NCBI GenBank assembly: GCA_018831195.1
Contig: JAHJDP010000032.1
Coordinates: forward strand, 159,094 to 223,093
DNA length: 64,000 nucleotides
DNA from: Candidatus Eiseniibacteriota bacterium
Lineage (GTDB): Bacteria > Eisenbacteria > RBG-16-71-46 > CAIMUX01 > JAHJDP01
Direction: 5' to 3'
Part shown: in pieces, positions 1 to 64,000 of the stretch
How positions within the stretch are numbered: the stretch's first letter is position 1
Layout of the letters: the number at the start of each line of letters is the position of its first letter
Program-made: the position numbers and the translations under genes
The notes under the pieces: generated by a model
Told to the model about the DNA's origin: nothing
Databases searched by the model: none
What the model saw: the letters and a program-made list of their open reading frames with translations, nothing else

Positions 1-348
1 CATTTCGGCGGAGAACCGGCGAACTTTCTGGACATCGGCGGATCCTCCAATCCCGATAAGGTGGTGACCGCGCTGGATATCATCACAAAGGATCCCAGTG
101 TCAAAGTTATCCTCTTTAACATTTTTGGTGGGATAACCCGGTGCGATGATGTCGCGAAGGGTCTTGCCAAAGCGCTTGAAATAAAACCGGTGGCCTTGCC
201 TATCGTCATTCGTCTCACGGGTACGAATGAGGCTGAAGCACGCGAGTTCCTGAAGAAGGTCAGCGGAGTGGAGGCGCAGGGAACCATGGAAGATGCTGTT
301 CGGCGTGCTGTTGAGCTGACAAACGCCGGCGGGGGGGCGCAGCGGTGA
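1..348 (+). CDS. sucC: succinyl-CoA synthetase beta subunit, C-terminal fragment; the 5' end lies outside the window
   Basis: The translation (…[33 protein letters not shown]…[13 protein letters not shown]…) matches the SucC C-terminal CoA-ligase domain. Reading frame is open from base 1. The stop overlaps the sucD GTG start as GTGA. Confidence 0.85.
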
Positions 349-1217
349 GTATCCTAATTGATAAATCCACAAAAGTGGTTGTGCAAGGTATCACAGGGCG
401 CGATGGATCGTTTCATGCAAAGGCGATGAAGGCGTATGGAACCCATGTCGTGGCTGGAGTGACCCCAGGGAAGGGTGGACAGTCCCTTGATGGGATCCCG
501 GTTTTTGAGACGGTGCGCGAAGCGGTGGAGCAGACCGGAGCCAACGCCTCGGGCATTTTTGTTCCCCCAGGGTTCGCCCCCGACGCTGTCCGGGAGGCGA
601 TCGACGCCGGTATCAAGCTGGTCGTCGTGGTGACCGAGGGTGTGCCGGCGCTCGAAATGTGCGCGGTTCATGAAGAGGTTCGCGCCAAGGGCGCCCGGGT
701 TGTCGGCCCCAACAGCCCCGGATTGATCAGTCCGGGAAAGTGTAAGCTTGGGATTATGCCGGCGGAGATTCACAGACCGGGCCCGGTCGGCGTTGTTTCA
801 CGCAGCGGCACCCTGACCTATGAGATGGTCGACCAATTGACAAAGAGCGGTTTGGGACAGACCACCTGTCTGGGCATCGGCGGTGATCCTGTCATCGGAA
901 CGACCTTCATGGACGCTTTGATGATGTTCAAAGATGACCCGGAGACCAAGGGCGTCGTCCTCCTTGGTGAAATCGGCGGCACGGCCGAAGAAGAAGCGGC
1001 GGTTTATATCAAGGAGAAACTCGGAAAGCCTGTGGTGGCCTTCATCGCGGGACAGACGGCGCCTCCCGGCCGACGGATGGGGCATGCCGGCGCGATTATC
1101 TCCGGGGGATCGGGAACCGCCGCCGAAAAGATCAAGGCGCTGGAAACGGCCGGCATCCGCGTCGCGCGGTTGCCATCCGAAATCGGCCCCCTCATGAAGA
1201 AAGCCTTGCGTATTTAA
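345..1217 (+). CDS. sucD: succinyl-CoA synthetase alpha subunit
   Basis: 290 aa with typical SucD motifs ([41 protein letters not shown]). Starts at a GTG overlapping the sucC stop. Confidence 0.9.
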
Positions 1218-1230
1218 GGAGGAAGCCGAG

Positions 1231-1650
1231 TTGGAACGGACCTTAATGATGATCAAGCCGGATGCGGTCCGGCGGAACCTCTGCGGCTGGATCTTGAAAA
1301 CTGTGGAAGAAGCGGGTCTCAGCATCCGGCAAATGACATTGATTCATCTGACACCGGAAGCGGCAAAGGGTTTCTATCATGTTCACCAAGGGAAACCATT
1401 TTTGAACGATCTGGTGGAATATATGTCTTCCGGTCCCATCGTCGTTGCTGTCCTGGAGGGCGAGGGCGCCATCCTGGGGCTGCGAAAAATCGTCGGCGCC
1501 ACCGATCCGGCAAAAGCTGAACCCGGTACCATCCGGGGTGAGGTGGGGCTCAATGTACAAGAAAACTCGGTTCATGCTTCTGATTCCGAAGCGAGCGCTG
1601 TAAGCGAAATCGCTTATTATGGTCTAGATGAGATATGGCGGAAGCCTTAA
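1231..1650 (+). CDS. ndk: nucleoside diphosphate kinase
   Basis: ERTLMMIKPDAV…YMSSGPIVVAVLEG…GTIRGE…NSVHASDS is the canonical Ndk sequence. TTG start 7 nt after an AAGGAGG Shine-Dalgarno. Confidence 0.9.
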   Translation: MERTLMMIKPDAVRRNLCGWILKTVEEAGLSIRQMTLIHLTPEAAKGFYHVHQGKPFLNDLVEYMSSGPIVVAVLEGEGAILGLRKIVGATDPAKAEPGTIRGEVGLNVQENSVHASDSEASAVSEIAYYGLDEIWRKP

Positions 1651-2171
1651 CGATTGACCTGTTTGGAGTTCCCCAAGGGGAGAGCTCCCGGGATGTCAAA
1701 ATATCGGGTGAGTTGCTGGATGCCCGATTAGAGCAGGTGGAGCTAAAGTCCCCGATTGAGATTCATTTGGATCTCTTTCGCGCCGGTGATTCCATTCGAT
1801 GCCGCGGGCATTTTGCCTGCAAGATCAGCGTCGTCTGCTCACGGTGTTTGGAAACCGGTGATCGATTTATCGAGGGTGACTTCGATTTTTATTGTCAAAG
1901 AAGTGAAGGGGAATTATCAGAGGAGGATGGTCAATCCCTGGAAGACAGCGGATTGATTTTCCATGATGGGATGGTTCTGAATCTCTATGAGGAGATTCGC
2001 CAAACGATACTCTTGGAATTGCCCTGGAATCCCGTTTGCGCTGACAATTGCCGCGGGTTATGTTCCCGCTGCGGAAAAAACCTCAATCAGGGTGCGTGTG
2101 GTTGCCGGCCGGGCCCGGTTGAGTCACGCTGGACGGCTCTCGAGAAGCTGCGCGAGGAAGACCGGCAATAA
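1635..2171 (+). CDS. yceD: YceD/DUF177-family protein (large-subunit rRNA accumulation protein)
   Basis: 178 aa with Cys pairs (CSRC…, CSRCGKNLNQGACGC) and the conserved position directly upstream of rpmF-plsX. Confidence 0.7.
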   Translation: MAEALTIDLFGVPQGESSRDVKISGELLDARLEQVELKSPIEIHLDLFRAGDSIRCRGHFACKISVVCSRCLETGDRFIEGDFDFYCQRSEGELSEEDGQSLEDSGLIFHDGMVLNLYEEIRQTILLELPWNPVCADNCRGLCSRCGKNLNQGACGCRPGPVESRWTALEKLREEDRQ

Positions 2172-2186
2172 AGAGGAGTTGGTTTC

Positions 2187-2366
2187 ATGGCGTTACCGAA
2201 AAGAAGACATTCAAATACCCGGCAGAGGAAGCGCCGGACGCATTGGAAATTGGCTCGGCCGAGCACATCGAGCTGCGCACGGTGTGGACAGCCCAAACGG
2301 TCGCACCGCATCTGTCCTCATTGTGGCTACTACCGGGGGCAGGAAATGGTTGTTGTTTCGACATAG
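2187..2366 (+). CDS. rpmF: 50S ribosomal protein L32
   Basis: 59-aa ORF MALPKRRHSNTRQRKRRTHWKL…CARCGQPKRSHRICPHCGYYRG. It falls below the 60-aa cutoff of the ORF track. Conserved yceD-rpmF-plsX order. Confidence 0.85.
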   Translation: MALPKRRHSNTRQRKRRTHWKLARPSTSSCARCGQPKRSHRICPHCGYYRGQEMVVVST

Positions 2367-2421
2367 ATTGAAGAGCTATGCCGAGTCACACCAAACACCT
2401 TGATTTCCAAGGAACCCGTGT

Positions 2422-3459
2422 ATGACCAAGCTCTTGCGAATCGGTGTCGACGCCATGGGGGGAGATCATGCTCCCGAAAGGATCGTTCGTGGAGCCGTTG
2501 AAGCGGCCCGCGCTCATGAAAATGAGTGGCAGGTTGTTCTCATTGGCGACCGTGAGGCGATCCGGCCTCATTTAGAGGCTCTCAAGGCCGACGAAAAGAA
2601 AATCGCCATCGTCCACACGACTCAGAAGGTCGAGATGTCGGATCGTGCGGTTGAGGCCATCCGGCGCAGCCCAGACGCCTCGATTGTGGTGGCGTCCCGG
2701 CTGCTCCGGAAAGGGGAACTTGATGCCGTTGTCAGCGCCGGCAATACAGGCGGTGTTGTGGCATCATCCCTTCTCAACCTGGGTCGGATCCCCGGAGTCC
2801 TTAGACCGGCCATCGCGGTCATCGTCCCGACACCGAAGGGTCATTGCGTTCTGCTGGATGCGGGAGCGAATTCCGATTGCCGGCCGGTTCATCTTCTGCA
2901 ATTCGCGATCATGGGCCGGGTTTACGCCAAGTATCTATTCGGTGTCGACAAACCACGTATCGGGCTCCTGAATATCGGCGAGGAGAGTTCAAAGGGGAAC
3001 GATCTGACGCAGCAGACTTTCGTATTGCTGGATGAGAACAAAGAAAAGTTAAACTTCATCGGCAATGTGGAAGGAAGGGATGTTCTGCGGGGAACGGCTG
3101 AGGTTGTCGTCTGCGACGGATTTGTTGGAAATGTTATTCTGAAGTTTGCCGAATCGGTTCTTGGTCTGGTTATTGAAACCACCCGGCGGGAACTGCAAAA
3201 CAATCTCAAGCTTCAAATCGGCGCTTTGCTGATGAAACCGGTGATCTCCCGTATCCGGTCCCGGTTTAATTATGAGGAATACGGGGGAGCGCCTCTTCTG
3301 GGAGTCAATGGGATCACCGTTATCGCGCATGGTAGCTCCTCAGTGACGGCTATTCGGAATGCGGTAGAGACGGCCGCGCGCTCCGCACGACTCAGGATTC
3401 AGGACCTCATTAGAGAGGAGATCCAGGGTGAGCCCAATGCCCGCGAAGCAGCCGGTTAA
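2422..3459 (+). CDS. plsX: phosphate acyltransferase PlsX
   Basis: MTKLLRIGVDAMGGDHAPE…, 345 aa, PlsX family. ATG start. Confidence 0.9.
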   Translation: MTKLLRIGVDAMGGDHAPERIVRGAVEAARAHENEWQVVLIGDREAIRPHLEALKADEKKIAIVHTTQKVEMSDRAVEAIRRSPDASIVVASRLLRKGELDAVVSAGNTGGVVASSLLNLGRIPGVLRPAIAVIVPTPKGHCVLLDAGANSDCRPVHLLQFAIMGRVYAKYLFGVDKPRIGLLNIGEESSKGNDLTQQTFVLLDENKEKLNFIGNVEGRDVLRGTAEVVVCDGFVGNVILKFAESVLGLVIETTRRELQNNLKLQIGALLMKPVISRIRSRFNYEEYGGAPLLGVNGITVIAHGSSSVTAIRNAVETAARSARLRIQDLIREEIQGEPNAREAAG

Positions 3460-4438
3460 AAATGTACAAATTGTTGGAACTGGGTCTTATGTGCCCGAGC
3501 GAGTCCTGACGAATGCTGATCTCGAAAAAATTGTGGATACGACCGATGAATGGATCGTGACCCGGACCGGTATCCACGAACGCCGGATCAGCTCTCCCGA
3601 ACAGGCCTCATCTGATCTGGCCGAGATGGCCAGCCGCCGCGCCCTCGAGGATGCCGGCATCGATCCGCTGGAACTCGACGCGATTATTGTCGCGACGGTG
3701 ACCCCCGATCATTTTTTCCCCAATGCAAGTTGTCTTTTACAATACAAGCTTGGTGCAAATAACGCCCTGGCCTTTGACGTTTCGGCCGCCTGTTCGGGAT
3801 TTCTTTACGCCCTCCATGTGGGGCGGTGCATTATCATGGCGCAGGAGATGAAGACCGTCCTTGTTATTGGCGTCGAGTCGCTATCGAAAATTACAGATTA
3901 TACAGATAGGACCACCTGTATTCTATTCGGCGACGGCGCCGGGGCTGCTGTTCTGCGGCCGGGACCGCCCGAGACGGGAATTCTGGGAACGATCCTTGGC
4001 GCCGACGGATCCTTCGGCCCTCTGATTCAGCAGATCGCCGGTGGCAGCCGGGTTCCCTGGTCTCAAGAGGCTCTGGACAACCGTCTTCAATATCTTAAAA
4101 TGCGGGGCAATGAAGTTTTCAAGATTGGTGTCCGCGCCATGGAGAATGCTTGCCGGCAGGTCTTGGATAAGACCGGGTTGACCACGAAGGATGTTGATAT
4201 CCTCATACCGCATCAAGCGAATATTCGGATCATCGAAGCACTGGCCAAGCGGCTCGAAATTGCCCATCATAAGGTCATCATCAATATAGATCATTACGGC
4301 AATACATCGGCCGCATCGGTTGCCATCGGTTTGGATGAAGGCCGGCGTTCCGGAAAAATTAAATCAGGAGATACGGTCCTCACCGTCGCCTTCGGCGGAG
4401 GCGTCACCTGGGCGTCCAGTGTCATTAGGTGGGCCTAA
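3437..4438 (+). CDS. fabH: 3-oxoacyl-ACP synthase III
   Basis: GTGSYVPERVLTN…AACSGF…HQANIRI…GNTSAAS are the KAS III Cys/His/Asn catalytic motifs. I prefer the ATG at 3437 over the longer GTG ORF that starts at 3428. Confidence 0.9.
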   Translation: MPAKQPVKNVQIVGTGSYVPERVLTNADLEKIVDTTDEWIVTRTGIHERRISSPEQASSDLAEMASRRALEDAGIDPLELDAIIVATVTPDHFFPNASCLLQYKLGANNALAFDVSAACSGFLYALHVGRCIIMAQEMKTVLVIGVESLSKITDYTDRTTCILFGDGAGAAVLRPGPPETGILGTILGADGSFGPLIQQIAGGSRVPWSQEALDNRLQYLKMRGNEVFKIGVRAMENACRQVLDKTGLTTKDVDILIPHQANIRIIEALAKRLEIAHHKVIINIDHYGNTSAASVAIGLDEGRRSGKIKSGDTVLTVAFGGGVTWASSVIRWA

Positions 4439-5403
4439 TGATCGATCAAAAAGGAATCGTCTTTCTTTTTCCCGGGCAGGGATCCCAACGCGTCGGAATG
4501 GGATTGGATCTCGTTGAGACCGTCCCGGACGCCCGCAAGATCTTTGATAAAGCCGATGAAATCCTCGGCTTCTCGCTTTCAAAGCTTTGTTTTGAAGGCC
4601 CCGAGGAAGAGCTTAAACATACCCAGGTAACCCAACCGGCTCTCTTTGTCCATTCCATGGCGACTCTGGCCGCGATGGAGATCCAGCCGGAAGAGGGATC
4701 GGCCGTCGCCGGGCACAGTCTCGGGGAATGGACGGCCGCGGTCGCCTCAGGGGCGATTGATTTTGAGGATGGGCTCCGCCTTGTCCGGCGCCGCGGGGAG
4801 TTGATGGAGAAGGCGGGCGCTGAGCAATCCGGAACGATGGCCGCCATTCTGGGGCTTTCCAGGGATACGATTGAGGAAGTTTGTGCAGGGACCCCTGGGT
4901 CCGTCGTGGTTGCCAACCTGAATTCTCCCAAGCAGATCGTTATATCTGGAGAGGTCGCCGCGGTCGAAGCGGCTATGGAGAAAGCTCGGGAGGCGGGGGC
5001 GAAGAGGGTTATTCCCCTCTCCGTCGGGGGCGCCTTTCATTCACCTCTTATGGGATCTGCCGCGGAAGGTCTCAAGGAAGCCCTGGATGGGGTCTTTGTC
5101 CGGCGGGCCAGAGTCCCGATCATGGCCAATGTTTCCGGAAGATTTGTTCAGGAACCGGCGGATATTCGCAAGGCGATGACAGATCAACTTCTCAACGCGG
5201 TGCAATGGGATGCCTCGATGAGGAATCTTTTGGAGTGGGGCGGAAGATTATTTCTTGAGATTGGATCGGGTCGTGTATTATCTGGCCTTCAACGGCAAAT
5301 TCATGGCGAGGACCTCAGCTTGGCTGTTGGAGATGTGAGTAGTCTTGTGGTTTGGCGAACCCGTTCTCAGGACCTCCAATCCGCGAAAGGGACAAGCAGA
5401 TGA
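4438..5403 (+). CDS. fabD: malonyl CoA-ACP transacylase
   Basis: FLFPGQGSQ…GHSLGEW are FabD motifs. I prefer the ATG at 4438, which overlaps the fabH stop as TAATG; the longer GTG option starts at 4429. Confidence 0.9.
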   Translation: MIDQKGIVFLFPGQGSQRVGMGLDLVETVPDARKIFDKADEILGFSLSKLCFEGPEEELKHTQVTQPALFVHSMATLAAMEIQPEEGSAVAGHSLGEWTAAVASGAIDFEDGLRLVRRRGELMEKAGAEQSGTMAAILGLSRDTIEEVCAGTPGSVVVANLNSPKQIVISGEVAAVEAAMEKAREAGAKRVIPLSVGGAFHSPLMGSAAEGLKEALDGVFVRRARVPIMANVSGRFVQEPADIRKAMTDQLLNAVQWDASMRNLLEWGGRLFLEIGSGRVLSGLQRQIHGEDLSLAVGDVSSLVVWRTRSQDLQSAKGTSR

Positions 5404-6149
5404 CGGCGTCATTGGAAGGACGGGTGGCGGTGGTGACCGGTGGAAGCCGGGGGATCGGACGCGCCATATCGCTTGAATTAGCTCATCTTGGGGCTGATGT
5501 TGTCTTAATGGATCGGACGGGAGATCCTGAAGGCCAAACAGTCAAGGATATCCGGGCCCTCGGCCGGAAGTGCCGGCACATTGCCTGTGATGTTTCCAGG
5601 GGCGCCTCGGTGGAGGAAGCTGCAGCGAAGGCCAGAGAATCACTTGGACCGGTGCAGATTCTGGTCAACAATGCTGGAATCACCAGGGATCAACTGGCTG
5701 TAAGGCTCAGCGAAGAGGACTGGGATAAAGTCCTGGATATCAATCTCAAGGGGGCCTTTCTCTGCTGCAAGGCCTTCGCCCGGGATATGATGAAGGCCCG
5801 CTGGGGGCGGATCATCAATATCTCCTCGGTTGTCGGCCAGCGAGGAAATGTCGGGCAAGTTAATTATGCGGCCGCAAAGGCGGGAATGATCGGTTTATCC
5901 CGCAGTCTGGCCCGTGAGCTCGCGGGCCGGGGAATCACCGTGAATGTGGTGGCGCCCGGATTTATCGAAACAGCAATGACCGACGCCATCGGGGAGAAGG
6001 CCCGGGAGGCTCTTCTTCCCTTGATCCCCATCTCCCGTTTGGGGAAATGTGAGGATGTCGGGTCGGCCGTTGGTTTTTTCGCTTCAGATCAAGCCGGCTA
6101 TATTACCGGACAGGTCCTGAATGTGGATGGCGGTATGGTTATGTCCTAG
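5400..6149 (+). CDS. fabG: 3-oxoacyl-ACP reductase
   Basis: Short-chain dehydrogenase signatures TGGSRGIGRAI…NNAG…YAAAKAG. ATG at 5400 overlaps the fabD stop as ATGA. Confidence 0.9.
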   Translation: MTASLEGRVAVVTGGSRGIGRAISLELAHLGADVVLMDRTGDPEGQTVKDIRALGRKCRHIACDVSRGASVEEAAAKARESLGPVQILVNNAGITRDQLAVRLSEEDWDKVLDINLKGAFLCCKAFARDMMKARWGRIINISSVVGQRGNVGQVNYAAAKAGMIGLSRSLARELAGRGITVNVVAPGFIETAMTDAIGEKAREALLPLIPISRLGKCEDVGSAVGFFASDQAGYITGQVLNVDGGMVMS

Positions 6150-6221
6150 GAGGCGGTGCTGTATCGCCTTTCTGGGGTTGGTAGGGGAATCGAGACTCAA
6201 TAGAGGTGCGGAGGAATGGTC

Positions 6222-6458
6222 ATGGACGATTTCGAACAAAAAATCAAAGACATCATCGTTGAACAGCTGGGCGTCTCACCGGAGCAGGTGACCCCGGAAG
6301 CATCCTTCATCGATGATTTGGGGGCTGACTCCCTGGATACGGTGGAATTGGTTATGGCGCTCGAGGAGGCTTTTAAACTCGAAATCCCCGATGAAGATGC
6401 AGAGAAAATGGAGAAGGTCGGAGACGCACTCGAATATGTTCGGGAACGCGCAAAGTAG
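6222..6458 (+). CDS. acpP: acyl carrier protein
   Basis: [19 protein letters not shown] is the phosphopantetheine attachment motif. The ATG at 6222 sits 6 nt after a GGAGGA Shine-Dalgarno; the in-frame ATG at 6216 is too close to it. Confidence 0.9.
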
Positions 6459-6507
6459 GTGACATCGCTTTCACCTGGCAGCGAAGCCGGAGTTGGTGAG
6501 GTAATGG

Positions 6508-7749
6508 ATGAAAAGGCGGGTGGTGATCACAGGACTGGGTGTCCTCTCTCCTGTGGGACTCAATACCGGAGATTTTTGGGATTCCCTTATTGAGGGTCGT
6601 AGCGGTATTACGAGAATCACAAAGTTCGATCCTTCGGCGTTTTCCGCCCAGATTGCGGGTGAGCTGAAGGGATTCGATCCGGTCGCCTGTTTGGGAGCCA
6701 AGGAAGCTCGGCGTACCGATGCCTTTGTACAATATGCTCTTGTCGCCGCGCAGGAAGCGTTCGATCATGGCAAACTCAAATCGGAAGGAATCGATCCCGA
6801 ACGTTTCGGTGTCATTATCGGCTCCGGCATCGGTGGCATCAATACGCTGGAAACCCAACATTCAGTTCTCATGGAGAGGGGACCGGATCGGGTCAGCCCC
6901 TTCTTCGTGCCGATGATGATTGCCGACATGGCTTCCGGGCAGGTTTCCATGAAGATGAACGCGAAGGGGCCTAACTTTGCCACCGTTTCGGCCTGCGCCT
7001 CCGGGGCCCATGCCATTGGGGAAGCTTTCCGTGTCTTAAGGGAAGGTCTTGCCGATGTGATGCTGACGGGCGGTGCGGAAGCTCCCCTCTCTCCTTTGGC
7101 ATTGGCAGGCTTTTGTTCAATGAAGGCCCTCTCCACCCGCAATGACGATCCTGAGAGGGCGAGCCGGCCCTTCGACAAGGATCGCGATGGGTTCGTGATG
7201 GCGGAAGGAGCGGGGATCCTTTTGTTGGAAACTTTGGAATTCGCCAAAGCGCGTGGGGCGACGATTCTAGCAGAGCTGTGTGGGTATGGCGCAACGGCCG
7301 ATGCGCATCATCTGACCGCACCGGCGCCCGGCGGGGAGGGGGCTGCGCGCGCCATGAAGGGAGCCATGGCTGAAGCGGGAATGAAACCGGAGGATGTGGA
7401 TTATATCAACGCGCATGGGACTTCCACGCCTCTTAACGACCGATTCGAGACAATGGCTATTCAGCATGTCTTCGGCGCTCACGCGAAGAAACTCATGGTG
7501 AGTTCAACAAAATCGATGACGGGGCACCTTCTGGGAGCCGCCGGTGGAATCGAAACGGTTGCCTGCGTGCAATCCCTATTGACGGATATCGTCCCCCCGA
7601 CGATCAATTATGAAAATCCGGATCCCGACTGCGATTTGGACTTTGTTCCGAACGAAGCCCGGAGGAAGCCCGTTCAGGTGATACTGTCCAATTCTCTCGG
7701 GTTTGGGGGCCACAATGTCTCTCTCTTACTCAAAAAATACGTGGATTGA
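6508..7749 (+). CDS. fabF: 3-oxoacyl-ACP synthase II
   Basis: 413 aa KAS I/II with the active-site Cys context SACASG, HGTST and GHLLGAAG. Confidence 0.9.
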   Translation: MKRRVVITGLGVLSPVGLNTGDFWDSLIEGRSGITRITKFDPSAFSAQIAGELKGFDPVACLGAKEARRTDAFVQYALVAAQEAFDHGKLKSEGIDPERFGVIIGSGIGGINTLETQHSVLMERGPDRVSPFFVPMMIADMASGQVSMKMNAKGPNFATVSACASGAHAIGEAFRVLREGLADVMLTGGAEAPLSPLALAGFCSMKALSTRNDDPERASRPFDKDRDGFVMAEGAGILLLETLEFAKARGATILAELCGYGATADAHHLTAPAPGGEGAARAMKGAMAEAGMKPEDVDYINAHGTSTPLNDRFETMAIQHVFGAHAKKLMVSSTKSMTGHLLGAAGGIETVACVQSLLTDIVPPTINYENPDPDCDLDFVPNEARRKPVQVILSNSLGFGGHNVSLLLKKYVD

Positions 7750-7840
7750 GGATCTCTTTATTAGAACGGCAATATAAGGATCACTCTATCATGTCTCGTT
7801 TCTTCATTCGAAGTCGATTTTGTTTCGCATAGATATTGTC

Positions 7841-8602
7841 ATGAATTTTTGGCGCCATTTCAGGAACTTCCTAACCGGATCCCGCAAGAGAAAGTTCTAT
7901 AATCTTAAGGATGAAGAACGGATTACCGAGTTCCAGCGGCGGACCGGGGTTTGGTTTCAGAATCCCGATCTTCTGCGGTTGGCCCTGACGCATCGGTCTT
8001 TTCTGGGTTCGACCGATTTTGATCCCCGTGATTCCAATGAGCGGTTGGAGTTTCTCGGTGATGCGGTCTTGGAATTGACGGTAATTGATGATCTCTTCAA
8101 GCGGTTTCCTGATGATCTGGAAGGTGAATTAACCCGTAAAAAATCTCTCTTGGTCAGCAGGAATGTTCTGGCCGAAAGGGCCGAGATGATGGGTCTGGGA
8201 CAATATATTCTCATGAGCAGCGCCGAGAGGGATTCGGGAGGTGGTGAAAGAGCTTCAATCCTGGCCGATACCTTTGAGGCTGTTCTTGGGGCGATCTTTC
8301 TTGATCAGGGCCTCGATGCGTCGCAGCACTTTGTCAATTCCCGGATTCTGGCCAATGCGGAAGGATTGCTGCGGGACAGGGATCATCGCAATTATAAAAG
8401 TGAACTTCAGGAGATTATTCAATCGCGATACAAGGTTCCTCCTCGGTACCGTGTTGTGGGAGAGGTGGGTCCTGAGCACCGGAAGCAGTTTACCATTCAG
8501 GTGGAATTAAAGGGACAGGTCTTGGGAAGCGGGGCTGGTTCCAACAAGAAAGAAGCCGAGCAGAACGCAGCCCGGGATGCGCTGGAAAAGGGCCTTTCCT
8601 GA
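7841..8602 (+). CDS. rnc: ribonuclease III
   Basis: ALTHRSF…ERLEFLGDAVLEL is the RNase III signature, followed by a C-terminal dsRBD (KSELQEI…GSGAGSNKKEAEQNAA). The longest ORF starts at a TTG at 7820; I chose the ATG at 7841. Confidence 0.8.
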   Translation: MNFWRHFRNFLTGSRKRKFYNLKDEERITEFQRRTGVWFQNPDLLRLALTHRSFLGSTDFDPRDSNERLEFLGDAVLELTVIDDLFKRFPDDLEGELTRKKSLLVSRNVLAERAEMMGLGQYILMSSAERDSGGGERASILADTFEAVLGAIFLDQGLDASQHFVNSRILANAEGLLRDRDHRNYKSELQEIIQSRYKVPPRYRVVGEVGPEHRKQFTIQVELKGQVLGSGAGSNKKEAEQNAARDALEKGLS

Positions 8603-8618
8603 GAGAATCCCTCACCTT

Positions 8619-9914
8619 CTAGAACCGGAAGGCCGCCCCCAAATAAATCTTATCTTCATTCGTTCCCTCAATAATGCCGGTGCCCTCTCTCTCGTACCAG
8701 CGATGTGTATAGGCGGCGTCAATCGTGAAGGATTCCTCAAGCAGCGCGCCAAAGCCAAAAGCAAACTCCCAGCGCTCCGGTGAAAACGCCGCTGTCTCAT
8801 ATCCGCCGTTGAAAACATCGGTGAAGATCAGCTTGTACGGGATAGGATCCCGGGAGATCCCGGCGCGGAAACGGACAGGCCAGATCTCCGGTGAGTACTC
8901 GGCGCCGAGCCTTAACGCGATCACCTCACGATAAGCATATTCTTGGTCGGGCCAAGGCGTTCTCATCGGTCCGGAATAACGGAGTTGAGTCCAGTCGGTG
9001 AATTGCAGATCTCCGGCGACGAGCAGAGGTCCGAAGAGCCACGCGAGCCCCGTCGTGACGGAGAAGGGAAGCGTCATATTGTCTTCGAAATCGAAATCGT
9101 CGATATAATCGACATCAATGGTTGAATCAGCGCTCGGGTAACTGTACTGAACATCCTCTGAAGCCGTCCCGGTAAAATCCAACGCCTTGGGGAGATCGAT
9201 GGTCAAGGCGAACCGGCCGTTGTCCGCCACATGAATCAAGGCGCCGACCGATCCCGTCACCCCGCTGAATTCTGAATCATCAATGAAGAGGGAGTTATCA
9301 AAAGCCCCATTGGAGGCCTCGTAGTCATATCTTCGCTCGCGGTACGAGGTTCCGGCGAGAAGGGTCGCGGCCGCGCCGATGGAGACCCGCGGTGAGGCAT
9401 CCCATGCCAATCCGGCCGACCAGGCGCCGAGGGACCCTTCTTCAAAGATATTTTCATCTTCGAAGAGAACGCGCCCCCCCTCGCCACGGCGCAGATAATC
9501 CTGATCGAGATCGGTGATCCGGTGGTAAGAAAGGCCGACGACAAAAGATCCCCGGTATGTCGGAAAGGGGTACACAAAACCCATCTGGGAGATCCGAGAC
9601 GGGCTCATCGTTTTCTCTGACTTTGTGCCGAGATAGTTGGTCGTTTTTGTGGTCTGGTGATGCGTCAGGACCGCCGATAACTCGATTCGCTCCACACGGG
9701 CGAGGGCCGCGGGATTGTAATAGAGGGCGGTGGCGTCATCAGCGGCGGCCGAGTAAGCCCCCGCCATTCCCATGGCCCGGGCGCCGACCCCCGTCCGGTC
9801 GGCCAGGGGGATTTCCTGGGGGATCTGAGCCCAGCCGATCGTGACGAATATCGTCGCCAGCAGGGACAGGGCGATGGTTGCGATGCGGAGAAAAGAACAG
9901 GCGGAACCGACCAT
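8619..9914 (-). CDS. FadL/TodX/PorV-family outer-membrane beta-barrel protein
   Basis: Signal peptide, N-terminal GARAMGMAGAYSAAADDATALYYNPAAL hallmark of the FadL family, and a C-terminal aromatic residue (…AAFRF). Start taken at the ATG at 9914; the longest ORF begins at a TTG at 9932. Confidence 0.6.
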   Translation of the reverse strand: MVGSACSFLRIATIALSLLATIFVTIGWAQIPQEIPLADRTGVGARAMGMAGAYSAAADDATALYYNPAALARVERIELSAVLTHHQTTKTTNYLGTKSEKTMSPSRISQMGFVYPFPTYRGSFVVGLSYHRITDLDQDYLRRGEGGRVLFEDENIFEEGSLGAWSAGLAWDASPRVSIGAAATLLAGTSYRERRYDYEASNGAFDNSLFIDDSEFSGVTGSVGALIHVADNGRFALTIDLPKALDFTGTASEDVQYSYPSADSTIDVDYIDDFDFEDNMTLPFSVTTGLAWLFGPLLVAGDLQFTDWTQLRYSGPMRTPWPDQEYAYREVIALRLGAEYSPEIWPVRFRAGISRDPIPYKLIFTDVFNGGYETAAFSPERWEFAFGFGALLEESFTIDAAYTHRWYEREGTGIIEGTNEDKIYLGAAFRF

Positions 9915-9966
9915 ACCTTGAGAGCTCTGCAAGGGTGCGTCTCCTTCTATGACGGGTAATCGTTGA

Positions 9967-10446
9967 CTATTTGCCGCGGCCCCAGAGGCGCCGTTTCTTC
10001 TTTTCGTCTTTCTTCTCTTCCTCTTTCTTGCCGCTTTCGGCGCTGGGCTGAGCGGGCTGATCGCTCGGCGGCGCGGAGCCTATTCTGGGGATGGGCGCCT
10101 GGTCCGGATGGGAACCACGATCCCATAGCCGTCCGTCGCCGGATCGAACTTGGGAACCTTCTTCGCCGTCTTGAGGGTAGTACCAATACCCGTCATACCA
10201 CCAGGGTACGACATAGTATCCATACCAAGGGCTATATTCCCGATCGTAGTAGCCGCCGGAGTGGAGGAATGGATCACGGAAGTGATAGAGATCGGCATCA
10301 GCATGGCAGGTCGCACACTCATAGGTCTCTGCTTCCGAATTGGATTCGATCTGTGGATGGCGAAGCACCGTGTAACAGCCGACAAATAGGAAGGCGGCGA
10401 TGAGAATGAAGCAAGCGCCTGAGATGCACCGTTGCCATTTATTCAT
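9967..10446 (-). CDS. hypothetical lipoprotein with a single CXXCH motif and an aromatic-rich low-complexity segment
   Basis: ATG at 10446 is preceded by a GGGAG Shine-Dalgarno. Lipoprotein-type signal peptide (FILIAAFLFVGC). Contains ECATCH (CXXCH), then YYDREYSPWYGYYVVPWWYDGYWYYPQDG and a Lys/Glu-rich tail. Confidence 0.5.
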   Translation of the reverse strand: MNKWQRCISGACFILIAAFLFVGCYTVLRHPQIESNSEAETYECATCHADADLYHFRDPFLHSGGYYDREYSPWYGYYVVPWWYDGYWYYPQDGEEGSQVRSGDGRLWDRGSHPDQAPIPRIGSAPPSDQPAQPSAESGKKEEEKKDEKKKRRLWGRGK

Positions 10447-10643
10447 TTTCAATACTCCCATGTCCTTGGCCAAACTTGAATTCAAGTATAGGCTTGTGGG
10501 TCAGGAGTGTCAAAGAGACGCCATCTTCCACAAGACTGCAATCGAATCCCAATGCTGATAAGGTGAGGATTCCATCGTCTCAAGGATGCATACCCGCAAG
10601 GATCGGCGAGGGTTCCGATCTCGCGGGTTAGGAGGTTTACCGG
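10447..10643. promoter_or_regulatory. divergent intergenic region, presumed to hold promoters for the lipoprotein/OMP operon on the minus strand and the TPR-sigma operon on the plus strand
   Basis: 197-bp non-coding gap between divergently oriented starts. No specific promoter boxes were identified with confidence. Confidence 0.3.
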
Positions 10644-12431
10644 GTGCTGACAGGCAGGTGTATCGGCAGGCGTATCAATCGGTTTAATGGCGGTCGGGAT
10701 AGAAGCGAAGGTCGCCGGGCCTGTCGTTGGGCCGTCTCTTTCCTGCCCCTGATCTCATTCTTCTGGCTCAGCTGCGCCGGCTCCCCTCCGCCGCCATCGC
10801 CCTTGTTGCCGCCATCATTGTCGCCGGCTCCGTTCGCGGCTGATCTCGATGCCTTTACGGCCGGTCTCCATTTCGAGATGAAGGGAGAGTACGAGAGCGC
10901 GCTGGCAGCCTATGTCAAAGCGCTCCGCGCCGATCCAGAAAATGCCTATCTCCTGGCCCGCGCCGCCGCCTGCCACATGGAGTTGAAGCAGTTCGATGAG
11001 GCGGCCGCGATCGCCTTCCGTTCCCTCGAAGCCGATTCCACCCAGGCTGAGGCGCATTGGATCAGGGGATTGTCACTGGCGCGGTCCAATCTTCTCCAGG
11101 AATCTTTGCCTGATTTGGAAGACGCCGTCCGTCTTGAGCCTTCAAAGGATCTCTATCTGGGGAGCCTCATACAAGTTCTCACGGCGGCGGGTCAGATGGA
11201 TCTGGCGACGGAGACCCTCGAAAGGATCCTAGGAACAGGTTCCGAGTCCTCCCGTTGGCTCTTCCGTCTTGGAATGTACCTGTTACAGCGCAACCATGAA
11301 TCATCCGCCCTGAAAATGTTTCGCCGGGTTGTACAAAACGATCCACAGAATGCAGAGGCCTGGATCTTGATCGGTGATATTGAGGGCAAATCGGGAAGAC
11401 CCGCTGAAGGGGCGGAAGCCTATCTTCAGGCTCTGAGATTGCGACCGGAGAGCCCAAAGATCGCGCGGCAGGTTTTGCCTTTATTGATCTTCGAGGAGAA
11501 GTGGGAGGATGCCGCCGATGTCTTGAGCCTTCTCAATGACGGAAGCGGCTCCACGGACCAGGAGATGCTGAAACTCGCTCAGTGGCTCCTGAGCCAGAAC
11601 GAGCCAGCCAAGGCGAAGGCGCTCCTCGAATTCCTGAAAAAAGAGTCGTCCGACAGTTCCGAACTCCGGCGTGTCTGGATGCAAACCCTCATCCTTCAAG
11701 GATCGCCGAGTGATGTTTATCGGGCCAGCCGGGATTTGCTCGATCTCGTGCCTGGGGATGCCGAGGGGCTGCGTGTCGGTGCGGCGGCCATGGCTGACTC
11801 GGGACGGATCGAAGAATCCCTGGAAATGCTGGGGAATCTTCTGAAGAGGTATCCGAGGGATATTCAGGGATATATGCTCCTCGGAGAAATCGAATCCCGG
11901 AGAGATCATTGGGAGGATGCCCTTCAGGCCTTCAGGCTTGTCTTGGAGATCGACTCAACGAGGGTTCGGGCCCTCTTTCAAGAGGGTGTTTCACTGGAAC
12001 GTCTCGGCCGTTTTGATGAAGCGATCGATACCTTTCAAAGACTCATTGCCATGGAGCCTGATAACCATCAGGCTCTCAATTACATGGGTTACATGTGTAT
12101 CGATCTGGGGATTCATCTCCCGGAGGCGATGGAGTGGATCAAGGAGGCCCTGGAGATTAGGCCCGATACACCAGCCTATCTCGATAGCCTGGGGTGGGGT
12201 TATTATCAATTGAAGCAATATAACGACGCCCTGACCTGGCTGCTGAAGTCGGTTGAGGGAGGTGGAAATGATCCTGAGATCTATCTTCATGTTGCCGGAG
12301 TCTTGAAAGAATTGGGCCGGATCGACGAAGCTATCGACTGGGTGCACCGGGTGCTGCGGCACCGTCCCGATCACGTCGGCGCCCTGCAGTTTTTGCAGGA
12401 TTTGGAGGGGGTTCGGGAGGGCGTCCAGTGA
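10644..12431 (+). CDS. tetratricopeptide-repeat protein, secreted or lipoprotein
   Basis: GTG start 8 nt after an AGGAGG Shine-Dalgarno. Hydrophobic N-terminus, then many TPR-like helices (AxxYxxALxxxP spacing). The stop overlaps the ECF sigma GTG start. Confidence 0.7.
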   Translation: MLTGRCIGRRINRFNGGRDRSEGRRACRWAVSFLPLISFFWLSCAGSPPPPSPLLPPSLSPAPFAADLDAFTAGLHFEMKGEYESALAAYVKALRADPENAYLLARAAACHMELKQFDEAAAIAFRSLEADSTQAEAHWIRGLSLARSNLLQESLPDLEDAVRLEPSKDLYLGSLIQVLTAAGQMDLATETLERILGTGSESSRWLFRLGMYLLQRNHESSALKMFRRVVQNDPQNAEAWILIGDIEGKSGRPAEGAEAYLQALRLRPESPKIARQVLPLLIFEEKWEDAADVLSLLNDGSGSTDQEMLKLAQWLLSQNEPAKAKALLEFLKKESSDSSELRRVWMQTLILQGSPSDVYRASRDLLDLVPGDAEGLRVGAAAMADSGRIEESLEMLGNLLKRYPRDIQGYMLLGEIESRRDHWEDALQAFRLVLEIDSTRVRALFQEGVSLERLGRFDEAIDTFQRLIAMEPDNHQALNYMGYMCIDLGIHLPEAMEWIKEALEIRPDTPAYLDSLGWGYYQLKQYNDALTWLLKSVEGGGNDPEIYLHVAGVLKELGRIDEAIDWVHRVLRHRPDHVGALQFLQDLEGVREGVQ

Positions 12432-13171
12432 GACCAAGTGAATCGAAACCTATCCGATCCAAAGTCGATCCGCCGGATCTAACTTCCGGGGAACCGGAAG
12501 CCGCCGACAAGGTAACAAGTGAGGGACCGGACAAGAGGCCGATGGAACCTGGAAACGCAGCCGATGATATCTTGCAGCTGAACGCCATCGCCGATGAGGA
12601 TCTCATGGGCGTGATCGTTCAGGGTCGGGAAGACGCCTTTGAAGAATTGGTCCGGCGTTACCGAGGCAAGATTATTAATTTGGTGCACCGCTTCATCAAT
12701 GACCGCGAGCGGGCGCAGGAGTTATCGCAAGAGGTCTTCCTCAGGGTTTTTGTCCACAGGAAAAGGTATCGGCGCAGTGGGAAGTTCAGCACATGGATCT
12801 ACACCATCGCCGTTAATCTTGCCAAAAATGAGATTCGGCGAAAGGTAAGGTTGCGGGGCCAAATGAGCCTCGATGCGTTGCTGGAGATGACGGGGGATTC
12901 CGCCCCCTTCTTCGCCGACGACCGGCCGAAACCCGATCGTCGAACGCACCAAAGAGAGGTGGAGCGCATCGTTACGACGGCCATATCCACACTGCCCCCG
13001 AAGTATCGGGAGGTGCTCATCCTCAGAGATATTCAGCAACTCTCTTACGAGGAGATCGAGCAAGTCGTCGGTATTCCCGGCGGAACGGTAAGGTCACGCA
13101 TCAATAGAGCGCGCCAGGCGCTCAAGGAACGTTTGGAACCGATTCTGGGAGGAGATAAGGATGCAGTGTAA
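12428..13171 (+). CDS. ECF-subfamily RNA polymerase sigma-70 factor
   Basis: Region 2 (LVRRYRGKIINLVHRFINDRERAQELSQEVFLRVF…STWIYTIAVNLAKNE) and region 4 (LPPKYREVLILRDIQQLSYEEIEQVVGIPGGTVRSRINRARQALKE). An alternative ATG start lies at 12542. Confidence 0.8.
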   Translation: MRPSESKPIRSKVDPPDLTSGEPEAADKVTSEGPDKRPMEPGNAADDILQLNAIADEDLMGVIVQGREDAFEELVRRYRGKIINLVHRFINDRERAQELSQEVFLRVFVHRKRYRRSGKFSTWIYTIAVNLAKNEIRRKVRLRGQMSLDALLEMTGDSAPFFADDRPKPDRRTHQREVERIVTTAISTLPPKYREVLILRDIQQLSYEEIEQVVGIPGGTVRSRINRARQALKERLEPILGGDKDAV

Positions 13172-13823
13172 GAAGGTCATCCATCTGTTCAGCGCATACC
13201 TCGACGGCGAGCTGATGATAGAGGAAGAAGATCGCATCGAGCAGCATCTGAACGGGTGCCCCCAGTGCCATGCGGAGTTTGTTAAACTTCGTAATATGGT
13301 GAATCTCATGGGGCAGCTTCCCCAAGACGACCCGGGGGAGGCGTTCAGCCAGAGTGTTATGCGGAGAATCCGGACCGCGGGCGACGCGGCGCCTCTGAAG
13401 GAGTCCCTGCCATGGGGTGATCGGTTGGCGCAATGGTTCCGTTTTGAGAAAGCGCCGCGACCCATTTTTGGAATGGCGGCGACGCTTGTTTTGGGACTTG
13501 TTGTCGGCGCCGGTATCTACCAGGTTCTGGGCGGACATCTCACCGGCGAGAGCGATTCAACGCCGGGCGGCGTGATCGCCCGCAGCGAAGCACCCACTTT
13601 GGCGGTCGATGGAGATCGTGAGACACCGGTGGTAGGGATGGCGGATGCGGCTGGCGCCGCAGTGATTCAACCGAGCGATTCCCTTGCAAACACGGCTCCG
13701 GAATTCGTCCTGGATCCCTACATTATGGAGGATGAGTTGAGGCAGGTCGCTGTTCCACTTTATCCTCGGGGCGTCTTCAATGTTCGCGATGCTTCTCCCA
13801 AAGATGATACGATCACATTCTAA
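13161..13823 (+). CDS. zinc-finger anti-sigma factor with one transmembrane segment
   Basis: It sits immediately downstream of the ECF sigma gene with a 11-nt overlap. N-terminal HLNGCPQCHAEF (HxxxCxxC ZAS-type motif) and one TM helix (IFGMAATLVLGLVVGAGIY). Confidence 0.65.
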   Translation: MQCKKVIHLFSAYLDGELMIEEEDRIEQHLNGCPQCHAEFVKLRNMVNLMGQLPQDDPGEAFSQSVMRRIRTAGDAAPLKESLPWGDRLAQWFRFEKAPRPIFGMAATLVLGLVVGAGIYQVLGGHLTGESDSTPGGVIARSEAPTLAVDGDRETPVVGMADAAGAAVIQPSDSLANTAPEFVLDPYIMEDELRQVAVPLYPRGVFNVRDASPKDDTITF

Positions 13824-15111
13824 AACTCGAGATCCGATCCTCGTAACGAGAGGCTTTCTGGTCTTGCTTTTGGGACTCTTGTCTCTCATTTCGAGCCCGG
13901 CCCCTCTCCGGGCTGCCGGCGAGTTAGGATCCACCCTCGATAAAATGCTTGAGGAGATGCAACCGAGTGTTGTGGCCGTGGAGGCGCACCGGCCCCTCTT
14001 CTCTTCGAATGCACAGGATCTTAGGAACCGGCGATTGCCGGGCGACTTTTCCCATAAGCTTTTTGTTTCATCCGGCGTTCTCATCGCGGGCGGGCATTAT
14101 ATTGTGACGACCGCTTCAGGCGTCGAATTGGGCGATTCGATCGTCATCCGTTTCCATACGGGGGAGCGTATAGCGGCGCGCCTGCATTATGAAGATCGGC
14201 GAATGAACGTCGCCTTAATCGAATTAGACGAGGTTGTCTCCGGAGTCCGAAGCCTGCCGATTCGCGAAATCCCGGATAGTCTTTCGGCGCGGGGGGATTG
14301 GGTCGCCGCCTTAGGTTATTCCTCCGGAAATCCCGAACCGGTTCTCACCATCGGGCAGTTTTTTGGGAGATCGTATACTCGCGATGGAGCGACGACGCGG
14401 GCTGTTCTGCGGACCACCGTGCCGATCTTCCCGGGAAGCAGCGGCGGACTTCTCGTCGATGCCGATGGGAATTGGATCGGTTTGCTCTCCGGTTCCTGCT
14501 ACAGACCCGGCGCGGTTCATGATTGTCCCAATGATATCACTCTCGGGAGCGGGCCCCAGGTCGCCCTGGCGATACCGGTTCGCGATGTCCTTGCCGCCGC
14601 AGAGCGGCTTGAGGTGGAAGGAAGATCCAGTCGCGCTTTTCTCGGTGTCCGTATCTCAACCGAGGCCGAGTCAAGCGGCGCGGCGCGAGAGGACTCAGCT
14701 GAGGGTTATAAAGGTTTAACAATATTCGCCATTCTTGAGGAGAGCCCGGCCGCGCAAGCCGGTCTCCTGGCGGGGGACATTATACTCTCCATAGAAGGAA
14801 TGCCCGTCAATAATATGGAGACTCTCCGTGATCTCGTGTCTCAGCGGGAATCAGGGATGACGATGAACCTGAAGATTCAAAGAGAGGGCCGTTCCTTCGA
14901 TCGTACCGTTCAATTGGGGGATCGAAGAATATACGATTTGTTTGCGGAAACGCGTGAACGTGAAATGTTCCAGGAACGGCAAATCCAAACCCAGATCCGC
15001 CAGTTAGAACAGCTTTTACAGAGGCTGCGCTCAAGCCCCTATGCCCAAACCAAATCGGTAGAACCGGCGCCGGTTGTGGGCCGGGGAGAGACCGGCCGGC
15101 GTTCTCCCTAG
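13804..15111 (+). CDS. trypsin-like serine protease with a C-terminal PDZ domain (HtrA/DegP-like)
   Basis: GSSGGLLVD places the catalytic Ser; upstream His (GGHYIVTTAS) and Asp (DVALIEL). The PDZ region is GLTIFAILEESPAAQAGLLAGDIILSIEGMPV. The ATG at 13804 is preferred; the longer ORF begins at 13780. Confidence 0.75.
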   Translation: MIRSHSKTRDPILVTRGFLVLLLGLLSLISSPAPLRAAGELGSTLDKMLEEMQPSVVAVEAHRPLFSSNAQDLRNRRLPGDFSHKLFVSSGVLIAGGHYIVTTASGVELGDSIVIRFHTGERIAARLHYEDRRMNVALIELDEVVSGVRSLPIREIPDSLSARGDWVAALGYSSGNPEPVLTIGQFFGRSYTRDGATTRAVLRTTVPIFPGSSGGLLVDADGNWIGLLSGSCYRPGAVHDCPNDITLGSGPQVALAIPVRDVLAAAERLEVEGRSSRAFLGVRISTEAESSGAAREDSAEGYKGLTIFAILEESPAAQAGLLAGDIILSIEGMPVNNMETLRDLVSQRESGMTMNLKIQREGRSFDRTVQLGDRRIYDLFAETREREMFQERQIQTQIRQLEQLLQRLRSSPYAQTKSVEPAPVVGRGETGRRSP

Positions 15112-15142
15112 CTGTTGAGACCTTCCTGTGCCTCATGGAACA

Positions 15143-15180
15143 AAGCCCCCTGCGCTGGACCCGGCGGGGGGCTTATGGTA
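15143..15180 (+). terminator. candidate rho-independent terminator after the HtrA-like gene
   Basis: AAGCCCCC…GGGGGCTT forms a perfect 8-bp GC-rich stem around a 16-nt loop, followed by ATGGTAGTTTCC. Confidence 0.3.
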
Positions 15181-15244
15181 GTTTCCTCGGCGAGTGCAGC
15201 AAGGGTGTGAGCCGGGGTCTTCAATAGGATTTTGGAGGGATCGC

Positions 15245-16276
15245 ATGCGGCTGAAAATGGGGATGAGTCTGCTTCTTCTGGGCCTCTTTCTATCGGGCTG
15301 CAGCAAACCATTTGAGTTGGCGAAGGGATCGACTCAGAGCGTCAGCCTCTTTACCGTGTGGCAGCGGCAGGATGACCGGGTTGAGTGGATCCGGGAGAGA
15401 CTCGAAGCGCCGGTCATTGTCGCCATCCGTCCTGAAAGAAACTTCAGTGTCGAGGTGGTTGAACCGAGCGGGTTACCATCCCGCCGGGAATGGCGGACAC
15501 ATATTTTTCTGGAGGATCTCAGCCAGAACGGGCGGATCCGGCAGACCGTGGAGAAAATTCTTGGGAAGGAAGAGCTGGAAAAACTCGCCGCCCTCCCCGC
15601 CGGTCATCGGATGCTTCGCGATGTCTGGGCTCGGGGCCAGACCATCCTCATCCTCCATTGCAAGGATCCAGAGGCCTTCCGGGACTATTTGGAGGAGAAC
15701 GGCGAACAGCTTATGCGGTCGCTCGAAGCGACCGTAACAATCGGTGTTGCAGAAACACTTTACATATCAGGCGAGCAGGAGGGGATGGAGCAATCGATCA
15801 GAGATAAGTATCATTTTTCCCTGCGCATCCCGGCGGGCTACAAGGTTTCTGAAGATCCGGAGAACAAGGTTATCCGAATGACATTTGTACGTTACAAGGG
15901 TCCCGCTCAGTTTCTCATTCTTCACACCCGGCCTAGAGAGGGTGTTTTTCTTGATCCGGACTGGGCTCTTAAATTCCGGGATGCCTTGGTGGTCCTCTAC
16001 AACGAGGGGGACCATGTTGAGTTTTCCCGTTCGGTGGGGTGGTTCGAGCCCTTTCAAGGTAATGAGGCGGTGCGGCTGAGGGGCTTATGGCAGAATGAAG
16101 AATACAATATGGGGGGCGGGTTTGAGTCGATCCTCTTTTTGCTTGAAGATCAGGCCATTTTTATGGATCTGGCGATCTTCAATCCGACGGGGGAAAAGCT
16201 GCCCTATATGAGAGAGCTGCGCGCTATCGCCTCCACCTTCAGAGTCGACGACCGGGAAGGTGACGACCCCTTGTGA
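15245..16276 (+). CDS. hypothetical lipoprotein
   Basis: ATG 4 to 6 nt after a GGAGGGA Shine-Dalgarno. Signal peptide with lipobox MRLKMGMSLLLLGLFLSGC. No recognisable catalytic motif. Its stop overlaps the aroB start. Confidence 0.5.
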   Translation: MRLKMGMSLLLLGLFLSGCSKPFELAKGSTQSVSLFTVWQRQDDRVEWIRERLEAPVIVAIRPERNFSVEVVEPSGLPSRREWRTHIFLEDLSQNGRIRQTVEKILGKEELEKLAALPAGHRMLRDVWARGQTILILHCKDPEAFRDYLEENGEQLMRSLEATVTIGVAETLYISGEQEGMEQSIRDKYHFSLRIPAGYKVSEDPENKVIRMTFVRYKGPAQFLILHTRPREGVFLDPDWALKFRDALVVLYNEGDHVEFSRSVGWFEPFQGNEAVRLRGLWQNEEYNMGGGFESILFLLEDQAIFMDLAIFNPTGEKLPYMRELRAIASTFRVDDREGDDPL

Positions 16277-17370
16277 AAAAGCTTCAATGCCGGACCGATC
16301 CACCTTACACAATCTATGTCGGTCCGCTGAACGATGGGGAGATCCGTGAGGCCCTCTTCGCCTTGGCACGGGAAGAAGAGTGGGCCTCCCCCGCCGTGAT
16401 CGTGAGTGACAACCATGTCGCCCCGCTTTATGCCGACCGCCTTCAAACCCTCCTCACCGATGCCGGACTGGCCCCAAGCCTCATGACCGTGGAGGCGGGG
16501 GAGGGCTCAAAGTCGATGGCGACCTTCGAGGTTCTCTGCCAGTCCTTCCTGGAACGGGGCGTCTGCCGCCGTTCGCCGGTTTTCGCACTTGGCGGTGGTG
16601 TTGTGGGAGATCTTGCCGGTTTTGCCGCGGCGACATTCTCGAGAGGGATGCCATGGGTTGTTGTTCCGACCTCCCTTTTAGCTCAGGTAGACAGTTCTGT
16701 CGGGGGGAAAGTCGCCATTAATCTCCCGGTGGCCAAGAATATGCTGGGATCCTTTCACCAGCCCCGGATGGTCATTGCTGATCCGAACTGCCTCAAGACC
16801 CTTCCAGAGAGGGAGTACCTGAGCGGTTTGGCGGAAATCCTGAAATCGGCGATTGTGGGGGATCGAGAGTTATTGACCCTCCTGGAGGAGAGAGGGCAAG
16901 CTATTCTGGATCGAGAGGTCCAGCTTCTAGAGGGGGTTGTCGACGCTTCCCTGAAGGTCAAATGCGACGTAGTAGAGAGGGACGAAAAGGACTATGGTCA
17001 CCGTCATGTTCTGAACCTTGGACATACCTTTGGGCACGCCATCGAGGCGGTCGCAGGATACGGCCGGTGGCTCCATGGAGAGGCTGTGGCGGTGGGTCTG
17101 TGCGCCGCCCTCTGGTTATCCTGGCGCATGGGTTCTCTGTCTGAGGAGGCCATCCTAAGAATCGAGAACCTCTTGACTCAATGGGGGTTACCCGTGAGGG
17201 CCTCCGGGCTCGATCCCGCCGAAGTGGAAAAGGCCATGGGGTATGATAAGAAATTTACGCGGGGCCGACAACGGTTCGTTCTTATAGAGGATTGGGGAAG
17301 ACCGGTCATTGTCCCGGATCCGCCCCGTGAACTCGTGAGAGAAACCATCCGGCGCATGGTCTCGGCATAG
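16273..17370 (+). CDS. aroB: 3-dehydroquinate synthase
   Basis: GGGVVGDLAGFAA…VPTSLLAQVDSSVGGKVAIN…HTFGHAIE are AroB motifs. GTG start overlapping the upstream stop. Confidence 0.85.
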   Translation: MKKLQCRTDPPYTIYVGPLNDGEIREALFALAREEEWASPAVIVSDNHVAPLYADRLQTLLTDAGLAPSLMTVEAGEGSKSMATFEVLCQSFLERGVCRRSPVFALGGGVVGDLAGFAAATFSRGMPWVVVPTSLLAQVDSSVGGKVAINLPVAKNMLGSFHQPRMVIADPNCLKTLPEREYLSGLAEILKSAIVGDRELLTLLEERGQAILDREVQLLEGVVDASLKVKCDVVERDEKDYGHRHVLNLGHTFGHAIEAVAGYGRWLHGEAVAVGLCAALWLSWRMGSLSEEAILRIENLLTQWGLPVRASGLDPAEVEKAMGYDKKFTRGRQRFVLIEDWGRPVIVPDPPRELVRETIRRMVSA

Positions 17371-17381
17371 GGGGGTGATGC

Positions 17382-17828
17382 TTGAAACGTGTTTTGGTGC
17401 TCCTGGGACCCAATCTAAATATGGTGGGCCGCCGTGAGCCTGGGATATATGGCGAGATCTCGATTGAGACCATAATGAAGGATTTGACCGGCGAGGCGGA
17501 GAAGCTCGGGATCCGTCTGGAGGTTTTTCAATCAAATCATGAAGGGGTTCTCATTGACCGTCTTCAGGAGGCCCAAGGTATCTATGATGGAATCTTGTTG
17601 AATCCAGGGGGATATTCACATCAAAGTATAGCCCTTCGGGACGCCGTGGCGGCTTGCGGAGTGAGTGTCATTCTAGTTCATTTATCCAATACTTGGGCGC
17701 GCGAATCGTATCGCCACCAGGATATTGTCGGATCGGCCTGCCATGGTGCGGTGATTGGCTTGGGACGTGTGAGCTTCTCCGCTGGATTGTGGGCCCTGTA
17801 CCGTTTGTCGGAGGAAAGGCCGGGCTAA
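17382..17828 (+). CDS. aroQ: type II 3-dehydroquinate dehydratase
   Basis: MKRVLVLLGPNLNMVGRREPGIYG…LLNPGGYSH…HLSN is the canonical type II DHQase sequence. TTG start. Confidence 0.9.
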   Translation: MKRVLVLLGPNLNMVGRREPGIYGEISIETIMKDLTGEAEKLGIRLEVFQSNHEGVLIDRLQEAQGIYDGILLNPGGYSHQSIALRDAVAACGVSVILVHLSNTWARESYRHQDIVGSACHGAVIGLGRVSFSAGLWALYRLSEERPG

Positions 17829-17860
17829 CGGCATTTCCAGAATTTGAAGGAGGAGGGGCG

Positions 17861-18424
17861 ATGGCATCGACCGGTGATTTTCGCAACGGGATGATGGTAA
17901 AAATCGATGGGGATATCTGTAAAATTGTTGATTTTCAGCATGTGAAACCGGGTAAGGGGGGGGCTTTTGTCCGCACCAAACTGAAAAGAGTGGTTTCCGG
18001 TGCTGTGATCGATAGAACCTTCCGGGCCGGTGAGAAGGTCGAGGAGGTCCGGGTTGAACGACACAAGATGCAGTATACCTACCGCGATGGCTCACACTTT
18101 CATCTCATGAATCTGGAAACCTATGAAGAGGTCGTGATGGATGAGGCCGCTATCGGCGATGACGCCAAATATCTTAAGGAAGGGACCGAGCTGGATCTTA
18201 TGATGAGTGATGATGGTCCTCTCGGCATGGAGCTTCCGACCTTTGTTGTCCTCGAGGTGACGGAAACTGACCCCGGATTTCGTGGTGACACAGCCTCAGG
18301 AGGCGGAAAACCGGCCACGATGGAGACGGGATTGGTCGTTCAAGTGCCGCTTTTCATCGAAGTTGGAGAACGCCTTAAGATCGATACCCGCAGCGGTGAG
18401 TATGTGGAGCGGGTGAATCCGTGA
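17861..18424 (+). CDS. efp: elongation factor P
   Basis: The ATG at 17861 follows GAAGGAGGAGGGG. MASTGDFRNGMMVKIDG…KPGKGGAFVRTKLK (the Lys-type loop) …LVVQVPLFIE. Confidence 0.9.
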   Translation: MASTGDFRNGMMVKIDGDICKIVDFQHVKPGKGGAFVRTKLKRVVSGAVIDRTFRAGEKVEEVRVERHKMQYTYRDGSHFHLMNLETYEEVVMDEAAIGDDAKYLKEGTELDLMMSDDGPLGMELPTFVVLEVTETDPGFRGDTASGGGKPATMETGLVVQVPLFIEVGERLKIDTRSGEYVERVNP

Positions 18425-18469
18425 ATCGGCCTTCCTTGACCATGTGAACTGCTGCTGGAGGGATACGGG

Positions 18470-18958
18470 ATGGATGTCGAAGAATTGAAGAGACTCATCC
18501 GTTTGGTGGAAGAGAGCCAGATCGACGAATTGGAGATCCGGAAGTTATGGTCCCGCGTCCGGATCACTAAGGCGGGAGCCCTGGGCCTCCATCCGTCTCG
18601 AGCTGACGGAGGCGGGTGCCCAGCCAGTGAGCCGATGGTTGTCTCGGTGCCATCAATCGTCACGCCGGCCGCGCCGGCGCCGGTCGGCAAAGAGCCGGAA
18701 GTGGATGAGGGGCTGGTACCAATTGTATCCCCTATTGTGGGTACGTTTTACCGAGCTCCGTCGCCTGATGCCGCGCCCTATTCGGATGTCGGCACAAGGG
18801 TCTCCCCGGGTCAGGTGGTCTGCATTGTGGAAGCGATGAAGCTGATGAACGAAATCGAAGCAGAGGTTTCCGGCACGGTTGAGCGCATTCTCGTTGAGAA
18901 CACGCAACCGGTGGAATTCAACCAGCCTCTCTTTCTCGTTCGTCCAGACGCTTCCTGA
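18470..18958 (+). CDS. accB: acetyl-CoA carboxylase biotin carboxyl carrier protein
   Basis: C-terminal biotinyl domain with the EAMKLMN motif. 162 aa. Confidence 0.9.
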
Positions 18959-18981
18959 GCCGCGGTAAGGAAGGAGGCTAC

Positions 18982-20145
18982 TTGAGCCTGAGGAATCTTT
19001 TGGAAGTGATGATGGAGAAAGGGGCATCTGATCTCCATCTCAAAGCCGGATCCCGGCCGGTTATTCGTATTGATGGACTTCTTCATAATACCGACTATCC
19101 CGTGCAGACTCCCGAATCGGTTGAGGAAATCTCCATGGAAATCCTCAAACCGAGCCAACAGGAGGCGTTGAGGGAAGAACGGGAAATCGATTTAGCTTTC
19201 GGTGTGCCCGGATTGGCGAGATTCCGTTGCAATATCTATTTTCAAAGAGGATCACAAGCCCTGGCGATCCGTTTTGTTCCGCTTGGGGTGCCTTCGTTGA
19301 GTGAGCTGAATCTTCCTCCGATCGTGGAAAATCTGGCCCTGTTGCCGCGCGGTCTGGTGCTCGTCACCGGCACCGTCGGCTCTGGGAAATCGACGACCCT
19401 CGCCGCCATGATCGATTTGTTAAACCGAACGCAATCGAGGAATATCATTACAATTGAGGACCCGGTTGAGTTTTTGCATCGGGATGACCGTTGCATTATC
19501 AACCAGCGGGAAGTTGGACAGGATACACCGAGTTTTGCCGCGGGGTTGAAACATGTTCTTCGCCAGGATCCCGATGTCATCATGCTGGGTGAAATCCGGG
19601 ATTCGGAGACAATGTCGGTGGCCCTTATGGCGGCTGACACGGGCCACCTTGTCTTGTCCACGCTGCACACTGTCGATGCGGCCCGCACCATCAACCGTGT
19701 TCTGTCGTTTTATCCGCCCGATCAGCATCAAGAGGTCCGGTATCTTATGGCGCAGACTCTCGCGGGCGTCGTGAGTCTGAGGCTGCTCCCGAGAAAAGAC
19801 AGCGCGGGTCGGGTTCCCGCCGCCGAGGTCTGTATCGCCACTCCGACGGTTAAAGAATATTTGATGGATGCCGCCAAATCGAATCGCATCTATGAGGCGA
19901 TGGCGGAGGGCTCGAACACATACGGCATGCAGATATTCGATCAGTCCCTTATGAAACTTTACTCTGAGGATCTGATCGGCTTGGATGTGGCTTTGCGCAA
20001 CGCTACCAACCCGACTGAGTTCAGACTCCGAGTCGCTGGAATCGAATCGGCGAGTGATGGGACTTGGAGGGGATTTCAGAAGGGGGCGGATAATCCGGAA
20101 GGGATGAAGGAGAAGAAGTCCCAGCACTTCGATTTTGATTCCTAG
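18982..20145 (+). CDS. pilT: PilT/PilU-family type IV pilus retraction ATPase homologue
   Basis: TTG start 4 nt after AAGGAGG. GASDLHL, Walker A GTVGSGKST, Asp box, Walker B DPDVIMLGEIRD and His box HLVLSTLHT are all present. Unusually, it is inserted between accB and accC. Confidence 0.85.
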   Translation: MSLRNLLEVMMEKGASDLHLKAGSRPVIRIDGLLHNTDYPVQTPESVEEISMEILKPSQQEALREEREIDLAFGVPGLARFRCNIYFQRGSQALAIRFVPLGVPSLSELNLPPIVENLALLPRGLVLVTGTVGSGKSTTLAAMIDLLNRTQSRNIITIEDPVEFLHRDDRCIINQREVGQDTPSFAAGLKHVLRQDPDVIMLGEIRDSETMSVALMAADTGHLVLSTLHTVDAARTINRVLSFYPPDQHQEVRYLMAQTLAGVVSLRLLPRKDSAGRVPAAEVCIATPTVKEYLMDAAKSNRIYEAMAEGSNTYGMQIFDQSLMKLYSEDLIGLDVALRNATNPTEFRLRVAGIESASDGTWRGFQKGADNPEGMKEKKSQHFDFDS

Positions 20146-20201
20146 GGGATGGGACACCATCCGCGCTGAAGGAAACCCGGCACCGCCAAGGAGGGCGACG
20201 A

Positions 20202-21572
20202 ATGTTTAAAAAGATCCTGGTGGCCAACCGGGGTGAAATCGCCGTTCGTATCATTCGGGCCTGTCATGAGCTGGGTATCGAAGTGGTCAGTGTTTACTCC
20301 GAGGGAGATCGGGACTCGCTTCATGTCCGACTGGCCGATGAAGCGGTCTGTATCGGCCCGGCCCCAAGCCGCAGCAGTTATCTCAACACCACCGCCATTA
20401 TCAGCGCCGCCCTCGTCACACGGTCGGAGGCCATTCATCCCGGCTATGGATTTCTTGCTGAAAACGCCAATTTTTCCGAAGCCTGCGAGCAATCCGATCT
20501 CGTCTTCATCGGACCGCGACCCGAGGCTATTCGCTTGATGGGTGACAAGGCGATGGCCCGGAAGGCGATGCAGGAAGCCGGCGTTCCTGTTGTTCCGGGA
20601 AGCGACGGTATCATTGAATCGCTTGAGCAGGCCCGTAACGTAACCCAGAAAATGGGCTTTCCCATGATTATGAAGGCGAAGGATGGGGGCGGTGGCAAGG
20701 GGATGCGGATTGTCTGGAGTGAATCGGAACTGGAGTCTGCCTTCGCAATGGCCACAGCGGAAGCTGAGGCGGCCTTCGGCAGCGGTGCTATGTATATGGA
20801 ACGATTCCTCGAAAAACCCCGGCATGTAGAGATCCAGGTTGCGGCGGATTCGGAGGGGAATGTCGTCCATTTTTATGAAAGAGATTGTTCTATTCAGCGG
20901 CGGCATCAGAAGCTGCTTGAGGAGTCGCCTTGTCCGATTCTCACCAAAGAGAAGCGCGCACAGCTGACCGATACGGCGGTTCGCGGCGCCCAGGGAATCG
21001 GGTATTCCAGTTTGGGCACCATGGAATTCCTGCTCGATGAGGACGGCAGTTTTTATTTTATGGAGATGAATACACGGCTTCAGGTTGAACATCCCGTCAC
21101 CGAAATGATAACGGGAAGGGACCTTGTTCGGCTTCAGATTTCGATCGCCGCGGGAAATTCCTTGCCGTTCCTGCAGCAGGATATTCAATTGAGCGGACAC
21201 GCCATTGAATGTCGGATCAACGCCGAGGATCCCCGCCGCAATTTTCGTCCGGTTCCGGGCCCGATCCGTTTCTTTCATGCGCCCGGAGGGCCGGGTGTGA
21301 GGGTTGATTCACATTTGTACAGCGGATACAGTGTTCCATCCCACTATGATTCTCTCTTAGCGAAGATCATTGTTAAAGATGATGAGCGTGGCGCGGCGAT
21401 TGCGCGGATGAAAAGAGCCCTGGATGAGCTGGTGATCGAAGGCATACCGACAACAGCGACCTTCCATATCGATGTGATGCAAAATGAAGATTTTATCATC
21501 GGGAAAAATGTCGATACCGGATTCCTTCGGAAGTACATGCCACAATATGATTCGAGCCGGAAAAAAGAGTGA
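20202..21572 (+). CDS. accC: acetyl-CoA carboxylase biotin carboxylase subunit
   Basis: MFKKILVANRGEIAVRIIRAC… ATP-grasp and biotin carboxylase motifs. 456 aa. Confidence 0.9.
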   Translation: MFKKILVANRGEIAVRIIRACHELGIEVVSVYSEGDRDSLHVRLADEAVCIGPAPSRSSYLNTTAIISAALVTRSEAIHPGYGFLAENANFSEACEQSDLVFIGPRPEAIRLMGDKAMARKAMQEAGVPVVPGSDGIIESLEQARNVTQKMGFPMIMKAKDGGGGKGMRIVWSESELESAFAMATAEAEAAFGSGAMYMERFLEKPRHVEIQVAADSEGNVVHFYERDCSIQRRHQKLLEESPCPILTKEKRAQLTDTAVRGAQGIGYSSLGTMEFLLDEDGSFYFMEMNTRLQVEHPVTEMITGRDLVRLQISIAAGNSLPFLQQDIQLSGHAIECRINAEDPRRNFRPVPGPIRFFHAPGGPGVRVDSHLYSGYSVPSHYDSLLAKIIVKDDERGAAIARMKRALDELVIEGIPTTATFHIDVMQNEDFIIGKNVDTGFLRKYMPQYDSSRKKE

Positions 21573-21583
21573 CCGTATCCTGA

Positions 21584-22669
21584 TTATCTGTGAGCCCGCC
21601 AAAGCAGGAAGAGACCGATTATAGAAAATGTGATATTCCCAAGCCATGCCGAAAGAAGGGGTGGGAGGGTGGCATGATACCCGAAGGCCTGTCCGACCCG
21701 GATGAAGGCGAAGTAGGCGAAACCCAAAAAGAGCGAGAGGCCGACTCCCAGTGCGACATTGCCTCCCCGCCTGTTGCGGAGCGAGAGAACCGATCCCAGT
21801 AACACCATGACCAGACTGCTGAACGGGAATGATCCCCGTATGTGATAATTGACCTCATATTTCTGGACCCGCACGCCCCCCTCGCCGAGACGGCAGATAT
21901 ATTGACGCAACTGTGTACGGCTCATGTAGAGCGGATCACCTTCCGGCCGCGCAAAATCTTCGGGTCTTTCCTCAAGGCGGGAATCGGCATATTTGTTGAA
22001 ACGGACCCCGATTTCCTGCTCTTCTAAAAAGCGACGCAGGATACCGGTGCGGAATTCCCAAATCTCATTACGCCAGGTGGCGCGCTGGGCGTCCAACCGC
22101 CACTCCAATTCCTGGGCGCCCTTCTTGGGATGCTGAACGGAAACAGTTCTGAGAATTTTGGTTGGGGCTTCATACGAAGCCGCCAGATAGATCCGGCCCA
22201 TGTGGCCGAGAAGGAGGATATCGCTGCGGCTGGCGCCCGATGTATGCTGGCGTCCGCGGATCTTGGTTCGATAAAGCTCTTCTTGCATGCGCGTCGTGTT
22301 CGGTGTCACCTGTTCGTTGATCAGCAGGGTCCCGACGGAAATGGCCGCCCCGGCCACAAGAAGCGGAGCGAGGATACGCAAGGGTGTGAATCCGGAGACC
22401 TGCATCGCGGTCAGCTCTCCCCATTTTTTAAGCTGGCCGAGGGAGAGAACGGCTCCCAACAACAGCGCGATGGGGATGACCTCGATGATGACCAGGGGAA
22501 GCCCAAAGAGGTAATACTGAATAACCACAGGGATAGAGGCTTTGTGATCGATAAATATATCGATTTTTTCGAAAAGATCGACGATGACAAAAATGCCGAC
22601 GAAGGCGACGAATCCGATGGTGGAGAAGAGTAGAAACTCTCTCAGAAGATGTCGATCAAGGATTTTCAC
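21584..22669 (-). CDS. lptG: LptF/LptG-family LPS export permease
   Basis: YjgP/YjgQ-family sequence. I chose the GTG at 22669 (VKILDRHLLREF…) because it lies 8 nt downstream of the lptF stop and parallels the lptF start. The longest ORF would overlap lptF by 91 nt. Confidence 0.7.
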   Translation of the reverse strand: MKILDRHLLREFLLFSTIGFVAFVGIFVIVDLFEKIDIFIDHKASIPVVIQYYLFGLPLVIIEVIPIALLLGAVLSLGQLKKWGELTAMQVSGFTPLRILAPLLVAGAAISVGTLLINEQVTPNTTRMQEELYRTKIRGRQHTSGASRSDILLLGHMGRIYLAASYEAPTKILRTVSVQHPKKGAQELEWRLDAQRATWRNEIWEFRTGILRRFLEEQEIGVRFNKYADSRLEERPEDFARPEGDPLYMSRTQLRQYICRLGEGGVRVQKYEVNYHIRGSFPFSSLVMVLLGSVLSLRNRRGGNVALGVGLSLFLGFAYFAFIRVGQAFGYHATLPPLLSAWLGNITFSIIGLFLLWRAHR

Positions 22670-22677
22670 CGTGTGGC

Positions 22678-24030
22678 CTACTTCCCCGTACCGAATGCGC
22701 ATGTCTTCCAGGTCAGATAGATGCCCAACAAACCCAGAATAATATTCGGCAGCCACATCGATACCCAAGGAGGCAAGATAGCCCGGTCCGCCAATTGTTC
22801 TCCTCCCACAAGGGCCAGGTAGTAGAAAAGGAAGAATCCGACGCTGATGAATCCCGCCGCCATGCCGCCCCTCCGCGATTGAATACCTAATGGAGCCCCC
22901 AAGAGAACAAAAATGATACAGGCGGCCGGAATCGAAAATTTCTTCTGTATCTCAACTTTGAACTGAGCGATTCGTTTTCCGGTGGCGAGAACCTGCAGCT
23001 CCTTTCGGCGCGCTTCCTCAACCCAGCGCCTTTGCTTCGGCCCCACCATCGAATCGGGCAGGACCGATTGGACCGTTGCGGGGCGCAACCAGGGGATCCA
23101 TCGCAGCAGCCTGGGAAGCGGCTTTGGCGCTGGGCCCGGCAGCTGGCGAAAATCGGTGAGCCCAAGCGTGGCCAGAGCCGTGTCCCGCTCCGCTTCATAT
23201 TGACCCGCCTCGGCATGCAGCTCTTCTATCTTTTCTACCATCATCGGGATCGACATCTCCCGTTGACCACGGGACCGGCGCACCGGGTTGGCTTGCCCCC
23301 GTTGGGAATTGTCGGTGATATTCATGGTTTGCCTTTCGAAGTGCAGGCGCCGGTATGTCGTGCCGCCTCCCTCGGCCTGAGCCTCATGAACCTCGCCGTC
23401 TTCCAATTCAAGGACAAGAATTCCCTGCTCCGGCTTGTAATGAAGAAAACCCTGTTTGGCCAGAATGGTCCGGGGCTGGGTCGAGCCCATGGAAGAATCA
23501 AAAATCATAACCTGCTGCATCCTTCCCGATCGGTCATCAAGCCGGCTGATAAACAAGGTGTAACCTGGAAAGTCGTCGATGAAGACTCCTTCCTGAATCT
23601 GTGCCGTTGGTCGGGTTTTGTTGACTTGTACGATGAGGTTGGCGAAGGCATGATTTGTATCGGGTAGTATGTAATTATTGAAGAGCGCCAGGGCGGCGGC
23701 AATGATCACGGAAAGGATCAGGGAAGGCATGATAATCTGGGTGAGAGAGACACCCCCGGCTTGGAGGGCCAGAGCTTCGTTGTCCTGAGCCATCCTGCCG
23801 TACGTCATCAGGACGCCGACGAGAACGGCACAGGGTACGCTGAGGGCCAGCATCCACCCGAGTCCCAAAATATACATCCGGGCCACGGTGAGAAAGGGGA
23901 TCCCCTTGCCGATGAAGAGATCGAGGTAGTCCAGCAGAAAATCCATCGATAGGAGCGCGGTCACAACGCCCAGCCCGAGCAGGCTCGGCCAAATGAGGGA
24001 TCGGATGACGTAGCGTTGCAGGATCGTCAC
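22678..24030 (-). CDS. lptF: LptF/LptG-family LPS export permease
   Basis: YjgP/YjgQ family. GTG start at 24030 (VTILQRYVIRS…) is preceded by GGAAAGGGG. The 54-codon N-terminal extension of the longest ORF is not family-like. Confidence 0.7.
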   Translation of the reverse strand: MTILQRYVIRSLIWPSLLGLGVVTALLSMDFLLDYLDLFIGKGIPFLTVARMYILGLGWMLALSVPCAVLVGVLMTYGRMAQDNEALALQAGGVSLTQIIMPSLILSVIIAAALALFNNYILPDTNHAFANLIVQVNKTRPTAQIQEGVFIDDFPGYTLFISRLDDRSGRMQQVMIFDSSMGSTQPRTILAKQGFLHYKPEQGILVLELEDGEVHEAQAEGGGTTYRRLHFERQTMNITDNSQRGQANPVRRSRGQREMSIPMMVEKIEELHAEAGQYEAERDTALATLGLTDFRQLPGPAPKPLPRLLRWIPWLRPATVQSVLPDSMVGPKQRRWVEEARRKELQVLATGKRIAQFKVEIQKKFSIPAACIIFVLLGAPLGIQSRRGGMAAGFISVGFFLFYYLALVGGEQLADRAILPPWVSMWLPNIILGLLGIYLTWKTCAFGTGK

Positions 24031-24174
24031 GAAACCCCTTTCCAGCGGTTCGCTCGCGGCTGAAAATCCGCCCGGTGGATGACTTTTGAACTTTTCCCCA
24101 ACCCCAGAGTATAGAATGCGGGGCCGGAAGGGAACCGAGTCCTTGAACCCTCTAACCTTATCGCTGTTCCGGAG
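24031..24174. promoter_or_regulatory. divergent promoter region between lptF (minus strand) and the giant OMP gene (plus strand)
   Basis: 144-bp non-coding gap between divergent starts. Confidence 0.3.
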
Positions 24175-27100
24175 ATGACCGGTAGTATTCACTACAAAAA
24201 ATGGGGCCGCAAGGCCGGTCTAGTTGGGATCATCACGGGTATCTGCCTGTTGATATTCTTCGGACTATCGCAGGGGCTACCTCAAGAAATGATTCCCGCA
24301 CCGGATCAGCTGGCGCCCGGTGTCTTATCGGGGGACTCAACAGAGGTTGATACCCTCGAAATGTCGGCGGAGGGAGAAATCTCTTCGGCTCAGGATACCG
24401 CAGAGCCCGATTCTCTCCCGGCGCCGATCACGGCCGCCATGGACCCCCTGATGGGCCCACCGGTTGCTTTGATCCCGGAGTCCGCCGATGCACTCCCGGC
24501 GCCGATCACGGCCGCCATGGACTCCCTGATGGGCCCACCCGCTCCTATGCTTCCCGATTCCCTGCCGGAGATAACGGTGACCGTCGCGCCGAAAGCTCTT
24601 CCCAGTCCAAGGGCCGGAACAGATGTGGAGACCATCCAAGCCGAAACCTTTGAAGGAGACAGCTTGAAAATAAGTCCCCTCTGGGACTTTATTCCCCGGT
24701 GGCATCCAAGTGATGATCTGCTGTTTTTCCGAATCTATAGAACGAACCGGGCGCGCGCTTTTATTTTGGATACCCTCGGACTCTATCATGAGAAGTTTCC
24801 TGTTTCAGACACGACAGGTTTTTCTATCATTTTCCCCGAAGATATGGGGATTAGGGATCGCGAACGGACGACCACTCAATATGCGCCGGATATCAACAAC
24901 CGGACCATCGTGCGATACAAACTCATCCGCGATGTCGCCCTCGGCCTCAGGATTCAGGAAACATATGATCAATATCTCGAGAGATTGACCCGCCTAACGA
25001 TCCACAAGATCTGGAGAGAAGAGGTCAAAAAGACGCTGGCGGAGCAGGCTGATCTGGGAAGCAAAGCCGGATTGGTGAAAATCGACCTGCCGGTCGAGGT
25101 CCCATCGCAACTCTCTCCCATCTTTGGAAAGGGGAAACCGAATCTTTCGGTTCGGGGAAGCGAGAAGATCTCTATCGGCGGAACATCACGCTGGCATCCC
25201 AACCGCCCCGTCAACGAGTTCCAACGGAGGGAATCCAAATTTCCACAGCTGGATATGAAGCAGGAATTGAACCTGCGCCTTTCGGGAAATATTGGAGACA
25301 AGGTTTCCGTCGACGTCGATCAAAACAGCGCGGCGGTCACGCCCCTCGAAAACCGGATCAAGATCCACTACACCGGTTATGAGGATGAGATCATCCAGCG
25401 GGTTGATCTTGGAAATACAAGTCTCAGCCTTCCCGGAACCCGTTACGTCTCCTACGGCGGCAGCCACCAGGGGCTCTTTGGAATTAATGCCCAGGCCAAG
25501 ATGGGGGATGTGGGGCTGAATATGATTCTCTCAAAGCAGGAAGGAGAGACGGCCTCGAAAACGGTGACCCGATCCAGTGAAATGACGACGATTTTGATCA
25601 AGGATTTAAATTATCAGGGGAATCAGTATTTCTTCTTTAGCGACCCGAATTTGAATCCAACCAATATTGATGCCAACTCAGTCTTTGTCTTCGTTGACGA
25701 CGCCAATGGGTATAACAATACACAGACCGGCGCCATTCATGGATTTGCGACATTAGACGGATCATATGATCCACAGAACCCGACTGCCGGCGCGGTTTAT
25801 GAAGGAGATTTTGATCAACTTCATTTGAAAGATGATTTCCTCCTTCAGACCGACCTCTACTTCGGCCACATGGTTCTCATCCTGAACCAGCCCCTCAGTA
25901 CAGATGATGTTCTGGCTGTTATGTACAAGACGACCAGCGGATTCCAAGTGGGCGGCATCGACGGTGATAGGCTCATCGCGAAGATGATCCGGCCCTCGCG
26001 CAGTGATTCGGACTATGATCTTACCGATTTGACATCCGGCGTGTGGGCTTCAACGCGCCATCTGGAAATGAAGAATATTTATTGGCTCGGCGGCCGCGGC
26101 ATTCTCGAGGAAAGCCTCGAGATAAAGGTCCGCCGCGAGCTGACCTCCGGTCAGCAGATTGATCCGTGGAAGGAAGGACGCTTCAGCTATCTCCAGATCC
26201 TCGGCGTCGACCTGCTGGAGCAGACAGGAGCCTCATCATGGGAGCCCAGCCTGGAGGGGGATGATATCGTCGATCCTCAATGGATCGATCCGGAGGGGGG
26301 ATTCATCATCTTCCCCACGCTTCGGCCTTTTGATCCAAGTCCGGCGGATAGCCTGCGGATGTACGGTCCCGGGGGAATCATGGCGTCGCAAGGCGTCAAT
26401 CCTGATTCGATCCCGATCCTGGCTCCATCTGTCAGAAATTCCGATGTCTATGATGCGAAGGCATTCGATGATGATCCCCTGACCCACAGCAAGTTCTACC
26501 TCGATGTGACCTATCGCAGCCCCGTCACAAGCCTTCAAATCGACGCCTTTAACATTATTGAAGGGTCTGAGGTGATTACCTCAGGCGGCCGGACGCTGTC
26601 CCGGGATCGGGATTACCGGATCGATTACCTGACCGGTGATATCGAGATCCTGCCCGCGGCGAATCTGTCGGAAGATGATGAAATCAAGGTCAATTATTCG
26701 ACGATCCCCTTCGCCGGGGGAGCCGATAAATCTCTGTTCGGTTTCGCCGCGGCTTACAAACCGGAGGGCTCCCCTCTCGCGCTTTCCTCAACCTGGGTTT
26801 TTGACAGCCAGGGATCACAGGATCGAAGACCACGATTGGGGCAGGAGCCCCGAAGGACCGCCGTCGGCGAGCTGGCCATGAGCTACCAAACATCACCCTG
26901 GTTCCTGACCTCCCTGATCGACGCCCTCCCCGGTGTTGATGCGCGGGCGAGAAGTTCCCTCTCGATAGACGCCGGAGTGGGGATGAGCATGCCCAATCCC
27001 AATACAAAAAACCGCCTCTACCTGGATGACTTTGACGGCACCAACGAGACTCAAGATATCTCCGTCAACCGGCAGGCTTGGCGGCCCTCATCGATCCCGC

Positions 27101-30100
27101 AGGGTGTCTTCGGAGAGAATGAAACAGAGAGGGCGGGAAAGAGGGGCGAGATTTGGTTCTACTCGCCGTTGAATGTTGTTCATGAGGGGAATCTTCAGCC
27201 AACCCTTAAAGAAACGGAGGCCGATGACAGCAAGACGGTTCTGGAGATGAAAATATTCCCTTATGGCACGAGCGATGAAGATCGATTCACTTCTTGGAAC
27301 GGGGTGACGCAGGCGATCTCCCGCCGGGACATTGATCTTTCACAAGCTCAATTTCTCGATGTCTGGATAAATGATAAGCACCAGTACCAAGAGGGTGTGG
27401 ATCCCTCAACCTACCGGCAGGGTGTTCTGCATCTCGATTTCGGGATTGTAAGCGAGGACGCCGTCTGGAAGCGCCGGAATCCGAGATCCGACGATTTTAT
27501 TTTCGCTAACAACCCGGCTGAGCCGCCGAATCTGGAGCTGGACACAGAAGACAAAAACCTCGATGGGCAGCTCGATCAATCTTCTGGTGAGGGGGAGGAT
27601 ACGGGGCTTGACGGGATACCCGATGGACAAGCCGGAGATGACCCTTTTGATGATTGGAGTTTTGATAAAGAGGATCGCCAGGACGACCCCTGGATCTATG
27701 GACATGTGAACGGTACGGAGAAAAATGGCCGTCTGGATACGGAGGATCTGAATGGCAATGGCCTTCTTAATCAGAGTGAGGCCTACTTTGAATTTACCAT
27801 TCCATTGGATGATACGACGATTGTCGAGACCGATATCTATCGTGATTTCGGCGGCGGCCGGTGGGTCGATGAAACAAATGCTTGGAGGCGTGTGCGGATT
27901 CCAATCAGCGCCGCCGCAGATACGATCGGTTCGGCGGCATGGAATAAAATACAGCATGTTCGTCTTTGGACGGAAGGTTTTAGAGACACGACCAATTGGA
28001 TTCAGGTCGGTGGGATCCAGATGATTGGAAACCGGTGGCTCGATGATCCGATCCTGAAGGCCGATGGAGATGTTGTCAGCGATAGCTTCCTTAATGCAAA
28101 TAACGAAGCCTTTTTCCCCGGTGTTCTCAATAACAAGGAAAACAGCGATATTTATACGCCGCCCTTTAAAGTTCGAGTTCAAAACGGAGTCGATGAGCGT
28201 GAGCAATCCTTGACACTGGAAATGCGAAATATGCCCCCGGGTCACTCCGCCCAGGTGTACCGCACCTATGCCAGGGGCCAGGATTTCATAACCTATTACG
28301 AGACGATGGAGTTTTATCTCAACCGGCGGATGGAGCAGGAGAGCGCCGAGGTCGATTTTTACATTCGATTGGCCAAAGATGTCATCAGCGATACGACAAA
28401 CTATTATGAATACCGCATTCCAGTTAAACGTGGGTGGGAGTTGATCACCGTTCCCTTGGCCGATCTGAGCGCACTGAAACTTGTTCAGGATTCCACGGAG
28501 TATGTCGAGCGGATCCTGCCCGACGGTGGTATCGTCAGCATGAAGGGCAAGCCGACTCTTACCAGCGTGGGCCGCATCGCCATGGGTGTTCGGGTGCAGG
28601 GTGATACGATGGTCGAGCAGGGAAATGTCTGGGTCGATGAATTGCGTCTGACAGGTGTCCGGAGGGATACGGGGATCGCCGGAAGGTTCAGCCTTTCCGC
28701 CAAGCTGTCCGATGTCGCCGAGGTGAATTTGAACTATGAACGCGCCGACGCCGACTTCCTCCAGGTGGGCTCCCCGAAGGGATCCGGCTTCACGAGGACA
28801 TTGACCGGGCTCAATTCGCGAATCAATATGGAACGCTTTATCACGTGGTCCCGCCTGGTTCTGCCGGTCTCGTTCGGATTTCAACAGGACAAGAGAGTTC
28901 CAAAATACAGGGTCAACAGCGATATCGAATTGAGGGGGCAGGAAACCGACCGGGATATCTCCGAATCCGCGACTCGGAATTTCCAAATGCGGATCAGCCG
29001 CGTGCGGACCGATAATCCATTACTGAAGTATACCATTGATGCCATGTCGGGGAGTTATACATATAATTGGAGTGGGAAAAGCGAACCGTTGAGCCAGGAT
29101 ACGACGCGATCATCACAATACAGCTTTTCCTATGCGCCGCAGGTTTCATTCCGGGGCTTGAAAGTATATAAGAATACGATGTTCAATCCCGTACCGACGA
29201 GTTTCGGGATCACATCCAGTTACCACAAAAGCGAATCGGTCCGATACCAGAGGATCAACAGTGATTTGGCACAAGATTATGAGCGTCTTGACCGCCAGGC
29301 GAAACAGAAATCGGCCGCATTGAGCACCTCTTTGGGCTTCAAACCGATCGGTCCGATAAGTTACTCACTGAGCTCCAGCCGGGATCTTATGGTGAAGGAA
29401 AAGATGCCGATTCTCGGTTTAGCGTGGGGACGCGAAACATCGAGAAAAGAACAGGTCTCGGCGAGCACATCAGTCAGGTTCTTAAGCTTTCTACTGGGAC
29501 CCAAGATTACTCCGTCGGTAAGCTTCACCGGGCAGTCGACCCTTGATCTCAACCGGCCCGGCAATGCGGGGGACAGTCTCGGTGTACGGATTAATACATT
29601 GAGAAATTCCCGATCCACATCTTTGTCGGTGCGTTTTCCGATTAAGGAGCTCTTCGCCCGGTTCTCCGGAGGCGGTTCTTCAAAAAATTCAATTCAGGAA
29701 GGCAGAGATAAGGGCGGAGGCCAGGATAGAAATGAAGAAGATGATGAAGAAACGCAGGTTGGGGATGGGGGAACAACGCAGACCCGGCAGCGCAAGCGAT
29801 CGGGTCCCTCGCCGCTCGCCAGGCTGCTCACTGTCGGTAATCTCAATGCCTCTTACAGCAAAAACCTGAGTACGAGCTACAACAGGGCTCAAGGCATACC
29901 TGATTTTATCTATCGGCTGGGCTTAACCAATGATCCCGGCAAGAGCGTTAAACAGTTGGATGGAGCGACTTCCTTAACAGGGGATGGGGATAATCTATCC
30001 CTGAAGACCGATTTTACCTTCATGAAAGAAGTCCGGGTCTCGACGAGTTATCAAAGAAACAATACCGACACACGTCAGATCGGAGGCGTCAGCCATTCAA

Positions 30101-30720
30101 AGAAGACAACCTGGCCCGAACTTGACATTGAATGGGGTTCTCTCCACAAAAAAATCAAGTTTCTCGCCGATCACCTGCCGAAGACATTGAGGGCTTCAAC
30201 GAAATACAGAAAGGACCTGAGCGAATCGGGAACCGGAACTACGGGTAGGGATCGGATGGAGACGACCACAAACTGGTCTCCCCTTCTCAATCTCAGCACG
30301 ACACTGTCCAACGGTGTTCAGTTGCAATTCAATTCTTCAAAGCGCAATATCAAATCCGAGCAGTTCACTCCATACAAGACGGTTACAAATTCGAATTCCC
30401 GCCAATTTTCCCTGGATCTCAGTAAATCGATGAGGATTACCCGGGAGGTCAAAGTCCCACTTACAGGCAACGTGAAAAAGGTTCAATCAAAGCTGGACAT
30501 GACCCTGGGATTGGAGTTCCGTGAAGAGAAGAGTCAAACGGGAACCAATATCCTCAGGAATCTGGCATCGGCCGAGGTCAACACGCGTGGGAGTTATGAA
30601 TTTACAAAGAGCATTCGAGGAGAGGGTCGAATCTCAATCGGCAAAGATATCGACCGCAAGAGTGAGACGAATACCGCATGGAATGTCAGTGTCTTCCTTT
30701 CGGCTAGTTTTTCTTTCTAG
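24175..30720 (+). CDS. giant (2181 aa) outer-membrane protein, candidate SprA/Sov-like T9SS translocon-family protein
   Basis: A single ORF with an N-terminal signal or anchor (LVGIITGICLLIFFGL). Beta-rich composition with alternating Y/S/T/N, and a terminal aromatic residue (…SASFSF) typical of BAM substrates. Its length matches the SprA family (about 2200 to 2500 aa). That the CDS is real is certain; the family assignment comes from size and composition only. Confidence 0.55.
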   Translation: MTGSIHYKKWGRKAGLVGIITGICLLIFFGLSQGLPQEMIPAPDQLAPGVLSGDSTEVDTLEMSAEGEISSAQDTAEPDSLPAPITAAMDPLMGPPVALIPESADALPAPITAAMDSLMGPPAPMLPDSLPEITVTVAPKALPSPRAGTDVETIQAETFEGDSLKISPLWDFIPRWHPSDDLLFFRIYRTNRARAFILDTLGLYHEKFPVSDTTGFSIIFPEDMGIRDRERTTTQYAPDINNRTIVRYKLIRDVALGLRIQETYDQYLERLTRLTIHKIWREEVKKTLAEQADLGSKAGLVKIDLPVEVPSQLSPIFGKGKPNLSVRGSEKISIGGTSRWHPNRPVNEFQRRESKFPQLDMKQELNLRLSGNIGDKVSVDVDQNSAAVTPLENRIKIHYTGYEDEIIQRVDLGNTSLSLPGTRYVSYGGSHQGLFGINAQAKMGDVGLNMILSKQEGETASKTVTRSSEMTTILIKDLNYQGNQYFFFSDPNLNPTNIDANSVFVFVDDANGYNNTQTGAIHGFATLDGSYDPQNPTAGAVYEGDFDQLHLKDDFLLQTDLYFGHMVLILNQPLSTDDVLAVMYKTTSGFQVGGIDGDRLIAKMIRPSRSDSDYDLTDLTSGVWASTRHLEMKNIYWLGGRGILEESLEIKVRRELTSGQQIDPWKEGRFSYLQILGVDLLEQTGASSWEPSLEGDDIVDPQWIDPEGGFIIFPTLRPFDPSPADSLRMYGPGGIMASQGVNPDSIPILAPSVRNSDVYDAKAFDDDPLTHSKFYLDVTYRSPVTSLQIDAFNIIEGSEVITSGGRTLSRDRDYRIDYLTGDIEILPAANLSEDDEIKVNYSTIPFAGGADKSLFGFAAAYKPEGSPLALSSTWVFDSQGSQDRRPRLGQEPRRTAVGELAMSYQTSPWFLTSLIDALPGVDARARSSLSIDAGVGMSMPNPNTKNRLYLDDFDGTNETQDISVNRQAWRPSSIPQGVFGENETERAGKRGEIWFYSPLNVVHEGNLQPTLKETEADDSKTVLEMKIFPYGTSDEDRFTSWNGVTQAISRRDIDLSQAQFLDVWINDKHQYQEGVDPSTYRQGVLHLDFGIVSEDAVWKRRNPRSDDFIFANNPAEPPNLELDTEDKNLDGQLDQSSGEGEDTGLDGIPDGQAGDDPFDDWSFDKEDRQDDPWIYGHVNGTEKNGRLDTEDLNGNGLLNQSEAYFEFTIPLDDTTIVETDIYRDFGGGRWVDETNAWRRVRIPISAAADTIGSAAWNKIQHVRLWTEGFRDTTNWIQVGGIQMIGNRWLDDPILKADGDVVSDSFLNANNEAFFPGVLNNKENSDIYTPPFKVRVQNGVDEREQSLTLEMRNMPPGHSAQVYRTYARGQDFITYYETMEFYLNRRMEQESAEVDFYIRLAKDVISDTTNYYEYRIPVKRGWELITVPLADLSALKLVQDSTEYVERILPDGGIVSMKGKPTLTSVGRIAMGVRVQGDTMVEQGNVWVDELRLTGVRRDTGIAGRFSLSAKLSDVAEVNLNYERADADFLQVGSPKGSGFTRTLTGLNSRINMERFITWSRLVLPVSFGFQQDKRVPKYRVNSDIELRGQETDRDISESATRNFQMRISRVRTDNPLLKYTIDAMSGSYTYNWSGKSEPLSQDTTRSSQYSFSYAPQVSFRGLKVYKNTMFNPVPTSFGITSSYHKSESVRYQRINSDLAQDYERLDRQAKQKSAALSTSLGFKPIGPISYSLSSSRDLMVKEKMPILGLAWGRETSRKEQVSASTSVRFLSFLLGPKITPSVSFTGQSTLDLNRPGNAGDSLGVRINTLRNSRSTSLSVRFPIKELFARFSGGGSSKNSIQEGRDKGGGQDRNEEDDEETQVGDGGTTQTRQRKRSGPSPLARLLTVGNLNASYSKNLSTSYNRAQGIPDFIYRLGLTNDPGKSVKQLDGATSLTGDGDNLSLKTDFTFMKEVRVSTSYQRNNTDTRQIGGVSHSKKTTWPELDIEWGSLHKKIKFLADHLPKTLRASTKYRKDLSESGTGTTGRDRMETTTNWSPLLNLSTTLSNGVQLQFNSSKRNIKSEQFTPYKTVTNSNSRQFSLDLSKSMRITREVKVPLTGNVKKVQSKLDMTLGLEFREEKSQTGTNILRNLASAEVNTRGSYEFTKSIRGEGRISIGKDIDRKSETNTAWNVSVFLSASFSF
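24415..24540 (+). repeat. two tandem copies of a 78-bp unit encoding a 26-aa repeat inside the giant OMP gene
   Basis: ctcccggcgccgatcacggccgccatggac[c/t]ccctgatgggcccacc appears at 24415 and again at 24493 with one mismatch in the 47-nt core. Encodes LPAPITAAMD[PS]LMGPP twice. Confidence 0.8.
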
Positions 30721-31639
30721 ACTTCTCCCATCTCCGGTTCGAATCCAGCTGGCGATTCTTGGGTTGTCTCTTTTGGGCGGGATTTGTTCAACACAGGCCC
30801 AATCGCCCCCTTTCTCAGGTGATCTGGCACTGCTTTTTATTGAGGAACAGGTCGCCTTTGGACCCCGCGTGCCGGAATCGGACGCCCACCGGCGGACTCT
30901 GGATTGGATGGAGCGCAAACTCGACACAGGCGGAGGATTGTACTTTCGACAACAGTTTGTGGCTTCCAGGGGCGAGAGAGAGCCTCTTGAGTTGACGAAT
31001 GTCATAGCGCGATTCGGTCCCTTGCGGGATGGGGGGCTTCTCATCGGGGCCCATTGGGACAGCCGGCCTTGGGCCGATAGGGATCCCGATTCGACCCATC
31101 ACGAGACACCGGTGCCAGGGGCCAACGATGGAGCCTCTGGAACGGCGGTCCTCCTCGTCCTCGCCGATATCCTCGGGAGGTACCCGCCGCCCATCCCGGT
31201 CACACTCGTCTTTTTCGATGGGGAGGATCTGGGGAGACCGGGAGCCGAGGAGGATTGGCTCTTGGGATCGAAATATTTCGCGGCATACTGGCCCGTCGAC
31301 CGGCCCCAGGTCGCCTTGGTGATCGATATGGTCTGTCGTTCTGATCAACTCTATGACCGGGAGGGGATGTGTCAGGCCACCTCACCGGAAGTTTACGGGC
31401 TTCTGGAATCGATCGAAGAATCCTTGGGATATTTCCTGCTGAGCCGCCAGGTCCGCGACCCTATCACCGATGATCACTTGCCCCTCCTTCAGGCCGGGAT
31501 TCCCACCGGACTCCTAATCGGCTTGGAGGACCCTGATTGGCATACTCTGAACGATCTGCCCGGGAACTGTTCGGCAGAAGCCCTCCAACAAATGGGTTCC
31601 CTACTTGTAGAGATGGTCTATGGGAGCTATCTTCACTAG
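30683..31639 (+). CDS. M28-family metallopeptidase-like protein or glutaminyl-peptide cyclotransferase-like protein
   Basis: GAHWDSRPWAD…GANDGASGTAVLLVLADIL…VFFDGEDLG…DWHT are the M28/QC zinc-ligand pattern, and there is an N-terminal signal peptide. The ATG at 30683 overlaps the last 38 nt of the giant OMP gene; the start is uncertain. Confidence 0.6.
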   Translation: MSVSSFRLVFLSRLLPSPVRIQLAILGLSLLGGICSTQAQSPPFSGDLALLFIEEQVAFGPRVPESDAHRRTLDWMERKLDTGGGLYFRQQFVASRGEREPLELTNVIARFGPLRDGGLLIGAHWDSRPWADRDPDSTHHETPVPGANDGASGTAVLLVLADILGRYPPPIPVTLVFFDGEDLGRPGAEEDWLLGSKYFAAYWPVDRPQVALVIDMVCRSDQLYDREGMCQATSPEVYGLLESIEESLGYFLLSRQVRDPITDDHLPLLQAGIPTGLLIGLEDPDWHTLNDLPGNCSAEALQQMGSLLVEMVYGSYLH

Positions 31640-31698
31640 AGATTCTGCTCAGAAAAGCTGTTGTCCGTAAGATCTAACTGGGTGTAATCTTTGGGACG

Positions 31699-31722
31699 GG
31701 AGTGGACCGTTGTTGTCCACTC
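31699..31722 (+). terminator. hairpin between the QC-like gene and rimP
   Basis: GAGTGGAC-cgttgtt-GTCCACTC is a perfect 8-bp inverted repeat, followed by AGATTTGT. Confidence 0.25.
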
Positions 31723-31787
31723 AGATTTGTATGGGCCGGAGGCCGTCTCAGGAGCGGCAACGGGCCATAGAACGGGGAGGAAAAGGG

Positions 31788-32330
31788 GTGACAAGCCAGG
31801 AACTCGAACGGCTCGCCCGGCCTCTCCTCGAAGAGCTGGGCTTTGAATTGGTCCAAGCCACGGCCAGTCGCACCCGGTTTCGGCATTCTTTTCGCATTTA
31901 TGCGGATAAGGACGAGGGGATCGCGCTAAAGGATTGCGCCTTCTTGAGCCGGACAATTTCTCAGGTGCTGGACCAGGATCCGATATTGGCAGGGGCTTAT
32001 TCGATAGAGGTTTCTTCACCGGGAATGCAGCGTCCGGTGAGGACTCTCGAGCACTACCTGCGTTTTCGTGGTGAAAAAGTGCACATAATGCTGAAAAGCC
32101 CCAGGGATGGGGGGCGGCGCCGTTGGAAGGGTCAGATCATCGACGTTGAAGATCAGATGATTCGGATTTCTCTCGGAGATGACAAAGAGGAGCGTTTCCG
32201 ACTCGAGGAGATCCAGGAAGCACATTTGGAGCTGGATCCGTGGAAAAGAAAAGACCCCGAGGAAAACGTCGGGGTGAACGATACAGGTTTGACCCCTAAA
32301 AACGGAAATAAGAACGGAAAGGAGCGCTAA
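31788..32330 (+). CDS. rimP: ribosome maturation factor RimP
   Basis: LERLARPLLEELGFELV…YSIEVSSPGMQRPV is RimP-like. GTG at 31788 is 7 nt after a GGGGAGG Shine-Dalgarno. The longest ORF starts at a TTG at 31710. Confidence 0.8.
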   Translation: MTSQELERLARPLLEELGFELVQATASRTRFRHSFRIYADKDEGIALKDCAFLSRTISQVLDQDPILAGAYSIEVSSPGMQRPVRTLEHYLRFRGEKVHIMLKSPRDGGRRRWKGQIIDVEDQMIRISLGDDKEERFRLEEIQEAHLELDPWKRKDPEENVGVNDTGLTPKNGNKNGKER

Positions 32331-32338
32331 GCGCGGCC

Positions 32339-33871
32339 ATGAGTTCAGAGATGTTGGACGCCCTAGAGATCATCGCCAAAGAAAAGGGTGTGGACCGGGA
32401 TTATCTCCTGGAAACCCTACAGGAAGGTCTCCTCGGGGTAGCTGAAAAACGCTTCCGGAAAGCCGTTCATGTCGAAGTCGACGTCGATCCGATCACGGGC
32501 AGTATTCGGATTATCGTTCATAAGAGGGTGACGGAAGTGGCCCTGGATCTGACCTGCGAAATCGATCTTGAAGACGCACGAATGATTCGTTCGGGTGTCT
32601 CTGAGGGAGATGTTGTTCCGGTTGAAGTCTCCCTTGATGATTTTGGGCGCAATGCCGTTTCCGCCGTGAAACAAGCCCTGGTTCAGAGAGTCCGCGAAAA
32701 GGAAAGGGCTCTGGTTCACGACGAGTATTATGCGAAGATCGGCACCATTCTTTCGGGGACGGTCCAGCAGGTCGACCGCGGCAGTATCATTTTTAAAGTC
32801 GCCCGGACCGAGGGGATTGTTCCATCCGCAGAGAATATTCGCAGGGATCGTCCAAAGATCGGTGATCATCTGCGGGCCCTGCTCGTTGATGTGGACCGAA
32901 ATGCACGGGGGCCTCAACTCATCCTTTCACGGACGCGCCCCGAATTCGTCCTAAAACTCTTTGAGCAGGAGGTACCGGAGATATTCGAGCGGGTTGTGGA
33001 AATCCGCGGTATCGCCCGGGAACCCGGCTCCCGTACAAAGGTGGCGGTTGTCTCCCACGACGAACGGGTTGACCCCGTGGGAGCCTGCGTCGGCGTGAAA
33101 GGATCCCGCGTCCAAAACATTGTAAAAGAATTGGGCGGCGAAAGGGTTGATATCGTGCCCTACAGCAGCGATGCTGTGGTCTTCGTCAGCCGCGCCCTGA
33201 GTCCGGCGAGGGTGCTCGATGTTAAATGGGATGAAGAAACCAAGTGTGTTCGAGCGGTTATTCCGGATGACCAGCTGGCATTGGCCATGGGCCGGGGAGC
33301 ACAGAATGTTAAACTGGCTCACCAACTCACCGGTTTCACTATTCATTTGATTAGCCAGCGCCAGGCGGAAGCGATGCGGGATCGGTCGGGGCAGACCGAT
33401 ATCGATCTGGACCAGCTGACGAAGGAGCTGGGACCGAAACTCGTTGAGAAGCTGATACGCGAGGGCAAGGAAACTCTTCAGGACGTCATGGCGACACCGG
33501 TGGAAGAGTTCATGGAAATTCCGGGTATCGGTGAGAAAACGGCGCAGAAACTCCTTACCCTGGCGGCGCATCTGCTGGAAGAGAAGGCGCGTCAGCTCCA
33601 AGAAGAAGCAGAGGAAGAAGGGGCTGCCGATGACGGGGCTGATGTTGAAGAAGCGATGGAAGAGGTCGACCTGCCCGGCGCTCTGATTGTGGATCAGGCC
33701 GGTGTCACGCCGGTTTCGAGCAATGAGCTTGAGGAAGGCGACTTGTCAGGCGAAGTCCCCAAAGCTGGGGATTCGGATGATGATGTGGAAGATAGTGAGA
33801 CAGAGGGTGATGCCGAGGAGAATTCCGATGAACTAGATCAAGAGGATGAGGATTCACCCAAGACTGATTAG
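32339..33871 (+). CDS. nusA: transcription termination/antitermination factor NusA
   Basis: N-terminal domain, S1 domain, two KH domains, and an acidic C-terminal tail. Conserved rimP-nusA-infB order. Confidence 0.9.
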   Translation: MSSEMLDALEIIAKEKGVDRDYLLETLQEGLLGVAEKRFRKAVHVEVDVDPITGSIRIIVHKRVTEVALDLTCEIDLEDARMIRSGVSEGDVVPVEVSLDDFGRNAVSAVKQALVQRVREKERALVHDEYYAKIGTILSGTVQQVDRGSIIFKVARTEGIVPSAENIRRDRPKIGDHLRALLVDVDRNARGPQLILSRTRPEFVLKLFEQEVPEIFERVVEIRGIAREPGSRTKVAVVSHDERVDPVGACVGVKGSRVQNIVKELGGERVDIVPYSSDAVVFVSRALSPARVLDVKWDEETKCVRAVIPDDQLALAMGRGAQNVKLAHQLTGFTIHLISQRQAEAMRDRSGQTDIDLDQLTKELGPKLVEKLIREGKETLQDVMATPVEEFMEIPGIGEKTAQKLLTLAAHLLEEKARQLQEEAEEEGAADDGADVEEAMEEVDLPGALIVDQAGVTPVSSNELEEGDLSGEVPKAGDSDDDVEDSETEGDAEENSDELDQEDEDSPKTD

Positions 33872-33931
33872 GACTCTCCTTCTTCGAATTCAGTTTGTTG
33901 AGACGGATATCGGAAGGGGAACGGGGGTTTA

Positions 33932-36436
33932 GTGATTATTAAGAAGACACGTATCTTTCAGCTCGCACGGGAACTCAGGATTTCTAGCGAAGCCCTAATG
34001 CATATTATCGAATCGCTCAATCTTGGAGACGAGGTCAAGAGCCATATGGCATCCGTCGACGCGGATACCGTGGCGAAGATTAAGGATCATTTCCAGAACG
34101 AGAAGGCGGCGGTGAAGGAAGCTCAGCGCCGCAAGGTGCGTATCGGCGGCATCGGTGTCGTCTCCCCCGTGAAACCGGCGCCGAGAGCGGTTGCGCCGAC
34201 GCCGGCTCCCCCGGCGCCTCCCCAGGAAGTGGAGGTCAAAGCTCCGCCCCCGCCTTCAAAAGCATCGGTACCGCCGGTGAAGCATCCGGCGCCCCAGCAT
34301 GCCAAACAGGAACCCAGAACCAAAGTCCGTCCTACAACCCGGCCCAGAGCTCCCATGCCGCCGCCGACGGCGGTTCAACCGCCCACATCGGTGCAGCCCG
34401 CGGTCGCATCGGCGCCGAAGAGACCCAAGGCCAGGCCGGAACGCGAGGTCCGTCCGCCGATGGAACCTCGGCCGGTTCAAAGAGACATATCTGCAGGTGA
34501 GCACACCGGCCGTTCGGCTCCTGCTCCCGCTCGTGGGCGCGGTAAAAAGAAGAAAAAGAAGAAGGCGCAGGTCGATCAAGCGGCGGTCCGTCAGAGTGTG
34601 AAGAAGACCCTTGCCACGATGGATACCACGCGCAGACGAACCCGGAAACGCCGTCGGGATGATGGTGAGCCGGTTTTGGAAGAAGAAATTCTCATCATTC
34701 AGATTGAGGAATTTGCCACGGTTGCGGAACTGGCTGGAGCGATGGATGCCAGCCCGGCAGAGGTTATCGCCGCATGTCTACAGTTGGGGATCATCGCGAA
34801 TATCAATCGCCGTCTGGATAAGGACAGTATCGAGGCGATCGCTGATGAATTCGGATATCAGGTGAAATTTCACAACGAATTAGCTCAAAAGGAAGTGGAA
34901 AAGGAGGAAGTGGTCGATGTTCCTTGGAGCCCCCGCCCGCCGATCGTCACTGTTGTCGGGCACGTGGATCACGGGAAGACATCGCTTCTTGACTATATCC
35001 GAAAAACAAATGTGATCGCTCAGGAATCGGGTGCCATCACGCAGCACATCGGCGCATCGGATGTCCATTTGAAGCAAGGCCGTGTTGTCTTTTTGGATAC
35101 ACCGGGTCACGAGGCTTTTACGGCCATGCGGGCCCGCGGTGTTCAATTGACCGATATCGTCGTCCTTGTTGTCGCGGCCGACGATCGGGTTAATGAGCAA
35201 ACCATTGAAGCGATCAACCACGCCCGAGCCGCCAATGTGCCGATCGTTGTCGCCATAAATAAATGTGATCTGCCAAATGCCAATCCCGATAGGATCAAAA
35301 AGGAGTTGGCGGATCAGAATCTGCTTGTCGAGGAATGGGGTGGAAAAGTTGTCGCGGTGGAGATCTCGGCGAAGAAAGGTGACAACGTCGACAAGCTCAT
35401 GGAGATGATTCTTCTGGTTTCGGAACTCCTTGAATTGAAGGCGCAGCCGACGCGGAAGGCTAGGGGCGTTGTCATAGAAGCCAAGCGGGAAAGAGGGCGG
35501 GGTATCGTCGCGAGTATTCTGGTAGGAACAGGAACACTCCATGTCGGCGATCCCTTTGTCTGTGGATCGAACTCGGGCCGCGTGCGAGCGATGCATGATG
35601 ATCACGGCGAACGTGTCAACGATGTTCCACCGGCAACGCCTGTCGAAGTTTTAGGATGGTCCGATCTTCCTATGGCGGGAGATATCCTGTCCGTAACGGC
35701 AACCGATGACGAAGCGAGAAGTATTGCTTCACGCCGCAGCCAGATCCAACGCGAATACCAGATGCGCCAACGCCGTCCGACCCTGCTTTCATTGCAGGAG
35801 AAGATCCGGCAAGGTGAGATGGCCGAACTGAAGATCGTTCTCAAAGGCGATGTAGCGGGGTCGGTTGAGGTGCTGCGGGAGACACTGGAGCACCAATCCA
35901 CGGAAAAAGTCGCCCTGCGCATCGTCCATGCGGCTGTCGGCAGTATCAACGAATCGGATGTCAATCTGGCGCTGGCCTCTGAGGCGGTCATTATAGGATT
36001 CCAGGTGCGACCCGAACCCCGGGCCCGTTCATTGGCCGAGGAAAGCAAAATCGATATCCGTCTCTATTCTGTGATCCATGAGGTTATTGACGATATCCGT
36101 GACGCCATGGCCGGAAAACTGAAGCCGAAGCGGGTGGAAAAGATTCTTGGAGAGGCAGAAATCCGTGAGGTTTTCTATATCAGCAAATTCGGATATGTAG
36201 CGGGATCCTATGTCACAAGCGGTTCGGTCGCGCGGCAATCTCGGGCGCGTGTGCTTCGTGATTCGGAACAGGTATTTGATGGACGGATCAGAGCCCTGAA
36301 ACGGTTCAAGGAAGATGTCCGGGAGGTCACCACCGGTTACGAATGCGGAATTTCCCTCGAAGGATTTACCGATTTCAAAGAGAACGACAAGATACAAGTC
36401 TATGAAGTCGAAGAGGTGGCCGCAGAGCTTGAGTGA
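33932..36436 (+). CDS. infB: translation initiation factor IF-2
   Basis: [22 protein letters not shown] is the IF-2 N-terminal domain. Then a Pro/Ala-rich linker with a K8 run, a GTPase G domain ([23 protein letters not shown]), and a C-terminal beta-barrel. Confidence 0.9.
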
Positions 36437-36471
36437 TGCGGTGAGTGCAGCGCTCAAGGGAACCTCAATAA

Positions 36472-36855
36472 ATGTTTGTCGCTCTATGCAGTATCGATCT
36501 GCTCATCCCGGCAAGCCGATCCCTTAAGGCGAAGCGATCCGTGCTTCAACGGATCAAGGGTCGGCTGATTCAGCGTTTTCAGGTGTCCGTCGCAGAGGTC
36601 GGTTTTCAGGATCGCCGGCAGCGGGGCCTGTTGGGCGCCGCTATTGTCGGGGAACGGCCTGGATATCTTCGCGATCGATTGCAGGCCTTGCGGAATGCGG
36701 TGGAACAGGAACATGAATGCCAAATCCTATCCTGGATAGAAGAGGTACAGCGGTTTGACCCGGATGGGTTTGGTTTGGTTTCCGGTGTAGCGGATGAGGA
36801 TGACATTGCCAATGATTTTGAAGTCGATATGCCGGAAGAGGATGAATTCGAATAG
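36472..36855 (+). CDS. DUF503 (YlxP-like) protein
   Basis: 127 aa in the conserved position between infB and rbfA. MFVALCSIDLLIPASRSLKAKRSVLQRIKGRL is typical of DUF503. Confidence 0.7.
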   Translation: MFVALCSIDLLIPASRSLKAKRSVLQRIKGRLIQRFQVSVAEVGFQDRRQRGLLGAAIVGERPGYLRDRLQALRNAVEQEHECQILSWIEEVQRFDPDGFGLVSGVADEDDIANDFEVDMPEEDEFE

Positions 36856-36873
36856 GCGTTGCCGGGAGCGGAT

Positions 36874-37260
36874 ATGAGCAACATCCGCAGAGAAAGATTA
36901 CAAGGGCAGCTGATTCGTGAAATCAGCGATATTATACAAAACAAGCTTAGAGATCCCCGGCGCGGTTGGATGAACGTCACAAGTGTGGAGATGAGCATCG
37001 ATCTCCGGTACGCAAAAGTCTTCGTCAGTTTTCTGGGTGGGGAAGATCAAGTCGACCAGGGCCTCAAGGTGCTTCGAGGCGCGGCATCCTACATGCGGGT
37101 CGAACTCGCCCGCCGCTTGCGGGTCCGGCATTGCCCCGAATTGAATTTTCAAGTCGATCGCGGGCTGGAGATAAGTCAAAAGGTATTTGACATTCTTGAT
37201 TCGCTGGACATTCCCGAAGCTGATGAATCGAATGGTGAGGACCTGGAGGAAGGATTGTGA
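36874..37260 (+). CDS. rbfA: ribosome-binding factor A
   Basis: MSNIRRERLQGQLIREISDIIQ…VTSVEMSIDLRYAKVFVS… is RbfA-like. ATG 5 nt after a GGGAG Shine-Dalgarno. Confidence 0.85.
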   Translation: MSNIRRERLQGQLIREISDIIQNKLRDPRRGWMNVTSVEMSIDLRYAKVFVSFLGGEDQVDQGLKVLRGAASYMRVELARRLRVRHCPELNFQVDRGLEISQKVFDILDSLDIPEADESNGEDLEEGL

Positions 37261-38258
37261 ATAGTATCCGTTCCAGCGGATATAGAATGGTTCGCCGTAC
37301 GACACGCCGCCGCCAAGAGAGGGCCGACGGCGAGGTCGGATATGTGCTGCCTGTCATGAAGCATTCCGGGTGTACAAGCCATGATGTGGTCGCCCAACTG
37401 AGACAACTGCTGGGGATCCGTAAGATCGGCCATAGCGGCACACTGGATCCGTTTGCGACCGGACTCCTGGTCTGTTGCGTCGGGCGCGCGACGAAACTCA
37501 GCAATTATCTCATGGATCTCGACAAGACCTACGAGGGAGATCTAAAACTTGGCGTGCGGACACATACCGGCGATCGAACCGGCGATGTGATAGCTGAAGC
37601 CGTTGTTCCGCATGTGACCATCGAACAATGCCGGGAGGCCGCCGGCCGGTTTGAAGGGGAACAATTACAAATCCCCCCCATGATGTCCGCGCTTAAATAC
37701 AAGGGGCGGCGTCTGTATGAATTGGCGCGAGAGGGCATGGAAGTTGAACGAACGCCAAGAAAAGTAAAGGTCCACGAGTTTCACATCCTCGAGATTCTGG
37801 ATCATCTTATCCGATTCAGAGTCCGCTGCGGCCGGGGCACCTATGTCAGGACTCTCGTTGAGGATTTCGGCCGGGCCTTGGGAACAGAGGCGACGGTGGA
37901 GGAGCTCGCACGAACGGCTATTGGAGGCTTCACACTGGAGGGAGCCTGTGATCAGGCTGAGATCCGCGCCGGCGATTTGGATGCTGTCGGCAAGATGCGG
38001 GTAGAGATGGCGGAGGCGCTCGGCCATCTTCGTCATCTGACACTGACCGGATTGTGGATCCGCCGGGTTCGGCAGGGGACGCCACCGCCCTTATCTGTTT
38101 TCGAGCTCAACGGCGATCCCCCTAAGCCGGGAGAGGTTCTCAGGCTCCTGGGGACCGAGGGGAGCCTCGTCGCTCTGGGAAGAATAGAGCCGACGCTGGG
38201 TCCCGCCGATCGGCCTTGGCATGAGTCGGGACGGATGGTTATCGAAAGGGTCTTGTAA
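37257..38258 (+). CDS. truB: tRNA pseudouridine(55) synthase
   Basis: GCTSHDVV…GHSGTLDPFATGLL…YKGRRLYELAREG are TruB motifs. GTG start overlaps the rbfA stop as GTGA; an alternative ATG lies at 37287. Confidence 0.85.
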   Translation: MNSIRSSGYRMVRRTTRRRQERADGEVGYVLPVMKHSGCTSHDVVAQLRQLLGIRKIGHSGTLDPFATGLLVCCVGRATKLSNYLMDLDKTYEGDLKLGVRTHTGDRTGDVIAEAVVPHVTIEQCREAAGRFEGEQLQIPPMMSALKYKGRRLYELAREGMEVERTPRKVKVHEFHILEILDHLIRFRVRCGRGTYVRTLVEDFGRALGTEATVEELARTAIGGFTLEGACDQAEIRAGDLDAVGKMRVEMAEALGHLRHLTLTGLWIRRVRQGTPPPLSVFELNGDPPKPGEVLRLLGTEGSLVALGRIEPTLGPADRPWHESGRMVIERVL

Positions 38259-38289
38259 ATCTTTCGCCGGATCTTGGGGAGAGGGATCG

Positions 38290-39258
38290 ATGTCTTGCGG
38301 TAAGGGAATTTTCAAGAGGGCCTACGCCACCATCGGGGTCTTTGATGGGATTCACCGCGGTCATCAACTGATCTTCTATCAGATGCTCCAAAGGGCGCGT
38401 CATAAGGGTGGCCGGTGCGTTCTTGTCACCTTTGATCCTTATCCCGGAGAGATATTTGCGCCCAATAATCCCATCCGCCGCTTGCAGACGGAGGATCAAA
38501 AACGACGCTTTCTCGTCGAGCTGGGTTTCGAGGGGATGCTGGTGGTCGGTTTTTCAAGAGAACTCTCGCAGATGTCCCCGGGCTCGTTCCTGGATGAGAT
38601 TCTGCTGGCCCAGCTCGACCTCGAGGAGTTGTATGTTGGATATGATTTCCGGTTCGGCCGGGATCGCGAGGGGGGCATCGAGGAACTGGAGAGCCTGAGT
38701 CGATCCCGGGGATTTCGGGTATTTCAGGTTCCGGCCCTGGTGGATGAGGGGATGCCGATCAGCAGCTCTCGCATCCGGCAGGCTCTTCTTGCGGGGGATG
38801 TGGCATCCGCCCGGCGATGGCTTGGACGTCCTCACGCCCTGGAAGGCCGGGTTGTCCGGGGAAGAGGAGAAGGCACCCGGCTTCTCTTTCCGACGGCGAA
38901 TTTGGAGCTGGATCCGAGGATCCTTCTCCCGAAGGATGGTGTCTATGTTGTTCAGGTAGAGGTGGAAACACAAGTGCGGGGCGGTGTTATGAACATTGGG
39001 CGCCGCCCGACCCTTACCAAATCCACGTTCTCGAATGTCGAGGTTCACCTTTTTGATTGGAATTTGGATTTGGTCGGAAAAACACTTCAAGTCCACATTT
39101 TGACCCGGATTAGGTCTGAAAAGCGATTCCGGTCGGTGGAGGCCCTGAAGAAAGCGATTCAGGATGATATGTCCCAGGCCCGCGCAGCTCTCTCCCGAAT
39201 GGGTGAGAATACAATAAGTGAAGGCGATGGGGTTGAACAGCTAAGGAGCGTGTGCTAA
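38290..39258 (+). CDS. ribF: bifunctional riboflavin kinase / FAD synthetase
   Basis: GVFDGIHRGHQ is the FAD synthetase motif, and the C-terminal riboflavin kinase part has PTANL…GVY. ATG at 38290 follows GGGGAGAGGG. Confidence 0.85.
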   Translation: MSCGKGIFKRAYATIGVFDGIHRGHQLIFYQMLQRARHKGGRCVLVTFDPYPGEIFAPNNPIRRLQTEDQKRRFLVELGFEGMLVVGFSRELSQMSPGSFLDEILLAQLDLEELYVGYDFRFGRDREGGIEELESLSRSRGFRVFQVPALVDEGMPISSSRIRQALLAGDVASARRWLGRPHALEGRVVRGRGEGTRLLFPTANLELDPRILLPKDGVYVVQVEVETQVRGGVMNIGRRPTLTKSTFSNVEVHLFDWNLDLVGKTLQVHILTRIRSEKRFRSVEALKKAIQDDMSQARAALSRMGENTISEGDGVEQLRSVC

Positions 39259-39329
39259 GTTGGGTTTTCTATGGTCAAGAAACAAAGAAGCCCGCGCACA
39301 TTTAGAGCGTTATCGGGAGGCTTAAAGGG

Positions 39330-39599
39330 ATGGCGCTGACGAAGGTTAAGAAGCAAGAAATCATCGAAAGATATAAACTGCACGAACTGGATTCGGGCTC
39401 ACCCGAAGTACAGATCGCGTTGTTGACGGAGAAGATCCGATACCTCACAGAGCATTTCCGCGTGCACAAAACTGATCACCATTCAAGAAGAGGCCTTTTG
39501 CGAATGGTCGGGCAGCGGCGTCGACTTCTGGATTATCTAAAGAGTACAGAAGTCGATCGTTACCGTAGCATTGTGAAGGAACTCGGCCTCCGCCGGTAG
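39330..39599 (+). CDS. rpsO: 30S ribosomal protein S15
   Basis: 89 aa. …[14 protein letters not shown]…[19 protein letters not shown]… is canonical S15. Confidence 0.9.
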
Positions 39600-39677
39600 C
39601 TTTCTGATCCCCTTGAAAAGATCCATCGCGCAAGGAATTATTTTCCCAAGGAACCGGCGCGTAAACTGGAGGAATCT

Positions 39678-41774
39678 ATGAGTGAGATTCATCAGGTCGA
39701 GCGGACTATAGGCGGTCGACCCCTAAAAATCGAAGTAGGACGTGTGGCACGTCAAGCCGGCGGCTCCGCATGGGTTCAATATGGTGAGACCGTTGTATTC
39801 GCCGCCGCTGTGGCGGATCCGGAATCGAATTTAGAGCGAGATTTTCTACCATTAACGGTTGATTACCGTGAGAAATCTTACGCCGCTGGGAAGATCCCCG
39901 GCGGTTTTTTTAAGCGCGAAGGAAGGCCGACTGAGAAGGAGACCTTGAGTTGTCGCATCATCGATCGCTCTATCAGACCGTTGTTTGACAAAAATATCCG
40001 GTTTGAGATGCAAGTCTCCGCTCATGTCCTCTCTTCCGATAAACTAAACGAATCGGATACCCTCGCCTTGATCGCCACGGCGACCGCATTGAACATTTCC
40101 GATATTCCTTTCCCCGAACCGGTTGCCGCCGTTCGTGTCGGTATGATCGGTGAGGAAATGATCTTGAATCCCACTTTTCCAGAAGCGGATAACTGCCGGA
40201 TGAATCTGGTGGTTGCCGGCACGGCGACAGAAATCGTTATGGTCGAGGGCGAGGCCCGCGAGGTCTCAGAAGCGGAAGTCCTTGAGGCGCTGAAATTCGC
40301 CATGACCGCCATTCAAGAAATCGTCGCGATGCAGGCTGAGCTCGTTGAAAAGTGCGGCAAGGCGAAAAGGCCGATCGAGGTTGTTGAAACCCCGGCCGAC
40401 ATCGAAGAGAAAACCCGGGCCCTGACTATCGCGAAGATGGATGAAGCTCTCAAGGTGACCGGCAAGGATGCCCGCCGCGAGGCGATTAATCTCTTGAAGG
40501 AAGAGGTTAAACAAAAACTCCTTGAGGAGTTTCCAGAGGGAGAAAGAGATATTTCCTGCGTCTTCCATGCGATCGAGAAGGAACGCCTGCGCTCCATGAT
40601 TATTAAGGACCGGCGCCGGGTTGATGGCAGGGGGCTCGATGAGGTTCGCCCGATCACTTGCGAAATCGGTGTTCTCCCGAGAACGCATGGCAGCGCACTC
40701 TTTACGCGGGGTGAGACGCAAGCTTTGGTCGTGACCTCCCTTGGAACATCATCAGATGAGCAGAAGATTGAGGATTTTGGCGGGGAGCACTGGAAGACGT
40801 TTATGCTCCATTATAATTTCCCCTCCTTCAGTGTCGGTGAAGTCCGCCCGATTCGCGGACCGGGTCGCCGGGAGATTGGGCACGGCGCCCTGGCCGAAAA
40901 ATCCCTTCTGGCCGTTATCCCCAGTAATGAAACCTTCCCGTACACGATCCGGATTGTGTCGGACATCATGGAATCGAACGGCTCCTCATCGATGGCTTCG
41001 GTATGCGGAGGAAGTCTTTCTCTCATGGACGCCGGTGTGCCGATCCAGTCCTCGGTCAGCGGCATCGCCATGGGCCTGATTAAGGAAGGCGACGATATCG
41101 CCATCCTCACCGATATCCTCGGTATGGAAGACCACCTGGGCGATATGGATTTCAAGGTTGCCGGGACGAAGAAGGGGATTACGGGAATTCAGATGGATAT
41201 AAAGCTCGGGGGATTGGATTTTGGTATCCTGAGCGAAGCGTTGGACAAAGCCCGTGCCGGCCGCACCCATATCCTTGGGATCATGGACAAGGCGATGTCC
41301 GGGGCCCGCTCCGACCTGTCGCCCTTCGCACCAAGAATCAATGTCCTCGAAGTTAATCCTGAAAAAATCCGGGATATCATCGGCCCCGGAGGCCGTACCA
41401 TAAAGAGAATCACTGAGGAGACGGGCGCCACCATTGATATTGATGACAGCGGCAAGGTGAAGATAGCCTGTACCGACGCAGAGGGCGGGGCTCGGGCGAT
41501 CGAGATGGTTCGCAGCCTGACGGAAGACCCTGAAGTCGGCCGCATTTATAACGGCCGGGTCCGGTCCATCATGAATTTCGGCGCTTTCGTGGAGATCCTT
41601 CCCGGGCGTGACGGCCTTGTTCACATTAGTGAGCTGGATCACAAACGGGTCAATAAAGTCGAAGATGTCTTGAAAATTGGAGACATGGTCCTCGTAAAGT
41701 GTATAGGGGTAGATGATGAGGGCAAGGTTCGTCTAAGCCGCAAGCAGGCGCTGGAGCCGACGAACGCCGGGTAG
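39678..41774 (+). CDS. pnp: polynucleotide phosphorylase
   Basis: 698 aa with two RNase PH domains, a KH domain and an S1 domain (…GRVRSIMNFGAFVEI…). Confidence 0.9.
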   Translation: MSEIHQVERTIGGRPLKIEVGRVARQAGGSAWVQYGETVVFAAAVADPESNLERDFLPLTVDYREKSYAAGKIPGGFFKREGRPTEKETLSCRIIDRSIRPLFDKNIRFEMQVSAHVLSSDKLNESDTLALIATATALNISDIPFPEPVAAVRVGMIGEEMILNPTFPEADNCRMNLVVAGTATEIVMVEGEAREVSEAEVLEALKFAMTAIQEIVAMQAELVEKCGKAKRPIEVVETPADIEEKTRALTIAKMDEALKVTGKDARREAINLLKEEVKQKLLEEFPEGERDISCVFHAIEKERLRSMIIKDRRRVDGRGLDEVRPITCEIGVLPRTHGSALFTRGETQALVVTSLGTSSDEQKIEDFGGEHWKTFMLHYNFPSFSVGEVRPIRGPGRREIGHGALAEKSLLAVIPSNETFPYTIRIVSDIMESNGSSSMASVCGGSLSLMDAGVPIQSSVSGIAMGLIKEGDDIAILTDILGMEDHLGDMDFKVAGTKKGITGIQMDIKLGGLDFGILSEALDKARAGRTHILGIMDKAMSGARSDLSPFAPRINVLEVNPEKIRDIIGPGGRTIKRITEETGATIDIDDSGKVKIACTDAEGGARAIEMVRSLTEDPEVGRIYNGRVRSIMNFGAFVEILPGRDGLVHISELDHKRVNKVEDVLKIGDMVLVKCIGVDDEGKVRLSRKQALEPTNAG

Positions 41775-41860
41775 AACCCGGGAAGAGCCTTTACCTGAGA
41801 GGGTTAGTGGGCTCCCCTGGAGCCTGTTGGCTCTCTTTCTACATTTTGGAGGACTCATAT

Positions 41861-43135
41861 ATGGCTCTCCAAGAGCCCAGAATCGCCCGGCGGGTTATGC
41901 CCGGCGGTTTAACGATTGTGGCCGAGCAGGTCCCCGCCAGCCGTTCTGTTGCTCTCGGGGTCTGGATTCGGTGCGGCTCCCGTCATGAAGCCTCCTCCAG
42001 CGCCGGATTAACCCACTTTCTCGAACATATGCTTTTTCGAGGATCGCGCGCGCACACATCCTTGGCCTTGGCCAAAGCAATGGAACGAATCGGTGGGCAG
42101 GTCGATGCCTGTACAGGCAAGGAATCGACCGCAGTCTATGCGAGAATCCAACCCGAAAATCTCCGAAGAACCCTCTTACTGCTCGCCGAGCTCGTGGCCT
42201 ATCCCAGCCTCGAACCCAATATGGTGGAAGTGGAGAAGAGGGTCGTCTTGGAGGAAATCCGCAGCTATGAGGATGATCCGGAGGAAGGTGTTCACGATCT
42301 GATGGCGACCCTTCTCTGGCCCGATCACCCCATGGGACGGCCTATTCTTGGGTATGAGCGCACCGTCCGTTCCTTTCAAAGTGAGCCGATCCGTCGTTTC
42401 CATGAGATGCGCTATCGGGGGTCGAATACCATCATCGTGGCGGCCGGGGACTTGAATCCTGAAAAATTTCTCGACATGACCTCAGAAGTATTCCCTCTGC
42501 CGCCGGGTGGAGGGCGGGGCCGGGAGATCCAACTAACGAAAATCCGACGGGGATCCCTTCATGCGACCCATTCACTAAGCCAAACCCACATTTCCCTGGC
42601 GGCCCGAGGACCCTCGTATAGCGATCGGCGCCGGTATCCTATCTATCTTTTGAATCTCATCCTCGGCGCTGGTAGTTCCTCCCGTCTCTTCCAGAGGATC
42701 CGGGAGCGGGAGGGTCTGGCCTATGGGATCCAATCCTATGTTGATTCCTTTGAGGATACAGGCGCCTTTGGGATCTATCTTTCTGTCGATCCACGAAACT
42801 TGAACCGCTCTTTTCGGTTGTTAATGAAGGAGCTGGGCAAGCTCCGCCGTGAAGGTGTCAAGAGGTGGGAACTGTCGAATGCCAAGGAACAAATGATTTT
42901 AGTGCACCTTCTTTCACAGGAGAGTATAGCGGATCGCATGAGTCGGTTGGCGCTCAAAGAGTTACTCTATCAAGGCCAGCCGCGTGACGGCAAAGTTGTT
43001 GAGAAGATTCGATCCATCACCGTGGATGAGGTCAATCAGGTCGCGGAGCAGATTCTGAATCCAGCGAGGTTCTGCCTCGTGACCCGCGGTCCTCAGGATG
43101 GAAATGGTATCAGAATCGATGATGTCGATTTTTAA
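41861..43135 (+). CDS. M16-family (insulinase-like) zinc peptidase
   Basis: HFLEHMLFRGS is the inverted zinc motif HxxEH. ATG at 41861 follows TTGGAGGAC. Confidence 0.8.
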   Translation: MALQEPRIARRVMPGGLTIVAEQVPASRSVALGVWIRCGSRHEASSSAGLTHFLEHMLFRGSRAHTSLALAKAMERIGGQVDACTGKESTAVYARIQPENLRRTLLLLAELVAYPSLEPNMVEVEKRVVLEEIRSYEDDPEEGVHDLMATLLWPDHPMGRPILGYERTVRSFQSEPIRRFHEMRYRGSNTIIVAAGDLNPEKFLDMTSEVFPLPPGGGRGREIQLTKIRRGSLHATHSLSQTHISLAARGPSYSDRRRYPIYLLNLILGAGSSSRLFQRIREREGLAYGIQSYVDSFEDTGAFGIYLSVDPRNLNRSFRLLMKELGKLRREGVKRWELSNAKEQMILVHLLSQESIADRMSRLALKELLYQGQPRDGKVVEKIRSITVDEVNQVAEQILNPARFCLVTRGPQDGNGIRIDDVDF

Positions 43136-43155
43136 GTCGGTTCACGAGGAGATCG

Positions 43156-43641
43156 ATGGCCAAGATGCCGAATAGTATTCGTATCGCGGTACAGCGTCTT
43201 TCGCCGAGGGCCCAGTTGCCGCGGCGTCAAACAGCGGGCGCCTCGGGCTGGGACTTGCATGCCTGCCTTGAAGAGGATCAGGTCATCCAACCTGGGGCGA
43301 GAGCAGCAATACCATCGGGGATTGCCGTCGCCGTGCCCGAGGGATATGAGCTTCAAATCCGGCCGCGGAGTGGGTTGGCTTGGCGCCAAGGGGTGACCAT
43401 TGTCAATACACCGGGAACAATCGATGCGGATTATCGAGGAGAGATAAAAATTCTCCTGGTGAATCTGGGAAGTGAGCCTTTCAGGGTTCGCCATGGGGAT
43501 CGTGTCGGACAGATGATCCTTTCATCGGTGCCGGCGGGAATATTGGAAGAAGTGGAAGAGCTGAGTGCAACAGAGAGAGGCGCCGGAGGATTCGGCCATA
43601 CGGGTCTTGGGGATGGCGAAATAAAACCGACACTTTCCTGA
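43156..43641 (+). CDS. dut: dUTP diphosphatase
   Basis: AGASGWDL…RSGLA…GTIDADYRGE…RVGQMI are the dUTPase motifs. Confidence 0.9.
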   Translation: MAKMPNSIRIAVQRLSPRAQLPRRQTAGASGWDLHACLEEDQVIQPGARAAIPSGIAVAVPEGYELQIRPRSGLAWRQGVTIVNTPGTIDADYRGEIKILLVNLGSEPFRVRHGDRVGQMILSSVPAGILEEVEELSATERGAGGFGHTGLGDGEIKPTLS

Positions 43642-43650
43642 GGATGAAAG

Positions 43651-44562
43651 ATGATCCTTCGCGGCCCGGATAATTCTTTTCTCTCCGGTTTGTTCATCCG
43701 GGGATTTCTCCTGGCCCTTCTTATCATGCTGATGGCCCAACCCAGCGCCACCTCCGAAATCGATCCGCTGGAGAGCTCAATCGACTCTCCGGAAACATTT
43801 CTACCCGAATCCGAGATCGGGAACATCCGCATCCGTTCATTTGAAGATCGATATCTCAGGCAGGTACGTGAAGAAACGCCCCTGCGGGAGACCGCCCTCG
43901 TGTCGGGTGAAAAGCTGGTTTTCTCCGTGCGATTTGGTCCCTTGCGTGCGGGAGAAGCGACACTGGAATTCTCTGAAGCGCTCGATCAACGCAACCGGCC
44001 TGTTTATCGGATTCAAAGCCGCGCCCAATCGAATTCCTTTGTCAGTTCCTTTTACCGCGTCGATGACCATATTGAATCCCTCATCGATAGGGACTATCTC
44101 ACTCCGGTTCATTTCGAGAAGCACCTCAGGGAGGGAAAATACGAATCGGACCGGGTTGTCAAAATGGATCAGGACAACCATTTCGCGATCTATGAAGGGG
44201 GCGAAATCTATGAAATGCCCCCGCGCGCGCATGATGTTCTCAGCGCTTTCTACTATGTCCGGGCTATGAAAATGGCCGTCGGCGATACCCTTCGACTCAG
44301 CAGCCATTCCGATAAGAAAAATTATCCAATTGATGTTATTGTCCATCGCAAAGAGAAAGTGAAAGTGCCCGCAGGTGAATTTAATTGTTTTGTTATCGAA
44401 CCAAAGGTCTCATCCTCAGCTTTGTTCAACAGTAAGGGGAAATTGTGGATCTGGATCACTGACGATGAACGCCGGATCCCGGTCCTGATGAAGAGTGAGA
44501 TCCCCGTCGGATCGATCGATGCCGTTCTGACCCGGCTCGAAGGGAGACCGGATCGCAATTAA
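43651..44562 (+). CDS. hypothetical secreted protein, possibly DUF3108-like
   Basis: N-terminal signal or TM segment, and beta-rich content. No catalytic motif recognised; the family name is tentative. Confidence 0.4.
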   Translation: MILRGPDNSFLSGLFIRGFLLALLIMLMAQPSATSEIDPLESSIDSPETFLPESEIGNIRIRSFEDRYLRQVREETPLRETALVSGEKLVFSVRFGPLRAGEATLEFSEALDQRNRPVYRIQSRAQSNSFVSSFYRVDDHIESLIDRDYLTPVHFEKHLREGKYESDRVVKMDQDNHFAIYEGGEIYEMPPRAHDVLSAFYYVRAMKMAVGDTLRLSSHSDKKNYPIDVIVHRKEKVKVPAGEFNCFVIEPKVSSSALFNSKGKLWIWITDDERRIPVLMKSEIPVGSIDAVLTRLEGRPDRN

Positions 44563-44588
44563 TTGGGACCAAACAAGGATGTTGAATT

Positions 44589-45557
44589 ATGTCCCGATAC
44601 TCCGAAATTGATCTCAGCGGCATCCGCCGCCGATCCATCGAAGGGCACGCTCGGATTGTGGCCCAGGAAATGTCCAGCCATCCGCCGGTCGATCCCGACT
44701 CCTTTTCCCAATTCTGGGATGGTTTGCCTGATATCCTGGCCGCCCGTGACTTGAAACAATTGGCGAGCCGGCTTGTCGATGCGAGGTTGGAGGCCCGGCC
44801 TGTTTTGCTCTTCATGGGCGCCCATCTTATTAAAACGGGACTGACACCCCTCCTGGTCCGTCTCATGGACGAAGGTCTGCTGACCTCAATCGCCAGCCAT
44901 GGAGCCGGTCTGGTCCATGATCTGGAGTTGACTCTCTTCGGGCGGACTTCAGAGGATGTGGGCGAGGGTCTTGAGACGGGTGATTTCGGTATGGATCTGG
45001 AAACCTCATCCTTCATAAATAATTGGACCCGCGAGGCAGCGGCGGCCGGTGAGGGGTTGGGGGAGGGGTTGGGCCGCCGGATTCTGGAAGAGGCGGAACG
45101 ACGAGGTCTGGATCCCGATGCTGGGTGGCTCTCCGCGGCTTACAGACGGGGGATTCCAGCCACCATTCATGGATCGATTGGTACCGACATTTATCAGCAG
45201 CACCCGGAATTCAATGGCGCCTCCTTTGGTGAAACATCCACAAGGGATTTTCGGATCCTGGCGCATCAGGTTTCTCTGGCTGAGGGAGGTGTTATCCTGA
45301 ACTGGGGAAGCGCTGTCATCCTGCCAGAGGTCTTCCTGAAGGCGCTCTCCGTCGCCCGGAATCTCGGGCATCCTGTGACGGATCTGACCACGGCGGTCTT
45401 TGACTTTATGAAGCATTACCGCCCCGCGGAGAATGTTGTCCGGCGGCCGACGCAGGCTTCGGGCTGGGGAACCTATATCGTGGGGCATCATGAGATTATG
45501 ATCCCCCTATTCGTGCAAGGTCTCCTTCTTGAGCTGAAGCGACGCCAGGAGCGGTAA
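44589..45557 (+). CDS. deoxyhypusine-synthase-like (DHS-fold) protein of unknown function
   Basis: LLFMGAHLIKTGLTPLLVRLMDEGLLTSIASHGAGLVHDLE aligns with the DHS NAD-binding segment (LGYTSNLISSGIRE…VLVTTAGGVEEDL). IHGSIGTDIY resembles …ALTDGSLGDMIF, and ILNWGSAV resembles ILGGGVVK. The catalytic Lys of eukaryotic DHS is not conserved. Confidence 0.5.
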   Translation: MSRYSEIDLSGIRRRSIEGHARIVAQEMSSHPPVDPDSFSQFWDGLPDILAARDLKQLASRLVDARLEARPVLLFMGAHLIKTGLTPLLVRLMDEGLLTSIASHGAGLVHDLELTLFGRTSEDVGEGLETGDFGMDLETSSFINNWTREAAAAGEGLGEGLGRRILEEAERRGLDPDAGWLSAAYRRGIPATIHGSIGTDIYQQHPEFNGASFGETSTRDFRILAHQVSLAEGGVILNWGSAVILPEVFLKALSVARNLGHPVTDLTTAVFDFMKHYRPAENVVRRPTQASGWGTYIVGHHEIMIPLFVQGLLLELKRRQER

Positions 45558-45726
45558 CTATATGAAACCTGAAGATCTTGCGGTCTTTTGACGATCTACG
45601 AGTTAGAGGAAAACCCAGGAGGCGCGTTGAACCTTCCATTGACCATGCCGCCATGGGATGCTAGCGTATTGCGTTGCAACGATGTGGGCGGTGGACTCCA
45701 AATGGGAACTCCTGTAACGCAAGAAA

Positions 45727-46530
45727 ATGAGGGGCGCGATGCCGTGGCATGACCTGTTTGGCTCAGGGCGCTTTCCGTCGGCGCAATGGATGTTGGGTCT
45801 TCTCGTCATCCTGATCCCAATTTTAACAAGTTGTGGTGGCGGAACAGACATCCCGCCGCCGGGGTTGAATGTTCAGATTCCGGATGAGGGATCTGGTGCA
45901 CCGCCTTCATATTTCAGTGACTATGTTCTTCAGGCGGATGATGAGATCACTGTCAGAGTCCTGGCCAACCCTGAAATGAATGCAACGGTACCGATCCGTC
46001 CTGATGGAACGGTATCGATTCCCGGCGCTGGAGTGATCAATGCGGGGGGTATGACCCCGTCCCAATTGGCCGATGTCATTGAGACCCGTCTTGGACAGCT
46101 CATCCGCCAACCGCAGGTGGATGTTCTCGTAACGGAGTTACGACCGCGGGGGATCTATGTGATGGGTGAAGTTGAGGCGCCGGGAGAGAGGGTTTATCGG
46201 CCGGGGATGTCCGTTCTGCAGGCCTTGGGCGCCGCAGGCGGCGCCTTGAGAAGCGGCAAGCTTTCGAGTGTTCTGCTGATGCGCCGGGTGGGTCCTGAAG
46301 ATGTCGAAGTCCGGCGGGTTGATATCGAAGCCATCTTCGAACGCACGGAAGGGGCCGTCGATCCACTGTTGGCGCCGAACGATATCGTGTTTGTCCCAAA
46401 GACCTGGATCTCCCGCTGGGGGCAATTCGTCGACGAGTATATAAGACCGACGATTCAACCATTTGCGCTCTATGTTCAAGCCTGGTGGGCTATGAATCTA
46501 ACGAGCGACAGCGTCAACGTGACATTCTAA
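45727..46530 (+). CDS. polysaccharide export lipoprotein (Wza/GumB/EpsE-like; Poly_export plus SLBB domain)
   Basis: Lipobox (ILTSCGG). DYVLQADDEITVRV…PDGTVSIPGAGVINAGGMTPSQLADVIETRL…IYVMGEV is typical of the polysaccharide export N-terminal domain. Confidence 0.75.
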   Translation: MRGAMPWHDLFGSGRFPSAQWMLGLLVILIPILTSCGGGTDIPPPGLNVQIPDEGSGAPPSYFSDYVLQADDEITVRVLANPEMNATVPIRPDGTVSIPGAGVINAGGMTPSQLADVIETRLGQLIRQPQVDVLVTELRPRGIYVMGEVEAPGERVYRPGMSVLQALGAAGGALRSGKLSSVLLMRRVGPEDVEVRRVDIEAIFERTEGAVDPLLAPNDIVFVPKTWISRWGQFVDEYIRPTIQPFALYVQAWWAMNLTSDSVNVTF

Positions 46531-46576
46531 CAGTCTGGGGCGAACAAGATGAAGCCTATGGGATGAGGACAGCTTC

Positions 46577-47998
46577 GTGACACCACAGCAACTGGAACAT
46601 GAGAGCGAAACTAACGGCTACGATGAACCGCCCGAACCTGTAGAACGCCGGCGGACCTCGATGCGTGATTTCATCTCGGTGATTTTCCGCCGGAAGGGAA
46701 TCGTTATCGTCATTATAGTGATCGCCATTATCGCTGTATTGATTCTGAACGCCACATCACCCACGACTTTCCAATCGCATTCATCCCTGCTTGTCAGCCG
46801 CGGACATCCACAGTCGGTCTTTTCCACCGGTTACCAGATTCTTTCGTGGGAAGAAGAGTTGAATTCAGAAGTGGAAATTATAAAGAGCCAGCAAATTCAC
46901 CAATTGGCTCAGGACTATATTGAGGATTGGGGATTACGAAAAAACAACGGTGAGCCAATAAAGATCGATCCCCTCCAGATCCGTGCGACCACACCCGGCA
47001 AGAGCAGCGTTATTAATATCGCCTATAGATCGCATGCCCAGGAAGAAACGCAGCATGTCGCGCAGGCCCTGGCACAGGCCTATATTGATTTTAGGCATCA
47101 GACCCGCGGGGGACCGGAGGTTGAATCCTATTTCCAGCAGCAGCTCGAACAATTAGAGGATCGCCTCGGTGACTGGGAACAACGCCGGGCCGATTATATG
47201 ACCGAAGAAGCGGTGACGTCTCCCAAAGACGAGAGGTATTTCCTTCTCCAGGAACGTAGAGACGCCCAGGCCGAATTGGCTCGGATTCAGTCAAACATTA
47301 CGGAACGGCAGGCCCAGATTGAATCGATACGCCGGCTCCAGGAGGAGCGGCGGAATCAACCTGATCTGCAGATTATGCCTTTCTCGAATCCTACGACCAA
47401 CGAAGAATCGATCCTGGATATGCTCATGAAGGAGCTGACACTCCGCCGGAGTGAATATTATTCATCTGCCGCACGCTATACGGAAAACCATCCGGATGTT
47501 CAAAATAAGCGGCGGCATGTCCTTGAACTCGAGTCAGCTCTAGACAGGGAGCTTAATAATTATCTGCGGCATCTCGAGGCGCGAATCGAGGTCATGCTCG
47601 CCCAAGAGGCGAATCAAACTCAGGTTCTTGAAGCCTTGTCGGCGGAGTTGGCCGAGATTCCATCGAAGGAGATGCGTTTGGGGCAGATTGATCGCGTACT
47701 CGCTGCGATGACGACGCAATACAATGCCCTTGTACAAAGTAGTGTTGATGCAAGAATCAAGAAGACAGGATCAGCCGATTGGAACGTCATTCTTCTCACG
47801 CCGGCTTCTGAATCGATTCCGATCCTCGTGACCGACTATGTCCGTCTGGCGATTCTCCCGCTTTTTAGTATTATCCTTGGAATCGGGATGGCTTTCCTCG
47901 TGGACGGGCTGGATCACTCGATTAAGGATGCGGGAGACGTGGAGGCCTATATCGGTCTTCCCGTGCTTGCATCGGTGAGCCCGTTCGGGGGCCGGTAA
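46577..47998 (+). CDS. polysaccharide copolymerase / chain-length determinant (Wzz/GumC-like, no kinase domain)
   Basis: An N-terminal TM helix (IVIVIIVIAIIAVLIL) and a C-terminal TM helix (LAILPLFSIILGIGMAFLV) flank a long coiled-coil periplasmic domain. GTG start. Confidence 0.7.
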   Translation: MTPQQLEHESETNGYDEPPEPVERRRTSMRDFISVIFRRKGIVIVIIVIAIIAVLILNATSPTTFQSHSSLLVSRGHPQSVFSTGYQILSWEEELNSEVEIIKSQQIHQLAQDYIEDWGLRKNNGEPIKIDPLQIRATTPGKSSVINIAYRSHAQEETQHVAQALAQAYIDFRHQTRGGPEVESYFQQQLEQLEDRLGDWEQRRADYMTEEAVTSPKDERYFLLQERRDAQAELARIQSNITERQAQIESIRRLQEERRNQPDLQIMPFSNPTTNEESILDMLMKELTLRRSEYYSSAARYTENHPDVQNKRRHVLELESALDRELNNYLRHLEARIEVMLAQEANQTQVLEALSAELAEIPSKEMRLGQIDRVLAAMTTQYNALVQSSVDARIKKTGSADWNVILLTPASESIPILVTDYVRLAILPLFSIILGIGMAFLVDGLDHSIKDAGDVEAYIGLPVLASVSPFGGR

Positions 47999-48001
47999 AC
48001 C

Positions 48002-48868
48002 GTGGCCGTCTATGAAACATTCTACGGGTTGACGGAAAACCCATTTAACATTACTCCAGATCCCCGCTTTCTGTTTTTGACTCCTTCGCACCGCGCCGCG
48101 TTGAACTACCTTGAGTACGGTGTTGAGGAGCGCAAGGGATTTCTTGTTGTTACGGGAGAGGTCGGTGTGGGCAAAACCCTGCTGATCAGGACACTGCTTC
48201 AACGGGTTGATTCCCGAACCGAAACCGCCTTGGTTATGAATGCCCGCTTAACATTTAAGGAGCTCATGATCCTCGCTGTCCGTGATTGGAATCTCCCTGT
48301 GCAGGGACAGACAAAATTGGATTTATTGATCGCCCTTCAAGAATATCTCGTCGATGTGAAAAATCACGGCGGGAATGTTCTGTTGATCATTGATGAGGCG
48401 CAAAACCTATCGGCCGAGTCTTTGGAGGAATTCCGGCTGCTCAGCAATATGGAAACGAGCACGCAGAAACTGCTGCAGATTGTTCTGGCAGGGCAGCCTG
48501 AATTGAAAGTGATCTTGAACCAGCACGGCCTTCGGCAGCTGCGTCAAAGAATCCCGGGAATCTGTGATATTAAAAGTCTCGACCCGGATGATGTCGGTGA
48601 TTATGTGAGGCATCGGCAGAGTGTCGCGGGTCTATGTGCGCCCAATGATTGGATTTTTGACGAAGCTGCCATCGACGAGATCTATCGCAACACCGAGGGT
48701 ATCCCGCGATCGATCAATCAATTATGCGATCGTGCCCTCCTCTTGGGATATCAACGGAACATGAAGGTTTTGGGATCCCGGGAAATTATCGACGCGATGG
48801 ATGCCTTGAAGTCCGGGGATGTTCATTGGACTCCCGCGCGGCGGGGCGGCAAAGGGTTCATCGAATGA
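48002..48868 (+). CDS. ExeA/GspA-like AAA ATPase (PEP-CTERM-locus 'secretion ATPase' type)
   Basis: Walker A GEVGVGKTLL and Walker B/DEAQ box LLIIDEAQNL, with ExeA-like overall similarity. GTG start overlaps the upstream stop. Confidence 0.7.
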   Translation: MAVYETFYGLTENPFNITPDPRFLFLTPSHRAALNYLEYGVEERKGFLVVTGEVGVGKTLLIRTLLQRVDSRTETALVMNARLTFKELMILAVRDWNLPVQGQTKLDLLIALQEYLVDVKNHGGNVLLIIDEAQNLSAESLEEFRLLSNMETSTQKLLQIVLAGQPELKVILNQHGLRQLRQRIPGICDIKSLDPDDVGDYVRHRQSVAGLCAPNDWIFDEAAIDEIYRNTEGIPRSINQLCDRALLLGYQRNMKVLGSREIIDAMDALKSGDVHWTPARRGGKGFIE

Positions 48869-49602
48869 GCCGGATCCATGACAGTCTCACAGGACCAAGA
48901 TCAGGTGATCCCAGGGGTCCGGGTCCCTTTCAAACAATCCATACGATTGAAACCGGAATGGACAAGGTTCCGGATTTTCGCCTGCTGCATGAAATGGAGC
49001 AGCTTCAGGCGGCCCTTGGTGTCGCGATGGCGCCAGAAAGCAGGCGCGTTCTCGCCTTTCTGGGCGCTGTTGTCGGTGAAGGTGTTACGACCCTGGCTCT
49101 TCACTACTCGCTCTATCTGGCCCGATCGGCCGATCACAATGTTCTGCTGGTCGACTCCGATCTCGCTCACTCCAGCTATAGTCTGAGCGACGGCGTAGGC
49201 AAAAACCCGGGTCTTGCAGATATACTTCGTGGGGAGGTGGAACCCGGCAACGCCGTTTTGGGAACAGAAGAACCGAAGCTGCACTTTCTTTGTTCAGGCA
49301 ATGATATTGCAGGGCATACCGATCTTTTGAATTCACCTCGTTTTGGAATGCTGATGGCGGATCTTGGACGACGTTATCATACCGTTGTTCTCGACGGTCC
49401 ACCGGTGCTCGCCCATCCTGAATCGACGATCATTGGAGCAGCCGTAGATGGAGTCATTTTTGTCATCCAGCACCGGCGCACACGGAGAGAAGTTATACAA
49501 AAGGCGATCCATACCTTGAGGGGGGCGAAGTGCCAGCTCCTTGGCACGGTTCTCAACAGAAGAGTGCACGATATCCCCAACTTCATCTATCAGAGGATTT
49601 AA
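48865..49602 (+). CDS. BY-kinase (CapB/Wzc C-terminal domain)-like protein with a degenerate Walker A, a candidate pseudokinase
   Basis: FLGAVVGEGVTTLALHYSLYLA…LLVDSDLA…VVLDGPPV aligns with BY-kinase Walker A, A' and B motifs. However the invariant P-loop Lys is replaced by Val (GEGVTT, codon GTT), and there is no C-terminal Tyr cluster. ATGA overlap with the ATPase gene. Confidence 0.65.
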   Translation: MSRIHDSLTGPRSGDPRGPGPFQTIHTIETGMDKVPDFRLLHEMEQLQAALGVAMAPESRRVLAFLGAVVGEGVTTLALHYSLYLARSADHNVLLVDSDLAHSSYSLSDGVGKNPGLADILRGEVEPGNAVLGTEEPKLHFLCSGNDIAGHTDLLNSPRFGMLMADLGRRYHTVVLDGPPVLAHPESTIIGAAVDGVIFVIQHRRTRREVIQKAIHTLRGAKCQLLGTVLNRRVHDIPNFIYQRI

Positions 49603-49608
49603 CCCTCC

Positions 49609-50868
49609 GTGGCCGGAAGGATGAAGGACACAATGAACCGGCCAGATCACTTTGAACTGCCCGCCGTTCCCTTTGCGCAGCATCCGGAATTCGAAAGGGC
49701 CCTTCGGCGGCTAATGGAATGGACGATCCCGGCCCTCCTGAAGAGGAGTTCCGAAGTCCTGCCACAAGCGCTCTTCCTTTCCGGCACGGCCGCCTGGGGT
49801 GAGATGTCGGGCGTGCCGTGTTCCAACGGCCTATGGCTCCCTCTTTCCGATATCGATCTCTCCCTGGTCGTGAAACACCGGACCCCTGAATTGAAGGGTA
49901 TTCTCGAACACGATCTGCAACAGAACTTCAGAGAGAGGGGAAGGGCCACGGGCCTTAGCGCCTCTCCCGTCACTATTGGCACCTACGATATAAAAAAGCT
50001 TCGCCTTCAAGCCCCGACACTTGGCGTTGCGGAGATGCGACGGGCCGGGTGCTGTCTCTGGGGCGATGCTAAGCTCCTGTACCGCTTCCCCGACCCTGAA
50101 AGGGATGGACTGCGCCGCTGGGAGATCATCCGCCTGCTTTTTAACCGTTCTATGGAATTGGTGGAAGCCTGTGCCGCCGCGGATAAGGCCGCGGCGACAG
50201 GCGACGAGGAAGCGGCCTGGAAGCGTGGGTATCTGACCGCGAAGATGAGTTCTGATCTCGGAACCATTTTATTGGCCATGGAGGGGCGTTTGCTCTGGGG
50301 GATGGCGAACCGGCTATCTGTTTTGGATGACTGGGTTTCAGAAGGTCTGCTGCCGAAGGCGCTTGGTGATTTTCTAAAAGAATCGGTGCGATGTCGGCAA
50401 GATCCAACCTCCCTGCAACCGGAGAGAAAGACATCCTGGGATAGATTGGAACCCCTTGCGGACATGCTGGGCTGGTTGCATTGGACCTGGGATCGGATTT
50501 TGGATAAGTATAATCTGACAGAGCGCCCCTTCCCGCATACGGTCCTCCGGTGGGAGGAAGGCGGTCTTAGGGATCGCTTCCGGCAATTGCGCCAAATTCT
50601 GACGACTCCCCAGGAAAGGGGAAAGCTTCGCAGCTTGGCGAACTGGTGGGGAATGCGTCCGGCGGCTTGCTTCCGAAGCTCTTTGGGCTCGACTTGTCTC
50701 ATGTATCTTCTCCTACTGGACCCGGGGAGGGAGCAGTGGAGCCTCTCCGCCCGCGAGCACCTGGGCGGGCTTTCCCCCTGGGTGGACGGAAGAAGTAGAG
50801 AGGCGCCGCGTTCCGCGCTTCAAGAGCTGGGGCGATGGATAGTCTGGATGCGGGGGATTGAAGGTTAA
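49609..50868 (+). CDS. hypothetical protein with a minimal nucleotidyltransferase-fold signature
   Basis: LSGTAAWGEMSG…LSDIDLSLVV fits the h[GS]x(n)DhDh pattern of Pol-beta-type nucleotidyltransferases. Trp-rich C-terminal half. The start is uncertain: GTG at 49609, or ATG at 49621 or 49633. Confidence 0.4.
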   Translation: MAGRMKDTMNRPDHFELPAVPFAQHPEFERALRRLMEWTIPALLKRSSEVLPQALFLSGTAAWGEMSGVPCSNGLWLPLSDIDLSLVVKHRTPELKGILEHDLQQNFRERGRATGLSASPVTIGTYDIKKLRLQAPTLGVAEMRRAGCCLWGDAKLLYRFPDPERDGLRRWEIIRLLFNRSMELVEACAAADKAAATGDEEAAWKRGYLTAKMSSDLGTILLAMEGRLLWGMANRLSVLDDWVSEGLLPKALGDFLKESVRCRQDPTSLQPERKTSWDRLEPLADMLGWLHWTWDRILDKYNLTERPFPHTVLRWEEGGLRDRFRQLRQILTTPQERGKLRSLANWWGMRPAACFRSSLGSTCLMYLLLLDPGREQWSLSAREHLGGLSPWVDGRSREAPRSALQELGRWIVWMRGIEG

Positions 50869-50890
50869 ACAATATGAGCGAGGAGCGAGT

Positions 50891-52045
50891 GTGAAGGGAG
50901 AACGACTGGTTCTGATTATCCTGATCGACGCATTGGGATATCGGATCGTTAAAGAAACAAAGTTCCTCGATGGATTTGTGAAACCTGCGAATCCCATCCG
51001 GACCATTTTCGGCTATTCAAGCGCGGCGATCCCCAGCCTGTTGACCGGCGCCCTCCCGGAAGCCCACGGCCACTTTTCCATGTATCTCCGTGACCCGGAA
51101 AACTCCCCGTTGAAAAAAGACCGGTGGATAATCCGCCTTTTCGGCGAATGGATGAAGAGACCCTGGTTCCTCAAAAAAAGACTGACGCCGCGCCTGATCC
51201 GTCGGGGGATTACCGGTTATTTCAGTCTCTACGAAATTCCCTCCGAACTTCTGTCGGAATGGGATCTCTGCCAGAAGCGTTCGCTGTTCAAGCCGGGCGG
51301 CATTCCCGGATTTCCAACCGTCATTGATGAATTGGCCGAACGCCGCACGCCACACAGGATTTGGGATTGGAGCGTGCCTGAAGAGCGGGCATTGCCGGAG
51401 CTGCGCCGCGAGGTTTCCCAGGGAAAACTGCCATTCCTCTTTTTCTATACGCCGGGATTGGACAGTATTATGCACATGTATGGGACGCGGACTGAAGTTG
51501 TACAAAAAGCGCTTCGGAATTGGGATACAACGATTCGTGAACTCGTTGCGGAGGGGGAGAAGCATTACCGCGAAGTTCGTCTCTTTGTGTTCGGCGATCA
51601 CGGGATGGCGGATGTAGCTGACGCCCATGATTTGTGGGCTCGATTGCCGGTGATCGGGCCGCCAAAGAAACGGGGGACGCTCTACTTCCTCGATTCCACC
51701 ATGGCTCGGTTTTGGTTTGACTCTGATGCCGAGAGACGGCGGACGGTGGAAATCCTTTCAGAAGAAGGGTTCGGGCGCTGCCTATCCATCGAGGAGGAAA
51801 AGTCTCTGGGGGTTCATTTTCCCGACGGCCGGTATGGGGAGTTGACCTATTTGGCCGATGCGGGGCAACTCATCGTGCCCAGTTTCATGGGCTGGGAGAA
51901 GATCGCGGGAATGCACGGGTATCATCCGGATGATGTCGATTCGGATACGACCCTGCTGACGAATACAAATGTGGACCATCCGGCGGATATTCGGGGATTT
52001 TCCGACCTGTTGAAGAGAGAGGCGCTGGCCTTCTCAAGGGGATAG
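50891..52045 (+). CDS. alkaline-phosphatase-superfamily protein (type I phosphodiesterase / nucleotide pyrophosphatase-like)
   Basis: LVLIILIDALGY…SSAAIPSLLTGALPEAHGH…VFGDHGM are core metal-ligand motifs of the AlkP superfamily. GTG at 50891 follows GAGGAG. No TM segment. Confidence 0.65.
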   Translation: MKGERLVLIILIDALGYRIVKETKFLDGFVKPANPIRTIFGYSSAAIPSLLTGALPEAHGHFSMYLRDPENSPLKKDRWIIRLFGEWMKRPWFLKKRLTPRLIRRGITGYFSLYEIPSELLSEWDLCQKRSLFKPGGIPGFPTVIDELAERRTPHRIWDWSVPEERALPELRREVSQGKLPFLFFYTPGLDSIMHMYGTRTEVVQKALRNWDTTIRELVAEGEKHYREVRLFVFGDHGMADVADAHDLWARLPVIGPPKKRGTLYFLDSTMARFWFDSDAERRRTVEILSEEGFGRCLSIEEEKSLGVHFPDGRYGELTYLADAGQLIVPSFMGWEKIAGMHGYHPDDVDSDTTLLTNTNVDHPADIRGFSDLLKREALAFSRG

Positions 52046-52050
52046 GATTG

Positions 52051-53064
52051 ATGAAACGGAAACTCCTCTTCGGATCTATATTAAGCCTTCTCTTTCTATA
52101 TTTGGCCTTCCGCAAATCGGACTTTGCCCAGATCATTGAGCATATCCGAAACACGCGCATGATCTATCTCCTCCCGGGAGTCATCCTGACACTTCTCAGT
52201 TATTTTGTTCGAGCCGTCAGGTGGCGTTATCTCCTGGCTTCGGTGAAAACCATTTCATTAAGTCCTCTCTTTAAATCCACCATGATCGGTTTCATGGCCA
52301 ACAACCTCCTTCCGGCGCGACTGGGGGAGCTGGTGAGGGCGCATACCATCGGGACATGGGAGGGCATCTCCCGATCTTCGGCCCTGGCGACCATCGCCAT
52401 GGAACGTGTCTTTGATCTCTATACCATGTTGGTGCTTTTCGGCGTGATATCGATCTTTCTCCCATTGACGCCGGCGGTCCAGAAATTGGGCATGATCGGC
52501 CTGCTCTTCGGCCTCCTTGTTCTGGGTCTCTTTATCCTGCTGCTGCGCGCCGGTCCCAAGACGATCCAGCTTTTTGGCCGGTATATCCCCTCCCGATTCA
52601 GGGAACGCGGAATCGGTCTTCTCTGTGCTTTTCAGGAGGGTCTAGGAGTCCTCAAAAAGGGACGACAATTACTATGGGCCTCCATGTTATCGGTGCTGAT
52701 GTGGGGGTTCATCGTCGGTGTCATCTATCTTTGTTTCACGGCAACCGAGATAGAGGTTGATGGGAAACCCTTGCCGGTATCAGCGGCGGTGGTCGTCCTG
52801 GTTGTCATGGCGATCGGACTAATGGTGCCCTCGGGCCCTGGATTTATCGGATCTCTTCAGCTAGCAGCGAAACTCGGTCTCAGGGTTTTTGGAGTGGAGG
52901 ACAATATGGCGCTATCCTTCGCCATCGTCTATCACGCCACTCAATGGGTTCCGGTCACTTTGGTCGGGCTGATATTTCTCATCCATGCGAATCTCTCGCT
53001 CAAAGAGATCAGCCGGACATCGACCGGTGATAAGGGTCGCGATCCGACGGGGGCCGGGTTATGA
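52051..53064 (+). CDS. UPF0104 / lysylphosphatidylglycerol-synthase-TM-region family membrane protein (flippase-like)
   Basis: Multi-TM protein with RAVRWRYLL…MIGFMANNLLPARLGELVRAH, typical of the UPF0104 family. Confidence 0.6.
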   Translation: MKRKLLFGSILSLLFLYLAFRKSDFAQIIEHIRNTRMIYLLPGVILTLLSYFVRAVRWRYLLASVKTISLSPLFKSTMIGFMANNLLPARLGELVRAHTIGTWEGISRSSALATIAMERVFDLYTMLVLFGVISIFLPLTPAVQKLGMIGLLFGLLVLGLFILLLRAGPKTIQLFGRYIPSRFRERGIGLLCAFQEGLGVLKKGRQLLWASMLSVLMWGFIVGVIYLCFTATEIEVDGKPLPVSAAVVVLVVMAIGLMVPSGPGFIGSLQLAAKLGLRVFGVEDNMALSFAIVYHATQWVPVTLVGLIFLIHANLSLKEISRTSTGDKGRDPTGAGL

Positions 53065-54554
53065 ACCGGCTCGCACGCCCGGCTCCATTCCGACAGCGCG
53101 TGAGGAGGTTATTCTTTCCACCCGGCCCGCCCCAGCGGTTTCAAGAGCTTATTATTTCGCGCGGCGTGGTCATTCTCGCGGCCGCGGTCGTCGGGTTGAT
53201 TCTCGGTATCCAATGGTTTCAAGTTAATCCCCGTATTGTCAAAACACTTATCGGATTAATAGTCTTCTTTGTTTTTGTACGTTTCCCCGTCTATATGGGT
53301 GTCGGCGCTTTCCTATTGCTATATCCATATCCTACCGCTATCGCGTTGGGAAATACGAACTTTGTATTTGCTATTCTCTTTACCATGGTTTGGATTGTAA
53401 AAGTTGGTTTGGGATTGGAGCCGCGACCGCAGGGATCCCTTGTCGGCAAACCCATCTTTTTTCTTTTGGTGGCGCATGCCCTGTCGCTGATCGTGCTGCC
53501 TGAGTGGATGGATTTCAAAGAGACCTTTGCGTTTCAACAATTCCTGCTGGCCGCCGTGCTGATGTACACGGTGATGACGAATACCGTTACGACGCCGAAG
53601 CGTCTTCACTATATATTTCACATGCTTACTATCGGATCGATTATTGTTAATGTGCAATCGGTTCTTCAGTTTATTGCGCCGACCCTCCGGATTATCCCCG
53701 AATGGTATTATTCCTCCCCGGCTTTGGGCGCGGCGGTGGAGTTCGGAGGGCGTGTCGGTGGTGTTTTTCGTTCGCATCCTCTTCTGGCGGACTCGGCGGC
53801 GATGATGATCCTGCTGCAGCTCTTTATGGCCAGCCGCTGCGCCGGCAAACCATGGCAGCGTCTGTACCATTTTGGCGTCATCGGCCTGGCCATCATCACC
53901 CTTTTCATCACGGTGAACCGCGGAGGAATGGTCATTCTTGTGCTGGGATTGGCTATCATCGGATGGCACCTGCGCCGGGAACTGAAGTTCTCGCGGATCG
54001 CCATTGCCGCATCGGCGCTGGTGCTTGTCTTTATCATTGCGGAAGCGGTGACCAGCGGCCGGTATGAGCAGGAAGTCACCATGTTTTCCCGTCTTGCCGG
54101 CACCCGCTTTGAGTCGTTAATGCCTGAAAACAGAGCCGTCGTCTGGATCGCCTACTGGGCCTGGATTCTCGAATCTCCGTTTATCGGACATGGGCCCCGG
54201 ATCGATACCACCGTCCTTGGATTCTGGCCTCACAACGCCTATCTCTTTTATGCCTACACGGTCGGTTTCCTGGGAATGTCCATATTTCTTTTTATCATTC
54301 TGAAGAGCATTATAAAAACTCGACCCCGGGGCAGGGTCTCATGGACCAGGGGGTCATATGTCAAAGGAGCTTTACTCCTGGTTCATGTGATGCTTATCCA
54401 ATTTGCCGTCGGTCAGCTCCGAACCGACCACCAGCGAGGAAATGTTTTTATCTACTTGACCTACAGTCTGTTAGCGCAGGCCTCGATTGTCTATCGTCTT
54501 TCTGAAAAGGAAGACAAGCGTCGGCGCTCATTGACACGTAACCGCCAGGTATGA
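53061..54554 (+). CDS. O-antigen ligase / Wzy-type polymerase family membrane protein
   Basis: About 12 TM helices. The Wzy_C-like motif FIGHGP…HNAYLFYAYTVGFLG matches H-N-x-Y-L…G-x-x-G. ATGA overlap with the upstream gene. Confidence 0.65.
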   Translation: MNRLARPAPFRQRVRRLFFPPGPPQRFQELIISRGVVILAAAVVGLILGIQWFQVNPRIVKTLIGLIVFFVFVRFPVYMGVGAFLLLYPYPTAIALGNTNFVFAILFTMVWIVKVGLGLEPRPQGSLVGKPIFFLLVAHALSLIVLPEWMDFKETFAFQQFLLAAVLMYTVMTNTVTTPKRLHYIFHMLTIGSIIVNVQSVLQFIAPTLRIIPEWYYSSPALGAAVEFGGRVGGVFRSHPLLADSAAMMILLQLFMASRCAGKPWQRLYHFGVIGLAIITLFITVNRGGMVILVLGLAIIGWHLRRELKFSRIAIAASALVLVFIIAEAVTSGRYEQEVTMFSRLAGTRFESLMPENRAVVWIAYWAWILESPFIGHGPRIDTTVLGFWPHNAYLFYAYTVGFLGMSIFLFIILKSIIKTRPRGRVSWTRGSYVKGALLLVHVMLIQFAVGQLRTDHQRGNVFIYLTYSLLAQASIVYRLSEKEDKRRRSLTRNRQV

Positions 54555-54572
54555 TATGATTTTAGACGGATC

Positions 54573-54603
54573 GATAGACGCCGATAGATAGACATAGATA
54601 GCT
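54573..54603 (+). repeat. short degenerate GATAGA/GATA microsatellite-like tract
   Basis: gatagacgccgatagatagacatagatagc contains five or more GATAG/ATAGA units. It lies in the 432-bp intergenic region. Confidence 0.5.
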
Positions 54604-54641
54604 GGACAAGGAGGTATGGACGCGACTCGTTGCTAATGAGG

Positions 54642-54672
54642 GATCCTCCGCTTCGAGCGGAGATCTTTATGG
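54642..54672 (+). terminator. candidate terminator hairpin downstream of the Wzy-like gene
   Basis: GATCCTCCGC-ttcga-GCGGAGATC is a near-perfect inverted repeat, followed by TTTATGG. Confidence 0.3.
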
Positions 54673-54986
54673 ATGAAGTATGGAAGTGACCGGGGCGTTG
54701 AAAACGAACGACCCCTGGACGGGTAGGAACAGCAACGAGCCCTCATGTGGCGGCACGTCCGGTTCGCCTGGGGGATACATCAAGGGTTTACCCTGTGGAC
54801 AAGATGACTCCGGCGGAAACGGGCATGGAAAATATCTCTACGGAGAGGGCTTCCCGACCTCCCCGAATAAAGTCCTCGAAGAACGGAACAGCACGCCCCG
54901 CGAAGAAGGTTCCGCGGGATGCATTGTCTGTTCCCTGTTCTATTCCCAAACCACGCCGGGCGAAATCGTGGCATCGCCGCTGTTAT

Positions 54987-55583
54987 ATGGCATTCGGCAA
55001 ACGCCTCTTTGATCTCGTCATTACTATACCCGCCATTATCATCCTCCTTCCCCTCTTTCTTGTTCTCGCCATTCTCATCCGGGTCGATACGCCGGGCCCT
55101 GTGATCTACACAAGCCGCAGGGTTGGAGAGGGAGGAAGGATCTTCAACTTCTTCAAGTTTCGCTCAATGGTTGTCGGCGCGGAAGGTTATCGAGATCGAC
55201 TTCAAGAGCTCAATGAGGTGGATGGCCCCGTTTTCAAGATCGCCAATGATCCCCGCACGACCCGTTTCGGCCGCTTTCTCAGGCGCACCAGCTTAGATGA
55301 GCTGCCCCAGATGTTCAATGTCCTGCTGGGCGATATGACCCTCGTAGGCCCGCGTCCACCTATTCCGGATGAAGTTGTTCAGTATTTGCCCTGGCAGCGG
55401 GCCCGGCTCAGTGTCAGGCCGGGTATAACCTGTCTCTGGCAAATCAGTGGAAGGAGCCAATTGGGTTTTGATGAGTGGATGCGTCTGGATCTGAAGTATG
55501 TAGAAGGGATCAGCCTCGGGTTGGATATAAAGATCCTTCTCCAAACCATACCAGCCGTTCTCTCGAGAGAAGGCGCCTACTGA
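54987..55583 (+). CDS. polyprenyl-phosphate sugar phosphotransferase (bacterial sugar transferase, WbaP/EpsL C-terminal domain type)
   Basis: MAFGKRLFDLVITIPAIIILLPLF…RVGEGGRIFNFFKFRSM…DELPQMFNVLLGDMTLVGPRP are family-defining motifs. I chose the ATG at 54987; the upstream ORF extension has no homology. Confidence 0.85.
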   Translation: MAFGKRLFDLVITIPAIIILLPLFLVLAILIRVDTPGPVIYTSRRVGEGGRIFNFFKFRSMVVGAEGYRDRLQELNEVDGPVFKIANDPRTTRFGRFLRRTSLDELPQMFNVLLGDMTLVGPRPPIPDEVVQYLPWQRARLSVRPGITCLWQISGRSQLGFDEWMRLDLKYVEGISLGLDIKILLQTIPAVLSREGAY

Positions 55584-55678
55584 TTTTCGAGGTGGTTTGG
55601 ACGGATTGGAGAAGCGAATTTGTATATCACGGCAATAATCGCGGCAACGAAGTGAGCCATCAGGGGGAGTCACGTATT

Positions 55679-57232
55679 GTGAGGCGCGGGAAGATTGCTC
55701 ATTCGAACCGGGTATGGGCATGGGCACTCCTACTTTTAATGGCTCTGGGTCTCCGGGTGGCGGGTCTTGGAAGACAATCCCTATGGATCGATGAAGCCTA
55801 CTCTGTGAAGTATGCGCATCTGGGTGGATCGCTGACCTGGGATGACTATTTGGATAACCTGCATGGGCCCCTGCATACCATACTCTTGCACAATTGGTGC
55901 ACTATCGCCGGGGATGGAGAGGCCGCGTTGAGGTGGCCGAGTGTCATGGCCTCAGTTCTAACACTGCCGTTCTTCTGGCGCCTGACACGCCGCCTCATAG
56001 GAGCTAGGGGGGCCTGGGCCGCAACGGCGGCCATAGCGGTTTCTCCCTTTTCCATCTGGTATGCGCAGGAAGTGCGCAATTACAGCCTCTTTCTTCTGAT
56101 GGCCTGTGTTGCCTTGTTGGCATGGTTTCGATCTCTGGATGGGCCGGGGCATATCGGGCGGTGGATTCTGCATGTCCTCCTTCTCTTCGGTGCCTTTCTT
56201 TCCAATCTAGCCAGTCTCTTTATTATCCCGGTGCAACTCATTTGGTTGATTGGACGCCGCCGTTCACACTGGGTGAGCACGCTCTCAGCTTGGGCCGCCG
56301 TGATGCTGCTACTGCTTCCTTGGGAGATTCGTTTCTATAATTACCGGGTTGTCCCCTCCGGCTTGTTGGACAAAACAAAGACGGTCGAGTTGGCCCCGGC
56401 GCGGGAAGAAACATGGGCGAGTTCCTGGAGTATCCCTTTTACCTATTATGCTTTTGCCGGCGGTTATACATTAGGCCCTCCGCTTGAAGAACTGCATGAA
56501 GACCGGATCGGCGCCCTCAAGCATCATATGCCGCTGTTGATAGCGGCCGCCCTTCTTTTTGCGGGCCTTATCGGATGGGGGGTTGTCGGCCGCCGTGAAC
56601 CGAATCGCAAGCAGCGACTTCGCCTCTTAGCCTGGTTGCTCATACCTCCGCTGGGTGTTTGGCTTATTTCTCTTCTCAATCTGAAAGCGATGAATCCTCG
56701 CTACGCTCTGGTCGCCTATCCGGCATTTCTTGTTCTTCTCGCCGCCGGTTGGATAAGCATGAAGCGAAGAGGTGTGCGGATCGCTGCCGCGATCGCAGTG
56801 CTGGCGATCTGGGGATTGTGCTGGGGACGAGTTCAGTGGGATGAAGCCTATGCGAAAGAGGATTACCGTTCCATTTCCGGTTGGATGAGGGAACAGCTTG
56901 ATGCGGAAGTATTATGGATCACCATTGGTGTCGATGACCCGCTGCGGATCTATTACCTTCGTGATTGTTTTAACGGGATGGATTTGAAGGTTGGAACATA
57001 CCGCCGCCTGACATCGTATCCGCCTTCACATTGGGAACGGTTTTGGAATGAGACGGAAGAACTCGCTTCGGAACATCGAAGAATTCTACTCTTTGAATCG
57101 CGGACATGGCACCTTGATCCCGATGGCCGGGGTCCCGGATTGCTAAGAAAATATTGTTCAAATCCGGAGACCATCAACCGCCACGGCATCCGTGTCTTGA
57201 AATGTGAAAGAGGGGAGAACACCGATGACTAG
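55679..57232 (+). CDS. GT-C-fold glycosyltransferase family 39-like (ArnT/PMT-like) membrane protein
   Basis: GTG at 55679 is 9 nt after GGGGGAG. N-terminal multi-TM region with LWIDEAYSVKYA… (the DE motif in the first periplasmic loop), then a large C-terminal soluble domain. Confidence 0.6.
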   Translation: MRRGKIAHSNRVWAWALLLLMALGLRVAGLGRQSLWIDEAYSVKYAHLGGSLTWDDYLDNLHGPLHTILLHNWCTIAGDGEAALRWPSVMASVLTLPFFWRLTRRLIGARGAWAATAAIAVSPFSIWYAQEVRNYSLFLLMACVALLAWFRSLDGPGHIGRWILHVLLLFGAFLSNLASLFIIPVQLIWLIGRRRSHWVSTLSAWAAVMLLLLPWEIRFYNYRVVPSGLLDKTKTVELAPAREETWASSWSIPFTYYAFAGGYTLGPPLEELHEDRIGALKHHMPLLIAAALLFAGLIGWGVVGRREPNRKQRLRLLAWLLIPPLGVWLISLLNLKAMNPRYALVAYPAFLVLLAAGWISMKRRGVRIAAAIAVLAIWGLCWGRVQWDEAYAKEDYRSISGWMREQLDAEVLWITIGVDDPLRIYYLRDCFNGMDLKVGTYRRLTSYPPSHWERFWNETEELASEHRRILLFESRTWHLDPDGRGPGLLRKYCSNPETINRHGIRVLKCERGENTDD

Positions 57233-58367
57233 AGGCCGGGTCGTTCTCTTCTCCAATGCCCCCTATTTTGGCGGGGCCGAAGGGTATTTGGTCTATCTGG
57301 CGCAGGGTTTAAAACCTCTTGGGTGGGACCCGATCGGTCTGGTTCCCGAGGGATCGTGTGGAGCGGTGCTTGCGGGCCGCTTTGAAAAGGCCGGCTTTCC
57401 CGTCGAAAAATTCAATCACCGGCACTGGACATCTCCGGCCGGCGCCTGCGACATCCTCAAAAAGTTAAAGCAGATCGATGGCGAGATATTGCATCTTAAT
57501 CTTCCCTCGCCCTATGAGGCGCTGCGGAATACCGTCGCCTTTTGGGGGCGGCTGGCGGGTTATCGACGCGTTGTCGCAACAGAACACCTTCCGATGTCTT
57601 TGCGGGCCCGGAGGCGGGCCTTGCTCAAAATCCTGCTGGCTCCAGCCATTGATGCCTTTATTATTATGACGCGATCGGGCGCGGAAGATTTGCATCGGAT
57701 TCATGGTATCGGTCAGGATAAAATTGTACGCATTCCATATGGGATTGATCCGGCGCCGGAGGTTGCTCCGGCCGGCCGCCGCGACCTGCTTGAAGGATTG
57801 AAACTTCCACCGGAAACGCGCCTTGTCGGCCATGTCGGCCGTCTTACCGCGCGGAAGGGGCACCGCATTCTGCTGGAGGCGCTGGCACAAGAGAAAGAGA
57901 TGCTTCGGGATCGCCGGACCGCTGTTCTATTCATCGGTGAGGGAGAAGAAGAAGAAAATCTGCGGCGATGCTCCGAGACACTCGTGCTGAATGAGTTTGT
58001 ACATTTTATGGGCCATCGCGAGAATGCCCGGAATCTTATCGGTTTGCTGGATCTTCTCGTGCTACCCTCCTTTGTTGAAACACAGCCCTTTGTCATCCTC
58101 GAGGCCATGGCCGCCGGAATTCCGGTTCTCTCGACGATGGTCTATGGGATTCCCGATATGGTTGTCCACGAGGTCACGGGGCTTCTGGTCGAGCCGGGAG
58201 CGATCGGCCCGCTCGGGGCCGCGCTCAAGCGCCTTCTCCTCGAGGATGAGACCCGAATCAAGATGGGGCGATCCGGTTTGGAACGATTCAATGAGCTTTT
58301 TCGGATGGATAGGATGGCGGAGAAGACGGAGAGGGTCTATGCCGCCCAAAATGGGGTTGGGCTTTGA
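57225..58367 (+). CDS. GT4-family glycosyltransferase
   Basis: GT-B fold with the C-terminal EX7E-type motif region (…FVETQPFVILEAMAAGIPVL…). The ATG at 57225 follows a GGGGAG Shine-Dalgarno and overlaps the upstream stop by 8 nt. Confidence 0.8.
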   Translation: MTRGRVVLFSNAPYFGGAEGYLVYLAQGLKPLGWDPIGLVPEGSCGAVLAGRFEKAGFPVEKFNHRHWTSPAGACDILKKLKQIDGEILHLNLPSPYEALRNTVAFWGRLAGYRRVVATEHLPMSLRARRRALLKILLAPAIDAFIIMTRSGAEDLHRIHGIGQDKIVRIPYGIDPAPEVAPAGRRDLLEGLKLPPETRLVGHVGRLTARKGHRILLEALAQEKEMLRDRRTAVLFIGEGEEEENLRRCSETLVLNEFVHFMGHRENARNLIGLLDLLVLPSFVETQPFVILEAMAAGIPVLSTMVYGIPDMVVHEVTGLLVEPGAIGPLGAALKRLLLEDETRIKMGRSGLERFNELFRMDRMAEKTERVYAAQNGVGL

Positions 58368-59593
58368 ACATATTGCTAATCAACAAGTTCCATTATGCAA
58401 AAGGTGGAGCCGAGCGGTATTACCTCGATATTTCCCGGCTTCTCAGGGAGGCGGGCCACCAGGTTGGGCATCTCTCCATGGCCCATCCGCGCAATGTCCC
58501 TGCCACCGAAGCCGATGCTTTTGTGGAGGAGGTCGATTATCACAAGTCGATGGGTGGGCTGGGTAAGTTGAAGGCGGCCTCCCGGGTTCTTTACAACCGG
58601 GAGAGTGTGAGGCGGGTTCGAGAGCTGGTTAGGGCTCGGAGACCGCATGTAGCCCACCACCAGAATATCTATCACCAGATTTCTTTATCCGTCGTGAGGG
58701 AGTTGGCAAGATGTGATGTTCCTATGGTCATGACATTGCATGACTACAAGCCGGTCTGCCCCGCCTATCTGTTGATGGTAGGGGGGGAGATCTGTGAGCG
58801 GTGCCGGAAGGGCCGTTTCTATCATGCCGCCATGAACACTTGCATCCTCAATTCCAGACCCGCCAGTATCCTGGGCAGCCTGGAGGCTTACCTGCATACT
58901 CTCTGGGGCACTTATGATCAGATCGCCCTCTATCTCTGCCCCAGCCGTTTCCTTGTGGATAAAGTCGGTGAAATGAGCCAAAGGCCGATCAAACTCCGGC
59001 ATCTTCCGAATTTTCTTCCGACCGATGATTTCAAGCCGGTCTACGAGGGTGACCCGGTTGTGGTGTATGCTGGAAGACTGTCGCGTGAAAAAGGACTACC
59101 GACCCTCATTGAGGCCGCGCGGCGGCAGAATGTCGGCCGGGGATGGAAGCTTCGGATTCTGGGTGAGGGCCCGCTTCGCGCGGAGTTAGAGGCAAAGGTC
59201 ACCGAATGGGGCTTGGAGGACGGGATCCGATTTGAAGGATTCTGTTCGGGTGAAGATTTAAAAGAGGTGATTCAAAGCGCCAGCGTGGTGGTGGTTCCAT
59301 CGGAATGGTACGAGAATCAGCCCTATGCCATTCTCGAGGCCTTCGCGCTGGGAAAACCAGTGATCGGAAGTTCCATCGGAGGTATCCCGGAGCTGGTTCG
59401 TGCCGATCGGACAGGATGGACGTTCCCGCCAGGGGATGCTGATGGCCTGGGCATGGCGATGCGCGAGGCTCTGGATCATCCGGAGCAAACCCGCGAAATG
59501 GGGCGGGAGGCGAGACGATTGGTGGAGAAGGATCATAATCCCGCACTGCATATGGAAAGGCTGTTAAACATTTATGAAGAGGTTTCCTCATGA
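58364..59593 (+). CDS. GT4-family glycosyltransferase
   Basis: MNILLINKFHYAKGGAE…SEWYENQPYAILEAFALGKPVI is GT4-like. TTG start overlaps the upstream stop. Confidence 0.8.
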   Translation: MNILLINKFHYAKGGAERYYLDISRLLREAGHQVGHLSMAHPRNVPATEADAFVEEVDYHKSMGGLGKLKAASRVLYNRESVRRVRELVRARRPHVAHHQNIYHQISLSVVRELARCDVPMVMTLHDYKPVCPAYLLMVGGEICERCRKGRFYHAAMNTCILNSRPASILGSLEAYLHTLWGTYDQIALYLCPSRFLVDKVGEMSQRPIKLRHLPNFLPTDDFKPVYEGDPVVVYAGRLSREKGLPTLIEAARRQNVGRGWKLRILGEGPLRAELEAKVTEWGLEDGIRFEGFCSGEDLKEVIQSASVVVVPSEWYENQPYAILEAFALGKPVIGSSIGGIPELVRADRTGWTFPPGDADGLGMAMREALDHPEQTREMGREARRLVEKDHNPALHMERLLNIYEEVSS

Positions 59594-60879
59594 GCCCTCC
59601 TGATGACAGGAAGCACGGGGCCGATTCGGTCCTGGGGGGGCGGCGGCCGCTGAAGATCGCCATGGTGGGGCAGAAGGGTATTCCCGCCACCTATGGCGGT
59701 ATTGAGCGGCATGTCGAGGAAATCGGTATGCGGTTGGTGGAACGAGGGCATGAGGTCACCGTTTTCAGCCGGAACCATTATTCATCTCATACGGGGATGT
59801 ATCGCGGGATCCGCACCATCCGTTTTCCTTCGCTCAACACGAAGCATTTCGACGCGATTTCACATTGCGCGATTGCGACATTGATAACGATGTTTTCGAA
59901 GTATGATATTGTGCATTTTCACGCCCTGGGACCGAGCATTTTCGCGTGGCTGCCCCGGCTCAAAAAAACAAAGACAATTGTCACGGTCCATGGTTTGGAT
60001 TGGCAGCGCGGAAAATGGGGGAAGATGGCCCGGCTTTTTCTTCAGAAATGCGAAGAGCCTGCGGTCAAGTTCCCCAATCGCACTATTGTCGTTTCTAAAA
60101 CACTGCGAAAGTATTTCAAAGAGGAATACAACGCCGAGACATTTTTTATTCCCAATGGAACAAACCCTGGCGCGCAGTTGCCGCCGAACAAGATCAAGAG
60201 GTACAACCTCGACAAGCATCCTTACATTCTCTTTGTAGGGCGGTTGGTGCCTGAGAAGGGTTGCCACTATTTGATCGAGGCCTTCCGGAGACTTGATACT
60301 GATGTCCGTCTTGTCATGGCGGGGGGATCCTCTTTCAGTGACGGCTATGTCGATAGCCTTGAGAGTCTTCGTGACAATGATCCGCGCGTGCAAATGGTCG
60401 GATATGTTTATGGCGAGGTGCTCGATGAACTTTGGACGAATGCCTATTTTGTGGCTTTGCCGTCGATCCTGGAGGGGCAGTCGATTTCACTGATCGAGGC
60501 GTTGAGTTACGGCAAGTGCGTTCTTTTGAGTGATATTCCGGAGAATGTAGAAGTCGTTGAAAATGAGGCGGTGACCTTCCGCAGCCGGGATGTCGAAGAT
60601 CTCCACAAGAAGATGAAGATGTTGCTGGAAAACCCGGAAATGGTGAGCCGGGTGGCAAAGCAATGCGGTCATCTGGCCGAAGATCAATTCAGCTGGTCTC
60701 GAATTGTTGAAGCAACGGAATCCGTATATTACGACGCGGTGAGCGGATCGCCCCCCAAACCGAAGCGGAAGAAAGATGAAGAAAGTCATTCATCGGAAAA
60801 AGAGGATGAGCTGCAAATCATCGAGGGGGGGAAGGAGGAGGATGGGTCCGATCGGCCCCAGCATCGGTCTCATTTCTAG
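59590..60879 (+). CDS. GT4-family glycosyltransferase with a charged C-terminal tail
   Basis: LKIAMVGQKGIPATYGGIERHVEE…PSILEGQSISLIEALSYGKCVL is GT4-like. ATGA overlap with the upstream gene. About 50-aa Lys/Glu-rich tail. Confidence 0.8.
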   Translation: MSPPDDRKHGADSVLGGRRPLKIAMVGQKGIPATYGGIERHVEEIGMRLVERGHEVTVFSRNHYSSHTGMYRGIRTIRFPSLNTKHFDAISHCAIATLITMFSKYDIVHFHALGPSIFAWLPRLKKTKTIVTVHGLDWQRGKWGKMARLFLQKCEEPAVKFPNRTIVVSKTLRKYFKEEYNAETFFIPNGTNPGAQLPPNKIKRYNLDKHPYILFVGRLVPEKGCHYLIEAFRRLDTDVRLVMAGGSSFSDGYVDSLESLRDNDPRVQMVGYVYGEVLDELWTNAYFVALPSILEGQSISLIEALSYGKCVLLSDIPENVEVVENEAVTFRSRDVEDLHKKMKMLLENPEMVSRVAKQCGHLAEDQFSWSRIVEATESVYYDAVSGSPPKPKRKKDEESHSSEKEDELQIIEGGKEEDGSDRPQHRSHF

Positions 60880-60907
60880 CATCCCGCAAGAGACAAGGCC
60901 GCCCCAC

Positions 60908-61171
60908 TTATTTCGGAAGGGGTTTTAACCTCTCCACCTGCTGAATTGTCAAAAATACATCACAAACCGCGCAGTTCATCAGTTTTACAGCGAACGATCC
61001 TTCCACGATACCGCCGCTGAGGGTTCCCGCAATGTCCCAGCAATGCCGCGAACGATCTCCCTTGTCTGAAGAAGGCTCCCATGCGGCCGCGGCAGCGGGG
61101 CAAACACCCAAATCGTCGACCTGAAAACCGCCGGGCTCCCGGCCGCATTTTTTCAACTCCCAACAATTCAT
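60908..61171 (-). CDS. small Cys-rich protein with two CW motifs (two-CW-domain-like)
   Basis: 87 aa read from the ATG at 61171 (preceded by AGGGGAG): MNCWELKKCGREPGG…GVCPAA…RHCWDIAGTLSGGIVEGSFAVKLMNCAVCDVF. Seven Cys, two C-W dipeptides, and a CGREPGG motif. It is the only minus-strand gene inside a 40-kb plus-strand block. Confidence 0.5.
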   Translation of the reverse strand: MNCWELKKCGREPGGFQVDDLGVCPAAAAAWEPSSDKGDRSRHCWDIAGTLSGGIVEGSFAVKLMNCAVCDVFLTIQQVERLKPLPK

Positions 61172-61427
61172 CGTCTCCCCTGTCTTCTTCCCGGTTCTGC
61201 GGCGCCATGCCATCTTGAAATCCAGGGATCTTCTTCGGCATCAAGTGTCTATGGGGGTGGTCGGCATATAGTGCTTCGACCTTGATCCCAATTCAATCCT
61301 CTCTTTTGATCGCAGGGGGGTGGCGGGTGGAAGGGGTCGGCTTCCTGGCACCTATCCTTTTCAGTGACTTGAGGTTTGGGGTTTTGTATTCTGAGACCGG
61401 TTTCAACGTGCTGAGGGAGGAAAACCC
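61172..61427. promoter_or_regulatory. divergent intergenic region between the two-CW ORF and manC
   Basis: 256-bp non-coding gap between divergent starts. A strong GAGGGAGG Shine-Dalgarno precedes the manC GTG. Confidence 0.3.
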
Positions 61428-62513
61428 GTGCCTGAATCTGATCTTGCCGTCTTCATCCTGGCTGGGGGATCCGGAGAGCGTTTCTGGCCCCTAAGCCGCA
61501 AGGTGCGTCCAAAGCAGTTTTTCGCGCTGGGCGGAGAGGATTCTCTCATCCGCCAAGCCTATCGCCGGGCCTTGGCTCTCAATCCAAAGGGCTCTCCCTG
61601 GGTCCTCTCATCGGAAAGCCTTGCCTCGGCCCTTTTGAAGGAGCTGCCCCGCCTCCGCCACGAGAGGGTGATCCAAGAAACAGTGGCAAAGAACACCGGT
61701 CCCGCCATTGCCCTGGGTTGTCATCTCCTGGCCATGGAACATCCCGGAGCCTGCGTTGTCATCCTTCCCTCGGATCATTGGATTCCGGAGCTTGATCTAT
61801 TTCTGACGACGGTCAAGACCGCGATAAGGGTCGCCCGCAGCACGGGTGGGTTGGTCACCCTCGGTATCAAACCCCACCGGGCTGAAACGGGATACGGCTA
61901 TATTGAGCGCGGAACGCCAAAGGGTGATATTCCGACCGCGTACAGCGCCAATGGATTCTATGAGAAACCCGAACTCGCCGATGCGAAGAAATATCTGAAA
62001 TCCGGAATGTATTTCTGGAACAGCGGGATTTTTATCTGGACCGTAACGGCATTCTTGACGGAATTGAAAAGAGTTCAGCCGGATATCTATGATGCGCTGC
62101 CGGCTCAGGAAGAGCTGGAAACTGAATCGAACCGGCGGGCGGCTATCAATAAATATTTTGTAGCAGCGCCCTCGATTTCAGTGGATCAGGGCATCATGGA
62201 GAAGGCGAAAAGTGTCTGGGTCGTGGAGGCGCCTTTTGCCTGGTCGGATTTGGGGACATGGGAAGCCTGGGGCGAAACCCGCCCAGCCGACACCACGCAG
62301 AATCGTACAGATGGAGATGTTATTGTTCAGGATGCAAGCGGCAATATTGTATATTCGGACGAAGAGGGCCGGGTCGCCCTGCTAGGAGTCGACAATCTTG
62401 TTGTGGTGCGCACAAAGGATGTGACCCTGGTCTGTCCCCGGGAGCGGGTACAGGAAATCCGGGAGCTGGTCCGGAGGATGCGGGAGGAGAATCATGAAGA
62501 TCGGTTCTTATAG
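61428..62513 (+). CDS. manC: mannose-1-phosphate guanylyltransferase (nucleotidyltransferase domain only)
   Basis: FILAGGSGERFWPLSR…PKQFF…YGYIERG are ManC/CpsB N-terminal motifs. 361 aa, so it lacks the C-terminal PMI/cupin domain found in bifunctional forms. GTG start. Confidence 0.8.
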   Translation: MPESDLAVFILAGGSGERFWPLSRKVRPKQFFALGGEDSLIRQAYRRALALNPKGSPWVLSSESLASALLKELPRLRHERVIQETVAKNTGPAIALGCHLLAMEHPGACVVILPSDHWIPELDLFLTTVKTAIRVARSTGGLVTLGIKPHRAETGYGYIERGTPKGDIPTAYSANGFYEKPELADAKKYLKSGMYFWNSGIFIWTVTAFLTELKRVQPDIYDALPAQEELETESNRRAAINKYFVAAPSISVDQGIMEKAKSVWVVEAPFAWSDLGTWEAWGETRPADTTQNRTDGDVIVQDASGNIVYSDEEGRVALLGVDNLVVVRTKDVTLVCPRERVQEIRELVRRMREENHEDRFL

Positions 62514-62940
62514 CCTGGTACTATTTTTAACGATGATTCTCGCTTTCGGGTGCGGGAAATCCCGGAAGCAGACGACGCCGGTGGAAGAGGCGCCGGGGCG
62601 GGAACTGCCCTCAGAAGCACCGGATAACCGGGTGCAGCCAGGATTCCCAGAGGCGATGCCGCTGCCGGGTGAAGAGAGCGGCGAAGACGAACCGAATACC
62701 CGGTATGGGTATCGTGTGCAGGTCGCGGCCTTTACCCAGATGGACCCGGCGGAAGCGCGGGCCGCGGAATTGCGGCGCCTCTTTGATGAACCTGTATATA
62801 TTGTCCATGAAGGGTTGTTGTACAAAATCCAGGTTGGTGATTTTGTCAGCCGGGATCGAGCGCAGGAAATTAGGCGTAGAGCCGTCGATTTGGGATTGGA
62901 TGGCGCTTTTGTCATCGACACGATGATTAACAAGCAATGA
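62494..62940 (+). CDS. SPOR-domain lipoprotein
   Basis: Lipobox ILAFGCG. C-terminal SPOR-like repeat (YRVQVAAF…YKIQVGDFVSRDRAQEIRRRAVDLGLDGAFVI). Confidence 0.7.
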   Translation: MKIGSYSLVLFLTMILAFGCGKSRKQTTPVEEAPGRELPSEAPDNRVQPGFPEAMPLPGEESGEDEPNTRYGYRVQVAAFTQMDPAEARAAELRRLFDEPVYIVHEGLLYKIQVGDFVSRDRAQEIRRRAVDLGLDGAFVIDTMINKQ

Positions 62941-63016
62941 TGGAAGAAAATGAATGGAAGTAAAATTGACGGAAGAACCATAAAGAGCGCGGGCTGAATA
63001 GGGAGCGATTCAATCA

Positions 63017-64000
63017 GTGGAATATCGTCTTTTCGAGGATGCGGGCTGGCGGCGTCTTCAACCGTTTACTTGGATGCGCCCCGTCTATGAATTGAGGGTC
63101 GGCGCGTGGACTCTGCGGGAACGCTGGCAACGGCTTCTCGGGCGCGAAAATCTGGGTTTTGCGGCCCGTCCTGATCTCCACGATCTAATCTCAGAGCGGT
63201 ACGGGGAGCGGGCCGGTGAACAGCGGCCGGAGGCCGATCTCATCCTGATCAACGGATGTTGGCTGCCGGAGGCCGATGCCGCATCTCTTGAAAAATCTTT
63301 CGATCTCTTGAAGGCGGGGCAGGGGTACATCGACGATGACCGCATTCTCGCTATCCGGCCGGCGCCCCCGGTCTCACAGAAGGCGCTGGGCGAGATGCAA
63401 GCTATCCTATGTGAAGGGGAACGTCCCAAAGGAATCGATTGGCTTGATTTTCCCAAACGGCAAAAATGTCTCGGTCATTTGTGGGAATTGGTCGGTTGGA
63501 CAGAGGAACTTCTGGAAAGCGATTTGGCGAAGAGATTGGGAACACCCTACGGCGAGGATGTTATTGTTAAAGGAGAGATTGAAGAACCCGATCGGGTTTC
63601 GCTGGGAGCCGGTGTTGTTGTCCGGCGGGGCGCCTTGCTCGACGCCAGTGAAGGTCCGATCGTTCTCGAGGCGGGATGCCGGGTGGCGCCGATGACCTGG
63701 GTCAAGGGACCGGTTTGGGCCGGTCCGGGATGTCTTCTGCTGGGTGAGAGAATCGGCGGCGGTGTGGTGTTGGGGCCCGAATGCCGGGTTCATGGTGAAA
63801 TCGATTCCACTGTTGTCTTGGGTTATTCGAACAAAGCCCATGAAGGTTTTGTCGGGCATTCATACCTCGGTGAGTGGGTGAATTTGGGCGCCCTCACGAC
63901 CACCAGCGATCTTAAGAATAACTACGGCGATGTCCGATTGATGGAGGAAGGGCGTGCGGTTTCATCGGGCCGGATCAAGTTGGGATCTTTTCTTGGAGAT
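63017..64000 (+). CDS. left-handed beta-helix (hexapeptide-repeat) protein, putative sugar nucleotidyltransferase or acyltransferase-like; 3' end outside the window
   Basis: Open frame from the GTG at 63017 (alternative ATG about 19 codons downstream) to the window end. The C-terminal part shows hexapeptide-repeat periodicity (…VVLGPECRVHGEIDSTVVLGYSNKAHEGFVGHSYLGEWVNLGA…). Confidence 0.5.
   Translation, partial: MEYRLFEDAGWRRLQPFTWMRPVYELRVGAWTLRERWQRLLGRENLGFAARPDLHDLISERYGERAGEQRPEADLILINGCWLPEADAASLEKSFDLLKAGQGYIDDDRILAIRPAPPVSQKALGEMQAILCEGERPKGIDWLDFPKRQKCLGHLWELVGWTEELLESDLAKRLGTPYGEDVIVKGEIEEPDRVSLGAGVVVRRGALLDASEGPIVLEAGCRVAPMTWVKGPVWAGPGCLLLGERIGGGVVLGPECRVHGEIDSTVVLGYSNKAHEGFVGHSYLGEWVNLGALTTTSDLKNNYGDVRLMEEGRAVSSGRIKLGSFLGD

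Follow-up and report, generated by a model that had tools for sequence, protein, structure and literature searches.

PilT2 of Thermus thermophilus, the name of which is confirmed for structure 5FL3 (PMC6153414), is a secondary retraction motor of type IV pili (PMC12393216). In Myxococcus xanthus, PilU (MXAN_1995) is a second retraction motor with a disordered C-terminal region containing a short helix; it is encoded in a gene cluster with rpsI, recX and bamD, and retraction persists in this species without PilT, presumably via PilU or another paralogue (PMC13584747). The pilT1 gene of Geobacter sits between recA and recX and is co-transcribed with recA, its product does not complement a pilT mutant of P. 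aeruginosa, and the gene for Geobacter PilT4 adjoins pilB (PMC5065972). Finally, two reports describe PilU of P. aeruginosa as an accessory, PilT-dependent motor (PMC6762196, PMC6821130).

The locus considered here lies in a window of 64 kb (the whole stretch of DNA that was analysed) and shows the gene order aroB-aroQ-efp-accB-pilT-accC, in which pilT is a gene of the PilT/PilU family. Strings like aroQ-(pepP)-efp-accB-accC, without pilT, exist in Bacillus and Pseudomonas; the window has a string of this classical kind, with one extra gene between accB and accC. The features of the locus are the following.

16273..17370, plus strand: aroB, 3-dehydroquinate synthase (Pfam DHQ_synthase and DHQS_C), upstream member of the gene string.
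17382..17828, plus strand: aroQ, type II 3-dehydroquinase (Pfam DHquinase_II, E 2.5e-47).
17861..18424, plus strand: efp, elongation factor P (Pfam EFP_N, EFP and Elong-fact-P_C).
18470..18958, plus strand: accB, biotin carboxyl carrier protein of acetyl-CoA carboxylase (TIGR00531; Pfam Biotin_lipoyl).
18971..18977, plus strand: Shine-Dalgarno sequence AAGGAGG, 4 nt upstream of the TTG of the ATPase gene (read from the sequence).
18982..20145, plus strand: gene of a predicted hexameric ATPase of the PilT/PilU family, 387 aa, TTG start (TIGR01420).
19369..19395, plus strand: Walker A (P-loop) GTVGSGKST, residues 130-138 (motif search).
19453..19470, plus strand: Asp box IEDPVE, residues 158-163 (motif search).
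19567..19599, plus strand: Walker B DPDVIMLGEIR with the catalytic Glu, residues 196-206 (motif search).
19639..19668, plus strand: His box TGHLVLSTLH, residues 220-229 (motif search).
19840..19869, plus strand: TPTVKEYLMD in place of the AIRNLIRE of canonical PilT, residues 287-296 (alignment).
20014..20142, plus strand: C-terminal extension past the end of canonical PilT, with the conserved part NPTEFRLRVAGIESASDGTWRGFQ.
20188..20194, plus strand: Shine-Dalgarno sequence AAGGAGG before accC (read from the sequence).
20202..21572, plus strand: accC, biotin carboxylase subunit of acetyl-CoA carboxylase, ATG start at 20202 (TIGR00514).
21584-24192, minus strand: lptG/lptF, converging on accC.

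The product of accB scores 163.9 bits with TIGR00531 (cut-off 115.2) and carries the biotin attachment motif EAMKLMNE, while that of accC scores 701.8 bits with TIGR00514 (cut-off 626.5) and contains the Pfam domains Biotin_carb_N, CPSase_L_D2 and Biotin_carb_C. The ATPase reaches 440.9 bits with TIGR01420, the PilT/PilU family (cut-off 319.1), over profile positions 2-343 of 343, and also matches Pfam T2SSE (E 1.3e-46). The scores of the three genes are far above chance, and the coordinates and features that an earlier note on this DNA had given for them all hold, both by the HMM scores and by reading of the sequence. Further upstream, a DUF4837 gene precedes aroB with an overlap of 4 nt. The Pfam domains of efp span residues 72-253 of a longer ORF (17654-18424), inside which the ATG of MASTGDF is the true start.

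The genes accB, pilT and accC share one strand and are separated by 23 and 56 nt; accC is the last gene of the string, since lptG/lptF converge on it from the minus strand. A consensus scan, in which overall counts equalled the shuffled expectation, found no promoter- or terminator-like site on the plus strand of either the accB-pilT or the pilT-accC gap. Short gaps, separate ribosome-binding sites and the lack of such signals make it likely, as far as sequence can tell, that the ATPase gene is co-transcribed with accB and accC, as the earlier note had proposed.

As for the protein, the TTG start at 18982 is supported by homologues beginning at the same position (MSLRNLL... as compared with MNLKGLL...). 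The Walker A, Asp box, Walker B and His box are invariant across 18 homologues, and conservation is high (mean column identity 64%). The AF2 model (mean pLDDT 76.7) displays the two-domain PilT fold, with a PAS-like N-terminal and a RecA-like C-terminal domain, followed by a short helix at residues 360-368 and a stretch of pLDDT around 31 at residues 369-387; its top Foldseek matches are 5FL3, 6OK2 and 6OJX (TM 0.82-0.91). Profile, motifs and model all indicate that this is an intact PilT-family ATPase, predicted to be hexameric, and the claim that an intact gene of this kind is wedged between accB and accC is borne out by the TIGR01420 match, the motifs and the coordinates.

An alignment of the AIRNLIRE region with PilT of P. 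aeruginosa, PilT of Aquifex, Geobacter PilT4, Thermus PilT2 and P. aeruginosa PilU agrees with the earlier note in that the motif is missing; TPTVKEYLMD takes its place and is one residue longer than the segment it replaces. Moreover, the protein continues past the canonical end with an extension whose conserved part, NPTEFRLRVAGIESASDGTWRGFQ, is followed by a variable, predicted disordered tail ending in F-D-F-D-S. This extension is kept both in the genes of accB-accC context and in a sister clade of recA-recX context, and is similar to the DLRLMIKLGSESD stretch found in P. aeruginosa PilU. By alignment and consensus, the relatives share a signature of three parts: T-x-T/A-I/V-K/R-E/D instead of AIRN, YGMQTFDQSL, and an NPxEFxLRxxGIxSxSD extension, the last of which in Thermus PilT2 falls outside the aligned part of the solved chain. 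The absence of AIRNLIRE along with the presence of the extension across relatives therefore marks the missing motif as a subfamily trait and not as decay. The suggestion that its loss might be a sign of repurposing is not supported, because Thermus PilT2 and Myxococcus PilU, likewise devoid of it, retract pili (PMC12393216, PMC13584747).

By sequence, the ATPase belongs to a subfamily with the Thermus PilT2, Geobacter sulfurreducens PilT1 (GSU0146) and M. xanthus PilU (MXAN_1995) types, an informal clade defined in this analysis. Its best solved relative is Thermus PilT2 (5FL3; E 3.7e-116, 55% identity), followed by the Myxococcus PilU type (51%) and the Geobacter PilT1 type (50%), while identity falls to 42-45% with canonical PilTs and to 38% with P. 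aeruginosa PilU. In neighbour-joining trees, bootstrap values were 100% for the clade of recA-recX and other contexts, 86% for canonical PilTs and 65% for all loci united with Thermus PilT2; the genes of accB-accC context group together at 50%, and only when an exceptional Fibrobacterota locus (L029) is counted among them. This placement fits the earlier note's idea that the ATPase may be a PilU-like paralogue, given the same motif loss and extension in the three types.

Thermus PilT2 is the best match in both sequence and structure (Foldseek TM 0.82/0.89 to the model) and shares with the window ATPase the G-M-x-T-F-D-Q segment and the lack of AIRNLIRE, for which it has ATPYVRELLKD where the window has TPTVKEYLMD; its Walker A reads GPTGSGKST as against GTVGSGKST. 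The solved chain of 368 residues aligns only up to query residue 351, so that the GIxSxSDxxW extension is not seen there. The Geobacter PilT1 type forms the sister clade, with the same AIRNLIRE replacement and C-terminal extension, but it is found in Desulfuromonadales, Nitrospirota and Acidobacteriota and is wedged in the string recA-pilT-recX-alaS, whereas the accB-accC type is found in FCB-type phyla. Two Myxococcota loci (L044 and L054), 51% identical to the window ATPase, also fall in the sister clade; they match the context of MXAN_1995 and its long disordered tail, and it is on context and tail that their orthology to this gene rests, its own sequence lying outside the alignment. The myxobacterial tail, of about 100 residues, is specific to myxobacteria, as opposed to about 20-40 residues in the window ATPase, and the M. 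xanthus gene, unlike the one in the window, does not adjoin accB or accC. Embedding in housekeeping operons away from pil clusters is thus seen in both clades, with accB/accC in one and recA/recX/alaS or rpsI/bamD in the other.

P. aeruginosa PilU (9N32) also lacks AIRNLIRE and has GMQTFDQ and a C-terminal extension with L-R-L-x-x-x-G-S-E-S-D, but its Walker A is GATGTGKST instead of GTVGSGKST, and it is encoded in a pilT-pilU pair and not beside accB and accC. Orthology with this protein is ruled out by the scores (9N32 matches with 266.5 bits at 38% identity, less than any PilT structure does) and by the tree; a functional analogy is nevertheless plausible. Canonical PilTs (P. aeruginosa 3JVU, Aquifex 2GSZ, Geobacter PilT4 5ZFQ/6OJX) share the TIGR01420 family, the fold and the four ATPase boxes, but they possess AIRNLIRE and end about 40 residues before the window ATPase does. 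Identity with a canonical primary PilT was likewise rejected, on the missing AIRNLIRE and on the separate clade (86%) formed by P. aeruginosa PilT, Geobacter PilT4 and Aquifex PilT.

A different question is whether the ATPase might nonetheless be the primary retraction motor in these organisms, perhaps even their sole one. The score well above the PilT/PilU cut-off, the overall closeness to PilT proteins over P. aeruginosa PilU, the high conservation, a presumed housekeeping-type expression and the persistence of retraction in M. xanthus without PilT all speak for such a role. It is nevertheless considered unlikely, as AIRNLIRE of the primary PilTs is absent, and Thermus, Myxococcus and Geobacter, the studied carriers of the clade or of close relatives, use a separate canonical PilT as their main motor.

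The position of the gene is far from unique. Besides the window, the order accB-pilT-accC was found in 33 independent loci of about five phylum-level groups, labelled Eisenbacteria, Latescibacteria, Krumholzibacteriota, Gemmatimonadota and, in some cases, Fibrobacteria. It was present in all 9 contexts looked up for homologues of 56-76% identity (one of them a tandem duplicate) and in 24 of 80 loci from the genome collection, 4 of these 24 being cut on one side by a contig end. Carrier contigs include CP070727.1 (4.13 Mb) and one of 6.45 Mb. In most related loci aroQ lies upstream of accB, and the Gemmatimonadota order is aroQ-pepP-accB-pilT-accC. Exceptions exist inside the clade: L029 has pepP-pilT-FecR, and in L034 other genes separate pilT and accC. 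The slot between accB and accC is, then, an ancient and vertically inherited gene order. The gene had been called inserted and unusual; if these words are taken to mean something local or recent, they do not stand, the order being routine in the wider lineage. The earlier note would have given up its view if relatives regularly showed the arrangement with a documented function; the regularity is there, and the documented function is not. A literature search on accB, accC and pilT together returned nothing relevant, and the arrangement appears to be undescribed.

The only ground for supposing that the assembly is chimeric here, or that a foreign gene recently entered between accB and accC by horizontal transfer, is the prior expectation that the two genes adjoin. 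Against it, the same order recurs in the 33 independent assemblies, which come from various samples and phyla and have multi-megabase contigs among them; GC content and skew run without a break, codon usage is typical for the window, and the PilT tree sorts the genes of accB-accC context roughly by taxon label. The ATPase gene itself (GC 0.537, GC3 0.616) has a composition like that of its neighbours and a codon-usage distance of 0.138, one of the lowest in the window. Continuous composition and codon usage together with agreeing independent assemblies rule this supposition out for practical purposes, its probability being next to nil, and the chimeric window which the earlier note had allowed for at this point did not materialise.

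Profile searches detected no pilus gene within the 64 kb window, nor were any seen in the flanks of the accB-accC loci examined, where only housekeeping genes were found (pepP, a ComB-like phosphatase, FtsK, DapA, TPR). The description of the gene as an orphan, with no pilB, pilC or pilM-Q nearby, is therefore accurate for the window. Little can be read into it, since it is common for pilT genes to lie apart from pilB/C and pilM-Q, as pilTU does in P. aeruginosa. As regards the phyla concerned, the literature search on Eisenbacteria and type IV pili yielded only a survey of Gemmatimonadota, and that on Latescibacteria and pili no paper on pili in that phylum. The survey reports type IV pilus genes in Gemmatimonadota of all environments but marine, and PilM annotations in its groups of MAGs number about 0.83-0.95 per genome (PMC10581226).

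On this evidence the ATPase is rather probably an accessory motor of the PilU kind that retracts type IVa pili, and read-through of a housekeeping operon would account for its expression. The gene would be transcribed together with aroQ/efp-accB and accC, which would provide a steady, housekeeping-level expression; the protein would work as a retraction motor, probably docked under the PilC platform and adding speed or force to a primary PilT, with the pilus machinery encoded elsewhere in the genome. The tie to acetyl-CoA carboxylase would be one of expression and history and not of biochemistry, as the sister clade is likewise wedged in other housekeeping strings (recA-pilT-recX-alaS, rpsI-pilT-bamD). 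Against an accessory motor stand the missing pilus genes in the window and in the accB-accC loci examined, the failure of the sister-clade Geobacter PilT1 to rescue the P. aeruginosa mutant, bootstrap values that are weak for the accB-accC group and moderate for its union with Thermus PilT2, and, as regards read-through, the longer spacers of the Latescibacteria and Krumholzibacteriota relatives, which may hold an internal promoter.

The retention of the accB-accC slot over phylum-level distances, tandem duplication included, could also reflect selection for co-expression with acetyl-CoA carboxylase and not mere inertia. From here it may be argued that the role of the ATPase is tied to its neighbours, either instead of pili or in addition to them: it might bring the membrane-lipid supply from acetyl-CoA carboxylase into step with the passage of pilins into the inner membrane, or might act on another membrane platform. 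The exactness of the slot in all those loci, the equally locked position of the sister clade inside the conserved, interacting pair recA-recX (PMC5065972), the failed complementation by Geobacter PilT1 and the absence of pilus genes nearby would suit such a coupling. However, the housekeeping context differs among sister clades (accBC, recA/recX/alaS, rpsI/bamD), and this tells against any special link to fatty-acid synthesis; furthermore, the nearest characterised relatives act on type IV pili, L029 and L034 depart from the arrangement, and no domain or motif points to a new partner. Coupling is consequently regarded as decidedly improbable. Very improbable, too, is the broader proposal that the subfamily is kept in essential two-gene modules (accB-accC in FCB-type phyla, recA-recX in others) because its dosage must track them in a role beyond retraction. 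Examples of such a role are the coupling of pilin return or envelope remodelling to fatty-acid supply, and a pilus-independent ATPase for membrane functions or DNA uptake. A literature search on recA, pilT, recX and alaS together found nothing relevant.

The ATPase gene between accB and accC is thus no misassembly, recent insertion or decaying orphan. It takes its place in a coherent and little-studied PilT-like subfamily (Thermus PilT2, Geobacter PilT1, Myxococcus PilU), whose members are habitually wedged in essential housekeeping operons across many phyla. The finding is real but fairly ordinary, in that it concerns a known subfamily of accessory pilus-retraction motors. Should the ATPase be an accessory motor, the lineages labelled Eisenbacteria, Latescibacteria, Krumholzibacteriota, Gemmatimonadota and Fibrobacteria would probably express a retraction motor constitutively. 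Most of these groups are uncultured, and such a motor would bear on how they move over surfaces, adhere and take up DNA. As long as no functional coupling is demonstrated, the practical consequence for fatty-acid biology is minor. The conserved position of pilT might also be of use as a synteny marker that connects the carrier phyla. In the relatives with accB-pilT-accC the intergenic gaps range from 6 to 134 nt.

The ATPase encoded between accB and accC is intact, has the PilT fold and belongs to a defined subfamily; its gene has been kept for a very long time in a string of housekeeping genes. The boundaries proposed for the three genes in the earlier note were borne out both by the ORF listing and by direct reading of the sequence, and the features are as follows:

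18470-18958, + strand: accB, with a TGA stop; TIGR00531 (BCCP, NCBIfam) at 163.9 bits against a cut-off of 115.2; Pfam concurs
18971-18977, + strand: AAGGAGG of the ATPase gene, 4 nt ahead of the TTG start at 18982
18982-20145, + strand: PilT/PilU-family ATPase gene, 387 codons; TIGR01420 at 440.9 bits against a cut-off of 319.1; Pfam concurs
20188-20194, + strand: AAGGAGG of accC, upstream of its start
20202-21572, + strand: accC; TIGR00514 (NCBIfam) at 701.8 bits against a cut-off of 626.5; Pfam concurs

The TTG start is supported by the alignment, since the homologues start at the same residue. Tested for membership of the PilT/PilU family, the protein was found to belong to it. Its four ATPase boxes are intact (Walker A GTVGSGKST, Asp box IEDPVE, Walker B DPDVIMLGEIR and His box TGHLVLSTLH), and the AlphaFold2 model, built from an alignment of 18 sequences, shows the two-domain PilT fold (mean pLDDT 76.7), with a short helix at residues 360-368 and disorder at residues 369-387. 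The best structural matches of this model are T. thermophilus PilT2 (5FL3, TM 0.82/0.89) and Geobacter PilT4; 5FL3, identified as T. thermophilus PilT2 by both the paper and the PDB title, is also the best sequence match among solved structures (E 3.7e-116).

The C-terminal motif of canonical PilT, AIRNLIRE, is absent from the window ATPase, TPTVKEYLMD occupying that position; Thermus PilT2 likewise lacks it and has ATPYVRELLKD at that segment. According to the alignment, this motif replacement, which inserts one residue, is common to the genes found between accB and accC (acc-context) and to a clade found in the order recA-pilT-recX-alaS (rec-context), as is YGMQTFDQSL. Both groups also carry a C-terminal extension, NPxEFxLRxxGIxSxSDxxW, and then a variable tail often ending in (I)E(R/K)F; in P. 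aeruginosa PilU, DLRLMIKLGSESD is a stretch similar to the extension.

The window protein is 55% identical to Thermus PilT2, 51% to the Myxococcota PilU type (loci L054 and L044), 50% to the Geobacter PilT1 type (L016), 45% to both Geobacter PilT4 and Aquifex PilT, 42% to P. aeruginosa PilT and 38% to P. aeruginosa PilU, the two P. aeruginosa reference sequences having been verified against PDB entries. A neighbour-joining tree with 100 bootstrap replicates recovered the rec/other clade at 100%, the canonical PilTs at 86%, all loci together with Thermus PilT2 at 65%, and the acc-context genes with locus L029 at 50%. On these bootstrap values, the nearest relatives of the acc-context genes are taken to be the rec-context clade, and vice versa, with a tentative branching order among them. 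The window protein groups with Thermus PilT2, Geobacter PilT1 and Myxococcus PilU; a canonical primary PilT is ruled out by motif and tree, and an orthologue of the Pseudomonas-type PilU by scores and tree. The earlier suggestion of a PilU-like nature is made plausible by this grouping, in the sense not of orthology with Pseudomonas PilU but of analogy, the protein being most likely a functional work-alike of the accessory motors.

The genomic setting is shared with many other genomes. Context look-ups for homologues 56-76% identical to the window ATPase gave Biotin_lipoyl (accB), then T2SSE, then biotin carboxylase (accC) in nine out of nine cases, which took in MAGs labelled Eisenbacteria, Latescibacteria 4484_7 and Krumholzibacteriota (GCA_016931295.1), as well as a complete genome of 4.13 Mb (CP070727.1) and a contig of 6.45 Mb (ERZ25072999). 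OY970303.1 and GCA_020431765.1 are further carriers of accB-pilT-accC. Furthermore, scanning a single genome for each species yielded 80 loci, whose context was read by tblastn with the window's own proteins, and 24 of them had the accB-pilT-accC context (one side cut by a contig end in four): about 20 Gemmatimonadota, where the string runs aroQ-pepP-accB-pilT-accC-ComB-like-ftsK, further Eisenbacteria, one Fibrobacteria MAG and other MAGs. The same order thus occurs in 33 independent loci besides the window, which excludes a chimeric assembly or a recent insertion; the words 'inserted' and 'unusual', used of the gene initially, were too strong, and so was 'orphan'. The literature search found no paper describing accB-pilT-accC, and this conserved setting appears to be undescribed.

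Two exceptions exist inside the clade: in a Fibrobacterota MAG (L029:491-3435) the order is pepP(M24)-pilT-FecR, without accB or accC, and in a Gemmatimonadota MAG (L034:7137-9775) an inositol-monophosphatase-like gene and more lie between pilT and accC. Among the nine look-ups, a close relative from JGI metagenome 3300041080 (L089:1471-3935) carries a tandem duplicate, accB-pilT-pilT-accC, with copies of 392 and 409 aa whose identity to the window protein is 70% and 76%. Synteny as in the Eisenbacteria loci (HtrA, aroB, TPR, aroQ, accB, pilT, accC, ComB-like, LptF/G, SprA) was also seen in L086 (GCA_035631035.1, contig DASQJL010000112.1), a MAG labelled 'Candidatus Binatia', a label that looks doubtful. 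Whereas 23 nt separate accB from pilT in the window, relatives from Latescibacteria and Krumholzibacteriota have a spacer of 118-134 nt there:

L004, 4872-5000: long accB-pilT spacer
L085, 4883-5000: long accB-pilT spacer
L088, 4867-5000: long accB-pilT spacer

In these three relatives the stop codon of accB is followed by a conserved CCTTGCAAA, to which L004 adds a TATAAT-like box, so that the long spacer may hold a candidate internal promoter.

In the other scan loci, with 47-52% identity, acc genes are not adjacent. Pfam confirmation and survey placed recA-pilT-recX-alaS in Geobacter/Oryzomonas, Desulfuromonadales, Nitrospirota and many Acidobacteriota (L014, L016, L019, L020, L033, L070 and many Acidobacteriota loci, pilT at ~6001-7100 in each); the same PilT subfamily is therefore wedged into a different conserved housekeeping pair. 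The literature found covers the Geobacteraceae case only: G. sulfurreducens pilT1 (GSU0146) lies in a known recA-pilT-recX arrangement, is co-transcribed with recA and failed to complement a pilT mutant of P. aeruginosa (PMC5065972). The Myxococcota members have a disordered tail of ~100 residues, with rpsI, bamD and a UvrD-type helicase as neighbours. In both tail and context they agree with what has been published on M. xanthus PilU (MXAN_1995), for which a role as second retraction motor was recently demonstrated (PMC13584747). One Gemmatimonadales genome brings both housekeeping contexts of the subfamily close together: it carries a recA homologue (L018, ~9300-11500) that shares the strand of accB-pilT-accC and follows accC at a distance of a few kb.

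Within the window, the same-strand string comprises, in order, an HtrA-like protease, DUF4837, aroB, aroQ, efp, accB, the ATPase and accC, with a 4 nt overlap of DUF4837 and aroB and gaps of 11-56 nt from aroB on; it stops at accC, facing the convergent lptG/lptF and then sprA. A consensus scan of the + strand found no promoter- or terminator-like site in either gap flanking the ATPase gene. Judged from this anatomy, the co-transcription with accB and accC proposed earlier is plausible, and the ATPase would be expressed by read-through. Its composition is unremarkable in the window (GC 0.537, GC3 0.616, skew likewise), and its codon-usage distance, 0.138, is among the lowest there.

By analogy with its relatives, the ATPase would act in type IVa pilus retraction, where the part of an accessory motor is the likeliest. 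The primary motor of Thermus is PilT1, and PilT2 makes retraction faster and more frequent (PMC12393216); in Myxococcus, PilU helps PilT to generate force, and a contact of the PilU C-terminus with the N-terminus of PilT is predicted (PMC13584747). A survey of Gemmatimonadota (PMC10581226) reports genes for type IV pili from every environment except the marine one and gives PilM at ~0.83-0.95 per genome in MAG groups, which fits a pilus role. Functional coupling of the ATPase to its neighbours, or its repurposing, could draw on the strict retention of the accB-accC slot even after tandem duplication and on the failed complementation by Geobacter PilT1; it is improbable, the housekeeping context not being constant among sister clades (accBC, recA/recX/alaS, rpsI/bamD). 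Because of this variation, the link of the putative accessory motor with acetyl-CoA carboxylase is read as historical and regulatory, not biochemical; on the regulatory side, it might ensure steady expression and make loss difficult without polar effects.

The remainder of the 64 kb holds core metabolism and envelope genes, among them sucD, plsX-fabH-fabD-fabG-fabF, rnc, an ECF sigma/anti-sigma pair, rimP-nusA-infB, truB, ribF and pnp; no pilin, PilB, PilC, PilD or PilM-Q gene lies within the window. The ORF at 49609-50868 has no Pfam match, and that at 44589-45557 no convincing one (weak, sub-threshold only). Directly beyond the lptF/lptG pair lies a 2181-aa homologue (24175-30720) of SprA, the type IX secretion translocon; its relatives carry Pfam SprA_N, and the lptF/lptG-SprA neighbourhood is conserved across Eisenbacteria-type loci. 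Finally, a large exopolysaccharide cluster (45727-62513) includes a Wza-like exporter, a Wzz-like protein, AAA_22 and AAA_31 ATPases, a phosphodiesterase-family protein, an LPG_synthase_TM protein, a Wzy_C ligase-like protein, a Bac_transf priming transferase, a PMT_2 protein, three GT4 glycosyltransferases and ManC.

Follow-up and report, generated by a model that had tools for sequence, protein, structure and literature searches.

A lysine-less BY-kinase-fold protein and an ExeA-like AAA+ ATPase in a probable Wzx/Wzy-type exopolysaccharide export locus of Candidatus Eiseniibacteriota

BY-kinase-fold proteins that have lost their catalytic function are known to accompany PCP-2 co-polymerases; EcpK and HfsB are described as scaffolds of such co-polymerases (PMC12004946), and GumC is a further published case (PMC9800525). 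The EX2RX2R motif has a role in oligomerisation (PMC9800525), and, given Mg-nucleotide, the K540M variant of Wzc can still close and oligomerise (PMC9800525; PDB titles). An AAA+ ATPase needed for a Wzy-type exopolysaccharide (EPS) has also been reported, namely PrmE (PMC11340318). Here we analysed a 64-kb stretch of DNA from Candidatus Eiseniibacteriota (the window), for which an earlier note had suggested a possible undescribed variant of Wzc-type control, with an ExeA-like ATPase regulating or energising a dead kinase scaffold in place of autophosphorylation. Given these precedents, neither a pseudokinase paired with a PCP-2 nor an AAA+ ATPase in a Wzy-type pathway is new in itself.

Genes for a Wza-like lipoprotein, a Wzz-like co-polymerase, an ExeA-like ATPase and a BY-kinase-fold protein follow one another in that order in the window sequence (Table 1), and the families to which the earlier note had assigned them were borne out by NCBIfam and Pfam profiles. 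The Wza-like protein matched PF02563 (3.1e-21) and SLBB_2 (2.1e-08), with TIGR03027 as its best NCBIfam match (8.9e-33, 113.4 bits, cut-off 180). The Wzz-like protein matched TIGR03017 (3e-27, 95.3 bits) and TIGR03007 (3e-24, 85.1 bits), both under cut-off, and fell slightly under the gathering score of Pfam Wzz (23.9 vs 25.5). The ATPase matched AAA_22 (3.3e-26) and TIGR03015 (2e-84, 283.2 bits, cut-off 324.5). Downstream, the locus continues with genes for a phosphodiesterase-like protein, an LPG_synthase_TM flippase-like protein, a Wzy_C polymerase, a Bac_transf initiating phosphotransferase, a PMT_2 GT-C protein, three GT4 glycosyltransferases and a ManC-like nucleotidyltransferase. The 419-aa protein encoded directly after the kinase-fold gene had no match in Pfam or NCBIfam. 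Upstream, almost every Eisenbacteria-type locus that extends that far has the DUF3108 gene and its 322-aa neighbour just before Wza, and it is uncertain whether they belong to the export module. We consider it probable that the four genes named first form the core that assembles and exports the polymer in an EPS pathway of the Wzx/Wzy type, built on a phosphorylation-independent, two-part PCP-2 and a conserved accessory AAA+ switch ATPase.

Table 1. Features of the locus, with positions in the 64-kb window
Feature	Position	Strand	Basis or remark
DUF3108 protein and unknown 322-aa protein	43651..45557	+	Immediately 5' of Wza
Short Wza-like OPX lipoprotein, 267 aa	45727..46530	+	Poly_export and one SLBB; lipobox LTSC
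Wzz-like co-polymerase (PCP-2b-like), 473 aa	46577..47998	+	Two TM helices (hydropathy scan), no kinase domain
Co-polymerase cytoplasmic C-terminal tail, DGLDHSIKDAGDVEAYIGLPVLASVSPFGGR	47909..47995	+	Presumed pseudokinase docking segment, by analogy
ExeA/GspA-like AAA+ ATPase, 288 aa	48002..48868	+	AAA_22, TIGR03015
ATPase Walker A, GEVGVGKT	48155..48178	+	Invariant in 30 homologues
ATPase Walker B, IIDEAQNL	48386..48409	+	D131, E132, A133, Q134 invariant in 30 homologues
ATGA overlap, ATPase stop and pseudokinase start	48865..48868	+	Sequence; ATG 48865, TGA 48866-48868
BY-kinase-fold pseudokinase, 245 aa	48865..49602	+	TIGR03018, TIGR01007, PDB phmmer, AF2, Foldseek
Pseudokinase N-terminal motif, MSRIHDSL	48865..48888	+	Homologue alignment
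EX2RX2R position, here HEMEQLQ	48988..49008	+	Alignment; three key residues gone
Degenerate Walker A, GEGVTT	49075..49092	+	GGT GAA GGT GTT ACG ACC; GTT (49084-49086) where Lys is expected
Walker A' remnant, VDSDLAHS	49150..49173	+	Both Asp retained, Arg gone
Pseudokinase Walker B, VVLDGPP	49384..49404	+	Retained; D177 kept in 139/140 lysine-less representatives
Pseudokinase C-terminal motif, NRRVHDIPNFIYQRI	49555..49599	+	Family-specific; single conserved Tyr242, no Tyr cluster
Conserved 419-aa gene	49609..50868	+	Directly 3' of pseudokinase; synteny kept in Eisenbacteria-type loci whether or not they have the ATPase
Remainder of Wzy-type EPS locus	50858..62513	+	Pfam/NCBIfam profiles

The kinase-fold protein was recognised by profile, by sequence and by fold. 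It matched TIGR03018 (5.5e-29, 101 bits, cut-off 230.65) and TIGR01007 (6.8e-21, 74.7 bits, cut-off 108.05); a phmmer search of the PDB returned VpsO (5.5e-21), then BceF, CapB, Wzc and Etk; and the top Foldseek matches of its AF2 model (pLDDT 85.1) were all BY-kinase domains, at a TM of about 0.7. Its N-terminus is of a type common to lysine-less and canonical relatives and to the XrtA-associated kinase of D. vulgaris. Two other starts, an upstream ATG at 48724 and the NCBI start at Met31, were rejected, as homologues all begin with MS[RQN]I.D.L; with the start at 48865, the ATGA coupling to the ATPase gene is present as the earlier note had it. That note was also right that the P-loop lysine is lost, V74 aligning exactly with the catalytic Walker A lysine of VpsO, that Walker A' (LLVDSDLAHS) and Walker B are still recognisable, and that the C-terminus lacks a tyrosine cluster. 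In addition, the entire EX2RX2R oligomerisation motif is gone, with H42, E45 and Q48 in its place, and it is thus uncertain that an octameric ring like that of Wzc could form. Because the Walker A lysine, the Walker A' arginine, EX2RX2R and the tyrosine cluster are all missing, the protein is probably unable to act as a tyrosine autokinase, and the loss of activity that had been proposed seems likely from these motifs. A single ORF was matched by the family HMM across the 64-kb window, with no second BY-kinase-like ORF, canonical or otherwise, and no other kinase-type P-loop or LMW-PTP-like gene was found there; such absences, including that of an exosortase described below, hold for the window, and the genome outside it could encode a canonical kinase, a phosphatase or an exosortase.

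The loss of the lysine extends to the relatives of this protein, where the earlier note had suggested looking for it. Each of the six aligned homologues, at 55-64% identity, shows V, T or A there, and when representatives were taken as 50%-identity clusters, the lysine was missing from 140 of the best 148 in which the position was aligned (T in 60, A in 47, V in 12, C in 8, S in 8, and others). Among these 140, G73 and S/T75 are conserved in 100%, D97 in 96% and D177 in 99%, Tyr242 is kept in 133 (95%), and Asn takes the place of the second Walker A' Asp in 72%. A rough NJ tree placed 157 sequences, 154 of them lysine-less, in one clade. These comparisons indicate that the lysine-less proteins are a large, old and essentially monophyletic family, whose hallmark is the selective loss of the catalytic lysine and, mostly, of the second Walker A' Asp. 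Databases label this family as kinase.

In the probable arrangement set out above, the cytoplasmic tail of the Wzz-like protein would dock onto the kinase-fold protein. The tail motif, DGLD.[ST][IV][KR]....E..L..PVL, is kept in ATPase-bearing and ATPase-free loci, and the tail, of ~30 residues, can be likened to those of CapA, HfsA and EpsV (PMC12004946). With its P-loop glycines, Mg-binding Ser/Thr, first Walker A' Asp and Walker B Asp retained, the pseudokinase would most likely be a scaffold that organises the co-polymerase, perhaps still binding Mg-nucleotide; EcpK and HfsB have been proposed to act in this way. The ATPase, which consists of the AAA+ core and lid only, without a TM or peptidoglycan-binding extension, gave an AF2 model (pLDDT 88.7) whose best fold matches were ORC/Cdc6, MuB and TnsC, and its catalytic motifs are intact in a protein family with a mean column identity of 70% over 30 homologues. 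It would act as a switch of this type, driving an ATP-dependent assembly step on the complex of co-polymerase and kinase-fold protein, and it is probably an accessory subunit of the whole export-module lineage that predates the death of the kinase.

A closer coupling, along the lines of the earlier note, would be one in which the ExeA-like ATPase has replaced autophosphorylation and, by hydrolysing ATP, drives or regulates the assembly and disassembly of the dead scaffold. We regard it as unlikely. The 4-nt overlap between the two genes is kept in the window and in five other loci (L003, L004, L009, L011, L012), with a 2-nt gap in the Bacteroidota-like L156; the ATPase motifs are invariant in a switch-type fold; PrmE offers the precedent of an ATPase needed for EPS; and in E. 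coli a Wzc without the lysine yields no EPS and should lock the oligomeric state (PMC9800525), so another disassembly factor would be useful. However, the Wzz-ATPase-kinase block is kept in Acidobacteriota, Eisenbacteria, Krumholzibacteriia and Bacteroidota-like contigs, and 59 of the 64 GTDB loci that have it encode canonical kinases (xEGK[ST], DxDLRRP and Tyr-rich tails) with junctions equally short or overlapping. Of 68 listed junctions of such tandems, 18 are -4 junctions like that of the window, canonical-kinase loci included, and 65 fall within -17 to +87 nt. Conversely, the lysine-less homologue lies directly 3' of Wzz without an ATPase gene in L001, L002, L005, L158, L006 and L007, and also in 21 of the 24 metagenome loci whose upstream sequence spans 1 kb or more, and the Eisenbacteria-type loci of this kind are otherwise syntenic with the window. 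The ATPase is therefore neither specific to nor required by a dead kinase. The synteny suggests that it may have become dispensable after the lysine was lost.

For a pure scaffold, the P-loop remnant and the single C-terminal tyrosine seem more strongly conserved than needed, which could reflect ligand-dependent or even enzymatic activity. One form of this would be an active 'with-no-lysine' BY-kinase or ATPase, in which a different basic residue, either its own or contributed in trans from the ATPase or the Wzz tail, replaces the lysine and Tyr242 is the single phosphosite. The P-loop glycines, S/T75, T76, D97, D177 and Tyr242 are conserved throughout the family, and the lysine-containing relatives P0282 (YHIPSYIYRYI) and P0232 have the same C-terminal motif with more tyrosines. 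We nevertheless think this very improbable: many residues occur where the lysine would be (T, A, V, C, S, G, N, W), and they differ even between close relatives, which leaves no conserved substitute; Asn has mostly replaced the second Walker A' Asp, and the active site has lost the O-motif arginines that give it its shape; the candidate Arg208 is present in VpsO too, and so is not a family-specific replacement; and Walker A mutants of Wzc and ExoP are inactive. Although the source is a single MAG and P0001, an identical protein, stems from this assembly or a duplicate of it, an artefact, whether the sequencing error at GTT against which the earlier note had guarded, an assembly error or a decaying pseudogene, can practically be dismissed, since GTT differs from AAA and AAG at all three positions, independent homologues in numerous samples are lysine-less too, the ORF is intact, and the rest of the protein is under strong purifying selection.

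As to known systems, the suggestion that the locus reproduces the export core of PEP-CTERM loci did not hold. All four proteins score under the curated cut-offs of the XrtA-associated families, and a search of the 64-kb window found no exosortase, PEP-CTERM tail, deacetylase, FemAB gene or TIGR03016 porin. The likeness to XrtA loci (D. vulgaris pDV1, Sphingomonas parapaucimobilis) lies in TIGR03027, TIGR03007, TIGR03018 and TIGR03015 being best or near-best for the window proteins, in the kinase N-terminal motif (MSRI.EAL there) and in an ATPase identity of 38-39%. Their order, however, is Wza-Wzz-kinase-[OMP]-ATPase, whereas in the window the ATPase precedes the pseudokinase; their ATPase has about 440 aa; and their kinases have GEGKT or DGKT and Tyr-rich tails, both of which the window protein lacks. 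With ExeA/GspA of type II secretion, the ATPase shares the AAA_22 core and a conserved N-terminal segment, and its identity to the AAA domain of an Ideonella GspA, encoded beside GspB, is 41%; but it has no TM segment or peptidoglycan-binding C-terminal domain, and no GspB, secretin or T2SS context.

The Wzy-dependent promonan cluster of Sphingomonas sp. LM7 (PrmE-PrmF-PrmG; PMC11340318) likewise combines an AAA+ ATPase with Wzz and CapB-like proteins, PrmE being likened here by its description, and a promonan-like arrangement on Roseobacter litoralis pROLI127 has an ATPase 41% identical to ours. The order in both is ATPase-Wzz-kinase rather than Wzz-ATPase-pseudokinase, and the Roseobacter CapB-like protein, unlike the window pseudokinase, keeps the Walker A lysine. 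Closer in layout are the Acidobacteriota blocks, which share the order Wza, PCP, ATPase (about 285-330 aa) and kinase-fold gene, short or overlapping junctions, the N-terminal motif and a nearby PGT gene; yet their kinases are canonical, having kept the Walker A lysine, DxDLRRP and the Tyr clusters; that of L016, at 133.8 bits, exceeds the cut-off of TIGR01007. EcpK-EpsV of Myxococcus xanthus and HfsB-HfsA of Caulobacter (PMC12004946) resemble the window in having a stand-alone BY-kinase fold without catalytic residues or a Tyr-rich tail, a PCP-2 partner without a kinase domain but with a short cytoplasmic C-terminal tail, and a Wzx/Wzy-type pathway with an OPX protein. They differ in that the window has an AAA+ ATPase gene between the PCP and pseudokinase genes, and its pseudokinase has conserved N- and C-terminal motifs of its own. 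In EcpK, none of Walker A, A' and B can be recognised and several secondary-structure elements are missing, whereas the window protein has a near-complete BY-kinase core with its P-loop and has lost selected catalytic residues alone. As published descriptions give both EcpK and HfsB as lacking all Walker motifs, the window family is set apart from them, and what may be new here is this lysine-less family itself, with its selective loss of catalytic residues.

The pseudokinase lacks the P-loop lysine, as the earlier note had read from the sequence: codons 49075-49092 encode GEGVTT, and V74 coincides with the Walker A lysine of VpsO when phmmer aligns the protein to that kinase's solved domain (E 5.5e-21); the BY-kinase Walker A motif GxxxxGK[ST], with its catalytic lysine, is not preserved. 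Walker B was rightly called recognisable (VVLDGPP for hhhhDxPP), and there is indeed no C-terminal tyrosine cluster, the last 30 residues holding a single tyrosine, Y242. Walker A' (hhhhDxDxR) reads LLVDSDLAH, with both aspartates kept and the arginine replaced by alanine, and H42, E45 and Q48 stand at the positions aligned with the EX2RX2R oligomerisation motif. A sequencing error at the GTT codon can be dismissed, since it differs from AAA or AAG at all three bases and the loss is family-wide. We also considered Arg208, invariant in an alignment of 28 lysine-less sequences, as a relocated catalytic residue, but the idea was dropped because Arg208 is present in VpsO as well. The BY-kinase catalytic-domain fold is retained in a confident AlphaFold2 model (pLDDT 85), for which the best 50 PDB matches in Foldseek were all VpsO, CapB, Wzc, BceF or Etk (E 5e-14 to 2e-10, TM about 0.7). 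Against TIGR01007 the protein scores 74.7 bits, below the cut-off of 108.05, while the canonical neighbour-type kinase of comparison locus L016 scores 133.8. The possibility that a second, canonical BY-kinase is encoded in the same locus found no support, as there was no other family-HMM match in the 64-kb window. HMM and regular-expression scans of the window likewise gave no gene for an LMW-PTP-like phosphatase, two apparent matches being spurious short out-of-frame ORFs.

For the pseudokinase gene the start is ATG 48865, which forms an ATGA overlap with the stop codon of the ATPase, the two genes being in different reading frames; this start was chosen because the homologues all begin MS[RQN]I.D.L. 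Neither a longer ORF from 48724 nor the NCBI call gives the family N-terminus. The latter, an otherwise identical protein of 214 aa (P0001), starts at the internal Met31 (window 48955, MDKVPDF...), which removes the family-wide motif MSRI.D.L, and ATG 48865 is the better start.

The loss of the lysine recurs among homologues, with V as one of several substitutes: in six aligned homologues at 55-64% identity, the lysine site holds V, T or A. When a profile of lysine-less members was run against 1.84 billion cluster representatives and the best 150 matches were examined, the lysine was absent in 140 of the 148 representatives aligned at the site (T 60, A 47, V 12, C 8, S 8). Throughout these 140, the P-loop glycine G73 and the Ser/Thr following the lost lysine are 100% conserved, as are the first Asp of Walker A' in 96% and the Walker B Asp in 99%; the second Asp of Walker A' is Asn in 72%, the Glu of EX2RX2R survives in 24%, and its first arginine reaches at most 7% at its position. 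Judged from these alignments, only residues of the chemistry are lost across the family, with the nucleotide pocket kept. The single C-terminal tyrosine lies in the motif IP.FIYRR[IL] and is conserved in 95%.

At 50% identity the family falls into at least 140 clusters, spread over Eisenbacteria, Bacteroidota and Krumholzibacteriia, with more distant lysine-less relatives in Planctomycetota. In a rough neighbour-joining tree, that is, a quick distance tree, lysine-less sequences make up 154 of the 157 members of one clade, and lysine-containing sequences 73 of the 76 members of the other, with a minimum of five changes in lysine state. Its named members are few, from Eisenbacteria and Bacteroidota, and all are labelled tyrosine kinases, which is a mis-annotation. 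A few proteins, namely one from L013 (bacterium AUK263, 1210-2070) together with P0232 and P0282, combine the family C-terminal motif with a Walker A lysine and more tyrosines; with tails such as YYIPEFIYKRV and, in P0282, YHIPSYIYRYI, they look like intermediates, and they suggest that the conserved IP.FIYRR tail is what is left of the tyrosine cluster.

The window is part of a metagenome-assembled genome of Candidatus Eisenbacteria, the organism under which NCBI lists proteins identical to the pseudokinase and the ATPase. Upstream of ~43.6 kb the window carries housekeeping genes (fatty-acid synthesis, RNase III, EF-P, IF2, TruB, RibF, PNPase), and the polysaccharide locus runs on the + strand from 45.7 kb to at least 62.5 kb (see table). 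After the 419-aa gene come, in order, genes for a phosphodiesterase-like protein, the LPG_synthase_TM protein, a Wzy_C polymerase and a Bac_transf initiating transferase, followed by a PMT_2 protein, three GT4 transferases and a ManC-like enzyme.

Features of the window around and within the polysaccharide export locus (positions count within the window)
Feature	Position	Strand	Remarks
LptF/LptG genes	21584-24192	-	divergent from the SprA_N protein gene
SprA_N-domain protein	24175-30720	+	2181 aa; type IX secretion translocon-like
Secreted DUF3108 protein and 322-aa protein	43651-45557	+	directly 5' of Wza
Short Wza-like lipoprotein	45727-46530	+	first export gene
Wzz-like co-polymerase	46577-47998	+	473 aa, two TM helices, no kinase domain
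ExeA-like AAA+ ATPase	48002-48868	+	GEVGVGKT, IIDEAQNL
BY-kinase-like protein (pseudokinase)	48865-49602	+	GEGVTT
Family-less gene	49609-50868	+	419 aa; directly 3' of pseudokinase
LPG_synthase_TM 'flippase-like' membrane protein	52048-53064	+	TIGR00374; adjoins Wzy_C polymerase

Several neighbours deserve a remark of their own. The 419-aa gene has no Pfam or NCBIfam match even at E=5; by eye, it contains a nucleotidyltransferase-like stretch ('LPLSDIDLSLVV'), and it is kept at the same place in many Eisenbacteria-type loci, with or without the ATPase. The pair formed by the DUF3108 protein and the 322-aa protein, the latter with a weak ArgZ-like / deoxyhypusine-synthase-like Rossmann match, adjoins Wza in nearly all Eisenbacteria-type loci that extend that far. 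Short-type OPX proteins, to which that of the window belongs, reportedly need a separate beta-barrel partner; no obvious porin is seen in the locus. There is no MOP/Wzx-type flippase in the window EPS locus, for which the LPG_synthase_TM protein may stand in; the relative L001, unlike the window, has Polysacc_synt genes. Elsewhere in the window, the gene for the SprA_N protein adjoins the LptF/LptG genes.

The surveys of loci do not bear out the special coupling of the ATPase to a dead kinase that had been proposed in the earlier note, since the ATPase occurs with canonical kinases and is absent from many lysine-less loci. The gene order common to Eisenbacteria-type loci is rpsO-pnp-...-DUF3108-unknown-Wza-Wzz-[ATPase]-pseudokinase, in which the ATPase is present, with the 4-nt overlap, in the window, L003 and L004, and missing from L001/L002, L005 and L158, the kinase-fold protein being lysine-less in both forms; it is also missing from Planctomycetota and other contigs (L006, L007). 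Among metagenome loci of the lysine-less family with at least 1 kb upstream, in a search biased towards the ATPase-free subfamily, the ATPase was present in 3 of 24 and Wzz lay directly upstream in 21 of 24. The order Wzz-ATPase-lysine-less protein appears again in a Bacteroidota-like contig, L156. Scanning the GTDB species genomes with the ATPase alignment gave at least 80 loci, subject to a bias of the search pattern, and a BY-kinase-like gene lay immediately 3' of the ATPase in 64 of the 80 listed. The kinase was canonical in 59 of those 64 listed loci, mostly from Acidobacteriota (xEGK[ST], D/E.DLRRP, and in most a Tyr-rich tail), and lysine-less in 5, which were of Eisenbacteria or Krumholzibacteriia type only. 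The spacing from ATPase to kinase was -17 to +87 nt in 65 of the 68 junctions listed, with 27 overlaps across both kinds of kinase. Across these surveys, each kinase state occurs both with the ATPase and without it, making four combinations. We infer that the ATPase partnership is older than the loss of the lysine, and the ATPase-free but otherwise syntenic Eisenbacteria-type loci suggest that the ATPase was later lost in one lysine-less lineage.

Other features of the surveyed loci came to light along the way. Sigma-54 control has been reported for PEP-CTERM/EPS loci, and the arrangement in L156 (752-2167; 2928-6152), with a sigma-54 activator just 5' of the Wzz-ATPase-lysine-less block, recalls it. 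The Acidobacteriaceae kinases 3' of the ATPase in L024, L028-L032, L036, L041, L042, L047, L051, L053, L059 and L065 end in lysine-rich repeats (e.g., KKEAKKQAKKEA...AASA), which follow a short tyrosine cluster where one is visible (e.g., L031, L032); to our knowledge, such a tail is unusual among BY-kinases. A Sulfotelmatobacter-like contig, L058 (2963-3919; 6732-7691), carries two BY-kinase genes, one canonical and stand-alone, 2 kb upstream, and the other directly 3' of the ATPase.

The ATPase is far better conserved than the pseudokinase, with a mean column identity of 70% over 30 homologues, in which several arginines, like Walker A and Walker B, never vary. By sequence, no solved relative was found at E<0.01, and a profile search gave marginal P-loop matches only; its model (pLDDT 88.7) matches ORC/Cdc6, MuB and TnsC in structure. 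AAA+ proteins of this type are ATP-dependent assembly switches, not unfoldases. The likeness to ExeA/GspA lies in the AAA_22 core with intact Walker A and B, and with the AAA domain of a true GspA (Ideonella, 548 aa, beside GspB) the window ATPase shares 41% identity. It differs in ending after the AAA+ lid, at 288 aa, without the C-terminal half of GspA (TM and peptidoglycan-binding region), and there is no GspB. A literature search under 'TIGR03015' found no paper, and the 2006 PEP-CTERM paper mentions neither an ATPase nor a tyrosine kinase.

The gene set had earlier been taken for a PEP-CTERM export core, and here only a resemblance is left: the best NCBIfam matches of the four proteins are XrtA-associated, and all fall below cut-off (Wza-like, TIGR03027, 113.4 vs 180; Wzz-like, TIGR03007, 85.1 vs 278.85), including the equivalog cut-offs for the ATPase (TIGR03015, 283.2 vs 324.5) and the pseudokinase (TIGR03018, 101 vs 230.65). 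ATPase relatives from Acidobacteriota and elsewhere likewise fall below the XrtA-model cut-offs. Whereas the window has the order Wza-Wzz-ATPase-pseudokinase, two genuine XrtA loci, of D. vulgaris pDV1 and Sphingomonas parapaucimobilis (L159, L160), have Wza-Wzz-kinase-[OMP]-ATPase, with an ATPase of about 440 aa and kinases that carry GEGKT / DGKT and a tail rich in Tyr; in each of the two, genes for a deacetylase and FemAB come next, with exosortase A also in the Sphingomonas locus. In the 64-kb window, Pfam scans of likely coding ORFs of at least 200 aa gave no exosortase A, and among the same ORFs there was no TIGR03016 porin, deacetylase, FemAB or amidotransferase. A crude regular-expression scan of all window ORFs for PEP followed by a TM segment and a basic tail gave no match.

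Textbooks describe the Wzy-dependent export of capsule and EPS as controlled by the cycling of a BY-kinase. For the window locus, it can be proposed that the 245-aa pseudokinase would dock on the conserved cytoplasmic tail (~30 residues) of the Wzz-like protein and scaffold the co-polymerase without phosphorylation, this tail being a putative counterpart of those of CapA, HfsA and EpsV, to which the cognate kinase or pseudokinase binds (PMC12004946). Retained nucleotide binding by the pseudokinase is plausible, both because the Mg/nucleotide-binding residues are selectively retained and because Wzc K540M still closes and oligomerises with Mg-nucleotide (PMC9800525); 'K540M ... MgADP' entries are among the PDB matches to the pseudokinase model. 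The ATPase would probably be a stoichiometric accessory, its ATP cycle assisting assembly whatever the state of the kinase. A bolder alternative, which we think improbable, is that in the Wzz-ATPase-kinase lineage it is chiefly the ORC/MuB-like ATPase that, driven by ATP, times how the co-polymerase assembles and comes apart, autophosphorylation on tyrosine having been dispensable and lost once, anciently. Were that so, there would be a large clade of ring proteins binding Mg-nucleotide without catalysis, the ATPase would be the only NTP-hydrolysing part of the window export core, and the ATPase-free sublineage would be a fully passive scaffold.

Sister loci with active kinases, together with loci with and without the AAA+ partner, form a ready comparative series, which could address both the role of the kinase fold beyond phosphorylation and the purpose of the unexplained AAA+ ATPase in PEP-CTERM-type and promonan-type clusters. 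What follows in practice is that the annotation needs correcting and that constructs for testing are at hand; the mechanism, a scaffolding pseudokinase with an accessory ATPase, is a proposal.

The earlier note had held the arrangement to be an undescribed variant, and in this it went too far, as the idea that a BY pseudokinase can pair with a PCP-2 protein is already in print. EcpK and HfsB are pseudokinases showing that phosphorylation can be dispensable (PMC12004946), and the window protein resembles them in having a BY-kinase fold without the catalytic residues or a Tyr-rich tail; the Wzz-like protein, with its two TM helices, conserved ~30-aa tail and lack of a kinase domain, corresponds to the PCP-2 partner, and the Wza (OPX), Wzy_C and PGT genes to a Wzx/Wzy locus. 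What sets the window pseudokinase apart is that it retains Walker remnants, whereas EcpK is described as without any Walker motif (PMC12004946). A third arrangement, ATPase-Wzz-kinase, is found on a Roseobacter plasmid (L161, Roseobacter litoralis pROLI127), with an ATPase 41% identical to that of the window, and agrees with the published order prmE-prmF-prmG of Sphingomonas LM7, in which EPS depends on the AAA+ gene, a kind of gene remarked on there as new in polysaccharide assembly (PMC11340318). In the CapB-like protein of the plasmid (8435-9247) the lysine of Walker A is intact but the C-terminus lacks a tyrosine cluster, another partial departure from the canonical kinase. Earlier publications already link this ATPase family to EPS export loci and show by genetics that such an ATPase is needed, while the size and coherence of the lysine-less family, its selective residue loss and its conserved terminal motifs appear undescribed in the literature searched. 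The window locus is part of a natural set of dead kinases much larger than the pair EcpK and HfsB.

Follow-up and report, generated by a model that had tools for sequence, protein, structure and literature searches.

A nucleotidyltransferase and a soluble AlkP-superfamily enzyme recur together in bacterial polysaccharide loci and are followed by a UPF0104 membrane protein in Eisenbacteria

Introduction

Do neighbouring genes of a surface-polysaccharide locus act as one unit, and what might they do to the glycan? This question is raised by a 64-kb stretch of DNA from a Candidatus Eisenbacteria MAG, called the window here. In this window, three tightly packed plus-strand genes are found with export genes on one side and a Wzy_C gene on the other. 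A preliminary description had taken them for a single cassette that decorates the polysaccharide with a non-sugar substituent. According to our best reading, the trio instead consists of two separate layers: an old and widespread enzyme pair, comprising a nucleotidyltransferase (NTase) and a soluble enzyme of the alkaline-phosphatase superfamily (AlkP), and a lineage-specific membrane protein of the UPF0104 group.

Results

Genomic context of the three genes

The trio sits in a single operon-like block within a surface-polysaccharide locus of the Wzy type, and this locus is conserved throughout the phylum. The three open reading frames were found on the plus strand at the positions given in the preliminary description (49609-50868, 50858-52045 and 52048-53064), which was also right about the flanks, with Poly_export, Wzz, AAA_22 and AAA_31 genes upstream and Wzy_C downstream. 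The features of the locus are as follows.

45727-46530, + strand: Poly_export/Wza, export and chain-length context (whole block 45727..48868)
46577-47998, + strand: Wzz-like, context
48002-48868, + strand: AAA_22 ATPase, resembling the XrtA/PEP-CTERM-associated ATPase (TIGR03015, 283 bits, cut-off 324.5)
48865..49602, + strand: tyrosine-autokinase-like protein (AAA_31/TIGR03018-like), maximal ORF from 48724, directly upstream of the NTase gene
49633..50868, + strand: ANT(3'')(9)/AadA-like Pol-beta nucleotidyltransferase (NTase), maximal ORF 49609-50868 (GTG)
50891..52045, + strand: NPP-type AlkP enzyme (PF01663), maximal ORF 50858-52045 (TTG)
52051..53064, + strand: UPF0104/LPG_synthase_TM/PplT membrane protein, maximal ORF 52048-53064
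53061..54554, + strand: Wzy_C-family polymerase or ligase (PF04932, 42.4 bits), context
54747..62513, + strand: assembly genes of the same locus, including a Bac_transf priming transferase and three GT4 glycosyltransferases
55475-57232, + strand: PMT_2 GT-C enzyme, assembly gene of the same locus
61428-62513, + strand: ManC-type mannose-1-phosphate guanylyltransferase, assembly gene of the same locus

All three trio genes share the codon-position GC pattern GC1>GC2<GC3 (~0.6/0.4-0.49/0.63) and homologues of each were found elsewhere, so that they represent genes and not chance open reading frames. Three of the four antisense ORFs overlapping the trio lack this pattern, and an independent homologue was found for none of the four. 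The tyrosine-autokinase-like protein has a degenerate Walker A motif, GEGVTT, in which the Lys is missing, and lacks a Tyr cluster at its C-terminus; its homologues in syntenic loci comprise 240-254 aa. Overall, the locus resembles XrtA/PEP-CTERM loci, with all markers in the window scoring below their NCBIfam cut-offs (TIGR03015, 283 against 324.5; TIGR03027, 113 against 180; TIGR03018, 100 against 230.65; TIGR03007, 85 against 278.85). TIGR03006 exceeded its cut-off in a related locus (L091), and no exosortase was found among the larger window ORFs scanned.

The first gene encodes a nucleotidyltransferase

The likely start of the NTase gene is the ATG at 49633, with AAGGA located 6 nt upstream, yielding a protein of 411 aa that is identical to the NCBI protein KJ970_06845. 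The window protein matched no model in Pfam or NCBIfam, including NTP_transf_2 (PF01909) and Polbeta (PF18765), and its family is without a model in either database; PF01909 and PF18765 gave weak matches in two of the 120 family members each (best E 1e-4 and 2.6e-3, respectively). The minimal nucleotidyltransferase signature and fold proposed earlier were both recovered. The sequence LSGTAAWGE...LSDIDL conforms to the hG[GS] and [DE]h[DE]h pattern and its key positions are near-invariant in the family (G51, 119/120; S/T52, 113/120; D73, 120/120; D/E75, 119/120), and the protein has the alpha-beta-alpha-beta-alpha-beta minimal fold. The NTase domain is followed by a HEPN-like helical domain and a helical C-terminal extension of ~170 aa. 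As noticed before, the C-terminal half is rich in Trp, containing 13 of the 19 Trp residues (6.3% vs 1.2% in neighbouring proteins). Several basic residues are also near-invariant (R172 and K/R204 in 120/120 members, R227 in 116/120), and judged by their conservation, the catalytic and basic residues together fit an NTP and an anionic substrate.

By a clear margin, the best structural match was a small-molecule sugar-modifying ANT, and the closest structural relatives nucleotidylate sugar or protein hydroxyls, not phosphate acceptors. The enzymes ANT(3'')(9)/AadA and AAD(9) (PDB 7uy4, 5g4a, 6sxj) share 13-14% identity with the NTase at a profile E of ~0.02, with the AadA profile match (E 0.023) covering the NTase motif region only. 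Pro112 aligns with the catalytic base E87 of AadA and the base would therefore have to lie elsewhere; further conserved acidic residues are E57 (114/120), E/D134 (111/120) and E/D164 (117/120). Lacking this base as well as sequence-level homology that includes the DUF4111-type helical domain, the NTase is not a member of the ANT(3'')(9)/AadA family, from which it also differs by its additional Trp-rich region. Unlike ANT enzymes, it is encoded in polysaccharide loci beside AlkP and GT2 genes and not in a resistance context. Compared to MNT/HEPN minimal nucleotidyltransferases and the protein AMPylators DrrA and GlnE, the NTase combines both domains in one chain and shows a synteny with polysaccharide genes that is conserved across phyla. 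In contrast to the MNT/HEPN systems, the Rx4-6H motif is absent from its HEPN-like domain and it does not occur in a toxin-antitoxin or defence context.

The second gene encodes a soluble NPP-like enzyme

The likely start of AlkP is the GTG at 50891, preceded by GAGGAG, which results in 384 aa, equal to P0004. The protein matched PF01663 with 59.1 bits (cut-off 23), as did 119/119 homologues, whereas even a weak match to PF00884 was seen in only 4/119. Residues D24, S54, H206, D247, H248 and H353 are invariant in the 119 homologues and D202 is nearly so (at least 90% conserved). They make up the two-metal site (Asp; Asp/His; Asp-His; His) and the Ser/Thr nucleophile of the superfamily, here a Ser. 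A PDB search with the single AlkP sequence returned no match, whereas the family profile matched the bacterial NPP structures 7mw8 and 2gsn (E ~2e-10), in an alignment spanning the DxxxH...GDHG and HGY segments. AlkP thus shares PF01663, the two-metal site and the context of the nucleophile motif with the NPPs (2gsn, 7mw8; ENPP1-7), this motif reading GYSS...P..LTG..P..HG in AlkP and T.TFPNH...TG..PE.HG in NPPs, where the nucleophile is Thr. An insert of ~110 aa, in which the motif GYFSLYEIP is invariant, is specific to AlkP.

Neither a TM segment, a hydrophobic segment nor a signal peptide was detected in AlkP (maximum 19-residue hydropathy 1.23), and the first beta-strand, which bears D24, begins within ~15 residues of the start, as it does in the family consensus. 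Having no signal peptide, the enzyme is predicted to be cytoplasmic, and it is no ecto-NPP, a class that is secreted or extracytoplasmic. While the description of the second gene product as a soluble AlkP enzyme with full metal-binding motifs was correct, the analogy to phosphoglycerol and phosphoethanolamine transferases drawn alongside it has to be given up: without signal peptide or membrane anchor, AlkP cannot work like these periplasmic enzymes. LtaS, OpgB, EptA/MCR-1 and BcsG share the alkaline-phosphatase core and transfer a phospho-substituent to glycans or glycolipids, but they possess N-terminal multi-TM regions, and their catalytic domain, in most cases of PF00884, is extracytoplasmic. 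AlkP has neither of these and belongs to PF01663 instead, which sets it apart from this type of transferase. Members of the superfamily include sulfatases; of sulfotransferases, which had been named as well, we know of none in the AlkP superfamily.

NTase and AlkP are linked across phyla

The linkage of these genes was analysed in a sample of 80 species loci with AlkP, 16 of the Eisenbacteria type and 64 others. An NTase gene was present within 10 kb of AlkP in 52/80 loci from about a dozen phyla, i.e., in all 14 assessable Eisenbacteria-type loci and in 38/64 loci of other phyla (20/27 of those with full flanks). Where both HMM-detected ORFs were measurable, the gap between them was 500 nt or less in 29/51 loci. 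The reverse test gave the same picture, as the distant NTase family members P0186 and P0204 each have a PF01663 gene immediately downstream. AlkP was encountered without NTase in 7/27 full-flank loci outside Eisenbacteria (six Gammaproteobacteria, one Armatimonadota), none of which revealed an NTase motif, and therefore has no strict need for the NTase product.

Single-ORF fusions of GT2 and NTase were found in three lineages, at two Myxococcota loci and one Verrucomicrobiia locus, and adjacency of the two is common in other loci. In several loci the NTase gene is adjoined by a CE4 deacetylase of the kind found in XrtA systems (TIGR03006, 320 bits) or by a uridine kinase (NF004018, 203 bits, cut-off 180), the latter being present in only ~7 loci; a dedicated nucleoside kinase beside the NTase would fit nucleoside release. 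The neighbours of AlkP vary across phyla and include Wzz, Wzx, Wzy_C, GT4 and STAS genes. What is conserved is the combination of NTase and AlkP, frequently joined by a GT2 glycosyltransferase; this uncharacterised enzyme pair occurs in the polysaccharide clusters of roughly a dozen phyla. Both the GT2 fusions and adjacency and the CE4 deacetylase neighbour point to a biosynthetic, not a regulatory, role.

UPF0104 is specific to Eisenbacteria

The third gene, with its likely start at ATG 52051, encodes a polytopic protein of 338 aa with at least six strongly hydrophobic segments. Its assignment to UPF0104 was confirmed by matches to PF03706 (175.4 bits, cut-off 33.4, profile positions 2-302 of 302) and TIGR00374 (91.7 bits, cut-off 43.2). 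The stop codon overlaps the start codon of Wzy_C (ATGA at 53061), and the two genes are translationally coupled through this overlap. The protein is not an MprF, as it matches PF03706 only and has no aminoacyl-PG synthase domain (DUF2156). HpnL is a further relative within the UPF0104/MprF flippase domain group. Like GpgF, the UPF0104 protein is a stand-alone polytopic protein encoded beside glycan-assembly genes; unlike its MprF/PplT relatives, such as GpgF and the AglD C-terminal domain, it is found in a Wzy-type polysaccharide locus without Wzx. In the gpgSDF glycolipid operon, a UPF0104 gene is predicted to encode the flippase (PMC12713373), and PplT domains have been reported in fusion with glycosyltransferase and O-antigen-ligase domains (bioRxiv 10.1101/2022.03.11.483950). 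Given the position of the gene and the literature on MprF, we infer a putative lipid-flippase role.

UPF0104 was present in 16/16 Eisenbacteria-type loci, in all of which it directly follows AlkP, and in 0/64 other AlkP loci when searched to E<=0.1. The expected co-occurrence of the trio hence holds for every assessable Eisenbacteria-type locus and fails elsewhere. As one conserved cassette the trio could not be upheld, with UPF0104 being lineage-limited and AlkP occurring without NTase in a gammaproteobacterial group. The distribution of Wzx was the inverse: considering full-flank loci only, it was detected in 1/11 Eisenbacteria-type vs 23/27 other loci (Fisher p = 2e-5, phylogeny ignored), a contrast that goes back to essentially one evolutionary event. 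In the whole 64-kb window, the Wzx HMM found no Wzx-like ORF. Two sister loci (L077, L078) show the order NTase-AlkP-Wzx, while L023 has the order AlkP-Wzx-UPF0104-Wzy_C and could represent an intermediate state; since it contains both genes, the two need not be equivalent. Wzx and UPF0104 occupy the same gene slot, after AlkP and before Wzy_C, and have analogous predicted roles, but show no sequence relationship. UPF0104 is specific to Eisenbacteria and may stand in for the Wzx flippase found in other lineages; it is more simply read as the occupant of the Wzx slot than as a member of a trio cassette. An Eisenbacteria Wzx could also be encoded elsewhere in the genome. The PMT_2 enzyme in the window would need a flipped polyprenyl-phosphate sugar, which could be the real cargo of UPF0104; PMT_2 is missing from several loci with UPF0104.

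Discussion

Based on these sequence comparisons, we tentatively favour a cytoplasmic tailoring reaction that proceeds via a nucleotide phosphodiester and involves NTase and AlkP, together with a lineage-specific UPF0104 translocase. NTase and AlkP would act on the cytoplasmic side while the repeat unit is being assembled. Using an NTP, the NTase would form a nucleotidyl phosphodiester, presumably on a hydroxyl group of a sugar in the growing lipid-linked unit, comparable to ANT enzymes acting on aminoglycoside sugars; a phosphorylated substituent would be a less likely acceptor. AlkP, with its Ser nucleophile and two-metal site, could then resolve the diester or pyrophosphate as an NPP-like phosphodiesterase/pyrophosphatase, whereby a phosphate or phosphodiester-linked decoration would stay on the glycan and nucleoside or NMP would be released. 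UPF0104 may translocate the lipid-linked unit across the inner membrane of Eisenbacteria, or else a different lipid-linked intermediate. As a counterpoint, a phosphorylated sugar could be obtained more cheaply with a simple kinase.

The initial proposal of one cassette adding a non-sugar substituent appears unlikely. Here, the NTase would make an NMP or NDP adduct, AlkP would transfer the phospho-substituent like GPI-phosphoethanolamine transferases or LicD-type enzymes, and UPF0104 would flip the modified lipid-linked intermediate. In its favour, the family PF01663, to which AlkP was assigned, also covers GPI ethanolamine-phosphate transferases, linkage between NTase and AlkP is tight, and the trio does not vary among Eisenbacteria-type loci. 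In some loci, the gene immediately before the NTase encodes a P-loop kinase of the uridine-kinase family, and a route from kinase to NTase to transferase would resemble LicA-LicC-LicD. However, by its score this kinase is a genuine uridine kinase rather than one acting on alcohols or sugars. The window does not encode it, and no biosynthetic genes for a substituent such as choline, ethanolamine, glycerol-phosphate or a phosphonate were found among the larger window ORFs scanned. The proposal is further weakened by the acceptors of the nearest structural relatives of the NTase, which are hydroxyls and not phosphates, by the cytoplasmic location predicted for AlkP, unlike that of the known phospho-substituent transferases of the superfamily, and by the absence of UPF0104 from every one of the 64 AlkP loci of other lineages.

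Less probable still is a regulatory pair that sets polysaccharide output, in which the NTase AMPylates or UMPylates an export or polymerisation protein or makes a nucleotide second messenger, and AlkP takes the mark off again or breaks the messenger down. Such a role would suit the position of the Eisenbacteria NTase directly after the tyrosine-kinase-like gene with its Lys-less Walker A motif, the STAS and RR-PP2C partner-switching regulators that often directly precede AlkP in other phyla, and the finding that no Wzb-type phosphatase motif was detected in ~90 loci; ENPP1-type enzymes moreover hydrolyse cyclic dinucleotides. It is at odds with the sugar-modifying ANT as top structural match, with the biosynthetic GT2 and CE4 partners of the NTase and with a HEPN-like domain devoid of the Rx4-6H motif, nor is there any sign of a receptor or effector domain.

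We consider it improbable that AlkP serves carrier-lipid housekeeping, i.e., that it is a cytoplasmic pyrophosphatase for undecaprenyl-diphosphate or stalled Und-PP intermediates which recycles the carrier of the locus with UPF0104, the latter shifting the lipid between leaflets, and that the NTase is unrelated. NPP enzymes, of which AlkP is a distant relative, are pyrophosphatases, AlkP is a core locus gene even without NTase, UPF0104 comes directly after it in every Eisenbacteria-type locus, and dedicated Und-P translocases have been described in the DedA and DUF368 families. Yet the AlkP loci of all other phyla do without UPF0104, the AlkP family sequence gives no hint of lipid binding, and the strong NTase-AlkP linkage and the GT2-NTase fusions would be left unexplained. 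Equally improbable is that the trio has no joint function and consists of three independent accessory genes that are chance neighbours in a conserved operon: the trio is not kept together outside one phylum and AlkP has many different neighbours, but NTase and AlkP are repeatedly adjacent in about a dozen phyla, starting from either gene, and starts and stops in the window are tightly spaced or overlapping.

Locus organization

The genes encoding the nucleotidyltransferase-like protein (NTase, gene 1), the alkaline-phosphatase-superfamily enzyme (AlkP, gene 2) and the UPF0104 membrane protein (gene 3) are part of a Wzy-type surface-polysaccharide locus, which is placed in a core genome region. 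The gene order from 39.7 to 62.5 kb of the window is as follows:

First block from 39.7 kb, + strand: PNPase, M16 peptidase, dUTPase, DUF3108 protein and an unassigned 322-aa protein, in that order
Next block, directly before the three genes, + strand: Poly_export/Wza, Wzz-like protein, AAA_22 ATPase and AAA_31 tyrosine-kinase-like protein
49633-50868, 50891-52045 and 52051-53064, between the AAA_31 kinase-like gene and Wzy_C, + strand: NTase, AlkP and UPF0104
After the three genes, to 62.5 kb, + strand: Wzy_C, Bac_transf priming transferase, PMT_2 GT-C enzyme, three GT4 glycosyltransferases and ManC

The AAA_22 ATPase scored 283 bits against TIGR03015, the model for the XrtA/PEP-CTERM-associated ATPase (cut-off 324.5). 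Farther upstream lie the housekeeping genes FabF, LptF/G, NusA and IF-2 together with a 2181-aa SprA-like protein.

The three ORFs were found where the preliminary description had located them. Their likely true starts are ATG 49633 for the NTase, GTG 50891 for AlkP, preceded by the ribosome-binding site GAGGAG, and ATG 52051 for UPF0104, whose stop codon overlaps the start of Wzy_C (ATGA). Base composition by codon position is similar in all three genes and coding-like, a pattern absent from three of the four overlapping antisense ORFs.

Throughout the phylum, the locus is always preceded by the same set of genes, encoding PNPase, M16 peptidase, dUTPase, DUF3108 and an unassigned protein of ~320 aa (39678-45557 in the window; likewise in the related loci L004, L006, L016 and L021). 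These constant housekeeping neighbours suggest that the polymer is a core envelope component rather than an accessory exopolysaccharide. Plasmid sequences searched with tblastn gave no match.

The NTase belongs to an apparently undescribed family

Of the 419-aa ORF, 411 aa are identical to the hypothetical protein KJ970_06845 from a Candidatus Eisenbacteria MAG. Searches of gene 1 against Pfam and NCBIfam gave no match. The G-[ST]...D-I-D signature and the Trp-rich C-terminal half noted in the preliminary description are both present, the latter with 13 Trp residues. A word-indexed search retrieved three relatives and a profile nine, and an exhaustive profile search of representative sequences yielded 267 clusters at E<=1e-3, nearly all of them 330-470 aa long. 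Among 147 further matches inspected (101-1892 aa), nearly all carry GSxAxGE...[SG]D[LIVA][DE]. The database protein P0176 (1892 aa), retrieved in the representative search, has 13 separate stretches that match the NTase profile, and the best-scoring one covers the motif region only (profile positions 48-83).

According to a confident AlphaFold model built from a 120-sequence alignment (pLDDT 92.2, pTM 0.92), gene 1 is predicted to consist of a Pol-beta NTase domain, a HEPN-like helical domain resembling that of aminoglycoside adenylyltransferases, and a helical extension of ~170 residues. Conserved positions comprise G51, S/T52, E57, D73, D/E75, E/D134, E/D164, N171, R172, K/R204, R227 and R317, a pattern which fits an active enzyme binding an NTP and an anionic substrate. 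Each Pfam NTase model was touched by only 2 of 120 family members, and the NTase represents an apparently undescribed family of a known superfamily. The idea that it is an inserted MNT-HEPN toxin-antitoxin or defence element was rejected in view of the synteny with polysaccharide genes across phyla and the missing HEPN RNase motif.

AlkP is a conserved, probably cytoplasmic NPP-type enzyme

Gene 2 scored 59 bits against PF01663 and has no hydrophobic segment, in agreement with the preliminary description of a soluble AlkP-superfamily enzyme. Its family is large and well conserved, with a length of ~382 aa and 2855 matches in a word-indexed search; all members match PF01663, and relatives were confirmed in at least 557 of 600 matched genomic stretches. 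Residues D24, S54, H206, D247, H248 and H353 are invariant among 119 homologues. A search of the PDB with a single AlkP sequence gave no match, and the family profile reached bacterial NPP structures at E about 2e-10. As the family starts at the first metal-binding strand and thus lacks a signal peptide, AlkP is predicted from its sequence to be cytoplasmic.

Two other roles were considered for AlkP and rejected. One was that of the Wzb-type phosphatase otherwise lacking as a partner of the tyrosine kinase: the Wzb motif is absent from every locus examined, but the kinase-like protein, with its degenerate Walker A motif and no Tyr cluster, has no obvious need of a phosphatase. A substitute for phosphomannomutase beside ManC is not supported either, since loci that lack ManC conserve the AlkP family just as well.

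NTase and AlkP form a conserved gene pair

Co-occurrence was assessed in 80 species loci found through AlkP, whose ORFs were searched with one HMM per family. Synteny across the phylum extends to the whole locus, and the position between the kinase-like gene and AlkP is invariably taken by a diverged homologue of gene 1 (27-40% identity). An NTase lies <=10 kb from AlkP in all 14 assessable Eisenbacteria-type loci; two of the 16 were left out, one without an upstream flank and one, L017, in which the apparent lack of the NTase is due to a 100-N scaffold gap. In the other phyla, the NTase is present at this distance in 38 of 64 loci, and in 20 of the 27 with both flanks assessable. Carriers of the pair include Krumholzibacteria, Gemmatimonadetes, Sumerlaeota, Acidobacteria, Sericytochromatia, Spirochaetes, Myxococcota, Verrucomicrobia/Kiritimatiellales, Planctomycetota, Cloacimonadota, Nitrospirales, Lentisphaerae and Shewanella benthica KT99.

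Of these full-flank loci, the seven that lack an NTase come from six Gammaproteobacteria and one Armatimonadota, and a search for the NTase motif in these seven found none. AlkP can therefore exist without the NTase. In the reverse direction, PF01663 is the next gene downstream of two distant NTase members, P0186 and P0204, and the NTase was not seen without AlkP.

The preliminary description had proposed that the three genes form a single cassette for a non-sugar modification of the polysaccharide, and had named a failure to co-occur elsewhere as evidence against it. The NTase and AlkP do co-occur, so that for the pair this objection fails, as does the other one named there, that the 419-aa protein is no NTase. 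UPF0104, absent from all 64 loci of other phyla, is a lineage-specific membrane protein, so that the trio is not one cassette but a conserved NTase-AlkP pair plus a companion of one lineage. A rival reading, in which the three genes have no joint function, has this pairing to account for.

UPF0104 as a possible replacement of Wzx

Gene 3 encodes a full-length PF03706/TIGR00374 protein. With dedicated HMMs, UPF0104 was detected in all 16 Eisenbacteria-type loci, and the 64 others gave no match even at E<=0.1. Wzx shows the opposite distribution: among full-flank loci it was found in 1 of 11 of the Eisenbacteria type and in 23 of 27 others (Fisher p = 2e-5, uncorrected for phylogeny), and it is present in most AlkP-containing loci of other phyla. 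An ORF for a Wzx/MOP-family flippase was detected neither anywhere in the 64-kb window nor in 15 of the 16 Eisenbacteria-type loci (L009-L024). The sister loci L077 and L078 share the upstream order Wzz, AAA_22, kinase-like protein, NTase and AlkP, and carry a Polysacc_synt flippase in the slot held by UPF0104 in Eisenbacteria.

In the literature, the UPF0104 domain (PplT) is described as a presumed lipid translocator of wide occurrence, with known fusions to GT-A, GT-B and O-antigen-ligase domains (10.1101/2022.03.11.483950); it forms the C-terminal part of AglD (PMC5898192) and is the flippase predicted for the gpgSDF glycolipid operon (PMC12713373). We favour the reading that UPF0104 translocates the lipid-linked unit in place of Wzx, with the caveats that a Wzx may be encoded elsewhere, that the contrast concerns a single lineage, and that one Eiseniibacteriota chromosome (L023) has both genes in the order AlkP-Wzx-UPF0104-Wzy_C. 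A dedicated flippase for the donor of the GT-C enzyme PMT_2 was rejected, as several UPF0104 loci lack PMT_2.

The PMT_2 gene (GT-C, ArnT/PMT-like) lies at 55475-57232, and a polyprenyl-phosphate-sugar synthase (GT2) is not visible in the window. Only some of the syntenic Eisenbacteria loci contain PMT_2.

A putative tailoring step on the repeat unit

Two further associations bear on the function of the pair. The NTase family is linked to a glycosyltransferase by gene fusion: three loci contain a single ORF for GT2 and NTase, and adjacency of the two genes is common. The fusions (L038:7905-9980, L087:7845-9986 and L066:7797-10019; hosts two Myxococcota MAGs and one Verrucomicrobiia MAG) combine an N-terminal GT2 of ~290 aa with an NTase-like part of ~390 aa. 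The idea of two NTase paralogues was dropped, as the ~290-aa proteins are GT2 by Pfam and are joined to the NTase in genuine fusions. Furthermore, a genuine uridine kinase is encoded in about seven loci (L091, at 1132-1788, L056, L059, L063, L066, L070 and L036), and in L091 and L056 it lies immediately upstream of the NTase; the L091 gene scored 203 bits against NF004018. A nucleoside salvage enzyme is unexpected inside a polysaccharide locus.

We favour the reading that the pair carries out a cytoplasmic tailoring step, i.e., nucleotide-phosphodiester chemistry on the repeat unit, because the nearest structural relatives of the NTase nucleotidylate sugar hydroxyls, three lineages have the NTase fused to a glycosyltransferase, the diesterase/pyrophosphatase site of AlkP is intact, and the NTase was not seen without AlkP. 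Substrates and reaction order are putative. The ANT-like NTase would first O-nucleotidylylate a sugar of the lipid-linked repeat unit, after which the cytoplasmic NPP-like AlkP would "uncover" or transfer the phosphodiester. A phosphate or phosphodiester decoration would stay on the polymer, and the released nucleoside could in some loci be salvaged by the neighbouring uridine kinase, whose presence would fit such a release. In Eisenbacteria, PplT/UPF0104 would have displaced Wzx as repeat-unit flippase.

Rival readings of the pair are the activation of a substituent as an NMP-adduct, as the preliminary description had it, a regulatory pair acting through AMPylation or a second messenger, and the recycling of carrier lipid. 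Taken as a whole, an undescribed multi-phylum glycan modification by NTase and AlkP combined with the displacement of Wzx by PplT/UPF0104 in Eisenbacteria is an improbable proposal. Should the pair act in this way, it would represent a new way of decorating bacterial surface polysaccharides and give a function to two protein families without specific annotation: the NTase family has no Pfam or NCBIfam model, and the AlkP family is named only "alkaline phosphatase family protein". It would also mean that a housekeeping relative of aminoglycoside-resistance adenylyltransferases works on the cell's own glycans, with a bearing on the origin of these resistance enzymes. UPF0104 would be the first PplT-family protein serving a Wzy-dependent pathway, which would give a concrete cargo to a family of presumed flippases that is very widespread.

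The searchable literature contained nothing on the NTase-AlkP gene pair and general background only for UPF0104. All three proteins fall into known superfamilies and therefore nothing is categorically new, but the NTase family, and the conserved pair it forms with a cytoplasmic NPP-like enzyme in polysaccharide loci, appear to be undescribed in Pfam, NCBIfam and the searchable literature. Even if none of the proposed functions were true, a defined new NTase family would be a useful annotation, as would the conserved gene pair as a marker of one class of exopolysaccharide loci. At least 557 species from many phyla have the AlkP gene in their polysaccharide loci, accompanied by the NTase in most sampled loci outside one gammaproteobacterial group.

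Additional features of the loci

The tyrosine-autokinase-like protein directly upstream of the NTase (48724-49602, probable start 48865) has a Walker A motif without Lys (GAVVGEGVTT) and no C-terminal tyrosine cluster. In Wzz/kinase-like proteins of related loci, a strict Walker A pattern gave no match and none had a clear Tyr cluster. The kinase-like proteins of these loci may be non-phosphorylating pseudo-kinases, an assignment which is provisional given the strict regular expression.

Promoter and terminator scans gave site counts not above chance. At 54531-54662, the best sigma-70-like match of the region (11/12, with an extended -10 TG) overlaps the end of Wzy_C, with a terminator-like hairpin after it; the export/tailoring genes may here give way to the Bac_transf/GT genes. 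Farther upstream, the 2181-aa ORF at 24175-30720 has an SprA_N domain (85 bits), is type IX secretion translocon-like and adjoins the LptF/G-type permease genes.

In several loci a CE4 deacetylase lies between or beside the pair, the copy in L091 being of the XrtA-system type (TIGR03006, 320 bits). Besides partner-switching regulators of the STAS and RR-PP2C types adjacent to AlkP, many loci outside Eisenbacteria encode Wzx, Wzy_C and a priming transferase fused to an NTP-transferase-like/LbH domain. In many of the loci L026-L088 (e.g., L036, L042, L048, L056 and L059), genes for an STAS anti-sigma antagonist and for RR-PP2C (RsbU-like) proteins are present, with the STAS gene directly upstream of AlkP or of the fused priming transferase. 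This arrangement resembles that of the regulators SypA and SypE in the Vibrio syp loci. A GH9 glycoside hydrolase with a CelD_N domain is encoded just upstream of STAS-AlkP in L052 (7249-9498), with equivalents in L048, L068 and L076, and in these Sphaerochaeta-type loci it may hint at a beta-glucan-like polymer.
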